Of a stretch of DNA of 64,000 nt, positions 1 through 64,000 are shown one piece after another. Below the pieces are notes generated by a model that searched no databases, was not told the origin of the DNA, and saw only the letters and a program-made list of their open reading frames with translations. The stretch comes from Thermoplasmatota archaeon (GTDB lineage: Archaea > Thermoplasmatota > Penumbrarchaeia > Penumbrarchaeales > Penumbrarchaeaceae). How positions within the stretch are numbered: the stretch's first letter is position 1; each line of letters opens with the position of its first letter. The stretch is taken from the NCBI GenBank assembly GCA_046483845.1, contig JAWOCK010000098.1, positions 655 through 64,654 on the forward strand. Reading direction: 5' to 3'. The position numbers and the translations under genes were made by a program.

Positions 1-297
1 AGGCTGATGCCCACATCCCCCCAGGATTACATCTCCAGGTTCTGCTCGGAGCTGAAGCTCTCCGGCGAGACCCAGACCAAGACCATGGAGATATTGAAAC
101 AGGCCGATGAGATGGAGATAACCTCCGGCAGAGGACCTACCGGCATGGCGGCTGCGGCGATATACATCGCCTCCATCATGACCAACGAGAGAAGGACCCA
201 GCGGGAGGTCGCAGATGTGGCGGGTGTTACCGAGGTCACCATAAGGAACCGCTACAAGGAACTGGCAGACAAGCTCGGTATCGACCTCGAGATCTGA
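1..297 (+). CDS. tfb: Transcription initiation factor IIB (TFB), C-terminal cyclin-fold part; the 5' end lies upstream of the window
   Basis: The ORF is open from nt 1. Translation (…[56 protein letters not shown]) matches the conserved second cyclin repeat and C-terminus of archaeal TFB/TFIIB. Confidence 0.85.
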
Positions 298-314
298 TAG
301 AGGGTGGCCGCCCC

Positions 315-626
315 TCAAAAATAGATGAAATAAGCGATAGCGCCGTAGCACAAAAGTGAAATGAACAAAAACGCCCAGAAGCCGATCTTCCTTATCTTAT
401 GCCTGAAAAGGACCATTGAAAGGAAGGATCCCATGAACCCCCCCAAAAGGATCGAGATTATCAAGCTGGACTCGGGTACCCGGGTCCTTCTGCCGACCGC
501 CTGGAGCTTATCGAAGGAAAAGAGCAGGAAGGATACCGTTGCGGCGGCCGCGATATAGGAAATGAACAGGTCCATATGTAATAAAAAGAACAGTGAGGCG
601 GTCATCAGTGTGATGAGCACGATCAT
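315..626 (-). CDS. Small membrane protein, DUF1294-like
   Basis: The C-terminal region (…FDKLQAVGRRTRVPESSLIISILLGGFMGSFLSMVLFRHKIRKIGFW…) resembles the DUF1294 signature. Start chosen at an internal Met; the listed 166-aa ORF is probably over-extended. Confidence 0.45.
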   Translation of the reverse strand: MIVLITLMTASLFFLLHMDLFISYIAAAATVSFLLFSFDKLQAVGRRTRVPESSLIISILLGGFMGSFLSMVLFRHKIRKIGFWAFLFISLLCYGAIAYFIYF

Positions 627-801
627 GGTCAAGAATACCTTCTGCCTGATCCTTGCGGGGTTCCTTGAACTTGCTCTCATCCATCCCATTCCTTCACACC
701 GGACCTTGTCCACCCGGATAGCTACGGGACATGGATAATATTTTCCCCGACCTGCAATGAGATAATATACGCCCATTTCATTCCGGTTCAAAGGTGATGC
801 A

Positions 802-1284
802 TTGAAGCAGAACATTGATCCGTACGAGGTGCTCGGTGTAAGTGAGGAGTCATCGCCTGAAGAGATAAGGAAGGCCTACAAGAACCTGGCCCTTAAGCTG
901 CATCCGGACAAGATCGGGACCAATCCAAGGGCGTTGGAGCAGATGAAGCTGGTCAACGAGGCCTATGCCTTGCTAAAGAACCGACTGATAAAGAAGAGCT
1001 TCGATGATAGCGATGACTGGGAGAAGGAAGCATCCATAGAGCAGAGGGAGAAGGTTTGGAGGGAATACTCCAAACAGGTGGAGGACTACTACGAAAAGCT
1101 GCAGTCACACATCAAGGAGAAGTACAAGGACATCGATGTGCAGAAGGGGAGATTGGACGATATGGAGTCGGATCTGAGAAAGAGGGAAGAGAGATTGGTA
1201 AGGAAGGAGAAGCAGCTTGATGAGCTACTACTTCACATATCCAAGGCCTACTCGCTCATCGTGGATGTCTCGAAGGAGATATAA
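802..1284 (+). CDS. J-domain (DnaJ-like) protein with charged coiled-coil C-terminus
   Basis: The N-terminus (DPYEVLGVSEESSPEEIRKAYKNLALKLHPDK) is a canonical J-domain with an HPD motif. The rest is K/E-rich and predicted coiled-coil. Apparent TTG start. Confidence 0.75.
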   Translation: MKQNIDPYEVLGVSEESSPEEIRKAYKNLALKLHPDKIGTNPRALEQMKLVNEAYALLKNRLIKKSFDDSDDWEKEASIEQREKVWREYSKQVEDYYEKLQSHIKEKYKDIDVQKGRLDDMESDLRKREERLVRKEKQLDELLLHISKAYSLIVDVSKEI

Positions 1285-1288
1285 CGTT

Positions 1289-2632
1289 CTATGTCCAATG
1301 TACAGCACTTATGAACTCGTCCCACTGGGTATCCTTTGCGAACTGGATATCCTCGTATGCAGGCATGTAGGATGAAGACCTGTATGGCAGGTATATCGAA
1401 ACCCCGTGGGCGTCGGGGTGCCCGCCGTCATCAAGGGTTCTCCTGTACATCAATATCAACTCATCCACGGCGTCCATTATGGATTGTGCATGTGAGGACC
1501 TCAGGGTGCCTGCGGTCGCTTTGGAGAGCTGGTAGGCGAGATCATAGACGTCGTAGTTTGTATAGACCGCATTGTAACCTATCCATTCCATCTGGTGAGA
1601 GAAGTATTCCGTATAGAGTTCGCTGTTCTGATACTCGGGGTGGCCTATGACCGTGTTTATTAAAAGTGCCTGATTTACGGTTTGACCGAACCCTGTGACC
1701 TTTGGGATGAGCTCGCTGGCTAGAAGGTCCAGTGATCTGACAAGCGGCTCTACATTGGATAGATTGAATACACCGAACACGTCCGAATAACCTTCCTTGG
1801 GAATGTAAGGTGGAGCCCTCCACGGTCCGTAGGGCATAAAGGTATCGCCCATGGTCAGTGCGAACTCCTCCCCTGTCATCTCCGGATAGGAGGACAGCTC
1901 TCTCCAGCATTCATCATACTGCCAGTTGCCCGGTTCCCAGACATCGTTCTCCGGTTCCGCCTCAGCTCCCCAACCATAAGTGGAGCCAGCAACGAAATAG
2001 TTGCAGGAACTGCTTATCTCGTAGGCGAACTCCACCATTCCGACCAGGCAGGCCTCCGTGGAAAGTACCTCGACATTCTTCCCTATATGTTCCTTGAAGG
2101 CATCCAAGGTCCTTCCGGTCTCCGGCAGATCCAGGTGATCATTGGAAAGCACATCCCAGCAGATACCCCTCCAACCGCCTCCGTGGTTGGCCAGATGGAC
2201 ATTGTATCTTTTGGCGGGATAATTATCCGCCCCCCATTTCAGGAACTCCAGGAGCTGGTCCCCATCGCCAGTGTTCAGCTCTCCGTCTGTCCATTCGGGA
2301 TCTATATCGGTTAGGTTCAGCTCCTTCGAGCCGTTCTGTTCCAGCTCCAGCAGTCTGGTGTCCCCTTCCTCTTCCTTGTCAAGTATGATAATAACGTTCA
2401 CCTTTTCGTTGTCGGGGACCATCTCGAGGAAATGGAGGTTGCACAGCATCATGTTCCATTCACCGAGATCTCCCTCCCCGCACATCCACATCAGGGAGGT
2501 CCACTCGGCAACATCGGTGCTTTTCTCATCACCGCCCCCCGGTTCCTCTCCCCCTCCGAAGACGACGACTGCGGCGATGATGAGAAGGGCAGATGCCGCA
2601 AGTGCTGCAAGGACCTTATGCTGCTTGTTCAT
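1289..2632 (-). CDS. Membrane-anchored clostripain-like (C11, clan CD) cysteine peptidase
   Basis: N-terminal hydrophobic anchor (LAALAASALLIIAAVVVF). His-Gly dyad motif (VHLANHGGGW) and Cys motif (LSTEACLVG) have the spacing and context typical of clan CD / clostripain-family peptidases. Confidence 0.55.
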   Translation of the reverse strand: MNKQHKVLAALAASALLIIAAVVVFGGGEEPGGGDEKSTDVAEWTSLMWMCGEGDLGEWNMMLCNLHFLEMVPDNEKVNVIIILDKEEEGDTRLLELEQNGSKELNLTDIDPEWTDGELNTGDGDQLLEFLKWGADNYPAKRYNVHLANHGGGWRGICWDVLSNDHLDLPETGRTLDAFKEHIGKNVEVLSTEACLVGMVEFAYEISSSCNYFVAGSTYGWGAEAEPENDVWEPGNWQYDECWRELSSYPEMTGEEFALTMGDTFMPYGPWRAPPYIPKEGYSDVFGVFNLSNVEPLVRSLDLLASELIPKVTGFGQTVNQALLINTVIGHPEYQNSELYTEYFSHQMEWIGYNAVYTNYDVYDLAYQLSKATAGTLRSSHAQSIMDAVDELILMYRRTLDDGGHPDAHGVSIYLPYRSSSYMPAYEDIQFAKDTQWDEFISAVHWT

Positions 2633-2696
2633 AATAGACCAAATTCGGGGTTTCCCTTAATAAGATTCCGATTCTTCCCATGACGGATCGTGTCCT

Positions 2697-3593
2697 TCAG
2701 GTGTTCCTGGCGACCAGATAGATACCGATTAGGACCAAGGGACCGCCCAACAGGGCACCGGCACCGGGGAGCTCCTGAAGGATCAACACTGCAAGAACAG
2801 TGGATCCCACGGGCTCACCCAAAAGTGATACCGAAACCAGGGTGGGTGAGACGTATCTCAAGGTCCAATTGTATATTGTGTGGCCTGCCAGCATGGGGCC
2901 GATCGCCAGTGCAAAGAGGATCAGATATTCCACCGGATCATCCGAAAGGAACCTCACCCCCAGGATGAATATGGCGATCAGTAAAAAGAGCGCTGCCCAC
3001 AGGTAGACTATGAATGCATAGGTGGGGAGGGACATCTCTTTCCTGTACCGGGACCCGGCAAGTATGTAAATACCGAACATCACCGCGCCCCCAAGTGCCA
3101 ACAGGTTCCCCAACACCGTCCCCTTTGACATCGTCAGGTCACCTCCGATCAGCACAAAGGAGCCGATCAGTGCCAATACCATCCCCATTACTGCCCTGGC
3201 ACCGAGCTTCTCCTTGAAGAACCAGACGGAAATGGATGCGACGAACAGTGGATGAGTGGTCACAAGTAGCACCGAACTCGATACCTTGGTGAACTGAAAG
3301 GACCAGATCCAAAGGGCGAAATGGGAAGCCAGTGCAAGTCCCACCAGGGAAAGTTCGACGACCTTCTTCCTCGAGAGCACGCTCCTCTCCCTTCCGAAGG
3401 TCCATATGAAAAATGGGAGCAGGACCGCATCGGCAATAAGAAGTCTCCATGCGGAAATGGCCAGAGGATGGCTGCTTGATAGTTTTATCAATATGGCCGC
3501 TGTAGAGACCGCTGCCATTGCCGCAAATACCCAATATTTGGAGGAGCCCTTGTTGAAGAGCGCTCCAAGAGCTCCGTCTCCGCTGTCGACCAT
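2697..3593 (-). CDS. EamA/DMT-superfamily transporter (10-TM)
   Basis: Hydrophobic 298-aa protein with two repeated 5-TM halves typical of EamA domains. Confidence 0.7.
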   Translation of the reverse strand: MVDSGDGALGALFNKGSSKYWVFAAMAAVSTAAILIKLSSSHPLAISAWRLLIADAVLLPFFIWTFGRERSVLSRKKVVELSLVGLALASHFALWIWSFQFTKVSSSVLLVTTHPLFVASISVWFFKEKLGARAVMGMVLALIGSFVLIGGDLTMSKGTVLGNLLALGGAVMFGIYILAGSRYRKEMSLPTYAFIVYLWAALFLLIAIFILGVRFLSDDPVEYLILFALAIGPMLAGHTIYNWTLRYVSPTLVSVSLLGEPVGSTVLAVLILQELPGAGALLGGPLVLIGIYLVARNT

Positions 3594-3634
3594 ATCGTTT
3601 TGAGAACTCCAACGCGGTTATTTAATAGGTTCTC

Positions 3635-4690
3635 GTGATAATGAGAGCCATGGACCAGGTGGGATACCCCTGGAGGATCAAGAGGGGGAGCAGCACCCTG
3701 GAGCTCACCCGACCCGTGGTGGTAGCTCCCATGGCGGGAGCCTATGATCCACCGTACAGGATGGTACTGCACCAGCTGGGCCTGGAGCTGTCGTTCACGG
3801 AGATGATAAGTGCAAGGGCGGTCCACGAGGGGTCGAACAGAACACGATCGATCTCCGATTGGGTGCCCGAAGAGGGATACTCCTGCGCCCAGATCTTCGG
3901 AGCGGACCCCATATATCTATCAACTGCCGCCCGCAGGATGGAGAGGATGGGGCACTCGATGATAGATCTCAATGCGGGATGCCCCAAGAGGAAGGTTACC
4001 GGAACTGGTGCAGGTTCAGCACTGCTCAGGGCACCATCCGTATTCCTCCGGTGCATCTGCTCCATCCTGGATTCTGTAAAGGTCCCCGTGGGAACGAAGA
4101 TAAGGTCAGGCTACAGCGAATATGATGATAACTTGCTCAGGGTGCTTGTAAAAGACCTACAGGGAGCAGGGATATCATATATCGCGGTCCACCCCCGCAC
4201 CGGTAAGCAGCAGTACACCGGAAAGGTTGACCGAAAGCTTATCGGAAAGGTCCGGTCATGGGTTGACATTCCCATCCTGGCCTCCGGGGATGTCAAGGGT
4301 CCTGAGGATGTGGAGCAATACCTGGACCTGGGTGCTTCCTCTGTCATGTTCGCAAGGGGAGCTCTTGGAGACCCGTTGTGGTTCGGAAGGACCCTGACCT
4401 GTTTGAACGGGGACAAGGAGTGGGTAAAAGACCCTGCCGGAGGTCAGGATGGATTGAAGGAACATCTCTCCCTGGTCAGGGACCATCTTGAAAACGCATG
4501 TGAATGGTACGGGGAGAAGAGAGGCTGTATAGAGTTCAGAAAGCATCTGGTCTGGTATATGAAGTGGTTCAGGAAGAGGGGTCCCTTCAGGGAAAGGGCA
4601 TATTCCATCAATACCAAGAACGATGCTCTTTCCCTTATATGCGACCTGGAGACGGAATGGGCCCGGGACCTTCAGATGAACCTTTATTAG
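3635..4690 (+). CDS. dus: tRNA-dihydrouridine synthase
   Basis: N-terminal VVVAPMAGAYDPPYR (FMN-binding Dus signature) and the conserved catalytic NAGCP motif (LNAGCPKRKV). TIM-barrel length. Confidence 0.8.
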   Translation: MIMRAMDQVGYPWRIKRGSSTLELTRPVVVAPMAGAYDPPYRMVLHQLGLELSFTEMISARAVHEGSNRTRSISDWVPEEGYSCAQIFGADPIYLSTAARRMERMGHSMIDLNAGCPKRKVTGTGAGSALLRAPSVFLRCICSILDSVKVPVGTKIRSGYSEYDDNLLRVLVKDLQGAGISYIAVHPRTGKQQYTGKVDRKLIGKVRSWVDIPILASGDVKGPEDVEQYLDLGASSVMFARGALGDPLWFGRTLTCLNGDKEWVKDPAGGQDGLKEHLSLVRDHLENACEWYGEKRGCIEFRKHLVWYMKWFRKRGPFRERAYSINTKNDALSLICDLETEWARDLQMNLY

Positions 4691-4740
4691 TCTGGACATC
4701 TATTTCGTTTCCCGAGATATCCATATCGGAGGTTCCCCAG

Positions 4741-7700
4741 ATGTACATCGGCAAAGAAAAGGTTTTTCCAGCCTGCCTGTTGACGGCAGTTATGCTGCTG
4801 TCTCCCTTTCTGATCGTGACCATGAGCGCGGAGGAAACTGTTTCCGAAAAAGAGCCTGCAACACGGGCCGAAAAATATTACCTGTCGGAACAGGACATAT
4901 ATCTTCCGAATGCGGAGAACAAGGACAATCTCTACCTGATAGCTTGGGTCGAGAGTGCGGACACCTACATAGGGACCAATATCAACGGAGGCAATTATGA
5001 GTTCAACTTCAGGACCATCGCGAACTCCTTCCCGATAAAGATCGACGGCTCGACACAGAGCTCGGGCTCGAAGAGAAGGGTCATGGTGGAGCTCTTCACT
5101 GCAAAGGACTGTCCTTACTGTCCCGGAGCTGACGGGTCCGTTGATGCAGTGGCCGACGAGAGGTTCCCGGACGACATGACCTTGATCTCATGGCATGAGG
5201 GATTGGAACCCGGCGGGGACAACCTTCAGAACAAGTATTCCGAGGGCAGGAACAGCGGATACAGTGTCGTATCGATGCCCAAACCCACTGTTATATTCGA
5301 CGGGGAAATTGCGCTCGTCGGAGGGGATCCCAGTGCAAGCGCACCTGACCTTGTGAAAGCCTACAACACAGTTGTGGACTATGCAATGGTGGAGCCTCCC
5401 ATGGTATCGATCTCCGGGTCCGGGAGCGCGTCTGGCGATATGATAGGTTTCAACACAAGTTTTCAGATCATGAACCCGATGCCCAGGGGTAACTGGTCGT
5501 TCAAGGTGGCCGTCTGTGAGGACATCCAGACAGAACACCAGGGAGCCGAGATCAGGTTCATTCCGAAATACGTCAAGACCAGCAGGATAACCGGACTCCT
5601 GGAGGGGTTCCCTGAGGTACAGCTCCATGATCAGCAGATGTTCAGCGATATCGACAGGAACGATGTACAAGAAGAGCTAGAGGTCCTCTGGACGGCCAGC
5701 GATCCCGAGGATGGAAATGATGTTGAGATAGATATCCTGATCAGCAGGGACCATGAAGCGTGGGAGAACGTGGCCTCTGGTCTATCCAACACCGGATCTT
5801 ACATATGGGATACCCTGGACCCGAGGGCACCGGACGGTGGATATCGGCTCAGGGTACTGGCCAGGGATAGCGATGGGAACGAGGTCCTCTCCGGGGAGGT
5901 CTCCACCTTCACTTTGGACAATAGGGACCCTCCCGAGGGAGAGATCACGGTCCCGGGAAAAGCCGGGGCATCGCTGGGAGGACGTATTACCTTCAAGTGG
6001 AACTCCTCTGATGATGAAGATGAGGTATCACAGCTGAAGGAACGGGTTTCGATCTCGGATGATGCGGGTACCACCTGGAGGGTTCTCACCACGGATCCCA
6101 GCGGCTGGGAGACCAACGACGGTAAGTTCATGATGAACTCACTGGTATATCCTGACCTTGACACATACGTGCTGAAGGTGGAGATCAAGGACAGGGATGA
6201 TATGATCACACCTTTGATATCTCCAAGGTTCGAGATATACAACAACGATGCTCCGGAGCCTACCATAATATCGCCTGCTTTCAAAGAGCAGATCACGGGG
6301 ACCCTTGATATCGGATGGAGTGCCCATGATGAAGAGGATGTTGCCTGGGGGATGTTCGAGAACATGACAGGCAACTTCTCCGTAAGGAAGTTGGGAAAAG
6401 ATGAATGGGTCAAGCTGTTCATCGGTCATCTCGATGAGGAGATGGAGAACAAGACATTCGATACCTCCGTGCTTCAGGGGGATGGAGATTACGTTCTCCG
6501 GTTCACGGTCACCGACTCCAGGGGGAGATCCGCGTTCGTTGAACGAGAATTCAGTGTCTACGATCCCGACCCTCCTGTCTTCACATCCCCTATAAAGGTA
6601 CCGTCGACAGAGGACGATCACCGAAATCGGATGTTCAACATCTCCTGGGAAGCAGAGGATGACGATGCCGGTGAGACGATAAGGTATACCCTGGAGATCT
6701 CCCCGGTTTCAGAGAACAACTGGACCTCCATTGCAGAGAAGATAACGGATACCGAGTACAGCATCAACCTTTCCGGTTACCAGGAGGGAAGGTACAAGCT
6801 GAGGATCACGGCTGTCGATTCTAGCCCATACAAGCTCAGCTCGGAGATAGAGTATGGTCCCTTCTATTGGAACGCGCCTGACAGGCCCGATCTGGAGTTC
6901 CTCTCACCCTATCCAGGATCCGATGAGGTCATCGAGGATGAAACGGGCCTTGCGAACCTCACCGGTTTCATGACGTATCCCGTAATCTGGAGCGGCTCCG
7001 ATCCCGACGGTGACAACATCACTTATTCATTGTATTACAAAAAGCAGAGCGACGAGGAATGGACATTGGTGGAAGATGGCATGGAAAAGAGCTCGGTCAT
7101 GTGGAACCTCTCCGGGTTCACCGACGGAAAGTACCTTCTCAGACTGGTGGGGGTGGACTCCTCACCCCAGAAGCTGAGTTCTGAGATCATTGCGGGACCA
7201 TATATCGTCGATGTTCCCTGGGACCCGCCAGTTGAAGATGACGATATCGAAGACGATGACGCAATAGATGACAATGATACAGTTGACAAAGGTATGGATC
7301 TGACCTTCATATTGATCTCGGCCACGGTGATCATATTATTAGCCATATTGGTGGCTGGCCTGGTGATCTTCCTCATGTCCCGGATCAAGGGTAAACAAAA
7401 AGAGACCTCTCCACCTGTGGTCCCCACCGAATCAGATGTGGACCTCTCCTCCATTCCGGGGTTCGAAAGACAGATGCCAACCAACATGCCACCGCAGCAG
7501 ATGATGCAGCCTCAAGACCCTGTACAACAGACGCCCGCTCGACCAATGCAGGAGCAGTCTCCGGTATCCGGGACCACTCAGGCACCCGAGATCCCACCTA
7601 GCGATAAAGGTGCGGCCCCGCCGGTTATGGAGCAGACGCCTGAAGAGGTACCGACACCCACCCCGCAGGTTCCTGAGAGTGGGGAGCAGGGCCTTCAGGA

Positions 7701-7803
7701 TACAGAACAGCAAGAGGAACCCCCTGGGCAGGATACCGATAAGGTTTCCGAGGAGGAAGAAAAAGGACCCATGGGCCCGCCGCCTTCGATACCTGACATC
7801 TAG
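4741..7803 (+). CDS. Large exported, membrane-anchored protein: N-terminal thioredoxin/glutaredoxin-like CPYC domain, tandem acidic Ig/Fn3-like beta-sandwich repeats, C-terminal TM and long Pro/Gln-rich cytoplasmic tail
   Basis: Start moved to MYIGKEK, followed by a signal/TM segment (LLTAVMLLSPFLIV). VMVELFTAKDCPYCPGADG is a thioredoxin-fold beta-strand plus CPYC active site. At least four ~100-aa repeats share W-x-[SA]-x-D-[DE]-D and Y-x-L/R-V-x-[AV]-D-S motifs. C-terminal TM (ILISATVIILLAILVAGLVIFL) is followed by a ~150-aa P/Q/E-rich tail. Confidence 0.7.
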   Translation: MYIGKEKVFPACLLTAVMLLSPFLIVTMSAEETVSEKEPATRAEKYYLSEQDIYLPNAENKDNLYLIAWVESADTYIGTNINGGNYEFNFRTIANSFPIKIDGSTQSSGSKRRVMVELFTAKDCPYCPGADGSVDAVADERFPDDMTLISWHEGLEPGGDNLQNKYSEGRNSGYSVVSMPKPTVIFDGEIALVGGDPSASAPDLVKAYNTVVDYAMVEPPMVSISGSGSASGDMIGFNTSFQIMNPMPRGNWSFKVAVCEDIQTEHQGAEIRFIPKYVKTSRITGLLEGFPEVQLHDQQMFSDIDRNDVQEELEVLWTASDPEDGNDVEIDILISRDHEAWENVASGLSNTGSYIWDTLDPRAPDGGYRLRVLARDSDGNEVLSGEVSTFTLDNRDPPEGEITVPGKAGASLGGRITFKWNSSDDEDEVSQLKERVSISDDAGTTWRVLTTDPSGWETNDGKFMMNSLVYPDLDTYVLKVEIKDRDDMITPLISPRFEIYNNDAPEPTIISPAFKEQITGTLDIGWSAHDEEDVAWGMFENMTGNFSVRKLGKDEWVKLFIGHLDEEMENKTFDTSVLQGDGDYVLRFTVTDSRGRSAFVEREFSVYDPDPPVFTSPIKVPSTEDDHRNRMFNISWEAEDDDAGETIRYTLEISPVSENNWTSIAEKITDTEYSINLSGYQEGRYKLRITAVDSSPYKLSSEIEYGPFYWNAPDRPDLEFLSPYPGSDEVIEDETGLANLTGFMTYPVIWSGSDPDGDNITYSLYYKKQSDEEWTLVEDGMEKSSVMWNLSGFTDGKYLLRLVGVDSSPQKLSSEIIAGPYIVDVPWDPPVEDDDIEDDDAIDDNDTVDKGMDLTFILISATVIILLAILVAGLVIFLMSRIKGKQKETSPPVVPTESDVDLSSIPGFERQMPTNMPPQQMMQPQDPVQQTPARPMQEQSPVSGTTQAPEIPPSDKGAAPPVMEQTPEEVPTPTPQVPESGEQGLQDTEQQEEPPGQDTDKVSEEEEKGPMGPPPSIPDI

Positions 7804-10538
7804 ATGCTGAAGAAACCGCCGATGTACCTGTATCCCCAGAAGGCATACCAGATAATGAACGACCCGGCGAATACCAGCAGCAGTCCCGATATCCTCTTTA
7901 CCTTGTCGGTGGAGGAGATGAACCTCTCCATCACCCTGCTCCCTGAGGCTGCAAGATATGAAAAGATGATCATCATTGTGGCTATTGCAAAGGTATAGGC
8001 CATGAACACGATGATACCCCCCAACCAACCCATTGCGGTGGAGGAACCGAGTATTATCACAGCGATGAAGGCCGGGGCCATACAGCTTGATGCGGCAGCC
8101 CCGTAACCGAACCCGTATGCGAAGAGCCCTCCGGACCCGGAGGGATCCGGCTCCCTGTTACCCCGGACCATCATGATCAGATATGTGAAAGGTCTCTTTA
8201 TCAGGTCAATGAACTTCTCCAGGAACTGGTCCTTACCGATCAGGGTTACCACACCCAACAACAGCAGTATGGCCCCTATCACAGGCATCAGCGTGATCAG
8301 CCAGGACTTCACCACCGCTCCCAGTATGGCCACCAGAACGGCTATGATAAGAAAGAATGCGATGATCCCCAGGGCCGCGAACACGCCTCCCCTGATCGGG
8401 TTCACCTTCCTGCGTTCTCCGGCCTGGCTCGATATGTAATATGACAGGTATCCGGGCAGCATCGGGAACGAACACGGTGAGAAGAAGGTAAGCACCCCGA
8501 AGGTCACTGCCGAGAGGGTGATGACTATCAAACCACTCTTTTGCGCGATACCTGAGATCCCGTAGGTTCCTTCATGCGCCTCGGTGATGGCAGTCCTGAC
8601 CTCGTCCTTATCTATGTATCCCGTATGCTGATATGCGATATCCCCGTTGGGAGCAACGATCACCATCTTCGGGGTCTCCAAGGCGTCGAACTTCTCTATG
8701 AAGGAAGTGTCCCGTCCTATGGACCACTCGGCCCCGTATTCGTTCTGGAAATCCCCCATCATATCCATGCTGTCATCTTTGTCCACTGAGACCGATAGGA
8801 ATTCCACCTCGCTCCCGTAGGTGTCCTTGGCCCATTGGTAAACCTCCACCACATCGGGCATTTCCTTTTCGCAGACCGAACAGGTGGTGTACATTATATC
8901 TATAACCAGGACTCTATCCTGATAATCCGCCGGTGTGTGAATGCTGCCTTTGGTGTCCGTCACCGAGAAATCGGGGACAGTTGTAACCTCCTTGCTCAAT
9001 AGGCTGGAGCCTCCGATGAAGGACACTATTAGGCCGATCATGATGACCATTGCCATGGTCCCCTTGGAGGAGAAGAACCGGAAGATGCCCCCCTCCCTTC
9101 TCTTCGAGATGAAATAGGCCAGAGGTCCCAATAGAATGATCAGAATTCCCATGATAATGATGGCGCCCCCTCCGGAAAGGTCCATGGAGGAAGAGTCCCC
9201 CGACCTCGAGTCGGACCCGTCTGCAAGATGGAACACCGGGGAACTTGACTGGGCAAGCTCGTCATCGTTGGCCAACACCTGGACGAAGAGCGGGCCCCCT
9301 TCATATCCTTCGATTACCGCCGTCCCCACGGGATCGGAATAAGCATAACACGTCCCGGTATCGTCGCATAGTTCTTCTCCTTGGAGTTCCAGCTTCACTG
9401 GTGTCCATTGAGTTGAATTCTCCGCTTTGGTGTTGTAGAACAGGGTGGAGCTTGCAATTCCACCCTCATCCTCGAAGGTAACGGTCACGATGTCTTCGGA
9501 CACTCGTGCATCGGTGACCCTCGGCGGCTGGTTATCCCTGTCGTAGGCAGTGGAATCCGAGGTGGCCGACTGGAGGGCCCTCGGTGTACCGGCCCTGGTA
9601 TTGCCGTCCGAGGCGCTTGCGACCGAATCTGTGTCCTGGGTATCGAACACCGCCGCCACGGCATACATGTTCTGAGGTCTGACGGGGACACCATCTTCGG
9701 GATTTATTTCGGGTATGGGGAAATCTCCCGAGAACTGGTAGGTCTCACCGTTCCTGAGCGTGAACCTCTCATCCTCCACAGCATATCCCCTGAAAACGGC
9801 GTCGTTCTCTACATATTGGTCATAGACAAGAGAATAGGCTTCCGCTCCGTCCTCGACCATGAAAACATAAAGTGATCCCTGAAGGGCGGGATTTGTCACC
9901 AGCTTTGCATTTCCGTCGTAGGTGACGCTTCCCACGACAGTGAACTCACCATCATCGTATACCTGGTCGATCTCCAGCCATAGATACGGGAAGCTCCACG
10001 TTAATCTCTCCATCGGTCTGTATGGTCTATTATTGTACCTCTGCTTGGACTCCTCTATGGCAAGCTGTATGTTGGACCTGTCGATGTCCCTTGTGGAGGT
10101 GGAGGCGCCACCGAGTTCGAAATAGCCTCCATCGAATTCCAGGTCCGGGGTGCCTGCAAGTCCAGGCTGGTAATGTTCCATCCTCTCCTCTGACTCCTCG
10201 GTCCTCAATGCGTCCACATTGCCCCCGTTGAGCTCGTGGAAGATCACAGTAGTGTGTGGGACGGACCCGTCATCCTTTGCCTCAAGATAAGTATCGTGGA
10301 CCGCTTTTTCCGGGCTGTCCGACGTGGGGCTGTCACCCATGCACGACGGGCAGGACAGGCCTGTGAAGAACTCCAGAAGAGGCCTATGTATCCATCCGGA
10401 CGGGGGCTGTGCCGCCATGCCATCGCCGGACCCTATCTGTGCCTCAGATGATCCTGTCTGGACCAGAGGCCCCAAGGAAATGAGGCCTGCTAGTACCAAC
10501 ATGATGACAATATACAGATCGAACTTCATGGCTGACAC
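7800..10538 (-). CDS. Fusion protein: exported CxxC thioredoxin-like N-domain plus large beta-rich domain, two TM helices, TlpA/ResA-like periplasmic thioredoxin domain, and a CcdA/DsbD-family transmembrane thiol-disulfide electron-transfer domain
   Basis: Signal peptide, then LLEFFTGLSCPSCMGD (CxxC). TlpA-like block DFSVTDTKGSIHTPADYQDRVLVIDIMYTTCSVCEKEMPDV…TPKMVIVAPNGDIAY. C-terminal polytopic domain carries the two CcdA/DsbD signature cysteines (TFGVLTFFSPCSFPMLPGY and GFGYGAAASSCMAPAF). Overlaps the preceding gene by 4 nt, tail to tail. Confidence 0.75.
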   Translation of the reverse strand: MSAMKFDLYIVIMLVLAGLISLGPLVQTGSSEAQIGSGDGMAAQPPSGWIHRPLLEFFTGLSCPSCMGDSPTSDSPEKAVHDTYLEAKDDGSVPHTTVIFHELNGGNVDALRTEESEERMEHYQPGLAGTPDLEFDGGYFELGGASTSTRDIDRSNIQLAIEESKQRYNNRPYRPMERLTWSFPYLWLEIDQVYDDGEFTVVGSVTYDGNAKLVTNPALQGSLYVFMVEDGAEAYSLVYDQYVENDAVFRGYAVEDERFTLRNGETYQFSGDFPIPEINPEDGVPVRPQNMYAVAAVFDTQDTDSVASASDGNTRAGTPRALQSATSDSTAYDRDNQPPRVTDARVSEDIVTVTFEDEGGIASSTLFYNTKAENSTQWTPVKLELQGEELCDDTGTCYAYSDPVGTAVIEGYEGGPLFVQVLANDDELAQSSSPVFHLADGSDSRSGDSSSMDLSGGGAIIIMGILIILLGPLAYFISKRREGGIFRFFSSKGTMAMVIMIGLIVSFIGGSSLLSKEVTTVPDFSVTDTKGSIHTPADYQDRVLVIDIMYTTCSVCEKEMPDVVEVYQWAKDTYGSEVEFLSVSVDKDDSMDMMGDFQNEYGAEWSIGRDTSFIEKFDALETPKMVIVAPNGDIAYQHTGYIDKDEVRTAITEAHEGTYGISGIAQKSGLIVITLSAVTFGVLTFFSPCSFPMLPGYLSYYISSQAGERRKVNPIRGGVFAALGIIAFFLIIAVLVAILGAVVKSWLITLMPVIGAILLLLGVVTLIGKDQFLEKFIDLIKRPFTYLIMMVRGNREPDPSGSGGLFAYGFGYGAAASSCMAPAFIAVIILGSSTAMGWLGGIIVFMAYTFAIATMMIIFSYLAASGSRVMERFISSTDKVKRISGLLLVFAGSFIIWYAFWGYRYIGGFFSI

Positions 10539-10658
10539 CCGGAGTTCAGAATACCTCCTCTACTGTCCGAAAACCTATGGTTATTTACTCTTTACCGCGA
10601 ATATGGTAAAACTCCACTGCCCATCACGTTTTAATAATCGACGATTGATGGACCCGCA

Positions 10659-11726
10659 ATGGAGCTCGATCTCTTCGATTACGATCTGCCCCGCGAGATG
10701 ATAGCGCAGTCCAAATCGGACCCGAGGGATTCCTCCAGGTTGTTCTATATGGATGCCAGAGGTGAAAGGACCATACACCGGCATCATGTGTTCAGGGATA
10801 TCGTGGGACTTCTGGACAAGGGAGATATACTGGTCCTGAACAGATCGAGGGTGATCCCCGCCAGGATACCGGTGAGGAAAGTGACAGGCGGCAGGGCCGA
10901 GGTACTGCTCCTGAAAGGATCGGATGACGGGTCCTGGGAAGCATTGGTTAGGGGAAGGAACATAAAGAAAGATGAGCGGCTGCTCTGCGATGATGAGGAT
11001 CTTGAGATATTGATGAAGGAAAGGATGCATGAAGGAAGGTGCAGGATAGCGTTCCGGCGAAGGAATGGTCCGATGGACCATTCAGCGGCCATGGAATGGC
11101 TTCGTCGGTGGGGGCTCATGCCTACACCCCCGTACATCAAAAGGATACTGGACGATCCCGAGGAGTACCAGACCGTCTACGGGGACATGGAAGGTTCCGT
11201 GGCCGCTCCCACGGCAGGACTGCATTTCACAGAAGGCCTTCTGGAAAGACTGAGGGAAAAAGGTGTCAGGATCGTCCACATCATCCTCCACGTAGGACCC
11301 GGGACCTTCGCACCGGTGAGGTCCAAAGATATCAATGACCATATCATGGAAGAAGAAGAGTTCCTGATCCCCGAGAGCGTCAAGGATACGGTCAGGGATG
11401 CTGTCGAACAAAGGGATAGTAACGGGGCTAACAGGATATGGGCCGTGGGGACCACGACGATGAGGTCGCTGGAGTCAGCATTCGATGAGCAGGGTGAATG
11501 CATCCGGGAAAAAGGGAAGACCGACCTTTTCATCACCCCCGGATACCAGTTCAAGCTCCCCTACAAGGGTTTCATAACCAACTTCCACCTGCCAAGGTCA
11601 ACCCCCCTCATGCTGGTCTCGGCGTTCCACGACCGCGAGAGCATACTGGCGGCATACCATGAAGCGATGAGGATGGGTTATCGGTTCTATTCGCTTGGTG
11701 ACTCCATGATGATAAGGAGAGGTTGA
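10659..11726 (+). CDS. queA: S-adenosylmethionine:tRNA ribosyltransferase-isomerase (queuosine biosynthesis)
   Basis: Matches bacterial QueA blocks along the full length: LPREMIAQ…RDSSRL, VLNRSRVIPARI, YQTVY…SVAAPTAGLHFT, HVGPGTF, AVGTTTMRSLES, ITNFHLPRSTPLMLVSAF, YRFYSLGDSM. Confidence 0.9.
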   Translation: MELDLFDYDLPREMIAQSKSDPRDSSRLFYMDARGERTIHRHHVFRDIVGLLDKGDILVLNRSRVIPARIPVRKVTGGRAEVLLLKGSDDGSWEALVRGRNIKKDERLLCDDEDLEILMKERMHEGRCRIAFRRRNGPMDHSAAMEWLRRWGLMPTPPYIKRILDDPEEYQTVYGDMEGSVAAPTAGLHFTEGLLERLREKGVRIVHIILHVGPGTFAPVRSKDINDHIMEEEEFLIPESVKDTVRDAVEQRDSNGANRIWAVGTTTMRSLESAFDEQGECIREKGKTDLFITPGYQFKLPYKGFITNFHLPRSTPLMLVSAFHDRESILAAYHEAMRMGYRFYSLGDSMMIRRG

Positions 11727-11727
11727 A

Positions 11728-12876
11728 TTGGCACATTTCCATCTTGAGCTGGGAGAGAGAATGGGACCAAGGGCGGGTAAGCTCGAGCTTCCCTCCGGGT
11801 GCAAGGTCGAGACGCCGCTCTTCATGCCGGTGGCGACCAAGCTCTCGGTCAAGACACTGGAGCCCGAAGAGGTGAAGCGCACCGGAACGACCACCTTGAT
11901 AACCAACGGTTTCCTTACCTCTCTCGAACCGGGGAGCAGCGAGGTGAGGTCCATGGGCGGACTGCACAGGATGATGGGGTGGAGCGGGGGGATCTTCTCC
12001 GACTCCGGTGGTTTCCAGTTCATCAGGAGGGGCTTCGATGCAAAGGTGGAGGATAAAGGGGTTCGTCTCCGCTCACCCTACTCCGGAGCCCCCGTATGCT
12101 TGACCCCTGAAAGTGTGGTGGACATGCATGTAATGCATGGTGTAGATGTAGGCATGGTACTGGACCACTGCCCCCCATACTCCTCCACCGAAGAGGGTAT
12201 CCTCGATTCCGCCCGCAGGACAGTCCACTGGGCCAGAAGGTCCAGGGACCACATGGAGGGCGAAGAGCTCAGGGAGCTTTTACCGGACTGCGTTTCGGAG
12301 CTGCCGTTACTCTATGCCATAACCCAGGGGGGTACTTTCCTTGATATCAGAAGAAAGAACACGGAAAAGCTTGTGGAGCTGGACCTCCCTGGTTACGGAA
12401 TAGGGGGGCTCTCCATAGGGGAAGGAAAGAAGGAAATGTTCAATGCCCTGGAGGCATCCACTTCCTATCTTCCGGCGGATAGACCCAGATATTTCATGGG
12501 GATGGGGGAGCCGACCGACCTTATAAGGTCGGTCCTGGCGGGTGTTGATCTATTCGATTCCGTGTTCCCCACCCGCAACGCCAGGCACAGGTCCGTTTTC
12601 GTAGGCAGCGGGAAGGAGAACATCAGGGCCTCCGGGTGGAAGGGGAACCATGGGCCGATAATGGAGGGGTGCGGATGCCACACCTGCAATAACTTCTCCA
12701 GGGCCTTCGTTCATCATCTCTTCAAGACCATGGAACCCCTGGGACCGAAACTAGCCACGGTCCACAACGTCCACTATATGCAGGACATGATGAAAGGGAT
12801 CAGGACCTTGATCCAGGAAGAAGATATGGAGGGCTCTCCGGATGATATATTGTCCAGGATATTCCAGGTGCGTTGA
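11728..12876 (+). CDS. tgt: Queuine/preQ1 tRNA-ribosyltransferase, bacterial-size (382 aa, no PUA domain)
   Basis: TGT blocks ETPLFMPVATK, DSGGFQF and the Zn site CGCHTCNNFSRAFVHHL. Starts 1 nt after the queA stop (apparent TTG start), so operonic. Confidence 0.85.
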   Translation: MAHFHLELGERMGPRAGKLELPSGCKVETPLFMPVATKLSVKTLEPEEVKRTGTTTLITNGFLTSLEPGSSEVRSMGGLHRMMGWSGGIFSDSGGFQFIRRGFDAKVEDKGVRLRSPYSGAPVCLTPESVVDMHVMHGVDVGMVLDHCPPYSSTEEGILDSARRTVHWARRSRDHMEGEELRELLPDCVSELPLLYAITQGGTFLDIRRKNTEKLVELDLPGYGIGGLSIGEGKKEMFNALEASTSYLPADRPRYFMGMGEPTDLIRSVLAGVDLFDSVFPTRNARHRSVFVGSGKENIRASGWKGNHGPIMEGCGCHTCNNFSRAFVHHLFKTMEPLGPKLATVHNVHYMQDMMKGIRTLIQEEDMEGSPDDILSRIFQVR

Positions 12877-12967
12877 ACCGCATTTGAAAGTGGGAACAAT
12901 ACACCTATGGTTGAATGAGAGTTCGACAAAAAGGGTATTTATCCCGTTCTTTTGCTCTATTTGACGA

Positions 12968-12986
12968 AAAATGTTTATATATCATC
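12968..12986 (+). promoter_or_regulatory. Putative archaeal BRE/TATA promoter for the downstream surface-protein gene
   Basis: cgaaaaaTGTTTATATAtc, an A-rich BRE-like stretch followed by a TTTATATA TATA box about 80 nt upstream of the ATG at 13064. Coordinates approximate. Confidence 0.4.
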
Positions 12987-13063
12987 TAATTTCATCTGCA
13001 GTTTGGGGTTACATGGTCAGTATGTATCTGTAATCCGAGCAAATAGCACAAAGAGGTGTTCAA

Positions 13064-15661
13064 ATGATGGGAAGGAAAAAGATGATTGGTAGTATGGCAT
13101 CATCGTTCATTGCGCTGATGCTGACTATGTCTGCTGTATTGCTGCTGTTTCCGATACCGGATGCGGTAGCTCAAACCGGAGAATACGATGATCCGATAAT
13201 TGACCTGAATATGGTAAATAACATGGAGGTAAGACCAGCTCATGCTTTCAATACCTCTTCGCAAAATATAATAATCAGCTGGGAATGGCCGGAGATGTGG
13301 GCAATGAACACTGGACCTTACGAGGTTACCATCGAGATGTATGATAGCGAATCGATGTTGCCTATTCGCTGGCCGATATTCCATTGGCATGTCGAATCCG
13401 GAACCCCCGCACCAGAATCATATGAATGGGAATTGAACAATTCGCTTCAGCCATCGGACAGCTATGTTTTCAACCTTACATCTATGGCCAACAACAGCGA
13501 TACTGGTACTTATTATATGGACTGGGACGAGGCTCCTTTCGAGATAATGGATGGAACACCAATGATAGAGGATATTAGCGCCGATCCACTTGTTGTGGAC
13601 AACAGCGGAACGGGCGTAATCAATATCACATTCTCGTTCAACAGACATTTCGACCATTTGGACAGAGGGAATTTCACAATGGGGCTGTTCAACTACAATA
13701 CGATGGAATGGATAGAATTGGATGTAGATGAGCCTTCGCCGGAAAACATATCCTCCGGTCCTTACTCATCAACAGCCTGGACCCACGTAACTATTCCCTT
13801 TGACACTCCTACCGGAGAATATTATCTCCATCTCAATGCAGTGGATGTATGGGAATACGGGGAAACGTGGAATGAAAGCATATTCAGGGTCATCTGGAGA
13901 GAGGTCCCACCTGTGATGGTTAATGATACCATACATATGAACGAGGATGAATTCGCATTGGTGGACCTCAACGATCATTTCACGGATCCAAACGGACAGG
14001 ATCTGACATATTACATCAATATGTCCGCCGTTGAAAATATAACCATAGTCTGGGTGAATAATCATACCATCAATATCACAGCTCCAATGGATTGGAACGG
14101 CGAACAGGACTTTGGGATCGCCGTTACGGATGGGATCGATCTGCCGGGCCACAATGCGACCTTCACCATGAACGTTATCGTCCATCCCATGCCTGACGAT
14201 CTGCGCCCCACCGAGGATCGGATCGTTATGATCAACGAGGTATTGATGGAAACATACTTCGATCCTTTGGAATTCTTCTACCATCCCGACGGACCCGTGA
14301 ACCTCACTGTATCCATCGGATACGAGGAGGTCGTCGTGAACGATACCTCCAACGAGACCGAGAAACAGCCTATCTGGCACTTCGAGGAAGGGAATATCTC
14401 GGTCGAGATGAACGAGACCCAGCAGAACATGTCCAAGGCCATGCTCCTTCAGGATTTCGAGGAGGGAAGCTGGGAGTTCCCAATAGCAGCCTGGATAGAC
14501 GGCGAATGGGTGATGAACGGGACCGCATTTGTTGAGGTGGACCCCGTCAACGACGTACCCATGCTGGCCGTGGAGGGCATTACCTTCTACTATGATGAGA
14601 TCTTCACTGCCAACCTGGCCGATCTCTTCTACGATCCGGATTCCACCAATCTCAGCTTCATTGTGGACACCACCGCCGAGAACCTGGTGATAGATTACAA
14701 CGAGACCACTCACGATATCGCCATATCCGTTGAGAACAACTGGACCGGAAACTCCGAGTTCGAGGTCAACGTCTCGGACGGCGAGGACTACAACGTGGTC
14801 ATGATACCAGTCGAGGTCCAGATGCACACCTACACCCTCAGTGGTGTAGTGGATTACGAGGATAACGAGACACACGGACTGGAAGGCGTCTTCGTGACCC
14901 TCATGGTCGGTGAGACAGAGGTGCCCGTTGACAACGTCACCGGCGAATATTCCGTGGAACTCGTGGAAGGCGAATACTCCGTATCCATAACCCTCGGAAC
15001 CGATATGATCTATGATGAAGAGGCGGGACAGAGCGGATACATTGCACCCGAACTGGACAATATGACCATGGATATGGATAAGACCCTCGATATTTCCATC
15101 GAGTGGATGGAATATACGGAGAGCGCAGAAGAAGCTACCTGGGAGGACATCGATTTCGATAGTGCTGTCAAGGAGGAAGAGGATGACACCTTGACCTTCG
15201 CAATCCCGGTTAAGAACGAAAGCAGGACCGGCTACGGTGACCTGAAGGTCTATCTCATCATATACGATGATGAAGAAGAGTGGGAGTTCAACTTCACCTG
15301 GATAGAGAGCGACATGGAATATACCCTGGAGATCTCCGAGGATCAGATGGATGATCTTCCCGAGGGGAAGCTCAAATACAAGTACTCCGACAAGGCAGGT
15401 AACGAGACCTCCGAGATGGAATATACCTTCAGGGACGAGAAGCAGGACGCTTCACTGGTGACGGTCATCGTATTGATCGTCCTCATCATACTGGTCCTCA
15501 TCGCCCTGGTCTTCATCATGAGGAAGCCCTCGGAGGAGTTCGACGAGGAAGAAGAAGAGGAAGAAGAAGGGGAGCGCGTCTGCCCGTCCTGCGGTGAGAC
15601 CATCGCCGATGAGGAAGCAGTGGAGTGCCCCTATTGCGGCGAGTCCCTGGAAGAAGAGTGA
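13064..15661 (+). CDS. Large acidic exported surface (glyco)protein with cadherin/Ig-like repeats, C-terminal TM, poly-Glu linker and a cytoplasmic C-terminal zinc ribbon
   Basis: Signal peptide (IGSMASSFIALMLTMSAVLLLFPIP). Very high D/E content with numerous N-x-S/T sequons and repeat-like blocks (…VDLNDHFTDPNGQDLTYY…, …LADLFYDPDSTNLSF…). TM (LVTVIVLIVLIILVLIALVFIM), then EEEEEEEEG and CPSCGETIADEEAVECPYCGE. Confidence 0.7.
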   Translation: MMGRKKMIGSMASSFIALMLTMSAVLLLFPIPDAVAQTGEYDDPIIDLNMVNNMEVRPAHAFNTSSQNIIISWEWPEMWAMNTGPYEVTIEMYDSESMLPIRWPIFHWHVESGTPAPESYEWELNNSLQPSDSYVFNLTSMANNSDTGTYYMDWDEAPFEIMDGTPMIEDISADPLVVDNSGTGVINITFSFNRHFDHLDRGNFTMGLFNYNTMEWIELDVDEPSPENISSGPYSSTAWTHVTIPFDTPTGEYYLHLNAVDVWEYGETWNESIFRVIWREVPPVMVNDTIHMNEDEFALVDLNDHFTDPNGQDLTYYINMSAVENITIVWVNNHTINITAPMDWNGEQDFGIAVTDGIDLPGHNATFTMNVIVHPMPDDLRPTEDRIVMINEVLMETYFDPLEFFYHPDGPVNLTVSIGYEEVVVNDTSNETEKQPIWHFEEGNISVEMNETQQNMSKAMLLQDFEEGSWEFPIAAWIDGEWVMNGTAFVEVDPVNDVPMLAVEGITFYYDEIFTANLADLFYDPDSTNLSFIVDTTAENLVIDYNETTHDIAISVENNWTGNSEFEVNVSDGEDYNVVMIPVEVQMHTYTLSGVVDYEDNETHGLEGVFVTLMVGETEVPVDNVTGEYSVELVEGEYSVSITLGTDMIYDEEAGQSGYIAPELDNMTMDMDKTLDISIEWMEYTESAEEATWEDIDFDSAVKEEEDDTLTFAIPVKNESRTGYGDLKVYLIIYDDEEEWEFNFTWIESDMEYTLEISEDQMDDLPEGKLKYKYSDKAGNETSEMEYTFRDEKQDASLVTVIVLIVLIILVLIALVFIMRKPSEEFDEEEEEEEEGERVCPSCGETIADEEAVECPYCGESLEEE

Positions 15662-15685
15662 TAACTCAGCATCCGGTGGAACAAC

Positions 15686-15720
15686 GGGGGCCCCTTGCGG
15701 GGCTCCCTTTTTTTTATTTT
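15686..15720 (+). terminator. Stem-loop plus oligo-T terminator after the 13064-15661 gene
   Basis: GGGGGCCCCttgcGGGGCTCCC hairpin immediately followed by TTTTTTTTATTTT, about 25 nt after the stop. Coordinates approximate. Confidence 0.5.
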
Positions 15721-15807
15721 GTACATGGGATACACATTAGGTCAAAGTAAACGGATGCACCAGGTATCCCTACCGACCGGTTCAGAATATAGGGCATCTT
15801 CCACTGT

Positions 15808-16701
15808 TCAAAAGAGACGATCTGACATCTCAACAGCTTTAACCAGGTCCAGGGCCCTTTTCGTCTCCTTCACATCATGGACCCGGATCACGGATGCACC
15901 GTTCAGATAAGCCAATACTGCAGCGGCGATGGAACCCTCCAGCCTCTGGTCCACATCCAGGTCCAGAACCTTTCCTATGAAGCTCTTCCTTGAAGCACCC
16001 ACAAGTATGGGGCACCCTATATCGAGAAAGCTCTCAAGGTCCCTCAATATCACCAGATTATCAGCGACCCTCTTTCCGAAACCGATCCCGGGGTCGATCA
16101 TCAATCTCTCCCTCTCCAGGCCGTTCTCCTCCAAGGTCTCAACTCTCTCTGTAAGGAACGAACGGATATCGGAGAGCACATCATCATAGGACGGCGCCAC
16201 CTGCATGTCCTTCGGGGTCCCCTTCATGTGCATGATACAGGCGGATGCCCGGTACTCCGCAACCAGCTCGGCCATGCCTTCACCGCGTAGAGCGTTGACA
16301 TCGTTCACAATGGAGGCTCCCCGGCTCAGAGCTTCCCGGGCAACCTCAGCATGCCTGGTGTCGATGGAGATCGGGATATCGATCCCACCCACCAGCCGCT
16401 CGACAACGGGTACGGTCCTTCTCATTTCCTCTTCCAGCGGGACCGGATCGGCGAAGGGGCGGGTGGATTCCCCACCCACATCGATGATATCGGCACCCTC
16501 GGCCGCCATCTCCATCGCCCGATGGACTGCCTCGTCAGCGGATCCGTAGGACCCTCCGTCGGAAAAGGAGTCCGGGGTATTGTTCAAGACACCCATGATG
16601 ATCGGGGGCTCCAGCTCCTTGAAGTGCTTCTCAACGGGGTGGAAACCTGTTCTTTCAAGAGGAGCCGTCGCTATCTCCATTTTCCTTCTTCTTATCATCA
16701 C
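15808..16701 (-). CDS. folP: Dihydropteroate synthase
   Basis: IMGVLNNTPDSFSDGG, DIIDVGGESTRP and the pterin-binding TIM-barrel blocks. Its 5' end overlaps the 3' end of the upstream topoisomerase gene on the same strand. Confidence 0.9.
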   Translation of the reverse strand: MMIRRRKMEIATAPLERTGFHPVEKHFKELEPPIIMGVLNNTPDSFSDGGSYGSADEAVHRAMEMAAEGADIIDVGGESTRPFADPVPLEEEMRRTVPVVERLVGGIDIPISIDTRHAEVAREALSRGASIVNDVNALRGEGMAELVAEYRASACIMHMKGTPKDMQVAPSYDDVLSDIRSFLTERVETLEENGLERERLMIDPGIGFGKRVADNLVILRDLESFLDIGCPILVGASRKSFIGKVLDLDVDQRLEGSIAAAVLAYLNGASVIRVHDVKETKRALDLVKAVEMSDRLF

Positions 16702-18724
16702 TGCTCCCCCTGTCCTGTTTGGTGGGACACTTGGGATTTATGCAGGTATTTAAGGGTCTGGAGCGCCTTCTGTACATTATTATCATCGGGGACCTGCAAA
16801 CCTCGCAGATCTCATCCGTGAACCCTATCTTCCCTTTCTGAGGAAGAGGATAGCTCTTGGAGCAGCCCGGATACATGGAGCACCTGACATACCGCTTCCC
16901 TCTCTTGGACCTCAACTGGACGAGATCATTATTGCACCTGGGACATTTTCCAATGACATCCTGCACGTCCAGGGACTCCCTGATCTCCTTTCCAATGTCC
17001 TTTTCGTGTTCCTTCAGGCGCTTCATTACCTCGGAGAGCATCTCCCTGGACTCGTTCAGTACCTCCCCTTGGGTCAGCTCCTTCAGCGATATCTTTTCCA
17101 TGTCCTTTTCAAGGCGCGATGTCATCTTTGGCTCGGTTATCATCCTCGCATGTTTCTCCAGCGACGCGATGAGGGCGTCCCCGGACAGGGTCGGCTGCGG
17201 AGGCGACTCCTCTATGTATCTCCTTGAATAGAGCTTCTTTATTGTCTCGTGCCTGGTGGACTTCGTCCCGAGACCAAGGCGCTCCATTTCCTGGATGAGA
17301 CCGCCCTGGGAATACCTCTTGGGAGGCTTGGTCTCCTTACTGAGAAGGTCCATTTCCTCGATGGAGACATCATCCCCTTTCTCCATCGGGGGAAGCTTGT
17401 TCTCCTTGACCTTTGAGAACTCGTAGACTGACCTCCATCCCGCATATAGTGTTATGAGTCCCGAGGCATTGAAGGTCTCTCCCTCCACATCTATCCTGAG
17501 AGATGTCATCTCCACACGGGCGGGGTCGTGAAGGGTCGCAAGGAACCTCCTGACCACAAGATCGTATATCTTGAACCTCTCGGGACCGAGCTTGGCCCTG
17601 GTCGCGTATGAGGTGGGGTAGATTGGGGGATGGTCCGTGGTCTGTTTTTTTCCCCTTGTAGATCTTATCTTATCCTTGGAGAGTATGTATCCGCAGGCCT
17701 CCGTATACGGACCTTTGTTCAGGTCCTGGACCGTCTTTTTCAGGTCCAGGTCCTTGGGATAGACCGTGTTGTCGGTCCTCGGATAGGAAATGAAACCCTT
17801 GGTGTAGAGGTCCTCGGCAACGGACATTATCCTGGAGGCCGACATCCCGAGCGAGTTGGCAGCCCTGATGAACTGAGTGGTATTGAATGGAGTGGGGGGC
17901 TGGTCCTTCCTTTCCCTCTTCTTCACCTCGGTGATGGTCCCGCTATTGGCATCTCGGACCTTCTCAAAGGCCTTGGAGGCTTTTTTCTCATCCTTGAAAT
18001 CGCCACCGGAATGGTACCCCGAGAACTGTTTCCCATCCTTACCGAACAACGCCTCTATCCTCCAATAAGGCACCGGCACAAATTTCCTTATCTCCTTCTC
18101 CTTGTTCACTATCAACGCAAGTGTGGGACTCTGGACCCTTCCCACCGAAAGGAACTCGTGTCCGAGCCGTTCCGCCGCAAGGGAAATGAAACGGGTCAGG
18201 GTAGCTCCCCAGACCAGGTCCACTATCTGTCTTGTCTCTGCAGCCGATGCAAGGGCAACATCTATCCTGCCGGGTTCGGAAAAGGACCTGTAGACCTCCG
18301 CAGGCGTAAGAGATGAGAAATGGGCCCTCAGGGATCTTTCGGCACCGCTATCACCCAGTGCATGGTCCACCGCCTCCTTCCCGATTAACTCCCCCTCCCT
18401 GTCATAGTCGGTTGCCACATAGATCTCTGATGATTCCTTGGCCAGGGACCTCAATACACTTGCTATTCCCTTTTCCGAGACGGTCTTTATGGGTTCTGCC
18501 TCTATCAGGGATGCCGGGTCCACACGGCTCCAGGAATTATATCTCTTGGGAAAATCCATGTTCAATATGTGTCCCCTGAGACCGATGCACTTGGTCTCTT
18601 CTCCCAGCCAGTGAAAATAATAGATGGGGACCCTTCCGGAACTTGTCTTGGTGACCTTTCCGTTGGACAGTATATCGGAGATCCTTTTTGCGGCATTATC
18701 CTTCTCGCATATTATCAATCTCAT
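16655..18724 (-). CDS. topA: DNA topoisomerase type IA (Topo I/III) with C-terminal zinc ribbons
   Basis: Start moved to MRLIICEKDNAAKRI (Toprim). Type IA core is readable along the full length. C-terminal CPRCNNDL…CSMYPGC and CEVC…CINPKC are zinc ribbons. Confidence 0.85.
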   Translation of the reverse strand: MRLIICEKDNAAKRISDILSNGKVTKTSSGRVPIYYFHWLGEETKCIGLRGHILNMDFPKRYNSWSRVDPASLIEAEPIKTVSEKGIASVLRSLAKESSEIYVATDYDREGELIGKEAVDHALGDSGAERSLRAHFSSLTPAEVYRSFSEPGRIDVALASAAETRQIVDLVWGATLTRFISLAAERLGHEFLSVGRVQSPTLALIVNKEKEIRKFVPVPYWRIEALFGKDGKQFSGYHSGGDFKDEKKASKAFEKVRDANSGTITEVKKRERKDQPPTPFNTTQFIRAANSLGMSASRIMSVAEDLYTKGFISYPRTDNTVYPKDLDLKKTVQDLNKGPYTEACGYILSKDKIRSTRGKKQTTDHPPIYPTSYATRAKLGPERFKIYDLVVRRFLATLHDPARVEMTSLRIDVEGETFNASGLITLYAGWRSVYEFSKVKENKLPPMEKGDDVSIEEMDLLSKETKPPKRYSQGGLIQEMERLGLGTKSTRHETIKKLYSRRYIEESPPQPTLSGDALIASLEKHARMITEPKMTSRLEKDMEKISLKELTQGEVLNESREMLSEVMKRLKEHEKDIGKEIRESLDVQDVIGKCPRCNNDLVQLRSKRGKRYVRCSMYPGCSKSYPLPQKGKIGFTDEICEVCRSPMIIMYRRRSRPLNTCINPKCPTKQDRGSSDDKKKENGDSDGSS

Positions 18725-19091
18725 TTGGTCACCGTTCGGGGGCCCCGATTGTAGATATCGATATTTAAGAATGTCTATGGATCCAGTATTATGTGTTATC
18801 AAAAGACATCTGCGACAAGCTCATCCAGTCAACTCCTGACAATCAAGGAGTTACCTTCCTTGATAGCCCATAGAAGAGAGCTTTCCCTGCCTGATCAAGG
18901 AGGCGGTCCATGCTACAAATGGAGTGACAATACATGATACGTCGTTTGAAGGAAGAAGCACTGAGCATAAGTGCCATAAGCAGAAGAACAGGTCATTGCA
19001 GAGATACCGTCAAGTTGCTTTCTCTACCGATCAAGGTCGAATGGTATCTCGAACCGATATCCGGCTCGAATTACCTTCGGAACTGCCGGGA

Positions 19092-19601
19092 TCAGAGCTC
19101 GGGGTAGATATCCATTATCTGGTCTATTCGATGAAGGGTTATCAGCCTATCCGATCGTGGTTTCCTTCTCGGAATCAGCCTCTTTGCCAACGGCCTCTCG
19201 ATGAATATGGCATTTATCCCGGCCTCCAGGGCGGGTATCATGTCATGCCCCAGGGAGTTCCCCACCATGTAGCATCTCCTCCTGTTTGCATTACCACAGA
19301 TCCTGTCGATAACCTCGGGGGTCTTGTTCCTGACGAAGTAAACGTCCTTTTCCCTGAACCATCTCCTGATGCCCAACCTGTCGAGCTTTCTCCATTTCTG
19401 GGAATCATCCAGTACGATGTTCATGGTCAGCATCAGCAGCCGGTCATGTCTGGATGACAGAAAATCCAGCACATCTTCAGCACCAGGGAGCAGTCCGCTG
19501 TAATGAGGGAGGACAGACAAGGGCTGTTTCAAGACCAGTGTATTGTACATGGAGAAGTTGGCAAGGGTATCGTCAAAATCGAATATGAAGGTCTTTCTCA
19601 A
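19092..19601 (-). CDS. HAD-superfamily hydrolase
   Basis: N-terminal FIFDFDDTL (DxD nucleophile motif I) and later HAD motifs (…MVGNSLGHDM…). Apparent TTG start. Directly downstream of purP on the same strand. Confidence 0.55.
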   Translation of the reverse strand: MRKTFIFDFDDTLANFSMYNTLVLKQPLSVLPHYSGLLPGAEDVLDFLSSRHDRLLMLTMNIVLDDSQKWRKLDRLGIRRWFREKDVYFVRNKTPEVIDRICGNANRRRCYMVGNSLGHDMIPALEAGINAIFIERPLAKRLIPRRKPRSDRLITLHRIDQIMDIYPEL

Positions 19602-19611
19602 CGGAACACCA

Positions 19612-20685
19612 TCACGTGATTATTTTGTCCAGTCTGTCGAGGTCACGTCCGAGCTTTATTTCCTGGGCGATCCTCCTTCCCGTTGAAAGCCCGGGCTCGA
19701 TGAAATCGGAATACGGAGAACCTGTTATGAATGGATTTGTCCCCGCAACTATCCTTGCTGAGATCTCGAACACCTTGAACTCCAGCTTATCGGTCACAAC
19801 GGTCTCCAGGCAGAAGGGGCCGATCATTCCGCCGAATATCTCGTAGGAGGTCCTGACAACGTTCTCGGCCATCTCGAAGGCCTTGCTCAGAAGGGATTCC
19901 CTGATCACCAGTGGGAGGTTCCCCGTCACCACGAAGGTCGGGTAGATCCCATGCTCCTTCAGTTCCTCCTGAGAACCAAGCTTGTACATCTCATCGATAT
20001 TGGTCTCATCCCTCCTGTCCATGGATAGTAGCTCGACGATCCCTTCTGCCCCATCCACATTATAGCCTGACTTCCTGAGCGGGGAATGGAAATAGTGGAG
20101 ATAATACCTGGTTCCAAGAATGTACTCCTGGATATTGAACTCCTGTGAATGATCTATTCCCAGTTTGAACTGATTGTAATCCTTGGCAATGAAGAAACCC
20201 CTGCCACCCTTCGCACCCTGATACTTCACCATCACCGGTCTGTCTATCAATTTGGGATCCTTGATCTCCCTGGGCATACTGATCCCGGACCTTTCAAGCC
20301 AGACCCTCTCCATCTTCCTGTCCGATTCCCATTCCAGGACCTTTCGGTTTCCGAACGTGGGTGCGGCCAGATCCTTGAAATTATCAGCACCGAGATACTC
20401 TACGAAGGAACCATGCGGAATAATGATGCCGTTGTCGGCGATTATCTCGTCCAGATGGTCCTTGATCTCGTCATATCTATCAAGTATCAAGAAATCATCT
20501 GGTCTTGCAAGCGGGAAAGCATCGTAGAGCTTGGGGGGACGACCCACCGCGATCCCGAGAGTTTTCAAGCCTTCCACTTTCGCACCGTGAAATATCTGAA
20601 GGCTGGAATGGGAGCATACGGTAACTACCTTCAGCTCATCCTTGTTGTATCCATCCAGAACCTTCTTTACATCGAACGCTTCCAT
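19612..20685 (-). CDS. purP: FAICAR synthetase PurP (formate-dependent, ATP-grasp; archaeal purine step 9)
   Basis: Start moved to MEAFDVKKVLDGYNKDELKVVTVCSHSSL. Strong similarity across the whole length to archaeal PurP (…PHGSFVEYLGADN…FGNRKVLEWESDR…VKYQGAKGGRGFFIA…VTGNLPLVIRESLL…). Confidence 0.9.
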   Translation of the reverse strand: MEAFDVKKVLDGYNKDELKVVTVCSHSSLQIFHGAKVEGLKTLGIAVGRPPKLYDAFPLARPDDFLILDRYDEIKDHLDEIIADNGIIIPHGSFVEYLGADNFKDLAAPTFGNRKVLEWESDRKMERVWLERSGISMPREIKDPKLIDRPVMVKYQGAKGGRGFFIAKDYNQFKLGIDHSQEFNIQEYILGTRYYLHYFHSPLRKSGYNVDGAEGIVELLSMDRRDETNIDEMYKLGSQEELKEHGIYPTFVVTGNLPLVIRESLLSKAFEMAENVVRTSYEIFGGMIGPFCLETVVTDKLEFKVFEISARIVAGTNPFITGSPYSDFIEPGLSTGRRIAQEIKLGRDLDRLDKIIT

Positions 20686-20741
20686 TATCACATAAAGCAA
20701 TCGGTCTCTTATTAGATTTTCGGGGGTTGACCTGATCAGAA

Positions 20742-20765
20742 ATGCAATGCCCCCCTGATAAAGGG
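20742..20765. other. Perfect GC-rich inverted repeat (stem-loop) between the giant-gene stop and the purP start
   Basis: gcccccctGATAaagggggg(c), an 8-9-bp stem with a 4-nt loop. Possible transcript 3'-end or processing structure for the 20780-26497 gene. Coordinates approximate. Confidence 0.3.
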
Positions 20766-20779
20766 GGGCGCTACAGATC

Positions 20780-23700
20780 TCACTCGAAAACGGCACCGCA
20801 GTGCGGACAGATCGGAGCGGATACCGGTATCAAGGCCCCGCACTCGAAACATTCGGCGAGCTCCTCTTCTTCCTCCTCCACCGGAACCGGAGCCGCATCC
20901 TCGCCAGGAGCCTCCTCCTCGATCTCCTCGGAGCCCTCCTCTTCGAGTTCCTCGAGCTCTTCCTCCTCTTCTTCGAACTCTTCATCCTCCCGACCTTCTT
21001 TCTCCTCTTCCTCCGAAGGTCCCTCCTTCTGTAACGGTTCTACATCGGCCTTTACAGGTCTATGGCAGGCCGGGCACTCCGTGGCACCGGTCGGTATCAG
21101 CTCGCCGCACTCACATTCCAACTCATCCGAGAACTCGACACCGCAATGCGGGCATATATCCGCATCGAGCTGGACCAGGCCCCCACAGTTGGAACATTTT
21201 GCCATGTCCTTTGTCTTGTATTTCTTATACACGAAGTAGCCGATAGCACCACCGATGAGAAGCAGGACCAGTATGATGATCAATATCCACACCCATAGAC
21301 GGCTGGGTTCATCCCCTTCCTGGATCTGGACAATGACCGTCGCTTCATTGTTGTCCTTGTCGGATTCATAATAGCTATTCTCATCATCTATCTTCACCCT
21401 GAACAACTTGACATCACCCACAGAGCCTTCTGGTTCGACCCTGAAGGTGACAAGAACTTCTTGATATGGAAGAAGGTCTACGGTCCTCAGATAGCTCTCA
21501 CCTTCAGCAAGCGAGGCGGGTTCATCGAACTCAACCTGGAGATCATGAAAGGAGAAGTTGCCGTTGTTGGTGACCTTGAACGTAACTTCATACTCTTTGT
21601 CCTCTTTCATATCGAACTGCCCGGTCTCTATATTGTACACATCACTTTCCCTCAGAAGTTCGATGGATAGGTCGGGTGCCTCCATCACCTCCAATTGCAG
21701 GGTCAATACATTGTTCCCTTCATCGAACTCCCGTATACTGTTCTCGGGGTCGACCATTATCCTCAACATGTTCATCCCCAGATCCTTCAGGTTCCAGTGG
21801 CCCCTTATCACATCCGTTCCGTTGGTTTCGAGGAAAGGTATCCTGATTATCTTCTCCGTCCAGCTATCGGTATCATTATATGCCTTGAAAAGGACCGTCG
21901 TATTGCTGGCAGCCTTACCACCTATATTGGTCAGGTTCAGCTCCAGGGAGATATTCATACCTAGGTAGGCCATTGGTTCATATTCCAGATCGATGTCGAT
22001 ACCAGGATATCCGGTGGACAACATCAGAGAGCTGTTGGATAGTAAAAGCTCAGGAACATCCTGTATGTCAAATATTTCAACCTGATGGTGAATGCGGTTG
22101 TTGGAGGTGGTCTGCTCCTCCCCTTCCAGCAGGTCCACCTCAACCAGCAATGTCCTGATACCCTTGGGATAATCAGCGATCCAGGGCCTCTCGACGAACA
22201 TGCTGGACCTCCCGGGCAAGGTCCCTGCAAGGTAGGTCATTCCTATTCCCAGCGGGATCGGGTTGGGATCGTTCTCGAACTCCGCATTGAAGAACCTTAT
22301 CCTGAAGGTAGGGGCAGTGGTATCTCCCGTGTTCTCAACGGTTGTGTTTATGGTAAGACGGTTTCCCACTCCCACACTGTTCACCTCGAAATCACCCTGA
22401 TAGAGAGTGATGTTGGTGACCTCCAGGTCGGGCAGTGTCCGGACATACATCTTCCAGAACACCTTGTTGTTCTCTTCATCGCTCTCATCAATGGTATCGA
22501 CCAGGTCCAGGATGACATATATTTCATGATCACCACCGGTTGTGGGGGTCCATGTGACATTTGCCCATCTGAAACCCCCTGCCGGGACAATGTTGATGGA
22601 AACGGAGGGCTGTGTCTCCTTCCAGGAGATTATCTTTCCACCTTCCAGCGGATCTCCGTCGTAGAACCTTATGAAAACGTTCCTTGCAGGAGTTTCGCCG
22701 GAGTTCCTTACAGATGCACTGATGGTGACCTCTTCCCCGATATCAATATTGCGATCCGGTGAGAAATAGAGATCGTTCGTACCCATGTACAGATCAGGTT
22801 TGGAGATCACCCTGATATCGATGGATCGGAGATTGTTATCCTCGTCGGGTTCTTTTATGATATCCCGGGGGTCGGCAACTATGAACATGGTCCTGAACCC
22901 GCTTTCTTCCTCTGCCCTCCGGGATTCCCATGTTATGGAGATGTTCTTTTCCTGACCCGGTAGAAGATCAACATTCACTGTGCTGATGACATTCGTATCA
23001 GAGTCAAGCGCGAACTCCACCTTTGCATTATGAGCCATTGTCTTTCCTATGTTCTTTACAGTGGCCCAGAAGGTGGCGTTCTTGCCTTCTGTTATTACAC
23101 TGGGAGAGACACCAATGTTCGAAGTGAAGGTCAGATCCGGTGGGGTGTCAACCCTTATCGGGAAGATCACCTCGTTGTTCGCCTCGTTCTGTTCCCTTAC
23201 ATCATCATTTAAGTCAATTGCAACGATCAGTTCATGTACACCGGTCGGCGGTCCCGCATACCAGATGAACTCCAGTTCGATATCATCGCCAGGGGATAGC
23301 CCGGGTACCGAACGGTCAAGGTCTATCTTATTTTCCTCGGTCCTTTCCCCGTCATAAACGCTCACCATGAAAGCTCCTGCAGGCAGGTCTCCCGTGTTCT
23401 CTATGGTGAACGTCACCACCGCCGTGGTGTTCACCGTTACCGGGTCCGGTACATTGATGCCGAAGGAGTTCAGGACAAGCCCGATATCCGGAAGCGAAAG
23501 TACCTCTATGGTCCGGACATCGATCGAGTTTATGGGTGACCTGTCGTACTTGGATACCACGGATCCCACCACGTTCAATGTTCCAAGGGCCATGGGCGTC
23601 AAGTTCACGGTCTTCTCCACGGTCTCGCCGGGCGGTATATAATCGAACATCAAAAAGGAGCGGATCTCGCCTTCTCCTGAAGCATCGGTCCATGTCATGT

Positions 23701-26497
23701 TCACATAGAATGGGTTCTCTTCGGGGTCGAGCTCTCCCTCATTACTGACCAGTACATCTATCCGACCCGTGGTATTATAAGCCCATGTTATGGGTGGGAT
23801 ATCGAGCTCTATCGCATAATCGGGACCCAATCCTATGGTGTTGATCTGGTGATCGAGGTTGTCATCCTCATCGGTCTCCTTCACATCCCCGTTCACATCC
23901 GCCATAAGTGAAATATTGACCTCTCCCTCGGTGCAGACCCATGTAGCGTTGACAACATGAGAGGCACCCGGGGCAAGTTCAGGAACAGACCTCTCGACCA
24001 GCGGCTCTCCATCGATCATGATCGAGGCGGAGAACCGGTCCGAGGAGAACTGACCATCGTTCTTTACACTGCCCTTGAGCTCCACCGGGAACCCGTCTAT
24101 CAATGTGCCTTCGGTCCATATCATCTCGGGAACTATGTTGGGTCCGCCTGGCAGGACCACTACAGCATCGATGTTCGCACCTGATAGAACTGCAGCCAAA
24201 GGATCGGACCGGATACCCGAATATGAAGCATTGAACCTGTAATTACCGTGATAGGTCCTTCCGGTGCTCCTTATCTCTTCCTCCAGAAGCGAAAACCTCG
24301 CTGTGCCGTTATCACCAGTTGTATGGGAGGAAACATCGACCTTGAGGGGCCCCAGGACACGCTGAACGTACAATGATGCGCCTGCTATCGGATTCTCGAC
24401 GGAGTCCTGGACCTGGACATTTACCCACCAATATTTCTGTATCACCCCTGTACCGACAGCTTTCAACCATTTGGTCCTTCCATCGGGAAGTGAGCCGGAA
24501 AAGGTAACATTGGTGAGCGAAGCGGAACGGTCCACGTCCAGTACCGTATCGAAGATCGCATCCCGGGATGAGAACGCAACATTGTCCCAGTCCAGATCGC
24601 CGATATTTACTGGCCCCCCTCCGAGCTCGAGGTCGCAATCGGTCGCAAAGATATCCTCGGAGGTGATCCCGGCAGCGTCAACAGAAACATCGACATCAGT
24701 TCCGTAGAGGTTAAAGGACCCGTTCACCATCTCACCCTGTATGTCTATTATCCCGGTGTCCCTTGCTACTATCTGATCGAACTGCAGGCTGCCCCCGTCC
24801 ATTATCATCCGAGGAGCCGAATTTCCAATGAGATAGATGTAAAGGTCCTCTTCACCGTGGGAGGAAAGGGAGACATTGTTCAACTCCATCTTGCCTCCAT
24901 CCTCAATAAGTATGTATGCAGGTGAATCGTCCGTCAGGAAGGATACGGTCGTATCATTGATCGTGAGATGACCCCCGGACCTTATTATGAGATGACCGTC
25001 AAAAGCATAATACGAAGGATAGAACCTCCCATCTACGATAGCTGAGGTCCCGTTCAGGGTGGTGGAACTGCTGAGTGTAAGATCGACATCGGAGCCCGAG
25101 AAGAAAGAAGAGGAGGAGGGGACCATCACATATTCCTTGAATTCGAACGGACCTCCGAGGTCAGAGAAGGCATAGGTACTCTCGGCCGAGCCATCCAGTA
25201 TGGATGCGATAAGATCAACGGCCTCTCCCTGGTCAGGGACATTGGGATAGTTCTTGAACGATGTGTGTGAGGACAGGGTTTCCGTGACCTGGGTTACCTC
25301 GATCTTGAAATCCGGATATGAATCGGAGTTGGGCATGGTCGAGGGTGTTATCACATCGGTGATCACCGGGACGAAGCTCCAACCATCCTCATCCGTGCTG
25401 CTCCAATCAGAGGAGGTCCGGTCCATGAAATCCAATATATCGCCGGTCAGGTAGCTCGAAGTCAACTGTCTGTTTGTGCTGCCTTCGATCCTGTATATGT
25501 CGAGCACCTGGTCCTCCACAGGAATGCCTACCCCGTCGAACACCCGAGATGCTATCCATCTATAATAGATGGCCTTGGAGCCCGTGTTGCGGGTATGGAC
25601 AGCGGGGTAAGTACGATCGGCTGCCGACACATTGAAAGCAGCTCCAACCAGATGGGCCACTGCACCATTGGTTATCTTTAGCATGTTGTGCGAGCCGGTA
25701 GACCTGTTGGATTCGAAATCAATATCCAGGAAGGAATTTATCACAGTAACGTTGGTACCCGAACCATCCAGTGTTATGTTTCCAGCTATCCGACCGTCCC
25801 TTGAGGATGTTGTGAAGGAAAAGGTATCCCTTATCTCCGTATTTACTATCAGTCCCTTGGAACCTGAGAGATAGGTAAAGAGAGGGCCGTCATCATTGTA
25901 GTCCGCATCGTCCGTTGTACTGCCGTCACCGTCGATATCGTATTGAAGGTCATTGGTGTATTCCAGCTTCTTGAATATGGACCCGATGGAATCTATCCTG
26001 CCGCCATTTGTAGCCTGTATCTCACCGGGACCCTCTACCATCGAATTCTCGAAATAAAGCCTGCTTCCTGAGCCATCAACTCCCATATCTATCATGAAGT
26101 AAGGATGAAGCTGATCGGTCTGTGTAGTCACTATGGTATTCTTGAATTGGAGGTATCCACCATCCTGGACCCTGATCGAATAAATATGATCATCACCTCC
26201 ACCTATGACCCCGTCCAATCCGACATCCTGGGAAAGGGTGAGATTGCAGTTGGTAAAGGTGAGTGTGCTTCCAGAGCCGCTGACCGTTATATTGCCGTCC
26301 AAAATATAATCCACCCCGCTGAAGCTTCTTGAAGCGCCTCCTGTCACATTGACCGTACCTAGGGTGCTTGCACCCTCGGCAGGACCTTCCAAGGGGAAGA
26401 TCATGTAAAGACCGGAGAACAACATCATCATAGCTATTGGAGCAGCCATCCATTTTTTTGATCCAAAGAACCGTTTTCCTTCCATACGATCCACCAT
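20780..26497 (-). CDS. Giant (1905-aa) exported surface protein: right-handed beta-helix-like N-region, multiple CARDB-like repeats, C-terminal TM, poly-acidic linker and four cytoplasmic CxxC zinc-ribbon pairs
   Basis: Signal peptide (MAAPIAMMMLFSGLYMIFPLEGPAEG). N-region rich in NxT/S-containing beta-helix-like repeats (…TVSGSGSTLTFTNCNLTLS…). Repeated ~100-aa CARDB-like modules (…VTFTIENTGDLPAGAFMVSVYDG…, …ATFWATVKNIGKTMAHNAKVEF…, …TISASVRNSGETPARNVFIRFYDG…). TM (LWVWILIIILVLLLIGGAIGYFVY), then CSNCGG…CPHCG, CECG…CPACH, E-rich stretch and CFECG…CPHCG. Confidence 0.75.
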   Translation of the reverse strand: MVDRMEGKRFFGSKKWMAAPIAMMMLFSGLYMIFPLEGPAEGASTLGTVNVTGGASRSFSGVDYILDGNITVSGSGSTLTFTNCNLTLSQDVGLDGVIGGGDDHIYSIRVQDGGYLQFKNTIVTTQTDQLHPYFMIDMGVDGSGSRLYFENSMVEGPGEIQATNGGRIDSIGSIFKKLEYTNDLQYDIDGDGSTTDDADYNDDGPLFTYLSGSKGLIVNTEIRDTFSFTTSSRDGRIAGNITLDGSGTNVTVINSFLDIDFESNRSTGSHNMLKITNGAVAHLVGAAFNVSAADRTYPAVHTRNTGSKAIYYRWIASRVFDGVGIPVEDQVLDIYRIEGSTNRQLTSSYLTGDILDFMDRTSSDWSSTDEDGWSFVPVITDVITPSTMPNSDSYPDFKIEVTQVTETLSSHTSFKNYPNVPDQGEAVDLIASILDGSAESTYAFSDLGGPFEFKEYVMVPSSSSFFSGSDVDLTLSSSTTLNGTSAIVDGRFYPSYYAFDGHLIIRSGGHLTINDTTVSFLTDDSPAYILIEDGGKMELNNVSLSSHGEEDLYIYLIGNSAPRMIMDGGSLQFDQIVARDTGIIDIQGEMVNGSFNLYGTDVDVSVDAAGITSEDIFATDCDLELGGGPVNIGDLDWDNVAFSSRDAIFDTVLDVDRSASLTNVTFSGSLPDGRTKWLKAVGTGVIQKYWWVNVQVQDSVENPIAGASLYVQRVLGPLKVDVSSHTTGDNGTARFSLLEEEIRSTGRTYHGNYRFNASYSGIRSDPLAAVLSGANIDAVVVLPGGPNIVPEMIWTEGTLIDGFPVELKGSVKNDGQFSSDRFSASIMIDGEPLVERSVPELAPGASHVVNATWVCTEGEVNISLMADVNGDVKETDEDDNLDHQINTIGLGPDYAIELDIPPITWAYNTTGRIDVLVSNEGELDPEENPFYVNMTWTDASGEGEIRSFLMFDYIPPGETVEKTVNLTPMALGTLNVVGSVVSKYDRSPINSIDVRTIEVLSLPDIGLVLNSFGINVPDPVTVNTTAVVTFTIENTGDLPAGAFMVSVYDGERTEENKIDLDRSVPGLSPGDDIELEFIWYAGPPTGVHELIVAIDLNDDVREQNEANNEVIFPIRVDTPPDLTFTSNIGVSPSVITEGKNATFWATVKNIGKTMAHNAKVEFALDSDTNVISTVNVDLLPGQEKNISITWESRRAEEESGFRTMFIVADPRDIIKEPDEDNNLRSIDIRVISKPDLYMGTNDLYFSPDRNIDIGEEVTISASVRNSGETPARNVFIRFYDGDPLEGGKIISWKETQPSVSINIVPAGGFRWANVTWTPTTGGDHEIYVILDLVDTIDESDEENNKVFWKMYVRTLPDLEVTNITLYQGDFEVNSVGVGNRLTINTTVENTGDTTAPTFRIRFFNAEFENDPNPIPLGIGMTYLAGTLPGRSSMFVERPWIADYPKGIRTLLVEVDLLEGEEQTTSNNRIHHQVEIFDIQDVPELLLSNSSLMLSTGYPGIDIDLEYEPMAYLGMNISLELNLTNIGGKAASNTTVLFKAYNDTDSWTEKIIRIPFLETNGTDVIRGHWNLKDLGMNMLRIMVDPENSIREFDEGNNVLTLQLEVMEAPDLSIELLRESDVYNIETGQFDMKEDKEYEVTFKVTNNGNFSFHDLQVEFDEPASLAEGESYLRTVDLLPYQEVLVTFRVEPEGSVGDVKLFRVKIDDENSYYESDKDNNEATVIVQIQEGDEPSRLWVWILIIILVLLLIGGAIGYFVYKKYKTKDMAKCSNCGGLVQLDADICPHCGVEFSDELECECGELIPTGATECPACHRPVKADVEPLQKEGPSEEEEKEGREDEEFEEEEEELEELEEEGSEEIEEEAPGEDAAPVPVEEEEEELAECFECGALIPVSAPICPHCGAVFE

Positions 26498-26802
26498 CCG
26501 GGTATAAATGCCTCGTCAGTTCAAAGACCAATCAATGCTCGCCAGAATCATTGAATTGGACATCCCCTTCTACAGCAGTTTTTATTACGTATATATAGAT
26601 TGTTCCTTTTTATTTTTGTAAATGATGTTTTCATCAGCATTACTTACGAATGTCGTTTTCGACCTATTATCCTTGTCATCAAGCATGGGACCGGTCGGAC
26701 CTAGCAATGGATCCAAATAAAAGGGTTTTCATCTTGTTCCCTGGGATTCCCCGGGGTAAAAAGGATATAGCCGTTGAACGATTATGACCCTGGAGGTCTG
26801 AG

Positions 26803-29800
26803 TTGCGTTGGTACAAGTTAAATGTCCGTCCATATGGAATGACATCCATCGACAGGAACAAATGTATTGTATGCCTGGCACTTATCTTCACATTTCTAAC
26901 AACATCCACATTCCCGATATCAGGTCAAGGAGAGAATTTGGGAACACTTTCCATGCCGGAGAAAGGATCTCTTCACATCCGCATCAACGAAGTATATCCG
27001 GACCCGGATACGGACACCAACGGCGATGGGGATGTGGACCAGCTAGATGAATTCGTTGAGCTCTACAACCCTTCCTCGGTGGATGTCAACATATCAGGTT
27101 GGACAATTTCTGACAACGGAGGATCTTACACCATCGGTTCCGGTTCGGTCTCGGCGGGGGGATTCTTCCTGATATGGAGAGAGGTGTCAGGTCTGAGGTT
27201 GGGCAGCTCGGACCATATAGATCTCACAGCTTCCAACAGCACATCTATGGACATTCTCAGCTGGGTCCAGATAGAAAGGGGAAGGTCCATGCAGAGGTCT
27301 CCTGACGGTGCTGAGAGGACCCGGTCCGTCAAAGACCATACGCCGGGTTGGGAGAACCTTCCACCACCCAGAATTATCATGAACGAGGTGATGGTCGACC
27401 CAGAGGGTGCCAATACGGGGGCCCAGTGGATCGAGCTCTTCAATCCGGGACATTCAGAGGACCTGGAGGGATATTGTATTGATAACGGAGATGGTGCATT
27501 CATGCTGCTTCCCGAGGTCCGGATACCATCCGAAGAGAGGTGCCTTGTGTTCACGGGGGAGCCGCCTCCGGGTGCGGTGGAGATGGGCATCCCGTTCTGT
27601 GTTATCTCTCTTGGCAGGGCTTTCTACGTGAACGGGGATGACCTTTGTCTCACCGATCCTGACGGATACTTACTGGACTATGTGGCCTGGGGTAACTCCA
27701 CACACGTGGGTTATCCTTCTGGCATCTTCCATGGAGAACCATGGGACGGGGGTTACTATGATAATGAGATGGAAAGGTTCGTCCAGGGCGAGAACATGAA
27801 CCCAAAACCGCATGAAGGGAGATCCCTCAAGCGCTCCGAGGACGCCTTTGATACGAATTCCACCTTGGATTGGAAAGTGGACGAGGGAGGGATGGGTAGC
27901 ACCATGGGTTACGATAACTCACTTGACCCATCGGTGCTGGTCTCTCTCCCCTCGGATGTGATATGTGTGGACGGCAGGGTGTGGAGCACCGTGAACTTCA
28001 GCATGACCAATACGGGAAACATGCATGATGAACTGACCATTGATCTGGAGACCACATCCACCAGCTGGATCATCGAGCCGTCCAACATCACTATCCCTGA
28101 CCAGTATCCCGGGAAAGTGGTGAACAGTTCGTTCTCTGTCCTCGGTCCCGAACTTGGCGATAACAGGTCTTGTCTTGTGGAAATGAACATGGTATGGTCC
28201 TCTTTGTCCTTCATCGAAATAAAACAGAGTGTTCAAGTGATGATCCCCGGACCTGACCTAGGGATATCCGACTTACAGGTCGAGGTGAAGAACGGGGACC
28301 TCATGTCGATACCGGAGGGATCCTTTGTGGACATATCCTTCATCGCAGAGGGAGGAGGTGAGATCAACCCTGGCAACACAACGGTCATCGTGGAGATGAG
28401 AAATATTGACACAGGAAGCATCTCCACCATCTTCAACCGGCAATTATCTGATATGCGGACCGGATCAAGAAGGAAAATGGACCTCCGGCTTGATACGATC
28501 GATCTTTCAGGGAACCACACACTTTACTTCTCCATAGATCCGGACAATTTGATAAAAGAGGTGGATGAGAACAATAACCATGAAGTTGTGGACATAAGGA
28601 TCGAGCCCTCCACAGTCCCGCAGGGGCAGGAGAGCTTGAAGATAACAAAGGTCCTGTGGAACTGCACTCAAGAATCGACCTTCGTCGAGATAAGAAACCC
28701 ATGCCCAACCGGGATCCCCATCGATGGAATGAAGCTGTCCGACGGAACCGTTTTCGCCTCCTTCGAGGATGATGTGACGATCGAGCCAGGAGAGAGGATA
28801 TATCTCCTCTGGGGAGCAAAAGCACAGGAACGCGTGCCTGAGCAAGGAAGACATATATGGGTCAGTGGAGGAAGTGCAAGGCAGGAAAGGATGATAGCAG
28901 AGAACGGGGTTCCCGACCCTTTCTCAACGGGCAGGATACAGCTCCTTTCACGGTACAGACATCTCATTGATGATGTCCCGCTGAGACCACCCCTTGACAA
29001 AGGGGAAGAGACAACATGGGGAACCATATACCACAGGAGGGTGGATTCTCGGGGAATGCCGGTGGATACCAATACATCTTCGGACTGGTATGTATACAAG
29101 AATTCGGCCTGGATAGGCGGCATCTTGCCGGCCCCTTCCCCATCAGGAGGACCCGGAGAGCTGATCATACTTCGAACGGACCGGGAAGGGGTCGACGTAT
29201 CCGGTCTTGCACTCTTCCTTGGAAACAGGTGTGCGGTGATACCAAACGGGACCAGAACCGATGAGAACGGCCTTCTGGTCATATCCTCGGACCCTGTGTT
29301 CTTCCGGGATGCACAAGGTAGGGACCCAGACCTTGTAACGGGTCACGATACGGATGGACCGGATGGTGATATCATCCCCGGGTGCCGGGTTCCCTCCTTC
29401 AGCGAGATGCTCCTTCCGAACTCGGGAGGGAACCTGGTCCTTAAGGACCGGTCGAACATCCCGATCGATCGGGTCAGTTGGGGGAGCGTGACCGAACCTC
29501 ACCTGGAAAAAGCGGAGAGAGACGTGCTCTACTGGAAGGACAACGAAAGCAGTGATTGGAGAATACTGGCATACGGGAAGGAAAAGATATACGCATTGGA
29601 CCACGCCAGAGAGGCGGAGAATGTCAGCATTCATTTTTTCGATGACAGACTTGACCTGATGAGATGGATGATGCAAGAAGAACGTCTCACGCTCCACACG
29701 GACCTTCTGGCGGATGATGATATTTATTCTCTTCTTTGTTTGTACATGGACGAGGGAAATGAAGTTGTCATCAACTATCATGTTCCACCCTGGGAGGAAC

Positions 29801-32800
29801 TTGATGAAAGATGGGGGCTTTATGCAAACAGCAGTTCCATGGCATCCATTGCATGGGGCCTGTGGAAAAAGGGAGCAGATGTTCGCTACCAGGATGGAGA
29901 TTGCAGTATCGGAGGAATGAGCATTGCCTTCGCTAGAACGAGAATGGCATTATTTCCCGGTCCCTTCCTGGAGAGTGAGCAAGTGAAGGTGGAGCCTCTT
30001 GCAGGTATCGATCTTCAGGGTAGGTCCATTGATGAAGGACACATCCAGGAGATCGCATCTTCACTGGATCTTGATGATGCGGAAAGTCATCTGGACCTCT
30101 TGGACCCAGTTCCGATCGATATATCTCCTCTTGACCTCGGGCCCCCGGGAGAGGGTTCCTTTATCCGGGAGTGCTCAATGATGGCCAATGACTGGTTGGG
30201 CCCCATGGACCATCTAAAGGGTCACATGTCCATGGTTCTGGGGGAAGGCCCGTGGGATATGGTCGATATTTTGGACGTTCTGCGCTGGGAGGATGGAGGC
30301 AGGATCGTATTAAATCCGAGGGATATGAGCGTCGTATCGAGGGATTGCATACCGTTTCTCAAGGAAGTACGATCAAGAACGGAAAAGGGGGAGCACCTTT
30401 ACTGGATGGACGGTCTAAAGGATGACATGTTCCTGAGGGCTGCCTCTATACAAGAGGTGCTCGAGGGAGAAAGCAGTAACTCCGGAATGTATATGGGAGA
30501 CACTACCTGGGCGTATACCCTGTTCGGAGGATACGGGACCTCGGATTCCTCCAGCTCGATATGGATACCTTCCTTTGGCGAGGACAGGATAGGGACCAGG
30601 CTCGATCTCGACATGGGATTGAACGGTCCTCTCGGAGACCTTTTCGGGATGACAACACCCTTCCCATGGTCCTTGATCGCCCCTGAGACCAACAGTTCCT
30701 CCGTTGGAGCACGCCACCAATTGAGGATAGAGGAGGTATATTACAACACTTACCTTGTGGACGATCCCGATGAGTACGTTGCGGTGAAGAACACCGGCCA
30801 CAGTGAACTGGACCTCTCCGGTTATATCTTATCCGACGATGAGGGGCTCGGGATAGCCTCTGATGGTATGGTCGTGATCGAGAATTCAACGGTGGGCCCA
30901 GGGGAGCTTTTTTTCATATCAATGAATGCAGGGGCTTTCCTGGGTCAGAACGGTTTCCCACCGGATTCTTCTTGGGACAGGTCCGGGAGCTCTATCTGTA
31001 CCAGTGGTTTCTTCAGACTCTCCAATTCGAAGGATACCGTCTGCCTCAGGGACCCGCTGGGTTCAGTGGTGGACGTTGTGGCATACGGAAGCGCAATATG
31101 GAAAGAGGGACAATGGAGCCATTACGGCCCCCGGGACTGGACAGGACCCGCGGTGGACGATGTTGGTTGGGGAAGGGTTCTCCACAGATGCCCGGGGCCC
31201 CAAGGTCAGCAGGCAGAAGATACGGATTCCGCCCTGGATTGGTCGGATATCAGGGATAGGTATCCGGGGCAATCCAGGTTAACCCCCTTTTCGGAACGCA
31301 CCATGGATCGGCTTGAGTACGGCGTATGTCCTGATTCAAGTTCAAGTATAATGGACGATCTCATCTCCGGGGCAGGTTCGACCCTTCTTGTGAACGTTTA
31401 CGAACTTACCTCTCACTGGATCGTATCCAGGATGATCGGAGCAGTGGACAGGGGAGTCGATGTCAGGATCATACTGGAAGGGAACCCTGTGGGAGGAATC
31501 CGACAGTTGGAGAAGAGGTCTGTGGCCAGATTGCTGGATAAAGGCATCGATGTCCGGTTGATGTACACGGACCCGTCGAGGAACATAAGGGACAGATACC
31601 GATACGATCACGCAAAGTACATTGTCGCAGATGGCAACAAGGTACTGGTATCCACCGATAATTTCAAGGATTCCTCATTCCCGCCGCTGGACACAGCATC
31701 CGGAGCTACCACGAGAGGTTGGGTCGTTTCCATGGAATCAAAGGGGCTGGCGAACGATCTCACCGTGGTCTTCGAACAAGATTTCCATGGTCCGGATATG
31801 TTGGATGCGCGGACGCTCATTGAAGAATGGGGTGACATACGGGAAATGGCTAATATTGAAAGGAGCGGCAGACACGTGGACATCTTCAGACCAGGGAAGG
31901 CAAAAGCAGGTTCATCCGCCCGTGTTATGGTCTCCCCTGATCATATCTCGCTCAGGTCCAACAGTCTCATGAAGGCAATAGAGCTGGCCGAAAAGGAGAT
32001 AGCCCTGGAACTGCTGGATATGGACCCTTTCTATCTGGATGATAAGTGGGACCCGGATACTTTCACAGGGGAATTGTCCAATCCTTACATGATAGCACTG
32101 CTGGATGCGGCGGAAAGGGGAGTCGATATCAGGGTCCTTCTGGACGGCACGGACTTCGACGGGGACCTGGAGCCCGACAATCAGTTCGCCGCGGACATAC
32201 TGATGGAAGCTGCGGAGACCAGGGGCGTTTCTGAGCATCTCCAGGTGCAACTCAATCCCAGAACGAGATTCCACGACCGTGGGAATATCGAACTGATCCA
32301 CGCCAAGGGAGCAATAATCGATTCCGATACCACCTGGATCTCTTCCTACAACTGGAATCCCGTTTCAGGAACAGAGAACCGAGAGGTGGGGGTGCTGATA
32401 TCCTCCCGGGAATGTGCCGGATATTTCAGAGGGGTCTTCGACTTCGATTGGGATGGCACCCTGCAGGACGAGGTTGAGGCTAGAAAGGTCTGGGCCTACA
32501 GCCAAGAATTGGAAGATGGGGGTTGGGAGGTGGTCTGCGAGTTCGATATAACCTGCTCCGCCGATGCACCCACTGAATTCTTACTCTATGCAAGGAGTGG
32601 GAAGGATCTGCCTATGCAACCCATCGGCTCCAGCGGCCCCATCCATAACAGTACCTCGGTCATCTGCATCAAAGGGACACTGGAGAACATAACGGAGGTG
32701 ATCGATCTCCGCCTCCATGCCAGAAAGGACAGCAGAGAGCTCGAGATACTTGAGTTCGATGTTCCTCTGGGTATCAACGAAGATACCTTCGTTCTAAAAG

Positions 32801-32928
32801 GGCTGCTCGGATCACCGCTAATACCCTTGGCCATCATACTTCTCATCTCCTTGGGCACCGCTTTAATGAGAGATGTGGTCAGAGCCGTCAGGAACAAAAA
32901 GAGGAATAATGCAGGTATAGAGGAATAG
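26803..32928 (+). CDS. Giant (about 2030-aa) exported protein with three lamin-tail domains (LTD), a CARDB-like region and a C-terminal tandem-HKD phospholipase D-fold (nuclease/PLD-like) domain, then TM anchor
   Basis: A likely true start is MTSIDRN at about 26839; the track ORF begins with TTG. Signal peptide, then the LTD signature repeated three times: LHIRINEVYPDPDTD…DEFVELYNPSSVDVNISGWTISD, IIMNEVMVDPEG…QWIELFNPGHSEDLEGYCID, LRIEEVYYNTYLVDDPDEYVAVKNTGHSELDLSGYILSDD. Two HKD motifs: HAKYIVADGNKVLVSTDNF and HAKGAIIDSDTTWISSYNWN. C-terminal TM (PLIPLAIILLISLGTALM). Confidence 0.75.
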   Translation: MRWYKLNVRPYGMTSIDRNKCIVCLALIFTFLTTSTFPISGQGENLGTLSMPEKGSLHIRINEVYPDPDTDTNGDGDVDQLDEFVELYNPSSVDVNISGWTISDNGGSYTIGSGSVSAGGFFLIWREVSGLRLGSSDHIDLTASNSTSMDILSWVQIERGRSMQRSPDGAERTRSVKDHTPGWENLPPPRIIMNEVMVDPEGANTGAQWIELFNPGHSEDLEGYCIDNGDGAFMLLPEVRIPSEERCLVFTGEPPPGAVEMGIPFCVISLGRAFYVNGDDLCLTDPDGYLLDYVAWGNSTHVGYPSGIFHGEPWDGGYYDNEMERFVQGENMNPKPHEGRSLKRSEDAFDTNSTLDWKVDEGGMGSTMGYDNSLDPSVLVSLPSDVICVDGRVWSTVNFSMTNTGNMHDELTIDLETTSTSWIIEPSNITIPDQYPGKVVNSSFSVLGPELGDNRSCLVEMNMVWSSLSFIEIKQSVQVMIPGPDLGISDLQVEVKNGDLMSIPEGSFVDISFIAEGGGEINPGNTTVIVEMRNIDTGSISTIFNRQLSDMRTGSRRKMDLRLDTIDLSGNHTLYFSIDPDNLIKEVDENNNHEVVDIRIEPSTVPQGQESLKITKVLWNCTQESTFVEIRNPCPTGIPIDGMKLSDGTVFASFEDDVTIEPGERIYLLWGAKAQERVPEQGRHIWVSGGSARQERMIAENGVPDPFSTGRIQLLSRYRHLIDDVPLRPPLDKGEETTWGTIYHRRVDSRGMPVDTNTSSDWYVYKNSAWIGGILPAPSPSGGPGELIILRTDREGVDVSGLALFLGNRCAVIPNGTRTDENGLLVISSDPVFFRDAQGRDPDLVTGHDTDGPDGDIIPGCRVPSFSEMLLPNSGGNLVLKDRSNIPIDRVSWGSVTEPHLEKAERDVLYWKDNESSDWRILAYGKEKIYALDHAREAENVSIHFFDDRLDLMRWMMQEERLTLHTDLLADDDIYSLLCLYMDEGNEVVINYHVPPWEELDERWGLYANSSSMASIAWGLWKKGADVRYQDGDCSIGGMSIAFARTRMALFPGPFLESEQVKVEPLAGIDLQGRSIDEGHIQEIASSLDLDDAESHLDLLDPVPIDISPLDLGPPGEGSFIRECSMMANDWLGPMDHLKGHMSMVLGEGPWDMVDILDVLRWEDGGRIVLNPRDMSVVSRDCIPFLKEVRSRTEKGEHLYWMDGLKDDMFLRAASIQEVLEGESSNSGMYMGDTTWAYTLFGGYGTSDSSSSIWIPSFGEDRIGTRLDLDMGLNGPLGDLFGMTTPFPWSLIAPETNSSSVGARHQLRIEEVYYNTYLVDDPDEYVAVKNTGHSELDLSGYILSDDEGLGIASDGMVVIENSTVGPGELFFISMNAGAFLGQNGFPPDSSWDRSGSSICTSGFFRLSNSKDTVCLRDPLGSVVDVVAYGSAIWKEGQWSHYGPRDWTGPAVDDVGWGRVLHRCPGPQGQQAEDTDSALDWSDIRDRYPGQSRLTPFSERTMDRLEYGVCPDSSSSIMDDLISGAGSTLLVNVYELTSHWIVSRMIGAVDRGVDVRIILEGNPVGGIRQLEKRSVARLLDKGIDVRLMYTDPSRNIRDRYRYDHAKYIVADGNKVLVSTDNFKDSSFPPLDTASGATTRGWVVSMESKGLANDLTVVFEQDFHGPDMLDARTLIEEWGDIREMANIERSGRHVDIFRPGKAKAGSSARVMVSPDHISLRSNSLMKAIELAEKEIALELLDMDPFYLDDKWDPDTFTGELSNPYMIALLDAAERGVDIRVLLDGTDFDGDLEPDNQFAADILMEAAETRGVSEHLQVQLNPRTRFHDRGNIELIHAKGAIIDSDTTWISSYNWNPVSGTENREVGVLISSRECAGYFRGVFDFDWDGTLQDEVEARKVWAYSQELEDGGWEVVCEFDITCSADAPTEFLLYARSGKDLPMQPIGSSGPIHNSTSVICIKGTLENITEVIDLRLHARKDSRELEILEFDVPLGINEDTFVLKGLLGSPLIPLAIILLISLGTALMRDVVRAVRNKKRNNAGIEE

Positions 32929-33003
32929 TTCTTCCGCTGCCCTTTACATAAACTTTATTACAGCCTTTCATGATAACGGTCCAATTCAGACCATAAGGTC
33001 CAG

Positions 33004-33753
33004 TTGGGGATGGAAATGTTCGAGGTAAAGGTTAAGGTCGATACATTGAAGAGCGTTTTCTCTATCCTTACTCCCATCGTCGGTGAGGTGAAGCTCAAGG
33101 CGGATGATGAAGGATGGAAGATAAAAGCGGTGGATCCAGCCCATGTGGCCATGGTGGACCTGACGCTTTCGAAGGATGCTTTCGATAAATATGAGCTGGA
33201 GCCCATGGAGATGGGATTGAACGTCGAGAGGCTCCTTGAGCACATGAAAGGTGCAAAGGCAGAGGACATTGTCAGCATAGTACTGGCCGATGATAACAGG
33301 CTTGTGGTCTCCATGTCCAACCTGACACTGAAGATACCTCTGGTGGATGCTTCTGGTTTCTCGGACCCCAAGGTCCCCAACCTGCAGCTTCCTGTGGGTC
33401 TGAAATTGAACTCGGGAGAGCTTCAGAAAGGGTTGAAGGTCTCCGCATCCATCTCCGATTACATCACCTTCGATTGCTCGGAGGAAAAGCTCACAATGAC
33501 CTCATCGGAGGACCTCTCCTCCATGACCCTTGAGCTCATGAAGGGAGAGCAGTACGAGGTCATAAATTTCGATAAACCGGCGAAGAGCTCGTTCTCACTG
33601 GACTACTTCAGCCAGCTGATGAAAGGCATTGGACCCAACAGGGACATCAATTTCAACATCGGCAACAGCTACCCTCTGAAGATGGACTTCGATTTCTCCG
33701 ATGAGAAGGGGCATGCAAGATATCTTCTGGCGCCAAGGATAGAATCCAGTTAA
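33004..33753 (+). CDS. pcn: DNA polymerase sliding clamp PCNA
   Basis: MFEVKV…LKSVFSILTPIVGEVKLKADDEGWKIKAVDPAHVAMVDL… and a 249-aa two-domain length typical of archaeal PCNA. ATG at about 33010 is the likely start. Confidence 0.9.
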   Translation: MGMEMFEVKVKVDTLKSVFSILTPIVGEVKLKADDEGWKIKAVDPAHVAMVDLTLSKDAFDKYELEPMEMGLNVERLLEHMKGAKAEDIVSIVLADDNRLVVSMSNLTLKIPLVDASGFSDPKVPNLQLPVGLKLNSGELQKGLKVSASISDYITFDCSEEKLTMTSSEDLSSMTLELMKGEQYEVINFDKPAKSSFSLDYFSQLMKGIGPNRDINFNIGNSYPLKMDFDFSDEKGHARYLLAPRIESS

Positions 33754-33762
33754 GGAACCCTC

Positions 33763-34134
33763 TCAATCGAGCTCCACTGTCTCGATCTCCCGGGGGGCCT
33801 TATCCTTCCCGATCCGATCCAGCAGAGCCCTTGTTAGCCGTATCCTATCGTAGTTTATCACAATATAGAGAATGAAGAACGGTATCGAAGCGAGTGCAAG
33901 GAGAACGGGTACCATCCCCCAATCGATGTAACTGCCACTGTTCTTACCATCCAGCAATCTGACGAACAGCTCCCCCAATGCCCAAAGGACCAGGAATATA
34001 CCCGCTGTCATGAATACCCCTGAAAAGAGAGATCTGAAGAAAAGCACCAGCTTGGGCCTCTTCTTCATTTGCTTCCCCCTGCTTTTCCTTGACCGGCTCG
34101 ATCCGGGTCTCTTCGACATGTTAGTTCCTTCCAA
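33763..34134 (-). CDS. Small membrane protein with highly basic N-terminus (hypothetical)
   Basis: MSKRPGSSRSRKSRGKQMKKRPK, then two predicted TM helices. No recognisable family. Confidence 0.4.
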   Translation of the reverse strand: MEGTNMSKRPGSSRSRKSRGKQMKKRPKLVLFFRSLFSGVFMTAGIFLVLWALGELFVRLLDGKNSGSYIDWGMVPVLLALASIPFFILYIVINYDRIRLTRALLDRIGKDKAPREIETVELD

Positions 34135-34175
34135 CCAGTTGACATAGACCGATCCCTATTATTTCTTGTTTTCTT

Positions 34176-37100
34176 TCAATACCCTCGAAAACCCATCTCA
34201 CTATCTATCTCGGAGCGATCATTGAACGCTCCATGGGGTCCATCTGGGCTGTTCTCCTGTTCCGGAGGGTGCTCATTTTCCTTTTTCTTCTTATTCCTGA
34301 TGAAGATCATCAAGGCTGCTGCAAGAAGGAGGACCGATATGGCTGCTGCCGTGATCAAGATGAAAAGCCGCCCGCCCTCCCCACTGTAATGCGAGGACGT
34401 TTCGGGCTCTACTATGTCGAAGCTCAACCGGTCGGACCCATTGATACCTCTGCCCAGTTCATCCCGGATATCCAGGACCATGATATATCTGCCAGGCTCC
34501 AGATCATCTTCCAGAAGGACATCGAAACGCCTGTTCTCCGGGTCCCACCGGACCTGAAGATCTATCCGGGAACCGTTCTCATCAATGAGGTGGACCGAAG
34601 AGTTGATCGAAATGGTACCTGAGATCCTTATATCAAGCGACCGCGGCACATCAATTTTCCCGAGGTACCCCATCTCATCCTGGAATGAGGAGGAACCATC
34701 CACGGAGACTATACTTACAGGCTCGAAGACAACGAATTCAAGCTCGGTCGGGACCATCCTCTCACCTGTCGCATCCGTCAACCCGTTCGATATGAACACG
34801 TAATAGACAACTCCGTCATCCAGTTCATCCTCCGGATCAATGACCAATGTCCTGGGGTCTGACAGGGAGATCTCCGCAGGGATATCGACCCCTGATGCCG
34901 ACTGCAAGCGGATGTTCGCGAATATGGTGTCCGGATCGATCTCTTCATTGAAAATGAACAAGAGATCGCTTTCCTCTGTCATGTTACGGGGGTCATCTCT
35001 GAAATTGACATGAACCAGCTCCGGCGGCGTTCCGTCGGTCACAACGTTTATCACGACAATGTCATGATCGACGTTCCCACTGGCATCGACGACCTTGAAC
35101 TGTATCCGATGCTCTCCAAGCTCGTGGAAGGTAATGGAGACCTCTTTTCCAAAGTAAAGGTTACCGGACCTCTTTTCCACCCAGGTAAAATTGGCATCCA
35201 GAGGGAACATGGGATCGTTGTCCTTGGTCTCACCCGCGGAAAAGGAAATGGTCCCTCCCCTTATCACTTCCCTGTCCTCACCAGCAATTACATCGGGGGG
35301 TGTTACGTCCTGGACCAGGATATTGAAACTTGTTGAATCCGAGCAGCCGCCCGTATCGGTCACCGTGAGTTCGCACAGATATGACCCGGGAGTGAAGAAG
35401 GTCCATATTACCTCACTGCCTGTAAGGACCTTCTCATCCGGTCCCATGATGCTCCAGGTGAAGCTTCCAAGAGCCATTATTTCCGGATCATTATCCTCTA
35501 AATATCCATGACTGAGAACGATCTCCTCATCCTCCTTGACCACAAGGTCTTCCATTTCCGCCAGCTGCGGGGGGTCGGTATCGGTGACCTGAAAGTGGGT
35601 GATATTGAAGTCATGGTTCCGGGCGGAGTCGATGACATGAAGGGACACCTCATATGTGCCCGGTATGTCGATATTGAGGTCCACCACCTTCCCGTAGAGC
35701 ACCACCTCACCTTTACGGGTCATTATCGACCATGTGTAATTTATCAGACCGGATAGTGGTGTATCCGGGCCAATGAACCTTGATGAGGAGGCGTCAAGAA
35801 AGAATGGGGCCGAAGTGGTAGCATTGGACATCGATATCCTGGCCTCGGGCTCGTACGGATCGTAAACGACGTATACCTCCTCTTCCAGGGTCGAAGGCCC
35901 GTTACCCAGCCGGTCATAGAAGAGGACCCGGAAGGTGTTCCCACCTTCCTCCAGGGTCAGGAATGTCTCGAAGGATCCATCCTCATCGGCTCTGCAGCTA
36001 ATGAACTCGGATCCATCTTTCATCACCTTGACAACCGCGTAAGGCTCCGATAGGCCGGTCAACCTGTAGACGGACACGTTCAAGACGGAAACCAGCTCGG
36101 ATGAGACAGAAAAGTAATTCGGCGGAGTGTTATCGACGATGAAGGATACGGTACGATCGGTGACATTGACGTTCTCCGCCTCATCCTCCACTCTTGCCCT
36201 GACCAGTATGATGCTGCCCTCGGTAAGCGGTGAGGAAAGTTGCGTTGTATCCCAATCATAAGGATCCTGAGGAGTGTCATCCCGTCCTACCAAGGCCCAA
36301 TCCGTATCCGGGTCCCCATCGTTGTTATGGTCAAGGGCTCCATGGAACAGAACCTCCCTTGCATCCGGATCGGTTGTGTAGTTGATCTCATACACCTTGT
36401 TCACAAAGTGGGGCCCTCCGTAAGCTTCGAAGCTGAACCGTGGTGGTGTCTCATCCCTGGGGACCGATCGGACCCATTCGGTGGGTTCCGAAAGGAAACC
36501 CAGTATGTTCAATGATCTGATCCTGTAAAAATATCTCCTGCCGTCGATGAGGCCGTCATCCACCCAATACGTCCTGTTGTCCGGCGTGGTGTGAACCAAC
36601 TTTATATCATCAGGCTCTCCACTGCCCGCAGATGATTCATTTGCGCGGTAGATCATGTACGACATGAGATTTACGTCACCAGGACTCTCCCATGAAAGCT
36701 TGATGCTGTTCCCGATGAGAACGGGTTCTGCAGAGAGATCCAGTGGACTCCTGGGTATGTTAGTATTTATTATCAACGGGCTTGCAGACAGTTCATGAAC
36801 AGGCGGCAGGTAACTCCGCTTTATCGTGCCCCTGATGGTATAATTGCCCACGACCAGGTTCGGAACGGTGAACTCTCCTGTATATATTCCATCATTTGCC
36901 ATGACATCAGGTGCAATACCATCATCCTCGGCGGCGATACCCTGTCTGGAACCTAGACCTACCACATCGAATTCCGCTTTCCAACCGGCGGTCCCGTTGA
37001 TGCTGACGATAACCCTGTCCTGATAGGTCAGGGTTATTCCGTTACTATCATGGGAGACATCGGATATCTCTGCCGGAATATAGGCCATGATCGAACTCGA

Positions 37101-39533
37101 AACGGACCGTCTGGGGTACTGCTCGTTATAATGGACGGTCACGGGTTCGTCCCTGGTGACACGGACCTCACCCGGACCTGGCATAGATGTCGTGACCTTG
37201 ACACTCCCCTTGAAGATACCGATTCCCTTCCCGCCTACCTTATCCTCGGTCAGATTTATCATCTCGCCGTCCGTGTCCGATGATGTGTTGACCTTGAGCC
37301 TGACCCAGCCCTCCCCCGTGAGATTTGCGTCCGAAAGTTCGAAGTCGGCCGAGGAGCCGTTGGCGGGAACGAACGGTGCCTTCCAGTTGAGTGAACTTGC
37401 GGCTCCGGATATGTTGCCCGAGAGTACCAAGGCATATGGTTGAGGTCCCTGGGAAACGGAGTATCCGGAAACGTTGATACCATACACTCCCGATGATGGG
37501 GATCGGATCAGGACTCTCTCCACATTGTTCCTTCGATCATGCTGGCTGGTCGAGTTGTATACCAGACCGTTTCCTTTGTACACCTTACCGTTTGGGGCCG
37601 TAACCTTCAGGTCGAGATCGTTGACGAGTTTGGTCGAGGAGGTGTTGGAACCGGGATAATCCGTCCAGACAAGAGTGACCACCATGTCCGCACCGCCCCC
37701 GGACAGCGTGTAAAGCCTCTCGTGGGTGGAACCCGTGGAAAGACCTGTCTTGTTATCCACGAAGGAAAGCACCCCTGCGTCCGAGTCGTTCGTACACAGC
37801 GAGTTGGACAGGTTTACCCTACCCCATCCCTCATATTTGTTAGGTATGGATGACCAGTTACCGTTCAATGGTCTGGCCCCGTTGATCAGCGTTGCCTTCA
37901 CCAATGCGGATGAGGGGTCATCCAGCCCCTCGATCTCCTCATAGTACTGCCTTATCAAAGCCGTAATTCCCGCCACCAGCGGTGTCGACATGGAGGTTCC
38001 CCCAAGGTAGGCATATTTGGAATTGACACCGACATATGTGGAATTGGAACCCCAATAATGGTTCCAGAAATCACTGATAGTGGAGGCCCTGGTGGAGAGG
38101 ATATAGGTCCCCGGTGCTACAACATCCGGTTTTATCCTGTTGTCCCCCCAGGTCGGACCGAATGAGGAAAAATATGCCATTTCCGACACATTATCGGCTG
38201 AGGAGGACACATTGGGCCTGTAGTTCTCCGATGCGCCCACTGCAATGACGTTCTTCGAGGACGCCTGGGTCGATACCGAATGGTCGCCCACCGTATGGCC
38301 CTTGTTCCCGGATGAAAAAAGAACAGTGAGGTTCTTGTGGCCCCAGAGATAATTATCCGTCTGCCAGGACCTCCAGGTATAGTTCCCATAGGAGGACCTG
38401 GAAGACCAGGAATTGGTCTGTATCCTGGCTCCGTTCTTGAATGCGTCGTTGAAGAGCCTGGTATAGGATGGTATGGAAAGTGAGCCGGTGGAGGTCATGG
38501 TCGATTGAAAGACCAGGTCCGCGGCCGGGGCCATTCCTGAATAGGTACCATTTGATGCTGATCCGTTACCCAGCGCGGACCCTGCAACATGGGTCCCGTG
38601 ACCTCCCTTGTAATCCCACTTTTGGGTGGACGGATTCCAGACATGGATGTCCGGATCGGACCAGTTACCTGTTCTCCCATAGGAATACGCCGCCTTTATC
38701 CTTCCTTTGAAATCCTGGTGAATTGTGGAATTGGAACCGGTATCGAGACCCGTATCGCAGACAGCGATCACCTGTCCGGTTCCGTTAAGGGATAGAGTGC
38801 TCCTTGTTCCTTCCACGTCCATGATCTCCGCCGCAATATCATTATCAGCACCAATAGTCCCCACGGTGGATATATGCGAGATCCAGCCTTCTGCAGATAG
38901 ATAAGCGATATCCGCCGCCGAAAGATCGAGGTACAGAAGACCGCTGTTGAGGTCAAAGAATGCATCTCGCCCTTCTATGTATGCCATTTCGTCTCCCGCG
39001 GGCATCCTGTAAAGACCCATCACGACCTCGAAGAGGCCTTGGCCGTTCCTGGATATGACCCGGTCAAGGAGTTCGCTCTCCAGTTTGAAGACGGGATGGT
39101 AAGGTGCCGTGGCGCGCACCCCGGGTCTGCTATTGATCTCTTGCCCTTCACAGCCATCATCGTCCACGAGCAAGGTAGATGAGGATACCACGTCCACTAC
39201 CTCGAACTCCTGGAAGATATCCGGGTCGACGGGACCATGGAACTGTACGAGCGATAGTCCGGATCCGCCGAGATCGGGCAGTCCGGAGTAGAGGTCCTCA
39301 TATTTCGCAGGATCGAAAAACCACCTACCGATGATCAAGTCCCTGAATGGGTCATATGGTCGGTCCGGCCGGTCGGGACACTCCGAAAGGTCCGTCCACC
39401 ATTGCGGCGTTAGGTCGTCGATCATGCTGTCCCTACCGACCGTCTGGTCCCCTGATGCTTCTGGGAGGACCAGTGTGAAAGATATCAATATCAGAACAAT
39501 GATCGCCCGATCGATCATTCCATCACAGGACAA
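34176..39533 (-). CDS. Giant (about 1780-aa) subtilisin-like serine protease (S8) with multiple beta-sandwich accessory domains and C-terminal TM anchor
   Basis: Signal peptide (MIDRAIIVLILISFTLVLPEASG). Catalytic triad motifs in canonical order: Asp (IAVCDTGLDTG), His (HGTHVAGSALGNG), Ser (GGTSMSTPLVAGITAL). Long Ig/PKD-like regions follow. C-terminal TM (LFILITAAAISVLLLAAALMIFI) plus a short basic/acidic tail. Confidence 0.85.
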   Translation of the reverse strand: MSCDGMIDRAIIVLILISFTLVLPEASGDQTVGRDSMIDDLTPQWWTDLSECPDRPDRPYDPFRDLIIGRWFFDPAKYEDLYSGLPDLGGSGLSLVQFHGPVDPDIFQEFEVVDVVSSSTLLVDDDGCEGQEINSRPGVRATAPYHPVFKLESELLDRVISRNGQGLFEVVMGLYRMPAGDEMAYIEGRDAFFDLNSGLLYLDLSAADIAYLSAEGWISHISTVGTIGADNDIAAEIMDVEGTRSTLSLNGTGQVIAVCDTGLDTGSNSTIHQDFKGRIKAAYSYGRTGNWSDPDIHVWNPSTQKWDYKGGHGTHVAGSALGNGSASNGTYSGMAPAADLVFQSTMTSTGSLSIPSYTRLFNDAFKNGARIQTNSWSSRSSYGNYTWRSWQTDNYLWGHKNLTVLFSSGNKGHTVGDHSVSTQASSKNVIAVGASENYRPNVSSSADNVSEMAYFSSFGPTWGDNRIKPDVVAPGTYILSTRASTISDFWNHYWGSNSTYVGVNSKYAYLGGTSMSTPLVAGITALIRQYYEEIEGLDDPSSALVKATLINGARPLNGNWSSIPNKYEGWGRVNLSNSLCTNDSDAGVLSFVDNKTGLSTGSTHERLYTLSGGGADMVVTLVWTDYPGSNTSSTKLVNDLDLKVTAPNGKVYKGNGLVYNSTSQHDRRNNVERVLIRSPSSGVYGINVSGYSVSQGPQPYALVLSGNISGAASSLNWKAPFVPANGSSADFELSDANLTGEGWVRLKVNTSSDTDGEMINLTEDKVGGKGIGIFKGSVKVTTSMPGPGEVRVTRDEPVTVHYNEQYPRRSVSSSIMAYIPAEISDVSHDSNGITLTYQDRVIVSINGTAGWKAEFDVVGLGSRQGIAAEDDGIAPDVMANDGIYTGEFTVPNLVVGNYTIRGTIKRSYLPPVHELSASPLIINTNIPRSPLDLSAEPVLIGNSIKLSWESPGDVNLMSYMIYRANESSAGSGEPDDIKLVHTTPDNRTYWVDDGLIDGRRYFYRIRSLNILGFLSEPTEWVRSVPRDETPPRFSFEAYGGPHFVNKVYEINYTTDPDAREVLFHGALDHNNDGDPDTDWALVGRDDTPQDPYDWDTTQLSSPLTEGSIILVRARVEDEAENVNVTDRTVSFIVDNTPPNYFSVSSELVSVLNVSVYRLTGLSEPYAVVKVMKDGSEFISCRADEDGSFETFLTLEEGGNTFRVLFYDRLGNGPSTLEEEVYVVYDPYEPEARISMSNATTSAPFFLDASSSRFIGPDTPLSGLINYTWSIMTRKGEVVLYGKVVDLNIDIPGTYEVSLHVIDSARNHDFNITHFQVTDTDPPQLAEMEDLVVKEDEEIVLSHGYLEDNDPEIMALGSFTWSIMGPDEKVLTGSEVIWTFFTPGSYLCELTVTDTGGCSDSTSFNILVQDVTPPDVIAGEDREVIRGGTISFSAGETKDNDPMFPLDANFTWVEKRSGNLYFGKEVSITFHELGEHRIQFKVVDASGNVDHDIVVINVVTDGTPPELVHVNFRDDPRNMTEESDLLFIFNEEIDPDTIFANIRLQSASGVDIPAEISLSDPRTLVIDPEDELDDGVVYYVFISNGLTDATGERMVPTELEFVVFEPVSIVSVDGSSSFQDEMGYLGKIDVPRSLDIRISGTISINSSVHLIDENGSRIDLQVRWDPENRRFDVLLEDDLEPGRYIMVLDIRDELGRGINGSDRLSFDIVEPETSSHYSGEGGRLFILITAAAISVLLLAAALMIFIRNKKKKENEHPPEQENSPDGPHGAFNDRSEIDSEMGFRGY

Positions 39534-39593
39534 AGTTAGACCTCCATTACGAATCGCACATCTATTCTATTATATTATAAGTAACGGTCACCT

Positions 39594-40058
39594 TCAAACA
39601 AGTGGACCACAGGCCTTCTCACCGTCCACATGATCGTGATCCTCTTCGTCGTCCTTGGGCTTAAGATCGGGACGATCAATACCTTTACCCTTGTAATATT
39701 CATATAAGGCCTTCTTCAAAGCATCCACTGCCAGGAGCGAGCAGTGAACCTTCACAGACGGCAATCCGTCCAGACCTTCGACCACGTCAGCCCACTTCAC
39801 GTTCTCGGCATCTTCCAGATCCATCCCTTTCACTATCTCGGTCAGCATGGATGTGGTGGCGATGGCCGAAGCACAACCGAAGGTTCTGAACTTGATATCC
39901 TCTATCCTATCATCCTTGACCTTTATGGAAAGTTCCATCATATCCCCGCAAACGGGGTTTCCCACCGTTGCCCTGGCATCGGCATCTTCCATCTCGCCCA
40001 CGTTCCTGGGGTTCTTGAAATGCTCCAGAACCTTCTCCGAATATTCCAGTCTTGTCAT
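39594..40058 (-). CDS. iscU: Fe-S cluster scaffold protein IscU/NifU-like
   Basis: …NPVCGDMMEL…FRTFGCASAIATTSM…HCSLLA…, with the three conserved scaffold cysteines. Confidence 0.85.
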   Translation of the reverse strand: MTRLEYSEKVLEHFKNPRNVGEMEDADARATVGNPVCGDMMELSIKVKDDRIEDIKFRTFGCASAIATTSMLTEIVKGMDLEDAENVKWADVVEGLDGLPSVKVHCSLLAVDALKKALYEYYKGKGIDRPDLKPKDDEEDHDHVDGEKACGPLV

Positions 40059-40061
40059 CTT

Positions 40062-41225
40062 TCACACCTTCTTGTTGTAAAGAGGGGACATCTCCCTAAG
40101 CTGGGAAACTATGCCCGGCATGAGGTCCAGAACATATCGGGCATCATCCATCTCATTGGTCGGGTTCAAAGTGAACTGCAGACTTCCGTGTGCCTCCTCA
40201 TGTTTGAGGCCCATTGCCAGGAGCGTCTTTGAAGCTTCGAGGTTCTTCTGGGTGCATGCCGACCCGGAACTGACGGAGATACCGTTCATGTCCAGCAAAA
40301 GGAGCATGCTCTCTCCTTCGATGTGGTCAAAGCGTAAATTCGCATTGTTGGGAAGACGGTGTTCCGGGTGGCCGTTAAGATGGCTCCCTTCTATCTGGCT
40401 CATTCCCTTTATCAGCTTATCTCGTATCCTCTTGATGCGGGGAACGTACACCTTCATGTTCTCTTTGACATACTCGGCAGCCGCCCCCATTCCGACCAAC
40501 CCGGGGACATTCTCGCTACCGCTTCTCAGGCCTCTCTCATGACCTCCACCCTTTATCAAGGATGAGATCCTGGTGCCCCCTCTCACATATAGGGCGCCCA
40601 CTCCTTTTGGTCCCATCATGTCCACGGAGGATAATGTGACCAGGTCCACGGGCACCTTGGTGACATCGAACCTGACCTGGAAGGCAGAGGTCGTAAGGTC
40701 CAGATGAACCAGTGCTCCAGCTTCCTTTGAGAGTTCTGCTATCCGAATGACGGGCTGAATTGTACCAACCTCGAAACTGGCCAGTGGAAGTGTGACCATG
40801 TATGTGGAATCGTCGATCATCCGGGACGCCTCATCTATCTTGATGACCCCGTACTCATCTATGGGCAGCAGTTCTCTGTCGAGTCCGGTACCCTCGACGG
40901 CCGCCGAGGTTGCCCTGACCGAATCATGGTCTACCTGGGAGATTATCAATCGGTTCTTTTCCTTTCCCTTGAAAGGAAGCGGCCCTCTCAATGCGAGATT
41001 GATGGACTCCGTGGCCCCTGACGTGAAGTATATCTCTTCGGGAGACGCCTTTATCAATGAGGCCACACTGGAGCGTGCGTCTTCCATGGAAGTGCGGGGG
41101 ACCCTTCCAAGATCATGTATGGAGGAGGGGTTCCCGAAGTGCTCTGTGAAATAGGGGAGCATCCTCTGGACAACCTCCCCTCTTGTGGGCATTGCAGAAT
41201 TGCTGTCGAAATACACCCTTTTCAA
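40062..41225 (-). CDS. iscS: Cysteine desulfurase (class V aminotransferase, IscS/NifS)
   Basis: VYFDSNSAMP…, PLP-lysine region and the active-site loop SVSSGSACT. The gene is 3 nt upstream of iscU. Confidence 0.9.
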   Translation of the reverse strand: MKRVYFDSNSAMPTRGEVVQRMLPYFTEHFGNPSSIHDLGRVPRTSMEDARSSVASLIKASPEEIYFTSGATESINLALRGPLPFKGKEKNRLIISQVDHDSVRATSAAVEGTGLDRELLPIDEYGVIKIDEASRMIDDSTYMVTLPLASFEVGTIQPVIRIAELSKEAGALVHLDLTTSAFQVRFDVTKVPVDLVTLSSVDMMGPKGVGALYVRGGTRISSLIKGGGHERGLRSGSENVPGLVGMGAAAEYVKENMKVYVPRIKRIRDKLIKGMSQIEGSHLNGHPEHRLPNNANLRFDHIEGESMLLLLDMNGISVSSGSACTQKNLEASKTLLAMGLKHEEAHGSLQFTLNPTNEMDDARYVLDLMPGIVSQLREMSPLYNKKV

Positions 41226-41299
41226 CGGATCACCATTACAGTTCGTTCCATCTAGGACCTGGCACTATAAAAGAATGACACTTGACATGGAAAACTCCC

Positions 41300-41947
41300 T
41301 CATTCGATCTTGTCCTTGAAATAATGTTCTATTATCTTCTTTTGACCTCTCCTCAGGGTTTCAGAGACCGAGGCTGTTGATATGTCGAAGATCCTTGCAA
41401 GCTCCCTTATGCCTATCCTCTTCGGGAAATCATAATATCCCCTCTCCAGAGCGGTCTTGATTATCTTCTCCTGTCTGGGGGTCAATGATTCCTTGTCGTC
41501 TATTGGTTGTATGAGTATCAATCTGGATTCGATACCCTTTTTCTCAAGTGATGCCACCAATTTCTGTATCTGGACCTTTTCGTTCATGACCAGCTTCCAT
41601 TCCACCCAGCTCTGATCATCGGTGGATGCAGATATGAGAAAACATCCCGATTCCAGTATGGACCGGCACCCGCCACACCCCTTGGTACCAACGATAACTA
41701 TTACCTTGTCCTGGTCCACCTGGCTTGATTTCACGAAATCAATATGATCGAGCTCTTCTATCAGTTTTTCAAGTAGTTTAGGGTCCGTTCCGTTAAGCTT
41801 TATCTCTGCTAGGTCCTGGACACCTTCATCCCCGAAAGCAATGGTATCCACTATGCTTATCGAAATGGGAAGCTGTCTGGATATCTTTCCAACCCAGCTT
41901 TCCTTGAGGTTGACCGCTAGGACCGCTTCATACAAGGAATCCACCAC
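41300..41947 (-). CDS. Transcriptional regulator with C-terminal HTH_10 (Bat-type) DNA-binding domain and an N-terminal Cys-rich sensor-like domain
   Basis: C-terminus LTPRQEKIIKTALERGYYDFPKRIGIRELARIFDISTASVSETLRRGQKKI matches HTH_10. The central region has GTKGCGGCRSILESGCF (4 Cys). Located just upstream of iscS-iscU on the same strand. Confidence 0.55.
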   Translation of the reverse strand: MVDSLYEAVLAVNLKESWVGKISRQLPISISIVDTIAFGDEGVQDLAEIKLNGTDPKLLEKLIEELDHIDFVKSSQVDQDKVIVIVGTKGCGGCRSILESGCFLISASTDDQSWVEWKLVMNEKVQIQKLVASLEKKGIESRLILIQPIDDKESLTPRQEKIIKTALERGYYDFPKRIGIRELARIFDISTASVSETLRRGQKKIIEHYFKDKIE

Positions 41948-42054
41948 CCGAATATCCGATGTTCGTAATTAAAGATTGTCGTGAGAAGGTCTGTTCATCT
42001 AGTGGAAAATGTTATTACACTGTAAATGTACATTAACATGAGGGCTCGAGTTCG

Positions 42055-43401
42055 ATGAAAGGAAAGAAGGACGGAGAAAAGGACGAGTTCGAAGAGGACC
42101 GGTTCGATGAGCTCAATGAGAATAATGAGCTCGAGGAGGAGGACGAAGACGATTCCTGGTGGCCGCTCCCATCCAAGGAAGAGGAGAAGGACTGGATAAA
42201 GGAAGAGCTTTCCAAGGTCCAGTGGGACAGCGGATCGAACCCCTGGAAGAAAGAAGCCATGAGGATGAGGGACGAAAAGAGATATCTTGAGAACGAGGTG
42301 ATGCGTCTCCAGAACAAGGTCATGCTCCTCAATGGTGAGCTGAACAGGATGAAATCCCCTCCGCTGATCATCGGTACCGTGATCGATCGTTACACGGATG
42401 AACAGATACTGGTCTCGACATCTGGTGGTCCTTCTTTCGTGGTCAAAGTACTGTCCTCCGTTGACATCCATGATCTGGAAGTGGGAACCAAGGTTTCCCT
42501 GAACAAGGACAACATGTCCGTGGTATCGATACTTCCATCATCAAAGGACCCGCTTGTGGGAGCAGCGGAGATAGATGAAAGGCCGGATGTAAGTTACAAG
42601 GACATTGGTGGTCTGGAGCAGCAGATAGGGGAGCTAAAAGAGGTCGTGGAGCTTCCTCTTATACGCCCCGATCTCTTCAAGACCGTGGGCATAGATCCTC
42701 CTAAGGGAGTTCTTCTCATAGGACCTCCGGGATGCGGGAAGACACTTCTGGCTAAGGCCATCGCCAGAGAGACAAAGGCAACTTTCCTAAGGATGGTGGG
42801 ATCCGAACTGGTTCAGAAATACATAGGGGAAGGGAGCCGGATGGTGAGGGAGCTCTTCCAGCTCGCCAAGGAAAAATCACCTTCGATATTATTTTTGGAC
42901 GAACTGGATTCCATCGCGGGCAGAAGGACCGATTCATCCACATCCGCCGATAGAGAGGTCCAGAGGACCCTGATCCAGCTCCTTTCAGAGCTGGACGGCT
43001 TTGACAACCTTGGCGATGTCAGGATCATCGCGGCCACCAACAGGCCCGACATACTTGATCGAGCGATACTGAGACCCGGAAGATTGGACAGGATAATCGA
43101 GATACCGCTTCCTGATTTCGAGGGAAGGAAAGAGATATTCCGTGTCCACATGAGAAAGATGAAGGTGGACAGAAAAGTGGACCTGGATGAGCTTTCATCC
43201 ATGTCAGCAGACTTCAACGGTTCTCAGATCAAGGCCGTATGCACCGAGGCCGGAATGTTCGCTATCAGGAGCGAGAGGAAGAAGATCACCTCCCAGGACT
43301 TCAAGGATGCTCTCCGAAAGCTCAAGGAGACCAGCGGGGAGGAGATACTCAGATTGTCCCAAACCTCCAAGGGAACGGACAGGTATTCCATGTTCGCCTG
43401 A
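42055..43401 (+). CDS. pan: Proteasome-activating nucleotidase (PAN, AAA+ ATPase)
   Basis: Coiled-coil region, Walker A GPPGCGKTLLAKAIA, Walker B ILFLDELD, second region of homology, C-terminal hydrophobic-Tyr-X-like end. Unusual ~45-aa poly-acidic N-terminal extension. Confidence 0.9.
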   Translation: MKGKKDGEKDEFEEDRFDELNENNELEEEDEDDSWWPLPSKEEEKDWIKEELSKVQWDSGSNPWKKEAMRMRDEKRYLENEVMRLQNKVMLLNGELNRMKSPPLIIGTVIDRYTDEQILVSTSGGPSFVVKVLSSVDIHDLEVGTKVSLNKDNMSVVSILPSSKDPLVGAAEIDERPDVSYKDIGGLEQQIGELKEVVELPLIRPDLFKTVGIDPPKGVLLIGPPGCGKTLLAKAIARETKATFLRMVGSELVQKYIGEGSRMVRELFQLAKEKSPSILFLDELDSIAGRRTDSSTSADREVQRTLIQLLSELDGFDNLGDVRIIAATNRPDILDRAILRPGRLDRIIEIPLPDFEGRKEIFRVHMRKMKVDRKVDLDELSSMSADFNGSQIKAVCTEAGMFAIRSERKKITSQDFKDALRKLKETSGEEILRLSQTSKGTDRYSMFA

Positions 43402-43402
43402 C

Positions 43403-45433
43403 TCAGTGTATCTTTGATCCCGGCGGCAGGTCCTTCATTATTGTAAGCAGGGATACCTCGTCATCATCCTCGGCGGCCAGGAGCATGCCGTTGGACATTA
43501 TACCCCTCATCTTGGCGGGTTTGAGGTTCGCCACCACAATGATCTTCTTTCCCAGCATCTCTTCTTTTTCCACATATCCCTTCAGACCGGCCACCAGGGT
43601 CCTGGGTTCTTCTTCACCCAGGTCCACCTTCAGAACATAAAGCCTGTCCGCATTGGGGTGGTCGGATATCTCAACTACCTTTGCAACTCTCAGGTCCAGC
43701 TTCTTGAACTGGTCGAAATCCACTATATCCATCTTTGGTTCCTCCTTCTTCTTCTCATCCATTTCCGGGGCTGGCACGGACGAGCCCTCTTCCGTTCTTA
43801 GTTCGAGCTTGGTGAACAAAGGACTGGGTCCATGGATGATCATACCGGGTGTGTAATCCTCAAGGGCCCTTCTCCAGTCCATTTCCTCATGTTCGCGGGT
43901 ACCCAGCATGGTGAACCATCTCTCTGCCGCGTGGGGAATGTAAGGGTACATCCCGTACATGATGATCCTTCCGATCTGAAGGGCTACGTTAAGAACGGTA
44001 CCGCATCTTTGTCTGTTCTCCTTGATCAGCTTCCAGGGAGCCTGGTCATTTATGTACCTGTTGCCTTCGTTGACAAGTGACATCATGGTGTATATGCCCT
44101 CTTTCAGTCGGACCTTATCCATTGAGGCCAGTGCGGTTTCGTATTTTTCCCTTGCAGTCTCCAGGATCCTCCGGTCCTCTTCGTCCAGCTCACCTCTCGG
44201 GGGGAGAGTACCGAAGTTATTGGCAAGGAAGGTCACCACCCTATGAAGATAGTTTCCCAGCGCCCCCAACAGTTCCGTGTTGTTCTTCTGCACGAACTCT
44301 TCGAGATCGAAGTTCGAATCCCCCTTCTCGGGCATGTTCAATGATAGGTAGAACCTCAAAGGGTCCACCGGATAATCCTTTAGAAAACCGTTAACGGTGA
44401 CGCCGTGCCCCCTCGATTTGGAGAACTGCGACCCATCCCATTGAAGATATTCATTTGATGGTACGTCATATGGAAGGTTCAGGCCTCCGTAAGCCGTCAG
44501 TATTGAAGGCCATATTATGGTGTGGAAGGGGATGTTGTCCTTTGCCAGAAAATAATAGTGCCTGCACTCCGGATCCTTCCAATAGGACTCCCAGAGTTCC
44601 GGTTGCCCAACGTTCAGGGAATGCAGCTTCGAGGAGGAAAGGTAACCGCAAACGGCCTCGAACCAGACATATATCCTCTTGTCCTCGTAACCTTCCACAG
44701 GGATCGGGACACCCCATTTCAGGTCGCGCGTTATGGCCCTGTCCTTCAGACCGTTCTTTATGAAATTCTCGGTATTGTTCCTGGTGTTCGCCCTCCATCT
44801 ATGCTTGTTGACCTCGATGAATTCCCTGATCTCGGGTTCCAATTTGGAAAGGAGCAGGTAGAAATGTTCTGTCTCTCTGAACTCCGGGGTATCGGAGCAT
44901 GTCCTGCATCTCGGGGACACGAGCTCGTTTGCATCGAGGACCCTTCCGCAGCCATCGCATTGGTCTCCCCTTGCATCCTCCGAACCACAGAAGGGGCAGA
45001 TGCCTTCGATATATCTGTCGGGCATGAACTTACCGCAGGTTTGGCAGTATGGAGCTTCTTCGGTCTTTTTGTCTATGTATCCGTTCTCCTTCAACCTGAG
45101 AAAGATATCGCTGACCACCTTGAAGTGGTGCTCTGAATGGGTCTTGGTATAAATGTCGTAGGAGATCTTCAGATCCTCTATGGTCTTCAGTATCGAGGTG
45201 TGGTTCCTTTCAGCAACCTCCTCTGGAGTGGTACCTTTATTATCGGCCGTCACCGTGATCGGTGTTCCATGCATATCGGAACCGGATACGAAAAGTGTTT
45301 CGTAACCCATCATCCTTGAATACCTTGCGAATATATCAGCAGGCAGCAGGCAACCTGCGATGTGCCCCAAATGGAGCGGACCGTTGGCATATGGCCATGC
45401 ACCTCCGATGAAGATCTTCTTCCTATCTGCCAT
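43403..45433 (-). CDS. metG: Methionyl-tRNA synthetase with C-terminal EMAP/Trbp111-like tRNA-binding domain
   Basis: Start moved to MADRKKIFIG. HLGH motif (PLHLGHIAG), Zn knuckle CQTCGKF…CPFCGS, KMSKS (FSKSRG). C-terminal OB-fold (…DLRVAKVVEISDHPNADRLYVLKVDLG…). Confidence 0.9.
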   Translation of the reverse strand: MADRKKIFIGGAWPYANGPLHLGHIAGCLLPADIFARYSRMMGYETLFVSGSDMHGTPITVTADNKGTTPEEVAERNHTSILKTIEDLKISYDIYTKTHSEHHFKVVSDIFLRLKENGYIDKKTEEAPYCQTCGKFMPDRYIEGICPFCGSEDARGDQCDGCGRVLDANELVSPRCRTCSDTPEFRETEHFYLLLSKLEPEIREFIEVNKHRWRANTRNNTENFIKNGLKDRAITRDLKWGVPIPVEGYEDKRIYVWFEAVCGYLSSSKLHSLNVGQPELWESYWKDPECRHYYFLAKDNIPFHTIIWPSILTAYGGLNLPYDVPSNEYLQWDGSQFSKSRGHGVTVNGFLKDYPVDPLRFYLSLNMPEKGDSNFDLEEFVQKNNTELLGALGNYLHRVVTFLANNFGTLPPRGELDEEDRRILETAREKYETALASMDKVRLKEGIYTMMSLVNEGNRYINDQAPWKLIKENRQRCGTVLNVALQIGRIIMYGMYPYIPHAAERWFTMLGTREHEEMDWRRALEDYTPGMIIHGPSPLFTKLELRTEEGSSVPAPEMDEKKKEEPKMDIVDFDQFKKLDLRVAKVVEISDHPNADRLYVLKVDLGEEEPRTLVAGLKGYVEKEEMLGKKIIVVANLKPAKMRGIMSNGMLLAAEDDDEVSLLTIMKDLPPGSKIH

Positions 45434-45480
45434 GCCAGTAGTGTAGAAGTTCACCATATATGAAATATGGGTATAACGTT

Positions 45481-46332
45481 TCAGATGGCCTTCAGATATC
45501 CCAGTACCGGTTCATAGACAAGTCCCTTGTCCAGCAGTGATGTCACCACCTCCTCCACGGCATCCCTTGACAGTTTTTTCCTCTCTACGTAATCCACCAG
45601 ATCGTTCCACCTGGTACCACTGCCTCCATCAAGCTCATTTATGATATCCACGACCATATCCTCGTATTCCTCCAGTGGGTCCTTTTCATCCTCCGCTTCA
45701 GGAGGGGACCTTCTTACCAGTTCCGCGGTGTCCAATTCCTTGGCGAACATGGTCTTGTTGAGGAAACGGAGAGTGTCCCGGATCATCTCTTTGGAGGATT
45801 CGACCACCTCCTCTCCTCCTCTTGGATCGTCGGGCTTTACGACTTCCATCCAACTGCCTGGTAATGGACCCCTGCCTTCCAGTTTCCAAAGTCTCGCCAT
45901 GGCGTCCCTTGCCGCCATCAGGTTGTACATGGCCCTTTCCTCCTTATCGATCTCCCTGATTATCTCGGGGTTTATGGTGATCACCTTGTTCCCCCTCTTC
46001 GAGACGAATGTGCTCAGCCTTCCCACCACCACCACCGGATATGTGGTCCTGACGTCCTCCATCATCCTCTGGACCTCGGGATCGAACCTTCCAACGGTAA
46101 ATGTGATGCCTCCGGTAGGGTCTGCCACCCTTACCCTGAGTATGGGAGAGTCCTCTGACCCGATATCGACCTTTTCCATGAGTATGCCCGAGATCATCAC
46201 CCGGTATACATTGGCTCCCGTGATGGTCACGAAGGTGCTCCGGGGCCTGCCCTCCTCGCTTGGTACCTCGTCCTCCACCGAATCTATGATCTCCTTGATC
46301 ATCAAAGGATAGGCCGGTTCCCTCCTTTTCAT
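45481..46332 (-). CDS. RPA32-like single-stranded-DNA-binding protein subunit (OB-fold plus C-terminal winged helix)
   Basis: OB-fold region (VYRVMISGILMEKVD…ILRVRVADPTGGITFTV) and C-terminal wH-like block (WNDLVDYVERKKLSRDAVEEVVTSLLDKGLVYE). Overlaps the 3' end of the upstream RPA1-like gene by 4 nt. Confidence 0.6.
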   Translation of the reverse strand: MKRREPAYPLMIKEIIDSVEDEVPSEEGRPRSTFVTITGANVYRVMISGILMEKVDIGSEDSPILRVRVADPTGGITFTVGRFDPEVQRMMEDVRTTYPVVVVGRLSTFVSKRGNKVITINPEIIREIDKEERAMYNLMAARDAMARLWKLEGRGPLPGSWMEVVKPDDPRGGEEVVESSKEMIRDTLRFLNKTMFAKELDTAELVRRSPPEAEDEKDPLEEYEDMVVDIINELDGGSGTRWNDLVDYVERKKLSRDAVEEVVTSLLDKGLVYEPVLGYLKAI

Positions 46333-47630
46333 GCCATCACCTCCATCAGGGATATTATCTCCCTTTCAAGCTGTCCGGTGTCCCATCCATTTTCGATCTC
46401 CGATAGGTTCAGGATAAGACCGTAATCATCCAGTATAGGGTCTGCGACCACTGTCACCGGCCTTCCGAGAAGCTTTTCGGTAAGGTCCTGAAGGACCCAA
46501 TCGGTGTCCATCCTATCCTTGACAGCGTCCTTTATCTTTTCCATATTGGTTGAAAGTATCTCTTCCACAATGGACCTGTCACCCTTCAGGAGAGCTGTTC
46601 CGGAACCATCGTCCAGGATGCACTTGAGCCCCAGGTCCATCTCGCCTTCGTTCCTTCCGTGCACTGTGCATTGTCCCTTTGTCAGCCTGCGTCCGCAGAC
46701 ATCGCACTTCTTGTAAATGCCGGACCCCGGTCTGACAGATAGTATGACCCCCCTGAGTACCACCGGACCCGAGAAGCGTCCCTGAAGAAGTCCCACCACC
46801 CTGGAATCCTCAGGCATCATCAGCTCATCGGCCGGGGGAAGACGGTCCTCGGGAAGGGGTTTGAAAAGGGATCCAGGAGATAGATTGAGATCCATCATAC
46901 CCCTGAACTCCTTGATATAACCCCCGATTATCCTGTAGCATCCGTTCTCGTTAAGGTCAACAGGCCCCCAGCAGGTAAAGTTCAATCTCCCGGTCCGGTC
47001 AGCAAGTGTACCTTTGGTGATATCGACCAATCTCCCCTTGGACCTGACCTTGAGCTCCCTCACCTCCACCACACGGACCTCGATGTCGACCTGCTTGTCC
47101 CCTGCCGAAAGCTCTGATATGGCGGATGGAACGCCGTCCTCCACCTTTGGGAGCAGACCCTCCGTATCCTCGATCACGGAAACAAAGGAATAATCGTTGA
47201 TCACCAGCTCCAACTCATCGTTCCATGTACGTGTGGATACGTTCTGAAGGAATATCGCGGTATCCGGTTTGAATGGAAAGTCCACCCAGCAGATATATCT
47301 TATCTCCCCGCTTGAATCACCCAGAAGACCCCTGAAGAACGGGTCGCCGTCCTCTTTTTCAAGCCTTCTCAGAGAAATTATCCTGGCCTTCAGAGAGATG
47401 TTCTTCATGTCAGGCACGAGCTCCTCTATGGACCCCACCAACTTGGACCTGTGCGGGACACGGATCCCCTTCTCCTCGTATGCCATCCTGGTTGCCTCTT
47501 CAACCGGAATTCCGAGTTCATCAGCCATCTTGTGGACCTCTTCCTTCAGATGGAAGAGCTCCTCACTACCAAGTTCCCCAAGCGCCCGGTCTGGTTCTTC
47601 ATTGGGCGCATTCTGTTCGTCATGAGACAT
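46329..47630 (-). CDS. Replication protein A large subunit-like (RPA1/RPA41-type) with OB folds and zinc finger
   Basis: Several OB-fold-like blocks and a C4-type zinc-finger-like motif CDVCGRRLTKGQC…H, as in euryarchaeal RPA41. Confidence 0.75.
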   Translation of the reverse strand: MSHDEQNAPNEEPDRALGELGSEELFHLKEEVHKMADELGIPVEEATRMAYEEKGIRVPHRSKLVGSIEELVPDMKNISLKARIISLRRLEKEDGDPFFRGLLGDSSGEIRYICWVDFPFKPDTAIFLQNVSTRTWNDELELVINDYSFVSVIEDTEGLLPKVEDGVPSAISELSAGDKQVDIEVRVVEVRELKVRSKGRLVDITKGTLADRTGRLNFTCWGPVDLNENGCYRIIGGYIKEFRGMMDLNLSPGSLFKPLPEDRLPPADELMMPEDSRVVGLLQGRFSGPVVLRGVILSVRPGSGIYKKCDVCGRRLTKGQCTVHGRNEGEMDLGLKCILDDGSGTALLKGDRSIVEEILSTNMEKIKDAVKDRMDTDWVLQDLTEKLLGRPVTVVADPILDDYGLILNLSEIENGWDTGQLEREIISLMEVMA

Positions 47631-47824
47631 AGCAATACCTCGGAGTCCTCAAAGGTCTCGGATTATTAATATTCACCAAGGAGGAGTGTTGTGAAAGTGA
47701 ACGAACCGTAAATTGCATAAACACGTAAGCAATTTCATTTAACTGGAGTAGATACTTCTTTAAGGTCGGATCTGGTCCAAATTAGGGGTATGTTCGGGAG
47801 CGTCCTTAAAAAGGGGAAAGCATC

Positions 47825-49276
47825 ATGGCCAGAAAACCAAAGAAAAAAAACGCCCTTGGAAAGGGCCTGAATGCCTTGATCAATGGTCAGAACAATGGTC
47901 GGGGCCCATCTCCGGATTCGGACCGGGTCAAGAACATGGACTTTTACCGCTCACTGCTCAGACAGTATGTACAGACCGGTGAGAGGGATATGTTGATAGA
48001 ACAGCTCCTGAATGACATCAGGGCTCATCTGGGAATTTCAGATGAGGAGCACCTTCATCTGTTGAAGACCCTTAGAAAGAGAGAGGAGCACAGGTCCAGC
48101 ACGGATGAGGAGAAGAAAATGGTGAAAACGGAGATCAAAGAGGAGCTAACGCAGCTCTTCTCGGAAATAAAGGGAGAGAAGAAGGTGGAAAAAAGTGAAA
48201 AGAAAAGGACAAACAAGGAAACCATACCTCTCCCTGATAGAACCCCGGATCTGCTGGACGATACCAATGGAGAGAAGAGAACCATCGAGGTCCCACCGGC
48301 GGATGACCACAATACCGATGTCCATCGTAATAGAAAAGACCTCAAAAAAAACAGATCATTGAAAAAACCCGGATTGATATCCCACAAGAACAGGAAACTG
48401 AAACTGGAATGGGACGAGGAAGAGCCGGAACCCATGGAAGTGGAACCTCCCGCCAAGAGAACGGGGGATTATGACGATCCCATACAGCTGAAATCCGCAA
48501 GGAAGGGACTCCGGGAGGAAAAAAAGCCTATCGAGGCAGAACCTTCTTCTATGGGTAAGGAAGAAGATGTCCCAATGGGTGTTATGCTGGACTACAAGGA
48601 GGATGAAAATATTCATACACCTTCAACACCGGCTCCAGAAGAAGAGATCGGACAGGACAAGGAGTTCCCGAAAGGCCCCAAGCGGAAAGAACCAAAAGAG
48701 GAAGCACCCATAAAGTTGAAGGATTCCATCGTCTCGGTGAGGATATTGGTGGAAGATGGTCAGCTCGAGGATGCCTTCGAGATGGTGAAGAGACTCCTTG
48801 ACAAGGACCCCGATGATCCGGATGTACTGAACGAATGTGGAGTGATACTCTACAACCTTGGCGACCTGGATGGTTCATTGGAATGCTACAGAAAGGCCAT
48901 GACCATTCGAACGCCCACACCTGAGATGCAGATCAACTATTCTTTGTTGCTCTCCGAAAAAGGTGAACTGGATGAAGCCCTGGACTTGATATCGGAGGTT
49001 TTGGAGAGCGACCCCTATTCCGAGGATGCCTGGAACAACAAGGCCGTGATCCTCTTCAAAGCAGGAAGATCCAGAGAAGCCTTGGAAGCTCTTGACAATT
49101 CTCTCAGGATAAATGACAGTTCAGTGGAGACATGGTTGAACACCGCCATCATACTTGAAAGGATGGAAGAGCTAGGTCCGGCCATGGAATGTTACAAGAA
49201 CATTCTGGAACTGGACCCCGAGAACGTTACCGCCATGAAGGGCGTCGAATACTGCAGGGCAGAGCTGGGACAGTAG
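47825..49276 (+). CDS. TPR-repeat protein with long K/E-rich N-terminal region
   Basis: The N-terminal 300 aa are lysine/glutamate-rich low complexity. The C-terminal 200 aa form about 5 TPR units (…ECYRKAMTIRTPTPEMQINYSLLLSEKGELDEALDL…AWNNKAVILFKAGRSREALEAL…). Confidence 0.65.
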   Translation: MARKPKKKNALGKGLNALINGQNNGRGPSPDSDRVKNMDFYRSLLRQYVQTGERDMLIEQLLNDIRAHLGISDEEHLHLLKTLRKREEHRSSTDEEKKMVKTEIKEELTQLFSEIKGEKKVEKSEKKRTNKETIPLPDRTPDLLDDTNGEKRTIEVPPADDHNTDVHRNRKDLKKNRSLKKPGLISHKNRKLKLEWDEEEPEPMEVEPPAKRTGDYDDPIQLKSARKGLREEKKPIEAEPSSMGKEEDVPMGVMLDYKEDENIHTPSTPAPEEEIGQDKEFPKGPKRKEPKEEAPIKLKDSIVSVRILVEDGQLEDAFEMVKRLLDKDPDDPDVLNECGVILYNLGDLDGSLECYRKAMTIRTPTPEMQINYSLLLSEKGELDEALDLISEVLESDPYSEDAWNNKAVILFKAGRSREALEALDNSLRINDSSVETWLNTAIILERMEELGPAMECYKNILELDPENVTAMKGVEYCRAELGQ

Positions 49277-49280
49277 AACC

Positions 49281-50624
49281 TCAGACTATGCGCCACTTCT
49301 GATAGGCGGGTGCGTCGGGACCGAAGCAATAATGGATGGTCTGGAAATCCTTCTTGAACTCCTTGACATCCTCCTTAACCTTAATTGGGTCCTCCTTATC
49401 GATCAACACCCTCTTGAAGAGGTCGGCTACTTCCGACATATTGGATTCCTTCATGCCGATCCTGGTCAGTTCCTGGGAGCCAAGCCGGAGGCCGGAGGGT
49501 CTCATTGCCGATCCCGGATCGTCCGGTATCAGGTTCTTGTTGGTTATCATGTTGGACGTCTCCAGGTCCAGAGCGCACGGTGCTCCTCCTCCCTGATCCG
49601 AGACATCAAGCACTATTGCATGTGAGCTGGTGAAACCGTGCTTCTCTCCTAGGACTCTGAACCCCCTTTCATGCAGCGCCTGTGCAAGGGCCTTGGCGTT
49701 CCTTATGATCTGGTCAGCATATTCCCGACCGAATTCCAGGTGCTCTGCGAAGGCTATCCCCTTGGCAGCCATGTTCATCAGGTGATGGGAGGAATGGGTA
49801 CCGGGGAATATCCTTCTCCTCACCGCCTTCCACTGGTCTTCATCCCTTGGATCACCAACCACGACACCCCCCTGTGGGCCCGGAAGTGTCTTGTGTGTCG
49901 AGCCGGTCATGATGTGTGCCCCCTCTCTGAGCGGGTCCTGGAACCTCCCACCGGCTATCAGTCCCAGGACATGAGCACCATCATACCATACATGGCATCC
50001 TATCTCCTGGAGTGTGTCCTGAAGTTCCTTCAGAGGGGCCGGAAAGAGAAATACTGACCTTCCGAAAAGGCACAATTTGGGACGGTGCTCCAGAAGCAGC
50101 TTCTTGGTCTCATCCACATTGATGTTCATCATCTCTTTGTCCCATACATATGTCATCTCGTTGCCGCCTCTCAGACCGCCAGCACCGAACTTGGCGGAAG
50201 AGATATGTGCGCCGTCGTTCAGATGTGGGGCAAAATAGAGATCGCCCGGTTTAATGAAGGCAAAGAACGCTGAAATGTTCGCTGTGGTTCCGGAAATGGG
50301 TCTGACATCCGCCTGGGGGGCCTTGAACAGCTTCTTTGCTATTTCCGTGACCCTCAGCTCGACCTTATCGACATATATATTGCCATTGTAGTATCTCTTA
50401 CCCGGCAGCCCTTCTGCATACCTATCCGTGAAATCGCTCACCTGAAGCTGCCTGGCCAGTGGGGAGACCAGGTTCTCCGAGGCAATCATACAGAGGGAGT
50501 CGTGGAACCAGTCCGTATGGGTATCGACCTGTTCGTAGATATATCTCACATCTTCGTTATCTGGAAGTTTCAGGGTCATGTAAACACCTTTAATGGGTGA
50601 ATGGTGGAACCCCCAAATTAACAT
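49281..50624 (-). CDS. glyA: Serine hydroxymethyltransferase
   Basis: …LIASENLVSPLARQ…, PLP-lysine motif TGSTHKTLPGPQGG. Full-length SHMT. A start at MTLKL (about 50579) is possible. Confidence 0.9.
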   Translation of the reverse strand: MLIWGFHHSPIKGVYMTLKLPDNEDVRYIYEQVDTHTDWFHDSLCMIASENLVSPLARQLQVSDFTDRYAEGLPGKRYYNGNIYVDKVELRVTEIAKKLFKAPQADVRPISGTTANISAFFAFIKPGDLYFAPHLNDGAHISSAKFGAGGLRGGNEMTYVWDKEMMNINVDETKKLLLEHRPKLCLFGRSVFLFPAPLKELQDTLQEIGCHVWYDGAHVLGLIAGGRFQDPLREGAHIMTGSTHKTLPGPQGGVVVGDPRDEDQWKAVRRRIFPGTHSSHHLMNMAAKGIAFAEHLEFGREYADQIIRNAKALAQALHERGFRVLGEKHGFTSSHAIVLDVSDQGGGAPCALDLETSNMITNKNLIPDDPGSAMRPSGLRLGSQELTRIGMKESNMSEVADLFKRVLIDKEDPIKVKEDVKEFKKDFQTIHYCFGPDAPAYQKWRIV

Positions 50625-52383
50625 TTCCCGTGGTATAGGGACTGCACCATCGGATCGTTATGGCAATCCTGAGAGCCCCACAGAGGAAAAATCATTAACC
50701 CCATTCGATCATTCACGGGACGAGGCTGCGAACTTGAAGGGTGCTCCTGAGAAGAACGGATCGATCCATGCTCCTCAATTGAATGAGGAACAGGGAACCG
50801 AGGCTCTGATAGATGGTCTGATAAAGTCCATACTGCGGGGAGAGATATCGGACAGGGAAACACTCCAGCGGGAAAAGATCAAAGCTGCAAAGAGAGACAG
50901 TATCCGCTTACCGACGAATTCCATGATACTCGACACGGTCCGGAGGAAATATCCAAAAAAGGAAGAGGAAATGCTCCACCTCCTCATAAAAAAACCATCA
51001 AGGACATTGTCGGGAGTGGCCGTGGTGGCGGTGATGACATCCCCCGACCCATGCCCCCATGGAAAATGTATATTCTGTCCAGGGGGATGGGACAAGGAGG
51101 TTCCGACACCGCAATCGTATACGGGAAGGGAACCGGCGGCCATGAGAGCTGCCGATAATCTGTACCAACCCTTCGAACAGGTGAGAAGGAGGATAGAGCA
51201 GCTGGAGGCGGTCGGGCACTCAACTGACAAGATAGACCTGATACTCATGGGTGGTACGATAACGGCCCGCCCACTCATCTATCAGATCGATTTCGTCAAG
51301 AGATGTCTTGATGGCATGAACGACAGGATCAGCGGGACCCTGGAGGAGGCACAAAGGCTGAACGAGAGGTCGGAACACAGATGCATCGGGATAACCTTCG
51401 AGACCCGTCCGGACTGGTTCGGAAGAAAGGAGAGCGATCTGATGCTTTCCATAGGGGGTACCAGGCTCGAGCTAGGGGCCCAAACCCTCTTTGACCTCCC
51501 ACTCATCAGGTCCAAGCGGGGACACCAGGTCCGTGACACCATCGAGGCGACCACCATAGCCAAGGATTCCGGCCTGAAGCTGGGTTATCATCTCATGCCC
51601 GGGATACCGGGATCTTGCAGAGAGATGGACTTCGAGACCGCTTATATGACCTTCAATGACAGCAGGTTCAAGCCGGACATGCTGAAGATATATCCCACAT
51701 TGGTGATCAAAGGAACAAAACTCTACGACATGTGGCGCAGGGGCGAGTACGAACCCATATCCACCGAGGATGCTGCGGAGCTGGTAGCGGAGGTCAAGAG
51801 GATAACCCCTCCCTGGATAAGGATCCAGAGGGTCCAGAGGGATATCCCCAGCCCCCTCGTCGAGGGGGGAGTGGATAAAAGCAATCTGAGACAGCTTGCA
51901 GGAGATGTTATGCGGGACAGGGGTTGGAAGTGCAGATGCATCAGGTGCCGTGAGATAGGTCACAAGCTCCGCGATGGGGGAGGGGTTCCGCTTCCGGAGG
52001 ACGTGACCCTGACCAGAAGGGAATACGATGCCTCCGGTGGAAAAGAGGTATTCCTCTCTTTCGAGGCAGAGGCCATGGATGCCTTGGTGGGTTATCTGAG
52101 GCTGAGAAGACCATCACCGGATGCTCACAGGGATGAGATCAAAGCAGCGGCGGTGATCAGGGAGGTCAAGGTCTTCGGTCAGATGGTCCCCATCGGAAGA
52201 AGGGCGGGGGATGACTGGCAGCACAGAGGCTATGGAAAGGACCTTATCGGATATGCCAGCTCCATAGCAGGAGAAGAATGGGGAATGGAACACCTCCTGG
52301 TCACTTCCGGCATAGGCGTGAGGGATTACTACAGGAAACTGGGTTTCGAAAGGGTCGGCCCTTACATGGGAAAGGACCTTTGA
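50593..52383 (+). CDS. elp3: Elp3-family tRNA (cm5U34) modification enzyme: radical SAM plus GNAT acetyltransferase
   Basis: Radical-SAM cysteine cluster CPHGKCIFCPGG. Elp3 blocks throughout and a C-terminal GNAT region (…GYGKDLIGYASSIAGEEWGMEHLLVTSGIGVRDYYRKLGFERVGPYMGK). The exact start is uncertain because the listed ATG overlaps the glyA 5' end. Confidence 0.85.
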   Translation: MGEWWNPQINISRGIGTAPSDRYGNPESPTEEKSLTPFDHSRDEAANLKGAPEKNGSIHAPQLNEEQGTEALIDGLIKSILRGEISDRETLQREKIKAAKRDSIRLPTNSMILDTVRRKYPKKEEEMLHLLIKKPSRTLSGVAVVAVMTSPDPCPHGKCIFCPGGWDKEVPTPQSYTGREPAAMRAADNLYQPFEQVRRRIEQLEAVGHSTDKIDLILMGGTITARPLIYQIDFVKRCLDGMNDRISGTLEEAQRLNERSEHRCIGITFETRPDWFGRKESDLMLSIGGTRLELGAQTLFDLPLIRSKRGHQVRDTIEATTIAKDSGLKLGYHLMPGIPGSCREMDFETAYMTFNDSRFKPDMLKIYPTLVIKGTKLYDMWRRGEYEPISTEDAAELVAEVKRITPPWIRIQRVQRDIPSPLVEGGVDKSNLRQLAGDVMRDRGWKCRCIRCREIGHKLRDGGGVPLPEDVTLTRREYDASGGKEVFLSFEAEAMDALVGYLRLRRPSPDAHRDEIKAAAVIREVKVFGQMVPIGRRAGDDWQHRGYGKDLIGYASSIAGEEWGMEHLLVTSGIGVRDYYRKLGFERVGPYMGKDL

Positions 52384-52394
52384 AAGGCTCAAGC

Positions 52395-53258
52395 TCATTC
52401 CGGATTGGCTATCTTCAGACCCAGGTGGTCGCTCGTTGCTTCCACTTCCCGGAGGAGATCCTTGTTCCTCTTCGACCTGTGAAGGAAAATATATTCCGAT
52501 CCCGGCGTTGAATCCTTTGCCATCCGGATACATTCCGGGATATTCTCTGCTGATGAGAGGATATAGTCCGGGACCATGTGACCGAAATCGAACTTTTGAC
52601 GCATTGCCCTGTCCGTGAACCTCGGTGCATAATGTCCTCCTCCCACGCCTATGGAGACCGGCAGTGGTTCAGAAACTTCATCCCTTGTCAGCAGGGATAT
52701 TGCGATGGCCTTCCCCAGTTCCGGCAGATGCCATCTCTCCTCACTGGATCCGATCTCGATGAAGAAGGACGGAGAGGAGATCCTGGGACCGTGATGAGTT
52801 ACCTCGAAGGTGGTCCTGTCCTTCAGGTCAAGCTCCTTCTTGCTCCGATAGAGTGACCTGAGGGCGGATGTCATCTCACGGGGTGCCGACGGTGGCAGAT
52901 GTCCGGGTTCTCCGCCGTAATCTGCGGAAAGATAGTTCCCAGGAGGATGCACCGTAAGTGAGCGGATATCCTTCTTAGACCTGTGTTTGCTGAGGAATAT
53001 CAAAAGGTCAAGCGGCCGTTTTGGATCCGACGAGGGGTCCATTCCCAATTCTGAACTGATATGATCGGATATCTCCCTGTCCACATCCTCGAAGTAAAGA
53101 TGGAGACCTGGTTTTTCATAAAGAAGCAGGTCCCCGCTCATCCTGACGGGGTTCCCCTGAAAGGTCCCTACCTCATCCCATGAGGTAAGCTCAAGCAATC
53201 TGTCCCTTATATTCCTGGATGCCGTATCTTCCAGACTGGTCAGAAGTACCCTCATCAT
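52395..53258 (-). CDS. dtdA: D-aminoacyl-tRNA deacylase, archaeal DtdA type (tentative)
   Basis: The 287-aa size and N-terminus (MMRVLLTSLEDTASRNIRDRLLE…) plus blocks …THHGP… and …FFIEIGSSEERW… resemble the DtdA/DUF516 family. Based on recall only, no alignment. Confidence 0.5.
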   Translation of the reverse strand: MMRVLLTSLEDTASRNIRDRLLELTSWDEVGTFQGNPVRMSGDLLLYEKPGLHLYFEDVDREISDHISSELGMDPSSDPKRPLDLLIFLSKHRSKKDIRSLTVHPPGNYLSADYGGEPGHLPPSAPREMTSALRSLYRSKKELDLKDRTTFEVTHHGPRISSPSFFIEIGSSEERWHLPELGKAIAISLLTRDEVSEPLPVSIGVGGGHYAPRFTDRAMRQKFDFGHMVPDYILSSAENIPECIRMAKDSTPGSEYIFLHRSKRNKDLLREVEATSDHLGLKIANPE

Positions 53259-53270
53259 CTCATCTCACTG

Positions 53271-54497
53271 TCATTGCACCCTGGAGTCCTTTCCGATGGT
53301 CCCTGATGCCTTGGAACCGGGTCCTATCCTTGTCCCCGAATAGATCATGGTCCCCGGATCGAGGGTGGCATTTATGCCCGTCTTGACATCGTCTCCGATG
53401 ATCACACCCAACTTTCTTCTTCCCGAGTCCACCTTCTCACCTTTAATGGTCACCGGGACGTTGGCATCATCCAGTCTCAGATTTGCCACCTTGGTCCCCG
53501 ATCCCAGATTGCAGTCGGAACCGATTATCGAATCCCCAACGTAGTTGTGATGGGGTATGTTCGATCGGTCCATTATTATGGAATTCTTTACCTCGGATGC
53601 GGCGCCTACCCTGGCATCCTTTCCGATGTAAGTGGACCCCCTTATGTAGCTGTTCGGACCGATCACAGCACCTTCATCGATGTAGACCTTTCCCTCCATG
53701 TAGGTGCCGGACTTCACCAGTGCGCCCTTGGCTATGAACACATCATCCTTTATCGTCACACCCGCCTCCACCTTTCCTTCAAGGCCGCTTTCCAACTTCT
53801 CCATGTATACTTCGTGTGCATTGAGCAGGTCCCAGGGAGAGCCGATATCGACCCATTCCTCCCGGGGAATGTACGCTCTGACATTATGGGCCTCCATCAG
53901 GATTTCTATGGACTGTGTTATCTCATATTCGCCCCGGGGGGAGATGGGAGTCTCCGCGACGGCCTTGAATATATCCTCGGTGAACAGGTAGATCCCTCCG
54001 TTTATCAGACCGGGCATATCCTCTCCTGATTTTTCCTTTATACCAATGACCCGATCGCCCTCCACATGAACCAGACCAAATCTGGAGGTGTCCTTCACCT
54101 CCACAAGGGTCATTATAGTGTCCTTTTTGGCCTCGAAGAGCCGGAGCATCTCCTCTATTAGCTGACCGGATACTATCACATCACCGTTCAAACAGAGGAA
54201 AGGGCCGTCCATGGCCTCCGAGGCCATCGAAATTGCATGGGCTGTACCAAGTCTTCTTGGTTGAACGATGTAGTCCATCCGAACACCGAAGGAGCTGCCG
54301 TTCCCGAAATAATCCTTTATAGATATCCCGTGATAACCTGTCAGGACCTGGACCTCCGTGACCCCGGCATCCCGAAGGGCATTTATGGTATGCTCCAGAA
54401 AAGGTTTTCCAGCAACGGGAAGCATGGGTTTGGGTCGATTTTCGGTCAATGGACCCATGCGAGTCCCTTGGCCCGCTGCCAGCACCAGTGCCTTCAT
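53271..54497 (-). CDS. Bifunctional sugar-1-phosphate nucleotidylyltransferase/acyltransferase (GlmU-like; N-terminal NTP-transferase plus C-terminal left-handed beta-helix)
   Basis: Start moved to MKALVLAAGQGTRMGPLTENRPKPMLPV (nucleotidyltransferase signature). The C-terminal third has hexapeptide repeats (…VGDSIIGSDCNLGSGTKVANLR…). Confidence 0.75.
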   Translation of the reverse strand: MKALVLAAGQGTRMGPLTENRPKPMLPVAGKPFLEHTINALRDAGVTEVQVLTGYHGISIKDYFGNGSSFGVRMDYIVQPRRLGTAHAISMASEAMDGPFLCLNGDVIVSGQLIEEMLRLFEAKKDTIMTLVEVKDTSRFGLVHVEGDRVIGIKEKSGEDMPGLINGGIYLFTEDIFKAVAETPISPRGEYEITQSIEILMEAHNVRAYIPREEWVDIGSPWDLLNAHEVYMEKLESGLEGKVEAGVTIKDDVFIAKGALVKSGTYMEGKVYIDEGAVIGPNSYIRGSTYIGKDARVGAASEVKNSIIMDRSNIPHHNYVGDSIIGSDCNLGSGTKVANLRLDDANVPVTIKGEKVDSGRRKLGVIIGDDVKTGINATLDPGTMIYSGTRIGPGSKASGTIGKDSRVQ

Positions 54498-54857
54498 CAT
54501 GACACGCTCGTTCATCCGGAACATGCTCTTTGTACTTCTTTTTTTTCTGAGAATGATCTGACCAACACCGTTCATACGGGATCATATCTGATGGTCATCT
54601 CCACGAAACCAATAACAATATTACAGAAAGAACATTGAGCAGGGTAGAAAAGTAGCCAGCAATATTATTTGACAGGTGTAGAAGAACCTGAAGAACGATG
54701 GCTGGGAAAATGAAAGTTCACCTGCGCGGTAAAAGAAGATAGAAACCATGCCTCAGAACGTGTCCTGATGGTATAAATTCCCAAGAATAGGTTTTTTTTC
54801 CGTTAAAATGACAGTCCAGAAGGAATATATTTAAATAGCCAGCAGTCGTTATGGGGT

Positions 54858-55151
54858 GTGGGTAGGGGATTAAGCTACCTTTATAGGAGGATGCTCAATA
54901 TGGCAATGACCAGGATAGATATTGGAACTGCAAAGAACATCGCGAATGAAAAGAACCTGAAACCAGGCAGGGTCGTGGGTACAGATGGTGTCCAGTTCAC
55001 CAAGGGCAACAACAAGAGGCTCGAGGTCATAGGCTGGAACGATTTCGAGAACGCCCTCAACACGAAGGACCTTGCCATCTATGAGTCCAAGGGCTGGATG
55101 AAGATAATGAAAAAAGAGAAACGTATCCCTGAAACGTTAATTGAACCCTAA
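54858..55151 (+). CDS. Small hypothetical protein
   Basis: 97-aa ORF in an otherwise gene-free stretch. No recognisable motif, so its coding status is uncertain. Confidence 0.3.
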   Translation: MGRGLSYLYRRMLNMAMTRIDIGTAKNIANEKNLKPGRVVGTDGVQFTKGNNKRLEVIGWNDFENALNTKDLAIYESKGWMKIMKKEKRIPETLIEP

Positions 55152-55721
55152 TAAAGTTTGGAAACAACTTTACACGTTACATGGTCATGTGACGTATATT
55201 GTCCTTGGATCGAACATCGACATACTATCGAAATTCAACCAATGATAATGCTTGCAGAACCCTAAGGGAAATTTAAGATTCTCTTGGGCACAGCAGAACC
55301 TACGGTTCCGCTTAGGTCTCGGGATCGGTTTACATGGCCTATGACTTTGCTCAGGATTGGTCCTGGAGGGGTTGAAAGAGGTATGGGGCTCTTTCTTTCT
55401 GTATACTTGTTCCATCATAATGTGACGTCAGTTGATACCAAATGAAGTTTGATATGAACAGGTGGATCGGAACCTGGGACCTCGGGAGATAGTGGAGTCA
55501 GAAGGTGTTTTCGTCTGCGAGTGCGGGGCCACTCATGTACAGGCCCGAGCAGGGCACAAGTCTTTTTTCCAGCTTTCAGGTCCCGAGTTGGGGCCACGAC
55601 CTGCGACATTTCAGGTCACTTTGCGGGTCGGGGCCTTCTCCTTGGGAGCTTTTTTTACCTTTGTCCGATCATCGATCCCAGATTGAACCTGGGCCTGACA
55701 AATGGGTTCCTCAGATAAAAG

Positions 55722-56573
55722 GTGAAACGGTCAATAGGTTTATTAGTGATGAAGGTGGATTTTATCCTCATGAAGTTCAATCTGGGAAAGCGAGAGATAG
55801 TGATCTTCCTGGCGATCATACTCGTGGTGTCCGTCGGGTCCTACTTACTCTTCATCAGGGACAGCGGAGGAGGCAGTGTTGACGATACGGATGACCGGGA
55901 TGACAAGAACAGAAAGCCCGTTGCGAACGCAGGTCTGGACCAGATGGTATACCCGGGGGAGCCGGCGATATTGAACGCCAGTAGCTCCAGCGATCCGGAT
56001 GGCGATGATCTCTATTTCAAATGGGATGTCGATGCAGGTGTTGACGAGAATAACGATGGCATCAAGGACAACGATTGGGAAATTAACGGCATGGTCGTCG
56101 AATGGACATATCCAGAACCCACGGAGGATATATCCTACATCGTGACCGTCAACGTATCGGACGGAGAGGCCTGGTCCACCGACACCAGCGTCGTTACTGT
56201 ATACGTTAGTAAGAATAAAACGATACCCGAGGTCACGCTGAGTTGCAACTACCAGCAGCAGCTCCCCTATTTGAGCTCCCACTTCATCGTTAGAGTGGAG
56301 GAGGTGACCTCAGAGGAGTCCATGATGAACTATAGTTATGAACTCGAGAACCCCGAGGGGAGTGTCATCAGGAACGGGACCCTGTCCTCGCTGATACCTA
56401 CCGGTCCCAACTCGACGGAGATCGCGTTCATCGATACCCCGTCCCTCGGTCTTCTTGACAGCATGGACAGTGTTTCCCTTAAGGAGAATGACGAGATAGT
56501 CGAGGGGTGCACGTTCAAACTCTATTATCTCATGGAACCCGAACCGGTCGGAGAAATAGAGCTCACCAAATAA
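55722..56573 (+). CDS. Small secreted/anchored protein with PKD-like domain
   Basis: N-terminal signal anchor (IVIFLAIILVVSVGSYLLFI), then NAGLDQMVYPGEPAILNASSSSDPDGDDLYFKWDVDAG, which is PKD-domain-like. The listed start is GTG; ATG starts at about 55749 or 55770 are likely. Confidence 0.55.
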   Translation: MKRSIGLLVMKVDFILMKFNLGKREIVIFLAIILVVSVGSYLLFIRDSGGGSVDDTDDRDDKNRKPVANAGLDQMVYPGEPAILNASSSSDPDGDDLYFKWDVDAGVDENNDGIKDNDWEINGMVVEWTYPEPTEDISYIVTVNVSDGEAWSTDTSVVTVYVSKNKTIPEVTLSCNYQQQLPYLSSHFIVRVEEVTSEESMMNYSYELENPEGSVIRNGTLSSLIPTGPNSTEIAFIDTPSLGLLDSMDSVSLKENDEIVEGCTFKLYYLMEPEPVGEIELTK

Positions 56574-56594
56574 CAGGAGAACAAGAGAACAAGG

Positions 56595-56650
56595 GCCTAT
56601 TATATGCTTGCAATTATTGGATAATTAGAACTAAAATGGTCCCGGCTCAT
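56595..56650. repeat. Direct repeat copy 1 (about 55 bp) containing the last 12 nt of tRNA-Tyr plus its downstream flank
   Basis: gcct(a)ttatatgCttgcaattattggataattagaactaaaatggtcccggctc is nearly identical (1-2 mismatches) to the segment at about 56775-56830 that ends inside the tRNA-Tyr 3' end. A third, shorter, diverged tRNA-3'-end-like fragment (tcgtcccggctcccggacc) lies between them at about 56683-56701. Confidence 0.6.
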
Positions 56651-56774
56651 AATATGTTCTCAATACTGATGGTAAAATGTTCTCGTCCCGGCTCCCGGAC
56701 CTTCGCACAAAACTGACCATCTCAAAATTGGTATCGGTTTTGTGCTGGCCAATAATTATTCTACAATTATAACG

Positions 56775-56830
56775 GGAGCCTTTATATGTTTGCAATTATT
56801 GGATAATTAGAACTAAAATGGTCCCGGCTC
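56775..56830. repeat. Direct repeat copy 2, overlapping the 3' end of tRNA-Tyr
   Basis: See copy 1. This copy is contiguous with the intact tRNA gene. Confidence 0.6.
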
Positions 56831-56934
56831 CCGGATTTGAACCGGGGGTCTAAGGATGTCTGCGGGGGGGCGGGGAGGAGCTCCCCGGGATCCAACTACA
56901 GTCCCCCGCTCTAGCCAGACTGAGCCAAGCCGGG
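56819..56934 (-). tRNA. tRNA-Tyr: tRNA-Tyr (anticodon GUA) with a 38-nt canonical-position intron (37/38) and encoded CCA
   Basis: Folded by hand on the minus strand. Acceptor CCCGGCT/AGCCGGG (7 bp), U8, D-arm GCTC-AGTCTGGCTA-GAGC (G18G19). Anticodon stem GGGGA/TCCTT with loop C-U-GUA-G|intron|A. Intron TTGGATCCCGGGGAGCTCCTCCCCGCCCCCCCGCAGAC. Variable loop AGACC, T-arm CCCGG-TTCAAAT-CCGGG, discriminator A, then CCA. Coordinates ±1-2. Confidence 0.8.
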
Positions 56935-57046
56935 TATGTTTGGTATCAGCCCTATTCAATCCTGATATATAAATGTTCGAGGAGTGATAACATATGAGAA
57001 TTTGACCAATAGGGTTTTCTATATTGGTACATTTAACAAGTTGGCT

Positions 57047-59899
57047 ATGAAAATGAACATTGGCTCCCGAAAGAAAGAGAGAACCATGGACCTCATCGAT
57101 AGGAAAGAGGAGCTGGCTCGGATCCAGGACATGATGAAAGGTGCGGAAAGTGGCAAAGGAGGTATGGTCCTCATCAAAGGCGAAGCCGGCATAGGCAAGA
57201 CCCGGCTCATAGATGAGGTGGCTAGGAGGGCGAAAGAGAGGGGATATTCGATCTATCGGGGGGCCTGTCTCCATTACAGAAGGTTCCCGTTATTCCCCTT
57301 CACAGAGATGATCAGGGATATCTACGATATAAGGAACGTTCCGATATCCGATGACATCAGAGCTTCCCTGGAGAAGAGGATCAAAAAGGTCCTTGGAACC
57401 GAAACATTACAGATCCGGGAGCTTTTAAAGCTGATCGAACCTGTGAACGATCCACTTGGAGCATACCGGTTCGACCTCGCTGACAAGGTCTCCTTGATCA
57501 AACAAATCCCTCCCATGGGTATGGAGGCAATATCCATTGGGAAACAAGGGAGTCAGCAGAACTTCATTCCGGATGAGAAAGACATCAAGTCCGTTGAATT
57601 GGGGGAAGGAAAGGAAAGTCTCGACCCGAAGAATGTTCAACTGCTGATCGATACCCTCGAAGGTTTCTTCGAAAGTAACCCCTACGGCATGGCGATCCTC
57701 CATTCATTCGATGAACTGGCCAAGGTAAACACCCGTAAGGAAATGAAGAGGTTCATAAAGAACATGGATGAGATCTCCAGGAAGAACAGTGGCGCCATCT
57801 TGTTCGGTTCGGTGGATCCCGAGGATGGTTTATTGAAGGAATTATCGGCATATGAGCCTTTCAAGGACGATAAAAGAACATCGGATATTACAGGGTCGGA
57901 TCCGGATGAGATCATGGGCTCACCAAACAGGATGATATCCTCCATATTCAACTCGCTGTCCGAGGATAACAAGAGCTTGATAATATTGGAGAACCTTCAA
58001 TGGGGGGACAAATCCACTCTCAACCTCCTTCATTACCTGGCAAGGGATGCAGCGGACAGGAACATGTTCATAATCGGCTCCTACCGAAGCGAGGAGCTCA
58101 ATCTGGAAGCGGATGGAGAAGAACAGGTACCGCTGAGGGATTCCCTTCAGCGGATGACGAGGGAGCACCTGTTCAGTACCTTGGAACTGGAAAGGTTCGA
58201 TAGGAAAAAGACATCAGAAATGGTAGAGTGCCTGATCGGGGAGAAACCCCGAAGAAGTCTGGTAGATGATGTGATGAAGGAAACAGATGGAAATCCCCTT
58301 TTCGTGATCGGTTACTTCAGCTCAGGGCTCCATGGCTTTTTTCCGGGGATGGTCCTGGATAACATCTTACCCGACCAAAAGACAATGATCACCATCAGGC
58401 TAAGGTCCCTAGACGAGAATGTAAGGGAAGCGTTGGAGCTTGCTTCCGTGATGAAAGACGATATTACAATAGAAGGTCTATCAAGGATCCTGGGAATGGA
58501 ACAGGGTAAGGTACTCGATATCATTGACGACCTGATGGTCCTCAAGTTCTTAAAGGAGAGCAATGAGGGTTTCATCTTCGAGCACGGAAAGGTAAGGAAG
58601 GTCATCTATGAAATGATGGATGAAGAGAGGAAGAAAGATCTGCACAGGAAGATCGCCCGGACATTGTATGGAAAGGGATTTGAAGATGACCCCGCAATGA
58701 TGTCTCGGGCATCCGAACATTATCTGATTGGCGGAGAGGAAAAAAAGGCGCTCGATCTGATACTCGCTCTATCGGAAAAACACAGAGACGATATACCAGC
58801 TGAGGTTCTGCTGGTTCATCTGAATAAAGCACTGGAGTGCATGGGTGACCTGGAGGGAGGAATGGACCGTCTCGACGACAGGGTCAGTATACTTCAGGAA
58901 AAGGGAGACATAGAAGAAAGGTGCGGGATGTTAAAGGAGGCAATGGGATCCTATCTGGAAGCGGTCCAGATAGCCGAAACGACCGGGATTTCCCATGACC
59001 TTGCCAGATCCTACAGGAAGATCGGGGATATGAAGTTGAGAATGTTCCAATGGGATCAGACCATCGATTTCTATCTCAGATCGCTCAACATCTCCAAGAA
59101 GGAGAAAAAACACATCGAGATATCCAAGGCTTTCAAAGGACTCGGGAACATCTACTTCTACAAAGGCGATTACTCCCGCTCCATTGAATGCTATCTGAAA
59201 TACATGGATTATCCAGAGAACCTCAAGGTTTCGGATCAGCTGGATTCCATGATCGGTATGGGAGACATATATTATCAGATGGGTGATTTCAATCAATCAT
59301 TGACCTATTTCAAGCTTGCTATCAGAAAATGCGATGAAGGAAAACTGGTCCCCTCCATTATATTGGCACACATGAAAATGGCAAAGGTCCTGTTGAGACT
59401 GGGAGAGGTTGAAGATTCCATCAGATTTGCCGAGGATGCATATTCCAGGATCGGGAACATATCGAACCGCCATGATTTCCAGCAGATCCTCATTTATTAT
59501 GTTGACCTGATGATAGAGGTCGGTGAAATGGAAAAAGCCCAGGAGGGCATCGACCAATTGGAGGACACGGTCTGGGGTATCTCCGATCTTCTCCTTGAGA
59601 CGCAGTGGCACAGGATAGTTGGTATCTTCCTTTCAAAACAAAGAAATTTCAAGGGCTCCATATACCACATGACCAAGGCACTCGAGATCCTGGAGAAGAT
59701 AGATATCCCGTTCCACACGGCATTGACATATTTCCATTTCGGACTGATCCGCTTCCAGCAGATGGACGTGGACGGTGCTCTGGAAATGCTGATCAAGGCA
59801 AATACAATATTCAAAAGGATAAAGGCATTGCATTACATCAGCAGAAGCTCATCCAAGCTCAGGGAGGTCGGCTTCATAAAGGAAGGTCTCAGAGGATAG
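57047..59899 (+). CDS. STAND/AAA_16-type P-loop NTPase with C-terminal TPR array and no recognisable DNA-binding or effector domain
   Basis: Walker A in LIKGEAGIGKTRLIDEVARRAKERG. Central helical region. C-terminal TPR-like repeats (…SYRKIGDMKLRMFQWDQTIDFYLRSL…AFKGLGNIYFYKGDYSRSIECYLK…IGMGDIYYQMGDFNQSLTYFKLAI…). The track ORF starts with GTG at 56984; ATG at 57047 or 57086 is more likely. Confidence 0.7.
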   Translation: MKMNIGSRKKERTMDLIDRKEELARIQDMMKGAESGKGGMVLIKGEAGIGKTRLIDEVARRAKERGYSIYRGACLHYRRFPLFPFTEMIRDIYDIRNVPISDDIRASLEKRIKKVLGTETLQIRELLKLIEPVNDPLGAYRFDLADKVSLIKQIPPMGMEAISIGKQGSQQNFIPDEKDIKSVELGEGKESLDPKNVQLLIDTLEGFFESNPYGMAILHSFDELAKVNTRKEMKRFIKNMDEISRKNSGAILFGSVDPEDGLLKELSAYEPFKDDKRTSDITGSDPDEIMGSPNRMISSIFNSLSEDNKSLIILENLQWGDKSTLNLLHYLARDAADRNMFIIGSYRSEELNLEADGEEQVPLRDSLQRMTREHLFSTLELERFDRKKTSEMVECLIGEKPRRSLVDDVMKETDGNPLFVIGYFSSGLHGFFPGMVLDNILPDQKTMITIRLRSLDENVREALELASVMKDDITIEGLSRILGMEQGKVLDIIDDLMVLKFLKESNEGFIFEHGKVRKVIYEMMDEERKKDLHRKIARTLYGKGFEDDPAMMSRASEHYLIGGEEKKALDLILALSEKHRDDIPAEVLLVHLNKALECMGDLEGGMDRLDDRVSILQEKGDIEERCGMLKEAMGSYLEAVQIAETTGISHDLARSYRKIGDMKLRMFQWDQTIDFYLRSLNISKKEKKHIEISKAFKGLGNIYFYKGDYSRSIECYLKYMDYPENLKVSDQLDSMIGMGDIYYQMGDFNQSLTYFKLAIRKCDEGKLVPSIILAHMKMAKVLLRLGEVEDSIRFAEDAYSRIGNISNRHDFQQILIYYVDLMIEVGEMEKAQEGIDQLEDTVWGISDLLLETQWHRIVGIFLSKQRNFKGSIYHMTKALEILEKIDIPFHTALTYFHFGLIRFQQMDVDGALEMLIKANTIFKRIKALHYISRSSSKLREVGFIKEGLRG

Positions 59900-59949
59900 T
59901 CTCGTTGGGAAAGATTATTTACCTACTGCTCGGTTACCTTGAAAACGGT

Positions 59950-61524
59950 ATGTCCTCTATCGTAAAAAATGTGCTGATCTCCGTGTCGGATAAGACCGGC
60001 CTGGAGATATTTGCCAGGGGTTTGAGCGAACTGGGTATTGACATTATCTCATCGGGAGGAACCTATAGGTTCCTCAGGGATAATGATATTGAATGCAGGC
60101 TTGTCGAGAACATAACGGGTTTCCCGGAGATCCTGGGTGGAAGGGTCAAGACACTTCATCCGAAGATATGCGGTGGCATCCTCGGTCGGAGGGACATTGA
60201 TGAGCATAGAAAGGAGATGGAGGAGCATAATATCATCCCGATCGATATGGTGGTGGTGGACCTCTATCCCTTCGAGAAGACCATAGAAAGGCAGGATGTG
60301 AAGGTTCAGGATGCCATAGAGAATATCGATATCGGGGGTCCGTCCCTTATACGATCTGCAGCCAAGAACTTCAGGGATGTGATCGTTGTCGTGGACCCGG
60401 CGGACCGGGATAGGGTGCTGGAAAAGCTCAGGTCGAAAGAAGAGATCGACCTGGATACAAGAAAGGACCTGGCGATAAAAGCATTCCAACTTTCTTCTTC
60501 CTATGATATCGCAATATACAACTGGATGCAGGAAGAATTCCATCCGGAAATGCCCTGGGGGGATTCCATAAGGGCCAGGTTCAACAAGGAAATGGACACC
60601 AGGTACGGCGAGAACCCGCACCAAAAGGGTGCCTATTTCTCTGAACCCGGGTTCAGCGGCATCTCCGTTGCCAACTCGGATGTCCTTTGGGGAAAGGAAC
60701 TGTCCTACAACAACATCTACGATGTGGATGCAGTAACCGACATATTGATGGAGTTCCCTGGTGAGGTCTGTTGCGCGATCATCAAGCACAACAACCCATC
60801 CGGTGTTGCGATCGCACCCGAAGGGAGCAACAGACCATTGGCTGATGCCTTCGAACTTGCTTTCAGCTGCGATCCGCTCAGTGCCTTCGGTGGCATAATC
60901 GGCCTGAGCCGTGAGTGCGATGGGGACACGGCCGAAAGGATCAACCAGAGGTTCTTTGAGGTCGTCGTAGCACCTGACTTCACCGAAGAGGCACTGAAGG
61001 AGCTGGAAAGAAAGAAGAACCTCAGGATCATAAGGACCAACAGGCCCATTATCGACACCACAACCCCAGAGAAGAGATGGGTGAAGATAAAGGGCGGCCT
61101 CCTTTTACAAACCATGGAGTGGCCTGAAGTGGACCCTTCAAAATGGAAGGTGGTTTCGAGGTCGGATCCCAGCGAGGAGCAGCTTGGGGACCTGGCCTTT
61201 GCCTCCAAGGTGGTCAAGCATGTGAAATCAAATTGTGTGGTCATGGCCAAGGGGAGAAGGACCGTGGGCATCGGTGCCGGGCAGATGAGCAGGGTGGACT
61301 CCTGTTTCATGGCAGGAAAGAAAGCTGGTGAAAATGCCAGGGGGTCGGTGCTCTCATCGGACGCGTTCTTCCCATTCCGTGACGGCATAGATGCGGTTGC
61401 GGAAACTGGTGTCCTCTCCATAGCTCAGCCGGGGGGCTCCATAAGGGACCAGGAAGTGATCGATGCTGTCGATGAACACGGCATGTCCATGGTCTTTACC
61501 GGTATCAGATTGTTCAAGCACTGA
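59950..61524 (+). CDS. purH: Bifunctional AICAR formyltransferase / IMP cyclohydrolase
   Basis: Start moved to MSSIVKNVLISVSDKTGLEIFARGL (MGS-like IMPCH domain). …KTLHPKICGGILGRRD…, C-terminal AICARFT blocks (…VVMAKGRRTVGIGAGQMSRVDS…). The listed ORF is over-extended 5'. Confidence 0.9.
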   Translation: MSSIVKNVLISVSDKTGLEIFARGLSELGIDIISSGGTYRFLRDNDIECRLVENITGFPEILGGRVKTLHPKICGGILGRRDIDEHRKEMEEHNIIPIDMVVVDLYPFEKTIERQDVKVQDAIENIDIGGPSLIRSAAKNFRDVIVVVDPADRDRVLEKLRSKEEIDLDTRKDLAIKAFQLSSSYDIAIYNWMQEEFHPEMPWGDSIRARFNKEMDTRYGENPHQKGAYFSEPGFSGISVANSDVLWGKELSYNNIYDVDAVTDILMEFPGEVCCAIIKHNNPSGVAIAPEGSNRPLADAFELAFSCDPLSAFGGIIGLSRECDGDTAERINQRFFEVVVAPDFTEEALKELERKKNLRIIRTNRPIIDTTTPEKRWVKIKGGLLLQTMEWPEVDPSKWKVVSRSDPSEEQLGDLAFASKVVKHVKSNCVVMAKGRRTVGIGAGQMSRVDSCFMAGKKAGENARGSVLSSDAFFPFRDGIDAVAETGVLSIAQPGGSIRDQEVIDAVDEHGMSMVFTGIRLFKH

Positions 61525-61668
61525 CAGCGTCAATGTTATTAGAGCAATGAAGTATCACCTCATAGACCACAACGGGTGAAACAGATGTCCGACGAGTCGA
61601 TCGATATTGAACCCACCATGCAGGAGATGACCATACAAACCTCAGGTTTCAGCATCACCACAGGAAAA

Positions 61669-62304
61669 ATGTCGGCCCTCGATGAGAAGAGGGAGAAAAA
61701 TAAAAAAAGGATCGCTGTTCTGGCATCCGGAAGGGGGACCGATTTCCAGGCAATAGTTGACGCATCCGAATCCGGGGAGGTTCACCTGAACATCGCCCTG
61801 CTGATCTGCAACAACAGCGACGCGTACGTCATAGATCGGGCAAAGGAACATTCCATACCTTATGTGGTGATCGACCACAGGAACAGGAAGCGCCAGGAAT
61901 TCGATAAGGAGATCGATGATCTACTGAGGAAGGAGAACATCGACCTCGTCGTGCTCGCGGGTTTCATGAGGATACTTTCCAGGTGGTTCGTGGTGCGTTG
62001 GAGGGACCGGATCATCAATATCCATCCCTCCTTGCTGCCGTCATTCCCGGGGGCGCACGCACACAGGGACGCATTGGAATATGGTGTCAAGGTAACCGGT
62101 CTTACTATCCATTTCGTGGATGAGGAGGTCGACCACGGTCCCATTATATTCCAATACCCCGTTATGATATTCGATGATGATGACGAGGAGAGCCTTTCGG
62201 GAAGAATACTGAAAGAGGAGCACAAATGGTACCCACGGATCATCCAATGGATCGTCGATGGAAGGGTCAAAAGGGACGGAAGAAAGGTAAGGGTCGATAA
62301 ATGA
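61669..62304 (+). CDS. purN: Phosphoribosylglycinamide formyltransferase
   Basis: [17 protein letters not shown], …[44 protein letters not shown]… (folate-binding / catalytic His-Asp region). Start chosen to give a canonical length of about 210 aa. Confidence 0.8.
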
Positions 62305-62323
62305 ACGAAAGCGGGGAAACAGG

Positions 62324-64000
62324 ATGGACAGCGTATTCGATCTGAGGTCCGATTTCCAACCCGCAGGAGACCAGACCAAGGCAATAGAGGAGATAGTGGA
62401 GACCTTTGGACAAGGTGGTGATCATGTCACACTTCTCGGTGTCACCGGATCGGGGAAGACGTTCACCGTGGCCAATGTCATAGAAAGACTTGGTCTTCCC
62501 ACGCTTGTCATGAGCCACAACAAGACCCTTGCAGCCCAGCTGGCCTCCGAATACGGTGATTTCTTCCCCAACAACGCTGTGGAATACTTCGTTTCCTATT
62601 ACGATTATTATCAGCCGGAAGCCTATGTTCCTCAGAAGGACCTGTACATCGAGAAGGATGCCTCCATTAACGATGAGATAGACAGGTTGAGGCACAAAGC
62701 GACAATGTCCCTGATGACCAGAAAGGACGTGGTAATAGTATCATCGGTATCCTGCATTTTCGGTCTCGGCTCCCCTGAGGAATATTTGAAACACAGCATA
62801 GATCTCCAGAAAGGGCAGAGGATATTGAGAAAGGACCTCTATTCCTCCCTGGTGGAGATGCAGTACAGAAGAGCTGAATCACTGGAGAGGGGGACCTTCC
62901 GGGCAAGGGGCCAGATGATAGAGGTCTGCACCGCCGATCAGACAGTGGTCAGATTGGAGTTCTTCGGGGACAGGATAGATTCCATCAGCTATGTGCATCC
63001 TGTATCGGGAGAGGTGACAGAAGAGATCCAGAGGATCCTTATCTTTCCAGCCACCCATTACAACATATCATCGGAAAGGCTGGAAAGGATATTGGCCCGG
63101 ATAGAGAAGGACATGGAAGAGAGGGTTGGATGGTTCAAGAGACATGACAAGTTCCTTGAAGCGGAACGGCTCCAACAGAGGACCTTGTACGACCTGGAGA
63201 TGATCAGGGAGATGGGGAGCTGCTCCGGGATCGAGAACTACAGCCGTTACTTCGACGGCAGGAGACCGGGAGAGCCACCGTACACCCTCCTGGACTTCTT
63301 CCCCGATGAGTTCCTGCTGGTAATAGATGAATCGCATGTCACGGTTCCCCAGATAGGTGGAATGTACCAGGGTGATCGATCCAGGAAGGAGAACCTGGTC
63401 GAATATGGGTTCAGACTGCCCGCAGCACTTGATAATCGACCTCTGAAGTTCAGGGAGTTCGAGAAGAGGATCTCAAGGGTGCTTTACACATCCGCCACTC
63501 CCGGTTCATACGAGAACAAGAGATCCTGTAGGGTCGTCGAACAGATAATCAGACCTACCGGTCTGATCGATCCCGAGATCGAGGTCAGACCGGTCATGGG
63601 CCAGCTGGAGGACCTTCTGGGTGAGATAAGAAAAAGGGTGGGGTCAAAAGAGCGTGTGCTCGTAACCACCCTCACCAAGAGGATGGCAGAGATGCTGGCA
63701 GATCACCTGAAGGAGCTGGGTGTCAAGGTCCATTATCTTCATTCTGACGTGAAGACATTGGAGAGGATAGAGATCATCAGTGATCTGAGAAGAGGGAAGT
63801 ACGATGTCGTGGTGGGAATAAACCTTCTGAGAGAGGGGTTGGACCTGCCCGAGGTCTCCCTGGTGGCGATACTGGATGCGGACAAGGAAGGTTTTCTGAG
63901 GTCGGAGACCAGTTTGATACAGACCATCGGCAGGGCGGCAAGGAATGTATCCGGAAAGGTCATCATGTATGCGGATGGCATCACCGGTTCCATGGAACGG
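62324..64000 (+). CDS. uvrB: Excinuclease ABC subunit B (UvrB), 3' end beyond the window
   Basis: [25 protein letters not shown]…[18 protein letters not shown] (Walker A), …helicase motifs…[24 protein letters not shown] at the window edge. Open reading frame in frame 2 continues to nt 64000 without a stop, so it is absent from the ORF track. Confidence 0.85.

Follow-up and report, generated by a model that had tools for sequence, protein, structure and literature searches.

Extracytoplasmic thiol-disulfide chemistry is poorly charted in archaea, and the archaea considered here have no periplasm. To our knowledge, the DsbD and ScsB proteins described to date are bacterial. DsbD of Escherichia coli combines in one polypeptide, in the order alpha-beta-gamma, an Ig-like substrate-facing domain, an eight-helix membrane conduit of the DsbD_TM family with two membrane-embedded cysteines, and an external thioredoxin-like domain, which together hold three redox pairs. 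CcdA has six transmembrane (TM) helices, with both the N and the C terminus outside. ScsB of Caulobacter and Salmonella is a DsbD-class reductase whose larger, nonhomologous alpha domain sets the substrate range; split arrangements of alpha domain and CcdA are known for bacterial ScsB, and its diagnostic feature is a conserved Lys at the eighth position past the first cysteine of TM1 (PMC3322552). CcdA paired with a ResA/TlpA-like thioredoxin is the classical arrangement of System II (PMC3781833). The surface protein HBP35 reduces insulin in a CxxC-dependent manner, binds hemin and can complement a dsbA mutant of E. coli (PMC2907840).

The locus compared here with these systems lies in a 64,000-nucleotide stretch of Thermoplasmatota DNA, analyzed as a whole and referred to as the window. 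Two genes, A and B, are arranged tail to tail, as the earlier note had described, and share the palindrome CTAG at 7800-7803, in which their stop codons overlap (Table 1). Both open reading frames were present, and all peptides that had been quoted from them were found in the translations. The start of A at 4741 matches the N termini of its homologs, with the reading frame itself opening at 4504; for B, the likely start is GTG (10538) or ATG (10529). All homologs found belong to Thermoplasmatota. A phmmer search of all six-frame reading frames of the window gave no further copies of the N-terminal modules, the TlpA domain or the repeats, and an Rfam scan of the window returned nothing except one intron-containing tRNA.

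Table 1. Positions in the window of genes A and B, of the domains of their products and of the cysteine-containing peptides
Feature	Coordinates	Strand	Description
Gene A	4741..7803	+	1020 aa; ORF; 11 homologs and alignment
A N-module	4834..5640	+	aa ~32-300; HBP35/DUF1223-like thioredoxin fold plus beta-sandwich; C124-P-Y-C127
A CPYC peptide	5080-5130	+	aa 114-130; VMVELFTAKDCPYCPGA
A stalk	5641..7275	+	five acidic Fn3/Ig-like repeats, ~105 aa each, no cysteine
A TM helix and cytoplasmic tail	7303..7800	+	TM aa ~855-882; tail 135 aa, Pro/Gln-rich, acidic
Gene B	7800..10538	-	912 aa; ORF, Pfam, 69 homologs (about 60 full length); from N to C terminus: signal peptide, HBP35-like Trx module, Fn3-like domain, TM hairpin, TlpA-like domain, CcdA
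B N-module	9504..10421	-	aa ~40-345; thioredoxin fold plus beta-sandwich; active-site C63-P-S-C66; presumed cis-Pro G129-T-P131
B CPSC peptide	10335-10379	-	aa 54-68; LLEFFTGLSCPSCMG
B Fn3-like domain	9204..9503	-	aa ~346-445; conserved C391/C397 flank beta-hairpin turn
B two-helix membrane hairpin	9000..9173	-	aa ~456-513; cytoplasmic K/R-rich loop SKRREGGIFRFFSSKG; hydropathy
B TlpA/ResA-like thioredoxin domain	8559..8996	-	aa ~515-660; C553-S-V-C556
B TlpA-like CxxC peptide	8859-8903	-	aa 546-560; IDIMYTTCSVCEKEM
B CcdA/DsbD_TM domain	7824..8540	-	aa ~667-905; six TM helices; C689 in FFSPCSFP, C819 in ASSCMAP
B first CcdA cysteine peptide	8448-8486	-	aa 685-697; FFSPCSFPMLPGY
B second CcdA cysteine peptide	8067-8099	-	aa 814-824; AAASSCMAPAF

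The TlpA-like and CcdA domains that had been proposed for B were both recovered above the Pfam cut-offs. Redoxin (PF08534) matched aa 520-646 with 41.2 bits (cut-off, 26.6), and DsbD_TM (PF02683) matched aa 671-891 with 32.8 bits (cut-off, 27.1). The AhpC-TSA and SCO1-SenC models likewise exceeded their cut-offs on the TlpA-like domain, which also gave ResA-type PDB matches at 1e-6 to 1e-7. ResA was the best NCBIfam match of B, with scores below the ResA and TlpA cut-offs (NF002854, 46.8 versus 170; NF047696, 24.7 versus 230). In homolog alignments of this domain, the CxxC is nearly invariant and the cis-Pro (I/T-P-K) is kept. A reading of the domain as a Sco-like copper chaperone was rejected because its motif is CxxC and not CxxxC. 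Both CcdA signature cysteines that the earlier note had pointed out proved to be conserved: full-length B homologs retain xPCxxP in TM1 in 60 of 62 cases and CxAP in TM4 in 57 of 62. Conservation of C63/C66, C553/C556, C689 and C819 extends across 28 to 63 aligned homologs, down to 33% identity. The C-terminal core comprises six hydrophobic segments, of which loops 1, 3 and 5 are K/R rich and predicted to lie inside; the predicted arrangement fits the N-out, C-out CcdA topology. Hydropathy further indicated a signal or anchor at aa 1-30 and, together with the positive-inside pattern, places the N-terminal module and the TlpA-like domain outside the membrane, in agreement with the predicted extracytoplasmic position of the thioredoxin-like domains.

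The N-terminal modules of A and B are homologous to each other (hhalign probability, 96%). Both show an HBP35-type fold, i.e., a thioredoxin fold plus a beta-sandwich with the CxxC at the N terminus of helix 1, and the best fold matches of the A module were DUF1223/HBP35 and thioredoxins. Scores against sequence families stayed below threshold: Pfam DUF1223 (PF06764) reached 14.6 on A (cut-off, 30.7), and N-only homologs of B gave only one weak Pfam match, to Omp28 (PF11551; E, 0.004), in one member. A short A-like protein (locus L033) nearly reached the cut-offs of Omp28 (34.0 versus 34.9) and DUF1223 (28.4 versus 30.7). A PDB profile search with the B module returned chance matches only. The module of A had been described as glutaredoxin type, which holds for the CPYC motif only; Pfam gave no Glutaredoxin match, TIGR00411 scored 23.7 versus 92.75, and the fold is HBP35/DUF1223-like. 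Nor does B carry a ~450-aa beta-rich surface domain apart from its first thioredoxin domain, as had been supposed, but rather one HBP35-like unit and one Fn3-like domain, in which C391 and C397 probably form a structural disulfide.

Beyond the CxxC, the modules contain an invariant His (H101 in B, H152 in A), and that of A a third conserved cysteine, C259. The CxxC of A was present as the strict motif in all 11 long homologs and in four of five short ones; the fifth short form (P0086) also has CPYC. Every fused B member with an intact N terminus keeps the CxxC of this module, and three divergent N-only paralogs lack one or both cysteines. The acidic repeats that had been reported for A are five in number, with the motif W-x-[AS]-x-D at aa 317, 420, 526, 636 and 750, and gave weak Fn3/Big matches in Pfam. 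The ectodomain is acidic (pI 4.08). The Pro/Gln-rich tail (21% Pro, 13% Gln) was also as reported, except that its length is 135 aa and not ~150 aa.

Like E. coli DsbD, B joins a DsbD_TM-family conduit with two membrane-embedded cysteines to an external thioredoxin-like domain and a putative substrate-facing domain, with three redox pairs in a single polypeptide. It differs from DsbD proper in its six-helix, CcdA-type core, in its order (alpha-like module, hairpin, gamma-like domain, beta), which puts the thioredoxin-like domain ahead of the membrane core, in its alpha-like module with an HBP35/DUF1223-like thioredoxin fold and beta-sandwich instead of an Ig-like domain, and in its archaeal host. 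Split versions exist for B, in Marine Group II, as they do for ScsB (PMC3322552); however, its alpha-like module has no detectable homology to that of ScsB, its core has six TM helices instead of eight, and Tyr occupies the position of the diagnostic Lys (C689-SFPMLPG-Y). The C-terminal 400 aa of B correspond to the known donor-acceptor pair of CcdA with ResA, CcsX or TlpA (System II; TlpA-Sco-CoxB), but in B both partners are covalently fused, a third CxxC module is added, and ResB/ResC or Ccs genes are not found near B. In M. tuberculosis DipZ (PDB 5cyy), which is bacterial, the soluble domains come after the membrane domain, only one of them is thioredoxin-like, and the beta-sandwich is CBM-like. 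Porphyromonas gingivalis HBP35, Agrobacterium Atu2684 (DUF1223) and the Omp28 family, with their thioredoxin fold, beta-sandwich and N-terminal CxxC, are the best structural matches of the A and B N-modules, with sequence similarity at or under the family thresholds. These bacterial proteins are lipoproteins or type IX secretion system (T9SS) cargo without CcdA or TlpA linkage, whereas A and B are TM anchored. The earlier note had seen a nonstandard four-module architecture; indeed no family model or publication that we found covers it, although the count and naming of the modules were off. Literature on Omp28, DUF1223, CcdA of archaea and Thermoplasmata, and archaeal fusion and fission families held no account of the B architecture. 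Judged by its sequence, B is best read as a permuted, DsbD/ScsB-like three-module reductase, a variant of bacterial DsbD-type systems.

Seven loci of Marine Group II have two adjacent genes on the same strand in place of B, the first coding for the ectodomain and a TM helix and the second for a TM helix, TlpA and CcdA. The cut falls between the two helices of the hairpin (e.g., in L042), which thus supplies the C-terminal anchor of the first product and the N-terminal anchor of the second. This fission supports the view of B as a functional unit. The convergent A/B pair was found in 12 distinct loci of clade 1, throughout which the six-gene neighborhood Tgt-QueA-B-A-Dus-EamA is syntenic; adjacency in this clade is for that reason weak evidence alone. 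In clade 2, a short A-type gene converges with a B-type N-only gene, with EndA and FtsY as neighbors instead of the Dus and QueA of clade 1 and with no TlpA-CcdA in the flank examined. The pair is conserved in these two clades, but many B homologs at 33 to 37% identity, as well as the split genes of Marine Group II, had no A-like gene within the flanking sequence available (at most 10 kb). The A-type profile search yielded five short forms, its word prefilter evidently having missed the long homologs, and the contigs of P0069 and P0029 break off too early to show informative neighbors. A gene directly upstream of B in four loci (L004, L022, L029, L031) was listed as Peptidase_C25 in a precomputed table; a cysteine-peptidase link was set aside because hmmscan assigned the gene to no Pfam family. 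A C11 peptidase gene (1289-2632) is retained near the pair in eight distinct clade-1 loci, and the neighborhood also codes for a subtilase and further giant surface proteins.

We consider it probable that B is a single-polypeptide, three-station reductive relay of the DsbD superfamily with a six-helix CcdA core. A cytoplasmic thioredoxin would reduce the membrane-embedded C689/C819, which would pass electrons to C553/C556 of the extracytoplasmic TlpA-like domain, joined directly to CcdA helix 1. This domain would in turn reduce C63/C66 of the HBP35-like module, tethered by the two-helix hairpin. As the substrate-facing, alpha-like station, the latter may reduce or isomerize disulfides, or act on sulfenic acids, of surface proteins. 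The thiol-disulfide relay suggested by the earlier note is supported by domains, cysteines, topology and the Marine Group II fission, while electron flow and substrates are what we infer. The paralogous CPYC module of A, carried by a stalk that consists of five Fn3-like repeats, may likewise be reduced by B; a functional coupling of the two proteins is plausible at slightly less than even chances, and the most likely role of A would be that of a dedicated client or partner of B.

Two alternatives concern the chemistry of B. Its C-terminal half might serve as the usual thiol-reducing branch of a cytochrome c (or CuA/Sco) maturation pathway, like CcdA with ResA, CcmG or TlpA, with the N-module as an apocytochrome or heme accessory. 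The System II pairing of CcdA with a ResA/TlpA-like thioredoxin (PMC3781833), the best NCBIfam match to ResA and the SCO1-SenC score above the Pfam cut-off would fit this, as would hemin binding by HBP35 and one N-only homolog (L026) that adjoins CcmF, CcmB, CcmA and a CcmC-like gene. However, that is the single case of nearby Ccm genes in ~47 loci; all flanks and the window contained no other WWD-motif heme-handling reading frame and no multi-CxxCH one, and in a survey, class I and class II cytochrome c families were absent from every Thermoplasmatota genome examined there (PMC9287336). With ResA/TlpA equivalog scores far under the cut-offs and CxxC instead of the CxxxC of Sco, we regard this explanation as improbable. 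Still less probable, at the low end of the readings considered, is that the N-modules are DsbA-like oxidants or noncatalytic domains binding heme or metal ligands, and not terminal reductases fed by CcdA. Complementation of a dsbA mutant of E. coli and hemin binding, both known for HBP35, would fit this reading, as would the invariant His and the loss of CxxC from some paralogs. An oxidase is nevertheless hard to square with modules that are covalently fused, or linked in an operon, to the reductive pair of CcdA and TlpA, and the CxxC is kept in all fused members with an intact N terminus.

The third alternative separates the two genes: A and B would share a domain family and owe their adjacency to phylogenetic inertia, with B acting alone and A being an adhesin-like or S-layer-associated protein with a redox or nonredox role of its own. 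The six-gene synteny of clade 1 and the lack of an A neighbor for most distant B homologs agree with such independence, and the own anchor and long stalk of A would hold its CPYC module far from that of B. Against it stand the convergent short A-type and B-type N-only genes of clade 2 in a different neighborhood, the CxxC invariant in all 11 long A homologs and the absence of an obvious electron source for A itself. We rate independence as rather unlikely, although the likeliest of the three alternatives.

Should the proposed relay operate, a DsbD-like three-station system would have been built independently, from parts that differ from the bacterial ones (CcdA core, TlpA-like domain and HBP35-like module), in an archaeal phylum that is widespread and includes the globally abundant Marine Group II. 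A far-reaching extension, which we hold to be quite improbable, is that A and B make up a surface redox system of two tiers, particular to Thermoplasmatota that degrade proteins, Marine Group II among them: B would export electrons, and A, by its stalked CPYC module, would take them past the envelope, unlocking disulfide-bonded extracellular proteins or keeping exported cysteine peptidases active in oxidizing water. Nothing comparable to such an archaeal "extracellular disulfide reductase" would have been described before. A functioning relay in B would itself give a defined, testable system for keeping archaeal surface cysteines reduced and a probable function for a family of ~90 sequence clusters now without a domain model, and would tie the bacterial HBP35, DUF1223 and Omp28 proteins to a reductive pathway.

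Genes A and B are long open reading frames that converge on a palindromic CTAG, which forms the overlapping stop codons of both. Their intergenic spacer is zero, and a terminator between them would not fit. All peptides quoted from the two products in the earlier note were found at their expected positions. The frame of A is open from position 4504, and the methionine at 4741 is where the N termini of its homologues align; the database protein P0070 corresponds to A plus 28 codons and, if the extension is N-terminal, would run into the Dus gene. P0001, the NCBI protein with a sequence identical to that of B, has 891 aa, 21 fewer than the 912-aa frame (10476-10538). Since its start, if the difference is N-terminal, drops most of the hydrophobic signal or anchor segment common to all homologues, a GTG at 10538 or an ATG at 10529 fits better. 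The window is archaeal and carries an intron-containing tRNA, as implied by the length of the gene, and every homologue of A and B came from a Thermoplasmatota metagenome-assembled genome.

Features of the A/B region and of comparison loci (positions preceded by L0nn refer to loci fetched for B homologues)
Feature	Position	Strand	Remark
C11 (clostripain-family) cysteine peptidase	1289-2632		N-terminal hydrophobic anchor
Gene A	4741-7803	+	1020 aa
Extra N-terminal strands of A	4834-5058		LYLIAWVESADTY...ANSF
CTAG palindrome	7800-7803		stop codons of A and B
Gene B	10538-7800	-	912 aa
QueA adjoining Tgt-family gene	10659-12876		
Giant surface protein cluster	13064-15661, 20780-26497, 26803-32928, 34176-39533		Big_9 (865 aa), CARDB with six matched stretches (1905 aa), Lamin-tail + PLD (2041 aa) and subtilase + PKD/Big (1785 aa) proteins
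tRNA gene	56822-56934	-	113 nt
Membrane-anchored protein upstream of B homologue	L004:7341-9917		~860 aa
CcmC-like ORF	L026:2178-2921		
CcmB	L026:2911-3591		
CcmA	L026:3584-4066		
CcmF	L026:5941-8514		
N-module-only B homologue	L026:9220-10725	+	
Short DUF1223-like form	L033:11399-12397		C-terminal strands VVAFVQDIQTGEIYQGAQ
Split B	L042:9917-11377 and 11437-12828		

In the C-terminal half of B, residues 520 to 646 matched Redoxin, AhpC-TSA and SCO1-SenC, and residues 671 to 891 matched DsbD_TM, each over the Pfam gathering cutoff. The closest NCBIfam models for this half (ResA and TlpA) scored far under their cutoffs; by sequence, ResA-type thioredoxins were matched in the PDB at about 1e-6. 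Hydropathy analysis revealed a signal or anchor at the N terminus, a pair of helices (~456 to 513) joined by a basic loop (SKRREGGIFRFFSSKG), and, after this hairpin, six more helices with K/R-rich odd-numbered loops. By this pattern, both the N-terminal 420 residues and the TlpA-like domain lie on the extracytoplasmic side, and the membrane core is predicted to have the six-helix, N-out, C-out arrangement of CcdA.

The N-terminal ectodomain of B had no Pfam match and no relative in a sequence search of the PDB. An AF2 model built from 63 homologues was confident (pLDDT 90.6, pTM 0.91), and its last ~100 residues gave Fn3 and CBM56 domain matches. In the model, strand 1 leads into the first helix, which starts with C63-P-S-C66, and G-T-P131 directly precedes strand 3; we take these positions to be the canonical thioredoxin active site and cis-proline. 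HBP35, which the module resembles, is a hemin-binding surface protein whose insulin-reductase activity needs its CxxC (PMC2907840).

Residues 30 to 400 of A were also modeled with confidence (pLDDT 88.7), and profile-profile comparison revealed that the modules of A and B are homologous (96% probability, E 3.6e-9). The CPYC of A had been called glutaredoxin-type; the motif is indeed glutaredoxin-like, but the fold is not that of a glutaredoxin. The CxxC is invariant in 11 of 11 long-form homologues. C-terminal to the module are an acidic, cysteine-free stalk of five ~105-aa repeats, one transmembrane (TM) helix and a 135-aa tail (21% Pro, 13% Gln). Extra N-terminal strands in the long proteins resemble the C-terminal strands of the short form, which suggests, as judged from sequence, a circularly permuted beta-sandwich.

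B has 69 database homologues (~60 full length, identity down to 33%) and was found at 36 loci from species-representative genomes, including Ca. Thalassarchaeaceae (Marine Group II). The four cysteine sites assigned to the proposed relay are all fully or almost fully conserved, as is an extra pair, C391/C397, in the Fn3-like domain. The N-module family is small and lineage-restricted: when 1.84 billion representative proteins were searched exhaustively with its profile, only 88 relatives emerged. Three divergent N-module-only paralogues (P0107, P0120 and P0116) lack both cysteines, or the first, of the CxxC and are probably redox-inactive derivatives. HMM mapping over all fetched loci, which underlies the fusion, fission and synteny counts, found B fused in about two dozen loci, split in seven Marine Group II loci, and represented by the N-module alone in a few. 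Split forms comprise an N-module with a C-terminal TM helix and, adjacent on the same strand, an N-terminal TM helix with TlpA and CcdA, with the break at precisely the point that, in the fused protein, separates one helix of the hairpin from the other. By the Rosetta-stone argument, fusion in some loci and fission at the hairpin in others indicate a joint function of the N-module with TlpA-CcdA.

The simplest reading makes B an analogue of DsbD/ScsB with permuted domains. C689/C819 of CcdA would receive electrons from cytoplasmic thioredoxin and pass them to C553/C556 of the TlpA-like domain, which would hand them to C63/C66 of the HBP35-like module for use on substrates. In members of the DsbD superfamily, electrons go from the membrane domain to a Trx-like gamma domain, and substrate specificity lies with a separate alpha domain; split alpha and CcdA forms exist (PMC3322552). 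B differs in its six-helix core, its domain order and the thioredoxin fold of its alpha-like module, and it lacks the diagnostic Lys of ScsB. A lacks an evident electron source, and its invariant CxxC is carried by a long stalk. It would most plausibly be a dedicated client of B.

A role in cytochrome c or CuA maturation would fit the hemin binding of HBP35 and a Thermoplasmata locus (L026, MAG SG225.bin14) where an N-module-only B homologue lies beside System I cytochrome c maturation genes. However, Ccm-type neighbors were confined to this one among about 47 loci, no further ORF of the heme-handling (WWD-motif) kind and none with multiple CxxCH motifs turned up in the window or flanks, and a published survey did not find cytochromes c of classes I and II in the Thermoplasmatota genomes that it covered (PMC9287336). 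The N-modules could possibly be oxidizing or ligand-binding, and A and B may be independent of each other. Their convergent pairing occurs in all clade-1 loci (at least 50% identity) with enough flank (12 distinct loci), but because the whole block Tgt-QueA-B-A-Dus-EamA is kept there, this adjacency is weak evidence taken alone. Clade 2 (L033 and L043 to L046) has independently retained a pair in which a ~330-aa CPYC protein, near the Omp28 and DUF1223 thresholds, is convergent with an N-module-only B-type gene, flanked by tRNA-splicing endonuclease and FtsY/prefoldin genes. B homologues of 33 to 37% identity had no A-like gene in the available flank (up to 10 kb), and their neighbors were unrelated.

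Several other neighbors were recorded. C11 peptidase homologues lie within ~10 kb of the pair in eight distinct clade-1 loci (nine locus identifiers, two of which, L001 and L025, denote one contig). The membrane-anchored protein of L004, also present in L022, L029 and L031, is encoded on the same strand directly upstream of B homologues; a precomputed table lists it as Peptidase_C25, and direct hmmscan gave no Pfam family. QueA, of the queuosine pathway usually regarded as bacterial, adjoins the Tgt-family gene in this archaeon, an arrangement kept in L001, L002 and L048. Two of the giant surface proteins end in a zinc-ribbon tail, as does P0114, in which an Fn3 stalk bears a B-type N-module.

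The component domains of B and A are already known. In the searchable literature, we found no description of B's domain combination and permuted order, of such a system in a range of archaeal hosts that takes in Marine Group II, of an HBP35-like alpha module, or of a paired, stalked paralogue. The A/B system introduces no new principle; it is solid and testable, and it matters for work on Dsb systems and on the archaeal cell surface.

Follow-up and report, generated by a model that had tools for sequence, protein, structure and literature searches.

In textbooks, queuosine is a modification of Bacteria and Eukarya, and archaeosine one of Archaea. The archaeal enzyme arcTGT (TgtA) targets G15 of tRNA, where it inserts preQ0, and other paralogues of the TGT family, such as DpdA, have been recruited to DNA modification. 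QueA acts after a bacterial-type TGT, and its reaction depends on the aminomethyl group of preQ1. In bacteria, queA and tgt lie in this order in the queA-tgt-yajC-secDF operon of E. coli and in the ruvAB-queA-tgt-yajC operon of Firmicutes. We know of no detection of queuosine in archaeal tRNA, nor was one found in the literature searched. A recent paper still divides queuosine and archaeosine between the domains in the traditional way (PMC13329287), and the initial annotation of the DNA studied here likewise took QueA to be absent from archaea. This premise is outdated, as QueA, QueH and Tgt have been reported in 34 archaeal genomes (Castelle et al., 2021; PMC8204110).

Here we analyzed a stretch of 64 kb from a Thermoplasmatota archaeon, referred to in full as the window, which harbors queA and tgt in the same order as the bacterial operons (Table 1). 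The queA product is a bacterial-type QueA, a predicted ribosyltransferase-isomerase. It matches PF02547 (Queuosine_synth) over residues 4-352 of 355 (356 bits, E=1.8e-106), clears the NCBIfam equivalogs NF001140 (371.2, cut-off 324) and TIGR00113 (324.6, cut-off 267.45), and aligns end-to-end (residues 2-352, 292 bits) with its best solved relative, T. maritima QueA (1vky). All 42 columns that are invariant across 122 QueA sequences are kept. The tgt product matches PF01702 (371 bits, E=9.3e-111) at residues 14-368, and since this is its only Pfam domain, the protein is devoid of PUA. The score against the Tgt(34) equivalog TIGR00430 is 345.2, above the cut-off of 306.75, and the solved TGTs of E. 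coli, T. maritima and Z. mobilis are matched with 283-272 bits, human QTRT1 with 229 bits and P. horikoshii arcTGT (1iq8) with 74.5 bits. The catalytic Asp102 and Asp280 and the substrate residue Asp156 of the Z. mobilis enzyme correspond to D92, D277 and D146, respectively; R283 and R286, which contact tRNA, are conserved, and the zinc site reads C315-x-C317-x-x-C320...H346. The active site is intact, and the TGT agrees with its bacterial counterparts in the catalytic Asp residues, the zinc site and the preQ1-type pocket. Identity of the pair to bacterial proteins, solved structures among them, is 40-50%. The initial annotation had called queA unmistakable and placed it 1 nt from a bacterial-sized TGT of 382 aa with a CxCxxC…H zinc site and no PUA domain; the open reading frames, the equivalog cut-offs, the Pfam match and the residues themselves bear out each of these points.

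Table 1. Features of the queA-tgt locus and a candidate tRNA substrate in the window.
Feature	Coordinates	Strand	Remarks
TTTTAATAAT, TATA-box-like element	10629..10638	+	~25 nt upstream of queA ATG; putative archaeal promoter, read by eye
queA	10659..11726	+	355 aa, ATG start, TGA stop at 11724-11726
AAGGAGAGG, Shine-Dalgarno-like motif	11714..11722	+	within queA 3′ end, 5 nt upstream of tgt TTG
tgt, bacterial-type tRNA-guanine(34) transglycosylase	11728..12876	+	TTG start, 382 aa, devoid of a PUA domain
tRNA-Tyr(GUA)	56819..56934	-	38-nt intron at 37/38, encoded CCA; outside the operon

The preQ1-type TGT pocket combines an equivalent of Cys158 with GGL[AS][VI]GE, which has a bulky residue at 233, whereas queuine-salvaging TGTs carry the signature GG[LS][AS]G with a small Gly at the Val233-equivalent position (PMC10723273). 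The window TGT is of the preQ1 type, as it has C148 and GGLSIGE like the T. maritima enzyme. QTRT1 and the TGT of Chlamydia trachomatis, which salvage queuine, have a homologous catalytic subunit and the G34 target in common with it, but the queuine-accepting enzymes have Gly where the window TGT has Ile. This Ile230, found in 42/42 TGTs of clade A, the clade of the window, together with the presence of QueA, rules out a queuine-salvage TGT, and because QueA is present, preQ1 rather than queuine would be the inserted base. The arcTGT shares with the window TGT the TIM-barrel superfamily and the zinc site, and the two would draw 7-deazaguanine bases from the same preQ0 pool, as we infer for the window enzyme. 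In contrast to arcTGT with its C-terminal and PUA domains, the window TGT has PF01702 only; together with its length, the low score against 1iq8 and a score of 100.2 against the archaeosine TgtA model TIGR00432, far under the cut-off of 350, this rules out an archaeosine TGT.

We consider it likely that queA and tgt form a working operon of two genes that is of bacterial descent and has long been fixed in a Thermoplasmatota lineage, with preQ1 and G34 as its proposed route. Unlike the bacterial operons, the pair resides in an archaeal host without linkage to yajC/secDF or ruv, and its expression signals look archaeal. The TATA-box-like element would direct a leaderless or near-leaderless queA mRNA, and three related loci likewise have an A/T-rich box 20-40 nt in front of queA. 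Neither sigma-70-like promoters nor intrinsic terminators were found in the region above shuffled expectation, and no preQ1 riboswitch was detected in the 64-kb window at Rfam gathering thresholds. The queA stop codon is followed by a single A (11727) and then by the TTG of tgt. The position of the Shine-Dalgarno-like motif inside queA fits translational coupling of tgt, and the arrangement AAGGAG(G/A)G(G/A)-TTGA-N-start is kept in the same three loci. Another gene caller placed the tgt start at Met12 (371 aa) in one locus; the TTG start is supported by the ATG that relatives have at this position behind the same AAGGAG(G/A)GG motif, and by the N-terminus, which aligns with T. maritima TGT from residue 3. 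The operon would be transcribed from archaeal-type signals, probably as a leaderless mRNA, with tgt translationally coupled to queA.

Judging from the sequences, the most likely function of the pair is the insertion of preQ1 at G34 of GUN tRNAs and its conversion to epoxyqueuosine. TGT, a zinc enzyme whose pocket is of the preQ1 type, would put preQ1 (7-aminomethyl-7-deazaguanine) in place of G34 in the anticodon loop (U33-G34-U35) of tRNA-Asp, -Asn, -His and -Tyr. QueA would then take the ribosyl moiety from S-adenosylmethionine, attach it to the aminomethyl group and isomerize it, which yields epoxyqueuosine-tRNA. The window encodes one of the four GUN tRNAs, tRNA-Tyr(GUA), a putative substrate of the G34 TGT whose anticodon loop has U33-G34-U35. 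It matches RF00005 with 50.1 bits at 56822-56934 and is called tRNA-Tyr(gta) with a 38-nt intron by ARAGORN in intron mode, while default ARAGORN finds no tRNA. As a separate observation, the codon usage for His, Asp and Tyr is unusually U-rich, which possibly mirrors wobble queuosine.

The last step to queuosine would fall to a reductase of epoxyqueuosine, QueH or QueG, from another locus, and preQ1 would be supplied from the archaeal preQ0 pathway, which otherwise serves archaeosine, through a QueF, or by salvage. Alternatively, queA-tgt may be active in a lineage that has no QueF and/or QueG/QueH, so that preQ1 is scavenged from neighboring bacteria and/or epoxyqueuosine is the end product; we regard this as unlikely, although several results point in its direction. 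QueF, QueG, QueH, QueC/D/E and known precursor transporters were not found in the 64-kb window by Pfam and tblastn, nor were QueG and QueH in the clade-A loci by tblastn and Pfam. When an archaeal QueH from clade B was used as query, the best 120 homologues comprised QueH of clade-B archaea and of bacteria, with no sequence among them that could be tied to clade A, and two matches traced to their loci belonged to a clade-B-like archaeon and a Firmicutes bacterium. Moreover, an EamA/DMT transporter gene lies ~7 kb upstream of queA-tgt in every clade-A locus and is a speculative candidate route for preQ1; in bacteria, PF00892 has been listed as a leading candidate for the transport of queuosine precursors (PMC11130926). 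However, EamA is a huge multifunctional family, and its gene in the window is three genes away from queA-tgt on the opposite strand. The negative results are also weak evidence of absence: they cover 64 kb, when the whole genome may measure ~2 Mb, and the best 120 QueH homologues. Other archaeal clades also hold queA and tgt side by side, and in two loci of the related clade B, QueH is encoded two genes from the pair; with queA, tgt and a nearby QueH, the three tRNA-bound steps co-occur in related archaea. The preferred reading is a preQ1/G34 route that enzymes encoded elsewhere would complete.

To address the origin of the pair, we placed QueA and TGT in neighbor-joining trees with 60 replicates, in which deep nodes are weakly supported. 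The QueA tree was re-rooted on distant bacterial QueAs, as the midpoint root fell on the clade-A branch and was uninformative. By their sequences, the window QueA and TGT fall within the span of bacterial diversity; any direction and number of transfers are read from these weakly supported deep nodes. The QueA point estimate unites the three archaeal clades, and the split of archaea and bacteria is recovered in 31/60 replicates. This grouping, and the depth of clade A, whose members reach down to 51% identity, would be expected if QueA and TGT(34) descended vertically from an early archaeal ancestor and were lost in most archaea instead of being imported from bacteria. Such an ancestry is improbable, since QueA is near-universal in bacteria but patchy in archaea, and the archaeal clades are no closer to one another (47% QueA identity) than to Aquificota or Chloroflexota (46-51%), all of them within the bacterial divergence range (35-54%). 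The TGT tree intermingles archaeal with bacterial sequences and recovers the split in 0/60 replicates. Furthermore, the archaeal pair follows the queA->tgt order of the bacterial operon. A bacterial-type queA-tgt pair in an archaeal genome is thus most simply explained by horizontal acquisition.

After acquisition, the pair might have been diverted to another tRNA position or to other RNA or DNA, or might use preQ0, which is abundant in archaea; the TGT-family paralogues in DNA modification provide a precedent. We consider this very improbable, because all residues that define the bacterial G34/preQ1 enzyme are invariant. D92, D146, C148, M257, D277, R283, R286 and the four zinc ligands C315/C317/C320/H346 are conserved in 42/42 clade-A TGTs, as is the pocket motif G226-G-L-S-I-G-E232. 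QueA chemistry requires the preQ1 aminomethyl group, queA and tgt are tightly coupled, which is the canonical arrangement for tRNA, and the equivalog cut-off is passed.

The host of the operon is an archaeon. As the initial annotation had described, the window encodes TFB (C-terminus, 1-~296), PCNA, PAN, RPA, PurP and DtdA besides the intron-containing tRNA, and we also found Elp3; the neighbors of queA-tgt are archaeal or lineage-specific (a DsbD-like fusion and a cadherin-like surface protein), unlike those of bacterial operons. The order EamA-Dus-X-DsbD-like-queA-tgt-cadherin-like is seen again in six more contigs of Thermoplasmatota, at QueA identities as low as 52%. Both the synteny and the 1-nt queA-tgt junction are kept in five related loci, and archaeal markers, e.g., S13-S4-S11-RpoD in one of these, stand beside the relatives' loci. 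That the contig is bacterial, chimeric or misbinned, a case that the initial annotation had named as fatal to its proposal and for which nothing speaks beyond the bacterial affinity of QueA and TGT, has a negligible probability given archaeal genes on both sides of the operon, independent assembly of the locus in at least six MAGs/metagenomes of different projects, and codon usage of queA-tgt that matches the neighboring genes.

The pair shows no compositional anomaly, which together with the clade-wide synteny rules out a recent transfer. The dN/dS values of the pair are 0.10 and 0.07, equal to those of neighboring genes, with queA at 0.10 in the L001/L002 orthologues; queA-tgt is under purifying selection, and these values and the invariant active sites rule out a pseudogene or relic. 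The pair is inherited vertically across the clade and is an old trait of the whole Thermoplasmatota lineage. Horizontal acquisition as the initial annotation had proposed it accordingly holds as far as the bacterial-type HMM matches, active site and gene order are concerned, but not as an isolated or recent event, in view of the synteny, the ameliorated composition and dN/dS of ~0.1.

Bacterial queuosine genes in archaea have been known since 2021, and the Thermoplasmatota pair adds to that set. As here, the DPANN/Methanosarcinales case concerns bacterial-type QueA and Tgt that are co-localized in archaeal genomes and described from genomes only; that report highlights DPANN and Methanosarcinales with co-localized QueH, whereas the present lineage is free-standing and its fixed locus has no QueH (PMC8204110). 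In the literature searched, we found no report linking queuosine to Thermoplasmatota. The enzymes are canonical and the NCBI pipeline already assigns the QueA and Tgt names to these very proteins, so the gain lies in distribution and evolution rather than in mechanism. A stable, selected queA-tgt across a Thermoplasmatota lineage extends the 2021 report and suggests that archaea have adopted wobble queuosine repeatedly. The archaeal tgt and queA are candidates for heterologous tests, with E. coli mutants as expression hosts, and the locus raises the question of how one 7-deazaguanine pool is shared by two TGTs, one for G15 with preQ0 and the other for G34 with preQ1.

We lean, by a modest degree, towards the view that a whole vertically evolving Thermoplasmatota lineage has queuosine or epoxyqueuosine as the wobble base of its Asp, Asn, His and Tyr tRNAs beside archaeosine at G15, both fed by one preQ0 pool. 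If this is true, salvage of preQ1 through the conserved EamA transporter may be a further feed, queuosine would not be restricted to Bacteria and Eukarya, and free-living archaea would possess a naturalized bacterial decoding trait.

The queA and tgt genes are separated by a single nucleotide, the TGA stop codon of queA being followed by one base and then the TTG of tgt. QueA contains Queuosine_synth as its sole Pfam domain (356 bits, E=1.8e-106) and exceeds both NCBIfam equivalog cut-offs (NF001140, 371 vs 324; TIGR00113, 325 vs 267). TGT likewise contains a sole domain, TGT (371 bits, E=9.3e-111), without PUA, and scores above the cut-off of the bacterial Tgt(34) equivalog (TIGR00430, 345 vs 306.75) and below that of the archaeosine TgtA model (100 vs 350). 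The initial annotation had called a QueA and a bacterial-type, PUA-less TGT with a CxCxxC...H zinc site; its coordinates, 382-aa TGT and 1-nt gap were reproduced exactly, and both identifications agree with these scores and with zinc ligands at C315, C317, C320 and H346. The TTG start of tgt is favoured over Met12, picked by one other gene caller (L011), because the homologous codon of relatives is ATG, preceded by the same AAGGAG(G/A)GG motif, the T. maritima TGT alignment begins at residue 3, and the NCBI gene call (L010) is likewise 382 aa. The junction and the Shine-Dalgarno (SD)-like motif are kept in the relatives' queA-tgt, and tgt appears to be translationally coupled to queA via this internal motif. 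A TATA-like box, with similar A/T boxes in relatives, would drive queA transcription; since it lies only ~25 nt upstream of the ATG, the mRNA may be leaderless or near-leaderless. Neither sigma-70 nor intrinsic-terminator signals were found above chance in the region.

Features of the window and of related loci
Feature	Position	Strand	Description
TFB C-terminus	5′ end of window
DnaJ	802-1284	+	bacterial-type
EamA/DMT-family transporter	2697-3593	-	~7 kb upstream of queA
Dihydrouridine synthase (Dus)	3635-4690	+	adjoins EamA
DsbD/redoxin fusion	7800-10538	-	912 aa
TATA-like box	10629-10638		TTTTAATAAT
queA	10659-11726	+	355 aa; stop TGA 11724-11726
tgt	11728-12876	+	382 aa; TTG start
Giant protein	20780-26497	-	predicted surface/secreted
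Giant protein	26803-32928	+	predicted surface/secreted
Giant protein	34176-39533	-	predicted surface/secreted
Spurious ORF	56813-57274	-	153 aa
tRNA-Tyr(GUA)	56819-56934	-	38-nt intron at canonical 37/38; genomic CCA
UvrB	~62300-64000	+	bacterial-type; window 3′ end
QueH, L015	12728-13264	-	PF02677
QueH, L018	6264-6860	+	PF02677
queA, L012 (CP070808.1)	10001-11038		no adjacent tgt

Among solved structures, TGT matched those of E. coli, T. maritima and Z. mobilis at 283-272 bits, human QTRT1 at 229 bits and P. horikoshii arcTGT at 74.5 bits. Mapped from the well-studied Z. mobilis numbering, Asp102, Asp156, Cys158, Gly229-Glu235, Met260, the nucleophile Asp280, Arg286 and Arg289 correspond to D92, D146, C148, G226-G-L-S-I-G-E232, M257, D277, R283 and R286. 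All of these and the zinc ligands are invariant in 42/42 members of clade A, the Thermoplasmatota lineage to which the window belongs. The signature GG[LS][AS]G marks queuine-salvaging TGTs and GGLAVG preQ1-inserting TGTs (PMC10723273). With GGLSIGE, whose bulky Ile is shared with T. maritima TGT, the window enzyme belongs to the preQ1 type, in keeping with its pairing with QueA, whose substrate is preQ1-tRNA. The QueA alignment with that of T. maritima spans the full length (292 bits), and the protein retains all 42 columns invariant across 122 QueAs.

The window is archaeal. In addition to TFB, it encodes PCNA, PAN, PurP, an HTH_10 regulator and an MCM-WH protein, as well as DtdA, an Elp3-like enzyme and RPA; every archaeal neighbour named initially, including the intron-containing tRNA, was found. 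This tRNA-Tyr(GUA) was missed by a default ARAGORN run and recovered solely by Rfam and the ARAGORN intron mode; it overlaps the 5′ part of a spurious ORF. It carries the U33-G34-U35 element, and as the intron abuts the anticodon loop, modification presumably follows splicing, by analogy with eukaryotic tRNA-Tyr. An identical QueA, named as such by PGAP, is present in a Thermoplasmatota archaeon MAG (P0001, assembly GCA_964459425.1). Neither queA nor tgt departs from the range of the other 30 window genes in GC content, GC3 or codon usage (RSCU distance 0.093 and 0.085; window mean 0.079 ± 0.027). Across the 32 genes (GC3 0.64), U-ending codons account for 56% of His (CAT), 57% of Asp (GAT), 50% of Tyr (TAT) and 35% of Asn (AAT) codons, compared with 14% for Phe (TTT), 30% for Cys (TGT) and 34% for Ser (AGT). 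Queuosine-target codons are unusually U-ending for this GC3, a pattern common in many genomes and consistent with a Q34-dependent easing of the bias towards C-ending codons. The three giant proteins (1785-2041 aa) comprise one with CARDB repeats and C-terminal zinc ribbons, another with lamin-tail domains and a PLD-like nuclease or phospholipase domain, and a subtilase with PKD/Big domains.

The clade A locus has the order (DnaJ)-(Peptidase_C11)-EamA-Dus-large secreted protein-DsbD/redoxin fusion(-)-queA-tgt-cadherin-like protein-(GrpE), which is found again in contigs that different projects assembled independently: L001 and L002 (65% QueA identity), L013/L014 (56%), L022 (55%, with an archaeal S13-S4-S11-RpoD cluster 8 kb away) and L021 (52%, a basal sub-clade). 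This shared order rules out contamination and, with the archaeal genes of the window, contradicts a bacterial origin of the contig. Recent transfer is ruled out by synteny throughout the clade down to 52% identity and by the unremarkable composition. In the L001/L002 pair, dN/dS is 0.10 for queA and 0.07 for tgt, no different from the 0.07 of the EamA and DsbD-like genes nearby. Recurrent synteny, the conserved junction and neighbour-like dN/dS indicate that queA-tgt has long been passed on vertically, under selection, in a Thermoplasmatota lineage that is represented in the database by ~43 QueA and ~42 TGT clusters. The horizontal acquisition proposed initially remains the simplest explanation of the bacterial-type proteins, with its age corrected to an ancient, clade-wide trait.

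EamA lies upstream of queA in all clade A loci examined (L001, L002, L010, L013, L021, L022), and PF00892 is listed as a leading, as yet untested candidate family for bacterial queuosine-precursor transport (PMC11130926, Table 1); on these two grounds it is a speculative candidate importer of preQ1 or a queuosine precursor. Dus, syntenic with queA-tgt throughout clade A, best matches bacterial DusB below the cut-off (TIGR00737, 250 bits vs 293) and may be a second bacterial-type tRNA-modification enzyme. In the fusion directly upstream of queA, present in all clade A loci, a large extracellular N-terminal portion is joined to a redoxin/SCO1-like thioredoxin fold and a transmembrane domain of the DsbD type; a connection with queuosine is unlikely. 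DnaJ, UvrB and the GrpE encoded downstream in L013, L021 and L022 fit a lineage with many bacterial imports.

QueA is near-universal in bacteria and patchy in archaea. In indicative neighbour-joining trees (MAFFT alignments, Kimura-type correction) of 122 QueAs (338 columns) and 128 TGTs, QueA clades A, B (including L015 and the complete Thermoplasmata genome CP070808) and C ("Ca. Saliniplasma") each received 100% bootstrap. QueA of clade A is equidistant from B and C (47% identity) and from Aquificota and Chloroflexota (46%), and all of these resemble each other more than they do a remote bacterial QueA group (35-41%). Labelled archaea and bacteria were split in only 31/60 QueA replicates and in 0/60 TGT replicates. 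TGT clade A (60/60) was sister to a "Euryarchaeota archaeon" MAG protein (52/60), and clades B and C were placed elsewhere, with a Eubacterium sequence interleaved. The immediate queA-tgt order is found in all three archaeal clades and in bacterial loci (L003, L005-L009, L020); linkage is not universal among archaeal carriers, as the 2.28-Mb genome in L012 has queA with no tgt beside it. From the trees, gene order and distribution, import from bacteria is most parsimonious; the trees have weakly supported deep nodes, point to no single donor and are compatible with one or several transfers.

No other 7-deazaguanine gene was found in the window (all ORFs of at least 150 aa, several smaller ones and both ends scanned), nor was a preQ1 riboswitch. 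In clade B (L015, L018), QueH is located two genes away from tgt, so that TGT, QueA and QueH, which catalyse the three tRNA-bound steps, co-occur in related archaea, as in the DPANN described by Castelle et al., 2021. The order queA-tgt, OB-fold Ssb-like gene, QueH and aromatic amino-acid lyase, in a Thermoplasmata-like context, is common to two assemblies with 58% identical QueH proteins. An archaeal QueH probe matched neither the window nor the fetched loci, and none of its best 120 database matches was assignable to clade A, whose QueH could be divergent or replaced by QueG, or whose pathway could end with epoxyqueuosine. By analogy with the established bacterial pathway, TGT would exchange G34 of tRNA-Asp/Asn/His/Tyr for preQ1, supplied by QueF acting on the archaeal preQ0 pool or by salvage; QueA would add the SAM-derived epoxycyclopentanediol, and a reductase encoded elsewhere would complete queuosine.

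Castelle et al., 2021 (PMC8204110) inferred, from genomes only, complete or partial bacterial queuosine pathways with co-localised QueA, QueH-like and Tgt in 34 archaeal genomes, 12 DPANN and some Methanosarcinales among them. That report contradicts the initial premise that archaea lack QueA, and the NCBI pipeline already names Thermoplasmatota proteins QueA and Tgt; thus, queA-tgt here is a new lineage-level case of a published phenomenon, with canonical enzymes. The initial interpretation is supported in its core and corrected on age, novelty and, with regard to QueF and QueG/H, completeness. We found no paper linking queuosine with Thermoplasmatota in substance, and a 2026 paper keeps the dichotomy of queuosine in Bacteria and Eukarya versus archaeosine in Archaea (PMC13329287). 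Interest would rise with detection of queuosine or epoxyqueuosine in archaeal tRNA, and likewise with demonstration of a dual G+15/Q34 system drawing on one preQ0 pool.

Follow-up and report, generated by a model that had tools for sequence, protein, structure and literature searches.

Zinc-ribbon tails predicted on the cytoplasmic side of two giant surface proteins of a Thermoplasmatota archaeon

Two predicted surface proteins and their tails

Two large proteins, here called protein 1 (of family 1) and protein 2 (of family 2), are encoded in the window, the whole stretch of 64,000 nucleotides (64 kb) of DNA that was analysed. Each has a signal-like N-terminus, a large ectodomain, a single transmembrane (TM) helix and a C-terminal tail with one or more zinc ribbons. 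Their source lineage is EX4484-6-like, an uncultured Thermoplasmatota archaeon.

13064..15661 (+): protein 1, 865 aa plus stop (ORF and translation), a predicted type-I surface glycoprotein of family 1 with an Ig/cadherin-like ectodomain
13064..13174 (+): signal-peptide-like N-terminus of protein 1, aa 1-37 (...PDAVAQ), a basic n-region and then hydrophobic aa 11-29
15452..15520 (+): TM helix of protein 1, SLVTVIVLIVLIILVLIALVFIM, aa 797-819, hydropathy 3.87, a helix in AlphaFold2 and near-invariant among orthologues
15521..15580 (+): juxtamembrane RKPSEEF motif and poly-Glu of protein 1, aa 820-839
15581..15640 (+): zinc ribbon of protein 1, CPSCGETIADEEAVECPYCG, aa 840-859, with ESLEEE between it and the stop
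20780..26497 (-): protein 2, 1905 aa plus stop (ORF and translation), a predicted type-I surface protein of family 2
26369..26497 (-): N-terminal signal-like segment of protein 2, aa 1-43, a basic n-region (KRFFGSKK) and then a moderately hydrophobic stretch
21227..21298 (-): TM helix of protein 2, LWVWILIIILVLLLIGGAIGYFVY, aa 1734-1757, hydropathy 3.02, a helix in AlphaFold2 with pLDDT >90
21197..21226 (-): basic stop-transfer segment of protein 2, KKYKTKDMAK, aa 1758-1767, recognised by K/R flank counts
21065..21196 (-): membrane-proximal double zinc ribbon of protein 2, with ZnR1 (CSNCG..CPHCG) at aa 1768-1786 and ZnR2 (CECG..CPAC) at aa 1795-1811
20852..21064 (-): acidic, sequence-variable linker of protein 2, aa 1812-1882, 71 aa, D+E fraction ~0.5, AlphaFold2 pLDDT <50
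20783..20851 (-): terminal zinc ribbon of protein 2, CFECGALIPVSAPICPHCG (CFECG..CPHCG), with C-terminal AVFE, aa 1883-1905, AlphaFold2 pLDDT ~85

Protein 1 is 100% identical to the NCBI entry 'Ig-like domain-containing protein [Thermoplasmatota archaeon]', and its residues 282-359 match Pfam Big_9/Cadherin_4/5. Its C-terminal end, ...IMRKPSEEFDEEEEEEEEGERVCPSCGETIADEEAVECPYCGESLEEE, reads in the translation just as a preliminary description of this DNA had quoted it. The ribbon scores slightly under the curated cut-off of Zn_ribbon_3 (24.8 bits, cut-off 27, E=1.4e-5) and under that of Zn_Ribbon_1 (20.1 bits, cut-off 25, E=5e-4). The family 1 orthologue P0008 carries PF13248 in its precomputed annotation and is named by NCBI as a zinc ribbon domain-containing protein. 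All four Cys of the ribbon are invariant among orthologues. AlphaFold2 models the ribbon as a hairpin (pLDDT 72-84) and gives the RKPSEEF/poly-Glu segment a pLDDT of ~51, consistent with disorder.

Protein 2, which is 100% identical to the NCBI entry 'CARDB domain-containing protein [Thermoplasmatota archaeon]', consists outside of an N-terminal domain of ~700 aa that has no Pfam match, and of CARDB repeats (Pfam CARDB, six stretches, E=5e-82). Its signal-like segment is weaker than that of protein 1. The tail exceeds the cut-offs of Zn_ribbon_3 (35.0 bits, cut-off 27) and Zn_Ribbon_1 (30.6 bits, cut-off 25), and the double ribbon exceeds that of Pfam DZR (30.6 bits, cut-off 27.3). In the double ribbon, modelled with pLDDT 85-93, 8/8 Cys are invariant among 22 family 2 sequences. 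The ribbons are thus where the preliminary description had put them, although the linker is 71 aa long, not ~60, and the first knuckle of ribbon 2 is CxC, not CxxC. In the models of both tails the TM helix is confident, the ribbons are hairpins (pLDDT 72-93) and the acidic stretches are disordered; the ribbons of the protein 2 tail adopt no fixed mutual packing (pTM 0.38). That the tail ribbons bind zinc is a prediction.

Hydropathy, K/R, sequon and Cys heuristics predict that both proteins are type-I (N-out, C-in) and single-pass. The TM helix of protein 2 is followed by five K/R in 15 aa and preceded by none in 15 aa; the K/R flanking the TM helix of protein 1 give an ambiguous orientation signal. 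N-x-S/T sequons number 31 in the ectodomain of protein 1 and 32 in that of protein 2, and neither tail has any. Cys are distributed in the opposite way, with 0 in 796 ectodomain residues vs 4 in the tail of protein 1 (about 43-46 residues), and 3 in 1731 ectodomain residues vs 12 in 149 tail residues of protein 2. Because of the N-terminal signal segment, the single TM, the K/R after the TM of protein 2, and the sequon and Cys distribution, the ribbons are placed in the cytoplasm and not outside the cell. The architecture proposed beforehand, a giant ectodomain with a single TM and a cytoplasmic ribbon tail, is therefore upheld for both proteins.

Such tails are found on only 2/5 giant type-I proteins in the 64-kb window. 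The protein at 4741-7803 has a 141-aa tail that is Pro/Gln-rich, as the preliminary description stated. Among reading frames of at least 80 codons, only five in the window contain the ribbon motif; the remaining three are not surface-protein tails, and one of them is a 684-aa ORF at 43403-45457 (-).

Conservation and distribution of the tails

The tail is kept in 15/15 complete close orthologues of family 1 (seven from databases and eight from metagenome loci, 37-67% identity) and in 30/30 orthologues of family 2 (43-67% identity). Mean pairwise column identity in family 1 is 0.40 for the ectodomain, 0.81 for the TM and 0.78 for the tail. The corresponding values in family 2 are 0.49 for the ectodomain, 0.71 for the double ribbon, 0.27 for the linker and 0.93 for the terminal ribbon; the TM of this family is poorly conserved (0.30). 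All zinc-ribbon Cys are invariant in the alignments of both families. So are K28, P29, S30, E31 and F33 in the family 1 tail alignment, which correspond to KPSE..F of RKPSEEF, and the terminal ribbon and AVFE of protein 2 are invariant or nearly so across 30 orthologues. Since these invariant residues include ones that do not bind zinc, the constraint appears to exceed what fold stability alone requires. Third-codon positions are much more diverged, with an identity of 0.49 vs an amino-acid identity of 0.88 in the family 1 TM, and of merely 0.49 at conserved residues of the family 2 terminal ribbon, which argues for selection on the protein and not for recent transfer. Judged from these alignments, purifying selection is stronger on the tails than on the ectodomains. 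This, and the presence of the tails in every complete close orthologue, bears out the earlier proposal that they are not random.

The same data bear on the suspicion that the ribbons are chance motifs, come from mis-called frames, or lie outside the cell and serve no selected role, for which one could cite the protein 1 ribbon scoring slightly under the Pfam curated cut-offs and the ambiguous K/R around its TM. We estimated how frequent the ribbon motif is in random tails with the composition of the window, and found it in 1e-5 of 46-aa tails and 5.5e-5 of 150-aa tails. Sequons that lie only N-terminal of the TM, and Cys that lie almost only C-terminal of it, speak against extracellular ribbons. 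We regard such an origin as extremely improbable; orthologue retention, column identity, diverged third-codon positions and the motif probability effectively refute it.

A tail-profile search, which the preliminary description had proposed, was performed with a profile comprising the TM and double ribbon and seeded with protein 2. Superfamily members were defined by a double ribbon within ~10 aa of the last TM and a further ribbon 60-230 aa downstream, in the C-terminal tail of a protein whose N-terminal part is large. The profile detected 3197 cluster representatives at E<=1e-3, 423 of them at E<=1e-10, and ~130 of the best 150 matches have the same tail plan. Exactly three ribbons are present in 90/103 analysed superfamily tails, DZR and Zn_ribbon_3 are matched by 35/35 sampled members, and all named members are from Thermoplasmatota. 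By these sequence criteria, protein 2 is a member of a superfamily of CARDB-type surface proteins that extends across Thermoplasmatota and has tails ordered as TM, double ribbon, spacer and ribbon.

Protein 1, with its single ribbon, falls outside both Pfam DZR and this superfamily. The preliminary description saw one conserved module shared by unrelated proteins, and this does not stand. On sequence comparison the two tails are unrelated beyond the generic CxxCG..CPxCG ribbon, and each is inherited with its own family and not as one shuffled module; most ectodomains that bear the double-ribbon tail are of one superfamily. Nor is poly-Glu a defining part of the tail plan, as had been supposed, but a lineage trait. 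NCBI names for relatives already include 'zinc ribbon' or 'double zinc ribbon domain-containing protein', and the RPABC4/Spt4/L40e labels on relatives, of which RPABC4/Spt4 come from JGI auto-annotation, reflect generic ribbon matches only.

Possible roles inside the cell

We propose, with an even chance of being right, that both proteins are permanently membrane-anchored type-I surface glycoproteins whose cytoplasmic ends are folded zinc ribbons selected as protein-protein docking sites. The cytoplasmic knobs are far better conserved than the outer parts, which points to an uncharacterised link from the envelope to a cytoplasmic partner. In protein 2, the basic stop-transfer segment would be followed by a double ribbon that lies close against the membrane on its inner side, and an acidic disordered tether of ~70 aa would carry the distal ribbon as a hook on a flexible leash. 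This distal ribbon could capture some conserved component of the cytoplasm, for instance an assembly ATPase or a filament of the cytoskeleton or divisome, and the acidic leash would keep the hook off the anionic membrane. Protein 1 might be a minimal version, with its near-invariant TM helix, RKPSEEF, poly-Glu and one ribbon, and the invariance of this helix suggests an extra contact within the membrane. This could position envelope proteins with respect to the cell interior, immobilise them, or let them report inward. The existence and identity of the partner and the physiological role are what we infer. Sequence and fold searches against solved structures returned generic mini-ribbons only (bL32, NZF, ArnA). 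Leads for docking are the CdpC-FtsZ1 precedent discussed below and a type-IV-pilus-like cluster in Methanomassiliicoccales-like relatives.

In a more far-reaching version, the tail of TM, double ribbon, leash and terminal ribbon would serve throughout Thermoplasmatota as an adaptor, physically tying the major CARDB-type envelope glycoproteins to a filament inside the cell (FtsZ/CetZ, as with CdpC) or to an assembly ATPase (a PilB3/KaiC machine). Such an integrin-like connection from outside to inside would organise envelope, shape or division in archaea that perhaps have no rigid wall, with the single-ribbon tails of families 1 and 3 as minimal versions that bind the same partner. We consider this generalisation unlikely.

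Many zinc ribbons bind nucleic acids, and nucleic-acid binding had been among the functions suggested for these tails. Ribbons that bind DNA or RNA might attach the chromosome or transcripts to the membrane, and the window also encodes a TopA zinc ribbon nearby, which is merely coincidental context. The tails, however, have net charges of -20 (protein 1) and -39 (protein 2), the linker is ~50% D+E, and the terminal ribbon has no K/R in any of the 30 orthologues. These charges and the lack of K/R disfavour nucleic-acid binding, and we view such tethering as very improbable. The absence of K/R from the terminal ribbon, which is rather hydrophobic and uncharged, fits a protein interface and not one with nucleic acid or lipid headgroups.

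High conservation of the tails is also compatible with self-association or with a regulatory (redox or proteolytic) role. In a self-associating lattice, the ribbons, and in family 1 the TM helix, would make lateral contacts, possibly with interchain zinc, in an S-layer-like array or to stabilise the anchor of a very large ectodomain. Family 2 is syntenic and near-constant in length (1870-1908 aa over 30 lineages), as expected for a core envelope component, the TM of family 1 is 0.81-0.88 identical despite diverged synonymous sites, and a hydrophobic, uncharged terminal ribbon could serve such contacts. However, the family 2 TM is not conserved, a ribbon on a disordered leash of ~70 aa would be an odd design for a rigid lattice contact, and the AlphaFold2 model has no fixed ribbon packing. 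We doubt that the tails act chiefly in this way.

Co-location with a membrane complex, a further check proposed in the preliminary description, has a divided outcome: none was found within the 64-kb window, and a type-IV-pilus-like cluster lies beside distant relatives. No membrane complex or machine adjoins either gene in the window. EX4484-6 genomes share the gene order PCNA, LTD-PLD giant, family 2, PurP, hydrolase, TopA, DHPS and then a giant type-I protein, in which the neighbours are housekeeping genes only and none is of machine type. Genes for a VirB11/PilB-type ATPase or TadC/T2SSF do not adjoin the protein 2 gene in the window or in EX4484-6 relatives. At three distant, Methanomassiliicoccales-like loci (L025, L042 and L046), the gene order is KaiC-like ATPase, coiled-coil zinc-ribbon protein and superfamily giant, convergent with an adjoining PilB3/T2SSF cluster of T2SSE, T2SSF, T2SSF and T2SSE. 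The giants of L025 and L042 are only 25-38% identical.

This conserved cluster suggests a type-IV-filament-like coupling, in which the tail docks on, or is handled by, a PilB3/VirB11-type secretion ATPase, a TadC-like platform or a KaiC-like ATPase, and the giant is a surface component (S-layer-like or adhesin). Makarova et al. 2016 (PMC4858521) report that archaeal type IV pilus loci encode S-layer-like proteins whose only TM is C-terminal, alongside KaiC ATPases and proteins with a zinc ribbon or double zinc ribbon. A type-IV-pilus-like neighbourhood is, however, absent from the 7 other lineages sampled, and the lack of the cluster at six other superfamily loci, in the window and in EX4484-6 relatives counts against this coupling. 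GyrA is likewise syntenic at L025, L042 and L046, and gene order simply conserved within one order may thus account for part of the signal. Moreover, the giants at these loci carry a different tail subtype from that of the window protein, with a helical domain and a basic extension. A role of this kind for the tails seems a rather slim prospect.

The inside organisation of archaeal envelope proteins is little understood, especially in lineages that perhaps have no rigid wall. Cultured Thermoplasma lack one. If the proposed docking is correct, envelope proteins would be positioned, immobilised or made to report inward in cells that possibly lack a rigid wall. What the tails offer is a cytoplasmic handle that is small, has sharp bounds and is conserved very strongly; the 26-residue LAECFECGALIPVSAPICPHCGAVFE is one example, and this handle is spread over thousands of protein clusters across Thermoplasmatota. 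The question of which cytoplasmic component holds envelope proteins is thereby made testable. The tail plan also provides an annotation rule for a superfamily now labelled merely 'CARDB domain-containing' or 'zinc ribbon domain-containing'; if its role is merely structural, the gain would be a modest improvement in annotation.

Comparison with known systems

The tail ribbons match Pfam Zn_Ribbon_1 (PF13240), Zn_ribbon_3 (PF13248) and DZR (PF12773), with protein 2 above the cut-offs. These families are generic models with no assigned function, and are silent on the ordered tail and its link to CARDB-type proteins. The ribbon domains themselves are therefore known, and the ordered tail architecture is undescribed.

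Like the proteins described here, PGF-CTERM/archaeosortase glycoproteins begin with a signal, have a glycosylated ectodomain and are anchored by a hydrophobic segment near the C-terminus. In PGF-CTERM proteins, the TM lies at the very end behind a PGF motif, has few basic residues after it and is removed. Neither protein here has PGF before its TM, which is followed by a folded tail of 46 aa in protein 1 and of 149 aa in protein 2, so an archaeosortase substrate identity was rejected; no PGF-CTERM NCBIfam match was found in either at E<=0.01.

ZAS anti-sigma factors carry an N-terminal cytoplasmic HxxxCxxC zinc motif before the TM. Like the proteins here, they and the YdjG or PspC-fusion ribbon-TM proteins combine a cytoplasmic zinc module, one TM and a larger outside domain, and some bacterial ribbon-TM proteins use the same Pfam ribbon families. 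Their orientation is opposite (N-terminal ribbon, type-II), and they lack the triple-ribbon plan and a giant Ig-like ectodomain. A ZAS-type anti-sigma identity was rejected, since HxxxCxxC is absent from both proteins and the ribbons are C-terminal.

This resemblance to anti-sigma factors and envelope-stress ribbon-TM proteins, with a sensor-sized ectodomain, one TM and a cytoplasmic zinc module, is what might suggest transmembrane signalling. The ribbons could hold a transcription or regulatory factor, intramembrane proteolysis triggered by a signal from outside could free the acidic ribbon tail, or the Cys could act as a redox switch. Zinc ribbons are common contact modules of RNA polymerase and TFB, and the RPABC4/Spt4 names given to relatives reflect a resemblance to RNA-polymerase-type ribbons. 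However, such names arise from generic ribbon matches, the ZAS motif is missing, the orientation is reversed, and no regulator or site-2 protease gene is linked to either protein in the window or at EX4484-6 loci. Signalling is in our view improbable.

The S-layer-like or adhesin proteins of archaeal pilus loci resemble the proteins here in being large and secreted and in having one C-terminal TM (PMC4858521). In those loci, however, the zinc ribbons (arCOG07264, arCOG06883) are separate proteins and not surface-protein tails. The window has no type IV pilus genes at this locus, and Thermoplasmatota are unmentioned in that study (PMC4858521).

CdpC of H. volcanii is the membrane anchor of the FtsZ1 ring; in it, a ribbon that associates with the membrane is joined through 243 aa of disordered linker to a C-terminal C4 ribbon, which binds FtsZ1 (bioRxiv 10.64898/2026.07.16.738847). 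Unlike the proteins described here, it is soluble or peripheral, with an amphipathic helix, lacks both a TM and an ectodomain, and has a C3H ribbon at its N-terminus. Remote multi-ribbon relatives of CdpC are reported in all Thermoplasmatota classes (bioRxiv 10.64898/2026.07.16.738847). The likeness to the protein 2 tail is one of layout only: in both, a ribbon near the membrane is followed by a long disordered linker and then by a C4 ribbon at the C-terminus.

Ribbon-tailed surface proteins and their surroundings

Five giant type-I surface proteins are encoded in the 64-kb window, which comes from an uncultured archaeon (GC content ~0.52), and ribbon tails are found only on proteins 1 and 2 (2/5). 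Each of these two is 100% identical to an NCBI entry from a metagenome-assembled genome (MAG) labelled Thermoplasmatota archaeon, and the genomes closest to the window bear EX4484-6-type names.

Giant type-I surface proteins of the window
4741-7803: protein without a ribbon tail
13064-15661, + strand: protein 1, 865 aa, with a signal-peptide-like N-terminus, an Ig/cadherin-like ectodomain, a transmembrane (TM) helix and a tail, in that order
Protein 1, aa 797-819: sole TM after the signal-like N-terminus
Protein 1 tail: RKPSEEFDEEEEEEEEGERV-CPSCGETIADEEAVECPYCG-ESLEEE
20780-26497, - strand: protein 2, 1905 aa, with a signal-like N-terminus weaker than that of protein 1
Protein 2 ectodomain: ~700 aa without a Pfam match, then six CARDB stretches
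Protein 2, aa 1734-1757: single TM
Protein 2, basic segment after the TM: KKYKTKDMAK
Protein 2, ribbon 1: CSNCG..CPHCG
Protein 2, ribbon 2: CECG..CPAC
Protein 2, linker between ribbons 2 and 3: 71 aa, acidic
Protein 2, ribbon 3: CFECGALIPVSAPICPHCG, then AVFE, the C-terminus
26803-32928, + strand: protein with LTD and PLD domains, without a ribbon tail
34176-39533: protein with S8 protease and Ig domains, without a ribbon tail

The LTD-PLD protein (2041 aa) has three lamin-tail domains, a CARDB stretch, two PLD-like phosphodiesterase domains and a short, basic tail, and is probably a surface nuclease or phospholipase-like enzyme. Its gene is divergent from that of protein 2, and this pairing is kept in L030, a locus of a distant EX4484-6 relative. 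At 7800-10538 (- strand) lies the gene of a 912-aa multi-pass protein in which a redoxin/thioredoxin-like domain and a DsbD/CcdA-type transmembrane domain are combined with a long N-terminal part whose start is signal-like. This protein suggests that an extracytoplasmic thiol-redox system is encoded beside the surface proteins.

The distal part of protein 1 appears to vary between strains. A near-identical genome (GCA_964459425.1) matches window positions 14285-21661 with 99.95% DNA identity and 12941-12995 with 100%, but shows no detectable DNA similarity across window positions 12996-14284 (compare L041, 1-1375), a span that holds the start and the first ~407 codons of protein 1. Identity between the two proteins is 10-54% at aa 1-400 and 88-100% at aa 401-865. 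This looks like strain-level replacement of a cassette encoding the distal head of the ectodomain, as expected of a surface exposed to phage or ligand.

Predicted location, fold and conservation of the tails

Paired CxxC knuckles are rarely produced by chance at the composition of the window: the pattern CxxC-x(5-25)-CxxC has a frequency of 1e-5 in random 46-aa tails and 5.5e-5 in random 150-aa tails. Cysteine is absent from the 796 ectodomain residues of protein 1 and accounts for 4 of the 43 tail residues, and the corresponding counts for protein 2 are 3/1731 and 12/149. N-x-S/T sequons occur 31 times before the TM in protein 1 and 32 times in protein 2, and never after it in either. The 15 residues preceding the TM of protein 2 contain no K or R, and the 15 following contain five; the flanks in protein 1 are ambiguous in this respect. 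Together with the signal segments, these distributions strongly argue for a cytoplasmic location of the ribbons of both proteins. AlphaFold2, run with family alignments, predicts a confident TM helix, ribbons folded as hairpins (pLDDT 85-93 and about 85 in protein 2, 72-84 in protein 1) and low-confidence acidic stretches. As modelled, the tail of protein 2 has a fixed geometry, with two ribbons next to the membrane and a third at the end of a disordered, acidic leash some 70 residues long.

Lack of conservation in orthologues had been named beforehand as grounds for abandoning the idea of a functional tail; the tail is in fact kept by 15/15 complete close relatives in family 1 (the orthologues of protein 1) and by 30/30 in family 2 (those of protein 2). 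Among nine database relatives of family 1, the seven complete ones with 39-67% identity have all preserved the TM with RKPSEE(E)F, the acidic run and also the ribbon. The tail is likewise present in 8/8 further orthologues on metagenome contigs (37-46% identity). Of the remaining two database relatives, one is truncated and the other, at 30% identity, ends in another kind of hydrophobic sequence. In the latter, P0010, a 1004-aa protein and the most distant family 1 relative, ~230 hydrophobic, low-complexity residues replace the TM and ribbon tail, and the protein terminates in a short RRRK..EFEE. The 30 family 2 orthologues (43-67% identity, 1870-1908 aa) have all three ribbons and the acidic linker, and family 2 genes in 23 species-level genomes likewise keep them.

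Mean pairwise column identity by region
Family 1: ectodomain 0.40; TM 0.81; tail 0.78
Family 2: ectodomain 0.49; TM 0.30; double ribbon 0.71; linker 0.27; terminal ribbon 0.93

In the family 2 terminal ribbon, amino-acid identity is 0.93 versus 0.49 at third codon positions of conserved residues, and in the family 1 TM the values are 0.88 and 0.49. Because third codon positions have diverged at conserved residues, the invariance reflects purifying selection on the protein, and recent horizontal transfer or gene conversion is rejected as its source. Some residues with no part in zinc binding are invariant as well, and this speaks for a specific interface. According to the models and alignments, then, the tails are folded, cysteine-rich, strongly constrained and, by prediction, cytoplasmic.

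The family 1 TM helix and RKPSEE (window 15452-15541, TVIVLIVLIILVLIALVFIMRKPSEE) are almost invariant among orthologues that are ~40% identical overall and have diverged at synonymous sites. A simple anchor would not usually be conserved to this degree, and a specific intramembrane contact is suggested. In family 2, the first knuckle of ribbon 2 (window 21065-21115) is a shortened CxC (ECECG or ECDCG) in all EX4484-6 orthologues, and wider relatives have the usual CxxCG.

One superfamily and several tails

A profile of the protein 2 TM and double ribbon (86 positions) was searched against 1.84 billion cluster representatives, and yielded 3197 matches at E<=1e-3 and 423 at E<=1e-10. This exhaustive search supersedes an earlier word-indexed database search with the tail profile, which returned five short fragments and missed the family itself. 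The profile search that had been proposed for the C-terminal module recovers the same plan in ~130 of the best 150 matches: these proteins are 230-5842 aa long, and their tails of 140-310 aa after the last TM have a double ribbon immediately after the TM and a further ribbon downstream. Exactly three ribbons are present in 90/103 analysed tails, and the last lies <=6 residues from the end in 41/103.

There are two main tail subtypes. Window-type tails consist of the double ribbon, a disordered spacer that is acidic or Pro/Ala-rich, and a terminal ribbon that ends the protein as ...CGAEFE or ...CGAVFE. In tails of the second type, the double ribbon is followed by a helical domain that is conserved (..QY..Y...F...AK..LG....F.EWW..QPS..), then by a ribbon and finally by an extension that is basic or Pro-rich.

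Named members, from 20 sampled clusters and 29 genome loci, belong to Thermoplasmatota (Thermoplasmata, Methanomassiliicoccales and EX4484-6), with two exceptions, namely a weak single-ribbon match in one Clostridiales genome and one MAG labelled Methanobacteriota. The carriers are themselves related, as blastp single-linkage clustering of ectodomains places 102/103 in one cluster (101/103 at >=50% coverage). CARDB domains occur in 21/35 carriers and MG2 domains in 10/35, and the Pfam-less N-terminal domain of protein 2 is common to at least 55/103. In a few carriers the head has been replaced, for instance by one of beta-propeller/FG-GAP type. Judged by its profile matches, the Thermoplasmatota origin of nearly all named members and the relatedness of the carriers, protein 2 is a member of a phylum-wide superfamily with this tail as its hallmark. 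In one representative (P0138, 1016 aa) the double-ribbon tail is seemingly fused to S-adenosylhomocysteine hydrolase; since in L031 (13505-14737) the hydrolase is just the adjacent gene, the fusion is probably an artefact of gene calling or a frameshift.

Only family 1 orthologues carry the tail of protein 1, which comprises an invariant TM, RKPSEEF, poly-Glu and a single ribbon. A third ectodomain family, of FG-GAP type and 1550-1606 aa, holds the syntenic slot of protein 1 (after DHPS) in other EX4484-6 genomes.

Family 3 genes
L019, 15218-20038, - strand
L020, 12617-17371, - strand
L030, 20297-24949, - strand

Family 3 proteins end in a terminal ribbon, CDLCGSS..CPLCG, preceded by a juxtamembrane segment that is conserved and a spacer rich in Pro; the ribbon is their sole similarity to protein 1. 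In this lineage, therefore, a ribbon that is cytoplasmic by prediction occurs at or near the C-terminus of at least three ectodomain families. The preliminary description held that two unrelated proteins end in the same way. The recurrence of the plan is borne out; a common tail module is not, as the generic ribbon is all that proteins 1, 2 and family 3 have in common. On these comparisons the recurrence is real, and corresponds to repeated use of a generic PF13240/PF13248-type ribbon. A single mobile cassette shuffled onto unrelated ectodomains is rejected, because the tail of protein 1 is confined to family 1 and carriers of the protein 2 tail form essentially one ectodomain superfamily. The E-rich linker had also been counted as part of the architecture, but the spacer in the wider superfamily is often Pro/Ala-rich or a helical domain (mean D+E 0.20), and poly-Glu is a lineage feature and not a defining element.

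Relatives are publicly annotated as zinc ribbon, double zinc ribbon or CARDB domain-containing proteins, the ribbons are known Pfam families, and ribbons adjoining TM segments are in themselves common. A cytoplasmic zinc ribbon beside a single TM is a known arrangement; new is the form that it takes here, in which surface proteins of archaea end in a conserved tail of three ribbons, cytoplasmic by prediction. In the literature we found no paper on zinc-ribbon C-terminal tails of archaeal surface proteins, their architecture, superfamily or function, and the genomics paper on EX4484-6 does not deal with the envelope.

Gene context and possible roles of the tails

Gene order is conserved between the window and EX4484-6 relatives: PCNA, the LTD-PLD giant (divergent from family 2), family 2, PurP, a hydrolase, TopA, DHPS, and a convergent family 1 or 3 giant. 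Co-location with a specific membrane complex, another proposed check, did not emerge: Pfam scans of neighbouring ORFs show housekeeping genes only (QueA, TGT, DHPS, TopA, PurP, PCNA, PAN-like AAA, SHMT and others), and a co-located machine within the 64-kb window is rejected. The neighbours in the EX4484-6 relatives are housekeeping genes too. At six other superfamily loci the neighbours are also unrelated housekeeping genes.

In three Methanomassiliicoccales-like lineages, the superfamily gene resides in a conserved cluster.

Conserved cluster with a superfamily giant
L025, 2166-14779
L042, 7860-20407
L046, 1334-17074

The cluster contains GyrA, then, upstream of the giant, a KaiC-like ATPase and a coiled-coil protein with a disordered region, a zinc ribbon and a polybasic end, then the giant itself and, convergent with it, PilB3/T2SSE, T2SSF, T2SSF and T2SSE genes; the giants of L025 and L042 are merely 25-38% identical. 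In archaeal type IV pilus loci, Makarova et al. 2016 (PMC4858521) noted KaiC ATPases, proteins with one or two zinc ribbons, and S-layer-like proteins whose only TM is C-terminal. Coupling of the tail to a type-IV-filament machine is a rival explanation, for which this cluster is a lead concerning one tail subtype and no evidence for the window lineage. The coiled-coil zinc-ribbon neighbour ends in ..SIRKIIKRK and the tails of the three giants hold a similar basic ..RRIVRRP..KKV, which is possibly a shared short linear motif. At a different locus (L045), a 2935-aa superfamily member with a window-type tail (P0063) is directly followed at 19701-20947 by two adjacent small Arf/Ras/Roc-type GTPase genes, a DUF835 gene and another CARDB giant.

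The function of the tails is a matter of conjecture. The distal ribbon of protein 2 is hydrophobic, lies at the very C-terminus and lacks K and R in all 30 orthologues; it is best read as a hook for a conserved cytoplasmic protein. The acidic leash would serve to distance this hook from the anionic membrane. The same lack of K and R, and the charge of the tail generally, speak against nucleic-acid binding, a role suggested for the ribbons in the preliminary description and now disfavoured. Further rival explanations to the hook are that the tail mediates lateral self-association or that it signals by release or sequestration. The observation of the tails is robust, and they provide a well-defined bait for a testable question.

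Comparison of the modelled tail with PDB structures by Foldseek, and a search of PDB sequences by profile, found only generic mini-ribbons (bL32, NZF/RanBP2, ArnA, DUF35) with non-significant scores, so no function can be transferred from them, and no NCBIfam model scored above its cut-off. The closest functional precedent for the protein 2 tail is CdpC, the membrane anchor of the FtsZ1 ring in Haloferax volcanii, in which a membrane-associated ribbon is joined by a 243-aa disordered linker to a C4 ribbon that binds FtsZ1 zinc-dependently, and remote multi-ribbon relatives of which are reported in all Thermoplasmatota classes (bioRxiv 10.64898/2026.07.16.738847). The likeness is one of layout, by description.

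Follow-up and report, generated by a model that had tools for sequence, protein, structure and literature searches.

The window, a 64,000-nucleotide stretch of DNA from an uncultured Thermoplasmatota archaeon, carries on its forward strand an open reading frame (26803..32928, +) of 2,041 codons with a TTG start, for which the program-made ORF list gives identical coordinates. The identical protein at NCBI also begins at TTG 26803 (2,041 aa), and the current annotation of this giant gene is only "lamin tail domain-containing protein". The ORF is real, as 2,041 codons together with 11 full-length homologues at 32–50% identity are far beyond chance. Translation more probably starts at ATG 26839, which gives a protein of 2,029 aa; its N-terminus, MTSIDRNK-CIVCLALIFTFLTT, is typically signal-like, and residues are numbered here with this Met as residue 1. 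The neighbouring genes encode Top1, PurP, a CARDB giant, PCNA, an S8 protease, NifU, a cysteine desulfurase, PAN and MetRS.

Hydropathy analysis revealed that the only hydrophobic segments of the giant protein are the signal-like N-terminus and one C-terminal transmembrane (TM) segment at residues 1988–2010, which is followed by a basic tail. The protein contains 20 N-x-S/T sequons, compared with 11 ± 3 in shuffled sequences, or about twice the density of its cytoplasmic neighbours. Based on the hydropathy profile and the sequon enrichment, it is predicted to be a type I, C-terminally anchored cell-surface protein with ~1,950 residues outside the cell, in agreement with the original prediction of an exported, membrane-tethered protein. 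The following features were mapped:

26803..32928, +, whole ORF including the stop codon (program-made ORF list, NCBI identical protein)
26839..26928, +, signal-peptide-like N-terminus, residues 1–30 (basic n-region, hydrophobic core 8–29 by hydropathy)
26971..27267, +, lamin tail domain (LTD) 1, residues 45–143 (Pfam PF00932, 60.6 bits, E-value 2.3e-16)
27364..27693, +, LTD2, residues 176–285 (Pfam PF00932, 31.1 bits, E-value 3.2e-7; hhalign against LTD1, 97.5%)
27889..28248, +, residues 351–470, without a family match, four N-x-S/T sequons
28276..28593, +, CARDB-like domain, approximately residues 480–585 (Pfam PF07705, C-terminal profile half alone, at 528–581)
28627..29133, +, LTD3, residues 597–765 (partial Pfam match at 597–676, E-value 4e-4; hhalign against LTD5, 97.3%)
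29161..29487, +, LTD4, approximately residues 775–883 (hhalign against LTD5, 98.0%, E-value 1.8e-13; missed by Pfam)
29584..30708, +, pseudo-PLD module, residues 916–1290 (tandem PLD fold without HKD motifs)
30709..31089, +, LTD5, residues 1291–1417 (Pfam PF00932, 48.6 bits, E-value 1.2e-12)
31357..31779, +, active PLDc_2 domain 1, residues 1507–1647 (Pfam PF13091, 48.5 bits; model pLDDT 88.8)
31609..31662, +, HKD motif 1, H1591-A-K1593-YIVA-D1598-GNKVLVSTD-N1608 (H, K, D and N invariant)
32083..32451, +, active PLDc_2 domain 2, residues 1749–1871 (Pfam PF13091, 61.0 bits)
32299..32352, +, HKD motif 2, H1821-A-K1823-GAII-D1828-SDTTWISSY-N1838 (H, K, D and N invariant)
32479..32793, +, membrane-proximal region, residues 1881–1985 (poorly conserved, without a Pfam match)
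32800..32868, +, C-terminal TM anchor, residues 1988–2010 (hydropathy >1.8; equivalent segment in 19/19 family members)
32869..32925, +, short basic cytoplasmic tail (terminal dipeptide -EE, family-invariant)

Over the whole protein, the Pfam LTD profile matches four stretches (E-value, 7.7e-43; 145.8 bits against a gathering threshold of 34.3). LTD1 and LTD5 pass this threshold individually, whereas LTD2 and LTD3 (21.1 bits) fall below it alone; the identity of LTD2, LTD3 and LTD4 was confirmed by hhalign at 97–98%. Three LTDs had been predicted, and the strings quoted for them correspond to LTD1, LTD2 and LTD5, but Pfam and hhalign reveal five in all. The CARDB domain, also predicted, scores just above the Pfam cutoff of 22.7 bits over the whole protein (23.2 bits; E-value, 8.4e-5) and reaches 30.1 bits on the isolated segment, but the alignment covers just the C-terminal half of the profile (positions 51–98 of 101). 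The PLDc_2 profile matches two stretches (E-value, 6.2e-29; 100.9 bits against a gathering threshold of 27).

The proposed joining of LTDs to a complete tandem-HKD unit was borne out, but a second tandem PLD-fold module had been missed. It lies between LTD4 and LTD5, spans ~375 residues and is catalytically dead. Its N-terminal half has no counterpart of the segment "RDRYRYDHAKY", and a search for ancestral intermediates found HKD motifs in this module in 0 of 19 family members. Set against the invariant active module, the dead one shows what loss of constraint looks like.

The two HKD motifs quoted in the original prediction are present at residue 1591 (HAKYIVADGNKVLVSTDNF) and residue 1821 (HAKGAIIDSDTTWISSYNWN). 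Both fit the pattern HxK(x)4D(x)6G/S-S/T-x-N, of which the PLD (HKD) superfamily carries two per catalytic unit. All eight H/K/D/N residues are invariant in 11 orthologues, 48 wider relatives and 19 family members, so that the loss of these residues in homologues, named beforehand as a point of refutation, was not observed in any homologue examined. The structural model of the module is confident (pLDDT, 88.8; pTM, 0.89) and predicts a bilobal alpha/beta pseudo-dimer uniting both motifs; the other point of refutation, a predicted structure in which the HKD pairs are not placed to form a PLD active site, was therefore not borne out either. The module is the best-conserved portion of the giant protein, strongly acidic (net charge −27, pI 4.6), and lies ~100 residues from the membrane anchor.

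The closest fold matches of the model belong to the compact tandem-HKD class: Serratia SpPLD, the PLD3/PLD4 5′ exonucleases and vaccinia F13. For PLD3/4, synthesis of the lipid BMP has been reported as well, and F13 has been described as an envelope phospholipase. In profile comparison with PDB sequences, SpPLD ranks best (2e-26), and the next-nearest solved relatives are mostly nucleases, namely Nuc (8e-15), Zucchini (5e-13), PLD3 (8e-10), poxvirus nicking-joining enzyme (2e-9), NucT (3e-9) and PLD4 (3e-6); the lipid enzymes PssA (2e-5) and PLD1 (9e-3) rank last. Membership of the cardiolipin synthases was rejected, since the NCBIfam models ClsB (30.7 bits vs 281) and bac_cardiolipin (23 vs 290) score far below their cutoffs; the ClsA/ClsB topology, with N-terminal TM helices and catalysis on the synthesis side, is not found in a protein whose bulk is predicted to be extracellular.

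Only a single Thermoplasmatota clade of ~17–19 members has the giant form, and the locus that encodes it is a strictly syntenic housekeeping region conserved across ~17 genomes. Two other giant surface proteins are syntenic with it, one with six CARDB domains and Zn ribbons and the other an S8 subtilase. The giant protein is fast-evolving. No operon partner, mobile-element signs or defence genes were found in the window context, and readings of the locus as a defence island or as a product of horizontal transfer were rejected, because it is strictly syntenic, of housekeeping character and free of such signs and genes.

The LTD-PLD-PLD core alone is found as an exported protein of ~555–760 aa in many archaea and some bacteria, and the cassette is extracytoplasmic in all lineages. 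LTD5 is the LTD belonging to this ancestral core, as alignments of the short relatives to the giant protein begin near residue 1290; distal to the cassette lie the dead PLD-PLD copy, four more LTDs and the CARDB-like domain. Residues ~1290–1880 have true homologues in the short proteins found in Methanomicrobiales, ANME-1, Thermoplasmata and Firmicutes, which show 28–37% identity over >90% of the module and carry no annotation beyond "PLD-like domain-containing protein". These proteins share the order signal peptide, LTD and tandem HKD, followed by a TM segment (archaea) or a second LTD (Firmicutes), but do not have the N-terminal extension of ~1,290 residues, and both the pseudo-PLD module and the terminal -EE are missing from them. 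The Firmicutes cassette, with a signal peptide and no TM segment, appears to be freely secreted. When all ORFs located up to 5 kb on either side of 62 short-core homologues were clustered, the recurrent neighbours were housekeeping genes particular to each lineage (one for an amino-acid-kinase-family protein, others identified by eye alone), and the single cluster spanning bacteria and archaea resembled a response-regulator receiver domain, judged by eye only. This clustering revealed no linkage to nucleotide or lipid metabolism, and no genes for nucleoside/nucleotide uptake or salvage were linked in either the window context or the short-core neighbourhoods. A literature search returned no paper on lamin tail domain and phospholipase D in archaea, nor on a Thermoplasmatota lamin tail.

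Among known systems, ExeM/Xds of Shewanella and Vibrio consists of a signal peptide, an LTD, an OB domain, an EEP nuclease and a C-terminal anchor, and deletion of the LTD lowers its activity (PMC6085458); haloarchaeal Hvo_1477 (Haloferax) joins an LTD to a thermonuclease (PMC5118699), and an LTD nuclease of 1,049 aa is found in DNA-degrading sediment bacteria (PMC8289736). ExeM/Xds and Hvo_1477 share with the giant protein the design of signal peptide, LTD and phosphodiesterase domain, and act on DNA near the cell surface; the TM anchor of ExeM is likewise followed by a basic stretch. However, the metal-dependent EEP (with OB) and thermonuclease domains are unrelated to the PLD fold, and Pfam detects neither EEP nor OB in the giant protein, the catalytic domain of which is PLDc_2. 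These nucleases also have one LTD in 871 aa, compared with five in 2,029 aa.

PLD3/PLD4, endolysosomal 5′–3′ ssDNA/ssRNA exonucleases (PDB 8v08, 8q1x and others), have a luminal domain of close fold, but share only 14–18% identity with the active module, and their profile matches are weaker than those of Nuc and Zucchini; judged by sequence, the homology is remote, not orthologous. They are type II proteins with an N-terminal anchor, whereas the giant protein is predicted to be type I with an N-terminus resembling a cleavable signal, and they have neither LTDs nor a pseudo-PLD module. The PLD3/4 active site is described as basic (PMC10690185), while the active module here is acidic overall. 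SpPLD of Serratia plymuthica (PDB 7E0M) is a stand-alone bacterial protein of 391 aa without LTDs or anchor. Its authors remark on nuclease-like loops but assign no substrate (PMC8004604), and this likeness therefore leaves the function of the giant protein unsettled. The endonucleases Nuc (Salmonella pKM101) and NucT (H. pylori) carry a single HKD per chain and are homodimers of ~155 aa, whereas here the two halves are fused and accompanied by large accessory regions. Non-catalytic single PLD lobes occur in the unrelated cytoplasmic proteins FAM83 (DUF1669), TrmB (sugar-binding domain) and MITD1; the giant protein, in contrast, has an entire dead tandem module on the same chain as a live one.

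Within the PLD superfamily, the substrate cannot be deduced from neighbours in fold or profile. Nevertheless, a nucleic-acid substrate is favoured because of the nearest structural and profile neighbours and the LTD-nuclease precedents, in line with the nucleic-acid scavenging suggested originally. We give about even chances to a surface-tethered, metal-independent phosphodiesterase that cuts extracellular DNA/RNA for nutrient scavenging. The acidic charge of the active module, set against the basic PLD3/4 site, and the finding of no linked genes for nucleoside/nucleotide uptake or salvage count against this reading. The two HKD halves would together form one active site, in which one His would attack the phosphorus to give a phospho-histidine and the other His would serve as general acid, by the metal-independent mechanism of the superfamily. 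The cell-bound nuclease would free nucleotides and oligonucleotides near the membrane for P, N and C scavenging, while the LTD array and pseudo-PLD module may act as a glycosylated stalk with non-catalytic elements for substrate binding or capture.

The position of the catalytic module close to the anchor would also suit a lipid substrate, and a surface-tethered phospholipase D or transphosphatidylase acting on phospholipid head groups, likewise foreseen by the original prediction, is possible but rather unlikely. Such an enzyme might attack the lipids of other cells, vesicles or detritus, for phosphate/head-group scavenging or against competitors, or might exchange head groups in the cell's own ether-lipid outer leaflet in a cardiolipin-synthase-like reaction. 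This reading is less favoured by the last rank of lipid enzymes in the profile comparison, and the apparently free secretion of the Firmicutes core suggests that the substrate lies outside, and speaks against a role in remodelling the membrane of the producing cell. A phosphodiesterase on some other extracellular or envelope polymer, with the LTDs and CARDB as carbohydrate- or envelope-binding modules, appears doubtful: phosphodiester-linked glycans, teichoic-acid-like polymers, polyphosphate and protein-nucleic-acid adducts are candidates, but nothing specific points to them, and the nuclease-type relatives are far closer than PPK or Tdp1.

A surface protein or adhesin with a purely structural role, in which the live-looking PLD module is no longer enzymatic, would fit a giant, fast-evolving, glycosylation-rich protein with many Ig-like domains and one PLD module already dead; it is nonetheless improbable, given that the active module is the best conserved and its catalytic residues are all invariant down to 30% identity. 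The least credible reading is an anti-phage or anti-competitor defence nuclease akin to DISARM DrmC. DrmC models are indeed the best NCBIfam and PADLOC matches (77.9 bits; E-value, 2e-17), but the score is below the NCBIfam cutoff of 133, and the single-HKD DrmC model matches each half on its own, a likeness generic to the domain; the DrmC/DISARM identity was rejected on these grounds. No DrmA, DrmB or methylase genes lie near this housekeeping locus, and injected phage DNA would be out of reach, since the catalytic domain is predicted to be extracellular. The anti-phage role proposed earlier is thus not upheld.

A more elaborate form of the nuclease proposal, which we consider unlikely, is a "capture-and-cut" enzyme that arose by LTD-PLD-PLD duplication. 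The distal copy would have lost catalysis and would bind nucleic acid (or another phosphodiester), feeding the live copy. The giant protein, the giant with six CARDB domains and Zn ribbons, and the S8 subtilase would then form a conserved extracellular digestion apparatus of this sediment-dwelling Thermoplasmatota clade, and the wider LTD-PLD-PLD family would be a prokaryotic functional counterpart of the membrane-tethered PLD3/PLD4 exonucleases.

Extracellular nucleic-acid turnover accounts for a large flux of P, N and C in sediments, and few of its archaeal players are known (PMC8289736). If the family has nuclease activity, a metal-independent class with the PLD fold would join the few known extracellular DNA/RNA degraders, and the gene would provide a specific marker for such turnover in uncultured benthic Thermoplasmatota, methanogens, ANME-1 and some Firmicutes. 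It would also give prokaryotic LTD arrays their first functional context and offer a natural case of a live/dead PLD pair within one chain. A lipid enzyme would be unusual for archaea, as a phospholipid-modifying activity that faces outwards. Short-core homologues are present in cultured organisms, in which the question is therefore open to testing.

The LTD/PLD giant is encoded by one ORF (26803..32928, + strand) of 2,041 codons when counted from TTG in the ORF listing of the window, and the protein is 2,029 aa long if translation starts at an in-frame ATG at 26839. This ATG, from which residues are numbered here, may be the true start, since it yields a more conventional signal peptide than TTG 26803. 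The domain families are already known, and the identical NCBI protein, which begins at TTG 26803 (2,041 aa), is deposited under the generic name 'lamin tail domain-containing protein [Thermoplasmatota archaeon]'. Hydropathy analysis revealed an N-terminus (MTSIDRNK-CIVCLALIFTFLTTSTFPISG) that is basic and then hydrophobic, which is the layout of a signal peptide, and a sole further strongly hydrophobic stretch at residues 1988–2010. As RDVVRAVRNKKRNN directly follows the latter, anchoring at the C-terminus, with the basic tail in the cytoplasm, is predicted. The protein contains 20 N-x-S/T sequons compared to 11 ± 3 in shuffled sequences, a density about twice that of its cytoplasmic neighbours. 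This enrichment, the C-terminal anchor and the resemblance of the N-terminus to a signal peptide together strongly support an extracytoplasmic location.

All 19 of the 19 giant-family members (~2,000-aa orthologues; P0001–P0011, P0140–P0149) finish in the dipeptide -EE, whatever sequence precedes it. In the LTD/PLD giant, these are the last two codons (window 32920–32925), at the extreme end of the short cytoplasmic tail; the same ending occurs in only 3 of the 78 ORFs in the window that are 150 aa or longer and is absent from the short methanogen relatives. The terminal -EE may represent a cytoplasmic recognition or sorting motif. The long antisense ORFs inside the gene (window 27126–27590, 28668–29282 and 29143–29781, all on the − strand) look like non-coding frame shadows, not genes, and have matches in related loci only where the main reading frame is shadowed.

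The domain order was determined by a segment-wise Pfam scan and by comparison of sub-profiles of the orthologue alignment (hhalign). In the whole protein, Pfam detects the lamin-tail domain (LTD; E-value, 7.7e-43; four stretches) and PLDc_2 (E-value, 6.2e-29; two stretches), while the CARDB match is marginal and partial. All of the strings quoted in the original prediction are found in the translation, and its two HKD motifs, at residues 1591 and 1821, conform to the canonical HxK(x)4D pattern. The quoted LTD strings are likewise present, but the count of three LTDs had to be raised to five on the basis of Pfam and hhalign.

Domain order of the LTD/PLD giant (+ strand; residues, feature, evidence)
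1–30, signal peptide (hydropathy)
45–143, LTD1 (Pfam)
176–285, LTD2 (Pfam, hhalign)
351–470, region without family match
~480–585, CARDB-like (Pfam, partial)
597–765, LTD3 (hhalign 97%)
~775–883, LTD4 (hhalign 98%; missed by Pfam)
916–1290, Pfam-blank block (pseudo-module)
1291–1417, LTD5 (Pfam)
1507–1647, PLDc_2 domain 1 (Pfam)
1749–1871, PLDc_2 domain 2 (Pfam)
1881–1985, region without family match
1988–2010, TM anchor (hydropathy)
2011–2029, tail, with -EE at its end

The active module, the tandem PLDc_2 unit, is more strongly conserved than any other part of the protein in the alignment of 11 full-length orthologues (32–50% identity), in which H1591, K1593, D1598, N1608, H1821, K1823, D1828 and N1838 are invariant. 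The same eight residues are invariant in a 48-sequence alignment reaching down to 30% identity, as well as in 19 giant-family members. Neither of the refuting conditions named in the original prediction, absence of the His/Lys/Asp residues from homologues or HKD halves not placed to form a site, applies. Judging from these residues, the module has a conserved and apparently competent PLD-superfamily active site. HKD enzymes cleave or transfer phosphodiesters via a phospho-histidine intermediate and without metal ions; given the conserved site, metal-free phosphodiester cleavage or transfer would be the chemistry of the giant.

The block at residues 916–1290 is a second tandem PLD-fold module and the least conserved part of the protein in the 11-orthologue alignment. 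No His or Lys is invariant in it across 10 orthologues, and no H-x-K-x4-D/E motif was found in it in 19 giant-family members. When its N-half was aligned to the active N-half (profile alignment, 86% probability), the segment with RDRYRYDHAKY was absent. The pseudo-module is therefore a predicted pseudo-enzyme. Among 1.84 billion cluster representatives searched exhaustively by profile, only 18 proteins contain it, most of them ~2,000 aa long with the module in the same position, the others being shorter or fragmentary. Hypothetically, the pseudo-module might capture substrate, and the LTD array might serve as a stalk, or as an envelope or substrate tether.

Residues ~1290–1880 (LTD5 and the active module) have hundreds of relatives at 28–37% identity. 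These short-core relatives, exported LTD-PLD-PLD proteins, are found in Methanomicrobiales (~555 aa), in ANME-1, Thermoplasmata, Methanomassiliicoccales and Aenigmatarchaeota (680–890 aa), and in Paenibacillus, Tumebacillus and Thermoactinomycetaceae (600–770 aa). Among 62 relatives, 47 have a hydrophobic signal at the N-terminus, and 56 contain two or more HKD motifs. The archaeal relatives have a TM anchor at the C-terminal end. The Firmicute relatives listed (Paenibacillus, Tumebacillus, Croceifilum; L026, L030, L033, L035) have a signal peptide, no C-terminal TM and a C-terminal region that closes with ...DW.V..PNPK(K/Q) and by eye resembles an LTD end; on these grounds, they appear to be secreted, not tethered. 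Cultured organisms with the core cassette include Methanoculleus nereidis YWC-01 (L075), Tumebacillus avium AR23208 (L030) and Paenibacillus alkalitolerans (L026). In the simplest history, the ancestor would have been an exported LTD-PLD-PLD cassette, which would have been duplicated internally in one Thermoplasmatota clade; the distal duplicate would then have become catalytically inactive, with additional LTD and Ig-like domains being acquired.

Full-length ~2,000-aa orthologues were found only in Thermoplasmatota MAGs, including the Guaymas 'ex4484_6' genome (L012), and the locus is rigidly syntenic across the giant-carrying genomes. The conserved order is Top1, HAD, PurP, giant CARDB x6/Zn-ribbon (−), LTD/PLD giant (+), PCNA, small ORF, giant S8 subtilase (−), NifU, cysteine desulfurase, HTH_10, PAN and MetRS. 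PCNA, the gene downstream of the LTD/PLD giant, is consistent with an archaeal host. Between genomes, the housekeeping neighbours share 60–88% identity and the LTD/PLD giant 32–50%. This synteny and divergence mark the gene as a chromosomal, vertically inherited, fast-evolving surface-protein gene. A mobile-element reading was rejected because of the rigid housekeeping synteny.

Large surface proteins and a small ORF of the window
13064–15661 (+), 865-aa Big_9/cadherin-like protein, hydrophobic segment before the acidic stretch
20780–26497 (−), CARDB x6 protein ending in double zinc ribbons, transcribed divergently from the LTD/PLD gene with ~300 bp between the two
26803–32928 (+), LTD/PLD giant
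33763–34134 (−), 123-aa ORF with PCNA on one side and the S8 giant on the other, conserved in 16 related loci (27–59% identity), no Pfam match
34176–39533 (−), S8 subtilase with PKD and Big domains

The three giant exported proteins around PCNA (20780–26497, 26803–32928 and 34176–39533) keep their synteny in at least 10 genomes and may be inherited together as an extracellular toolkit for digestion or for the envelope. The proteins at 13064–15661 and 20780–26497 both terminate in zinc-ribbon motifs after a highly acidic stretch; exported proteins with such a C-terminal zinc ribbon represent a recurring architecture.

With regard to the substrate of the active module, the chances are about even that it is nucleic acid and that the giant acts as a cell-bound nuclease. 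Against PDB sequences, the family profile best matches SpPLD (E-value, 2e-26), followed by Nuc (8e-15), Zucchini (5e-13), PLD3 (8e-10), the poxvirus nicking-joining enzyme (2e-9), NucT (3e-9), F13 (2e-8), PLD4 (3e-6), PssA (2e-5) and PLD1 (9e-3), a ranking that was counted in favour of nucleic acid. So were the nuclease-like loops pointed out by the authors of SpPLD, the substrate of which was never established (PMC8004604), and the repeated fusion of LTDs to nucleases and other phosphoesterases that are extracellular and membrane-associated: ExeM/Xds is an LTD-fused extracellular nuclease whose in vitro activity falls on LTD deletion (PMC6085458), LTD fusions also occur in Hvo_1477 and haloarchaeal ComA (PMC5118699), and sediment DNA degraders have a nuclease with an LTD (PMC8289736). 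The apparent free secretion of the Firmicutes homologues argues for an external substrate.

On the other hand, the active module is strongly acidic (net −27) and is the domain nearest the membrane, both of which count against, or are neutral to, a nucleic-acid substrate, and no salvage or transport genes linked to the giant or the short-core homologues were found in the neighbourhoods examined. The substrate cannot be read off from the PLD-fold neighbours; among them, F13 is described as a phospholipase, and PLD3/4 are also reported as BMP synthases. A phospholipid-directed enzyme is a distinctly less probable reading than the nuclease, and action on another phosphodiester polymer is improbable. 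Least credible are a purely structural protein and a role in defence, which the original prediction had included among its examples; the locus is no defence element, being rigidly syntenic with housekeeping neighbours.

In comparison with known systems, the giant would work like a membrane-tethered extracytoplasmic PLD-family phosphodiesterase, and its best functional analogues are PLD3/PLD4, in fold and non-cytoplasmic location, and ExeM, in the logic of its architecture. Membership in the PLD3/4 family was rejected (14–18% identity, weaker profile matches than to Nuc, opposite anchor polarity), as were cardiolipin synthase (equivalog scores ~10x under the cutoff, wrong topology), DrmC (score under the cutoff, partner genes absent, domain extracellular) and the ExeM/Xds type (no EEP or OB domains in the giant). 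The giant belongs to the PLD superfamily and to a widespread, uncharacterised LTD-PLD-PLD exported family, in which the giant form is clade-restricted and carries an internal dead duplicate. In the literature searched, there is no description of this family as a unit, or of the giant form, in which five LTDs are combined with two tandem PLD modules, one live and one dead. The LTD/PLD giant does not amount to a categorically new system but is a solid candidate archaeal extracellular nuclease.

The short LTD-PLD-PLD genes of Thermoplasmata have as neighbours the genes of a presenilin-type signal-peptide peptidase (PF06550) and of a rhomboid protease (PF01694) at L040, L041, L043, L046, L047, L052, L053, L056, L064, L069 and L077 (for example, L047:3707-4555 and L056:4669-5511), a setting reminiscent of the rhombosortase processing that has been proposed for ExeM. 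The anchored enzyme could be freed by proteolysis, or the flanks could be mere lineage synteny. A representative rhomboid protease has Cys-rich CPKCG/CKRCG C-terminal motifs with the look of a zinc ribbon.
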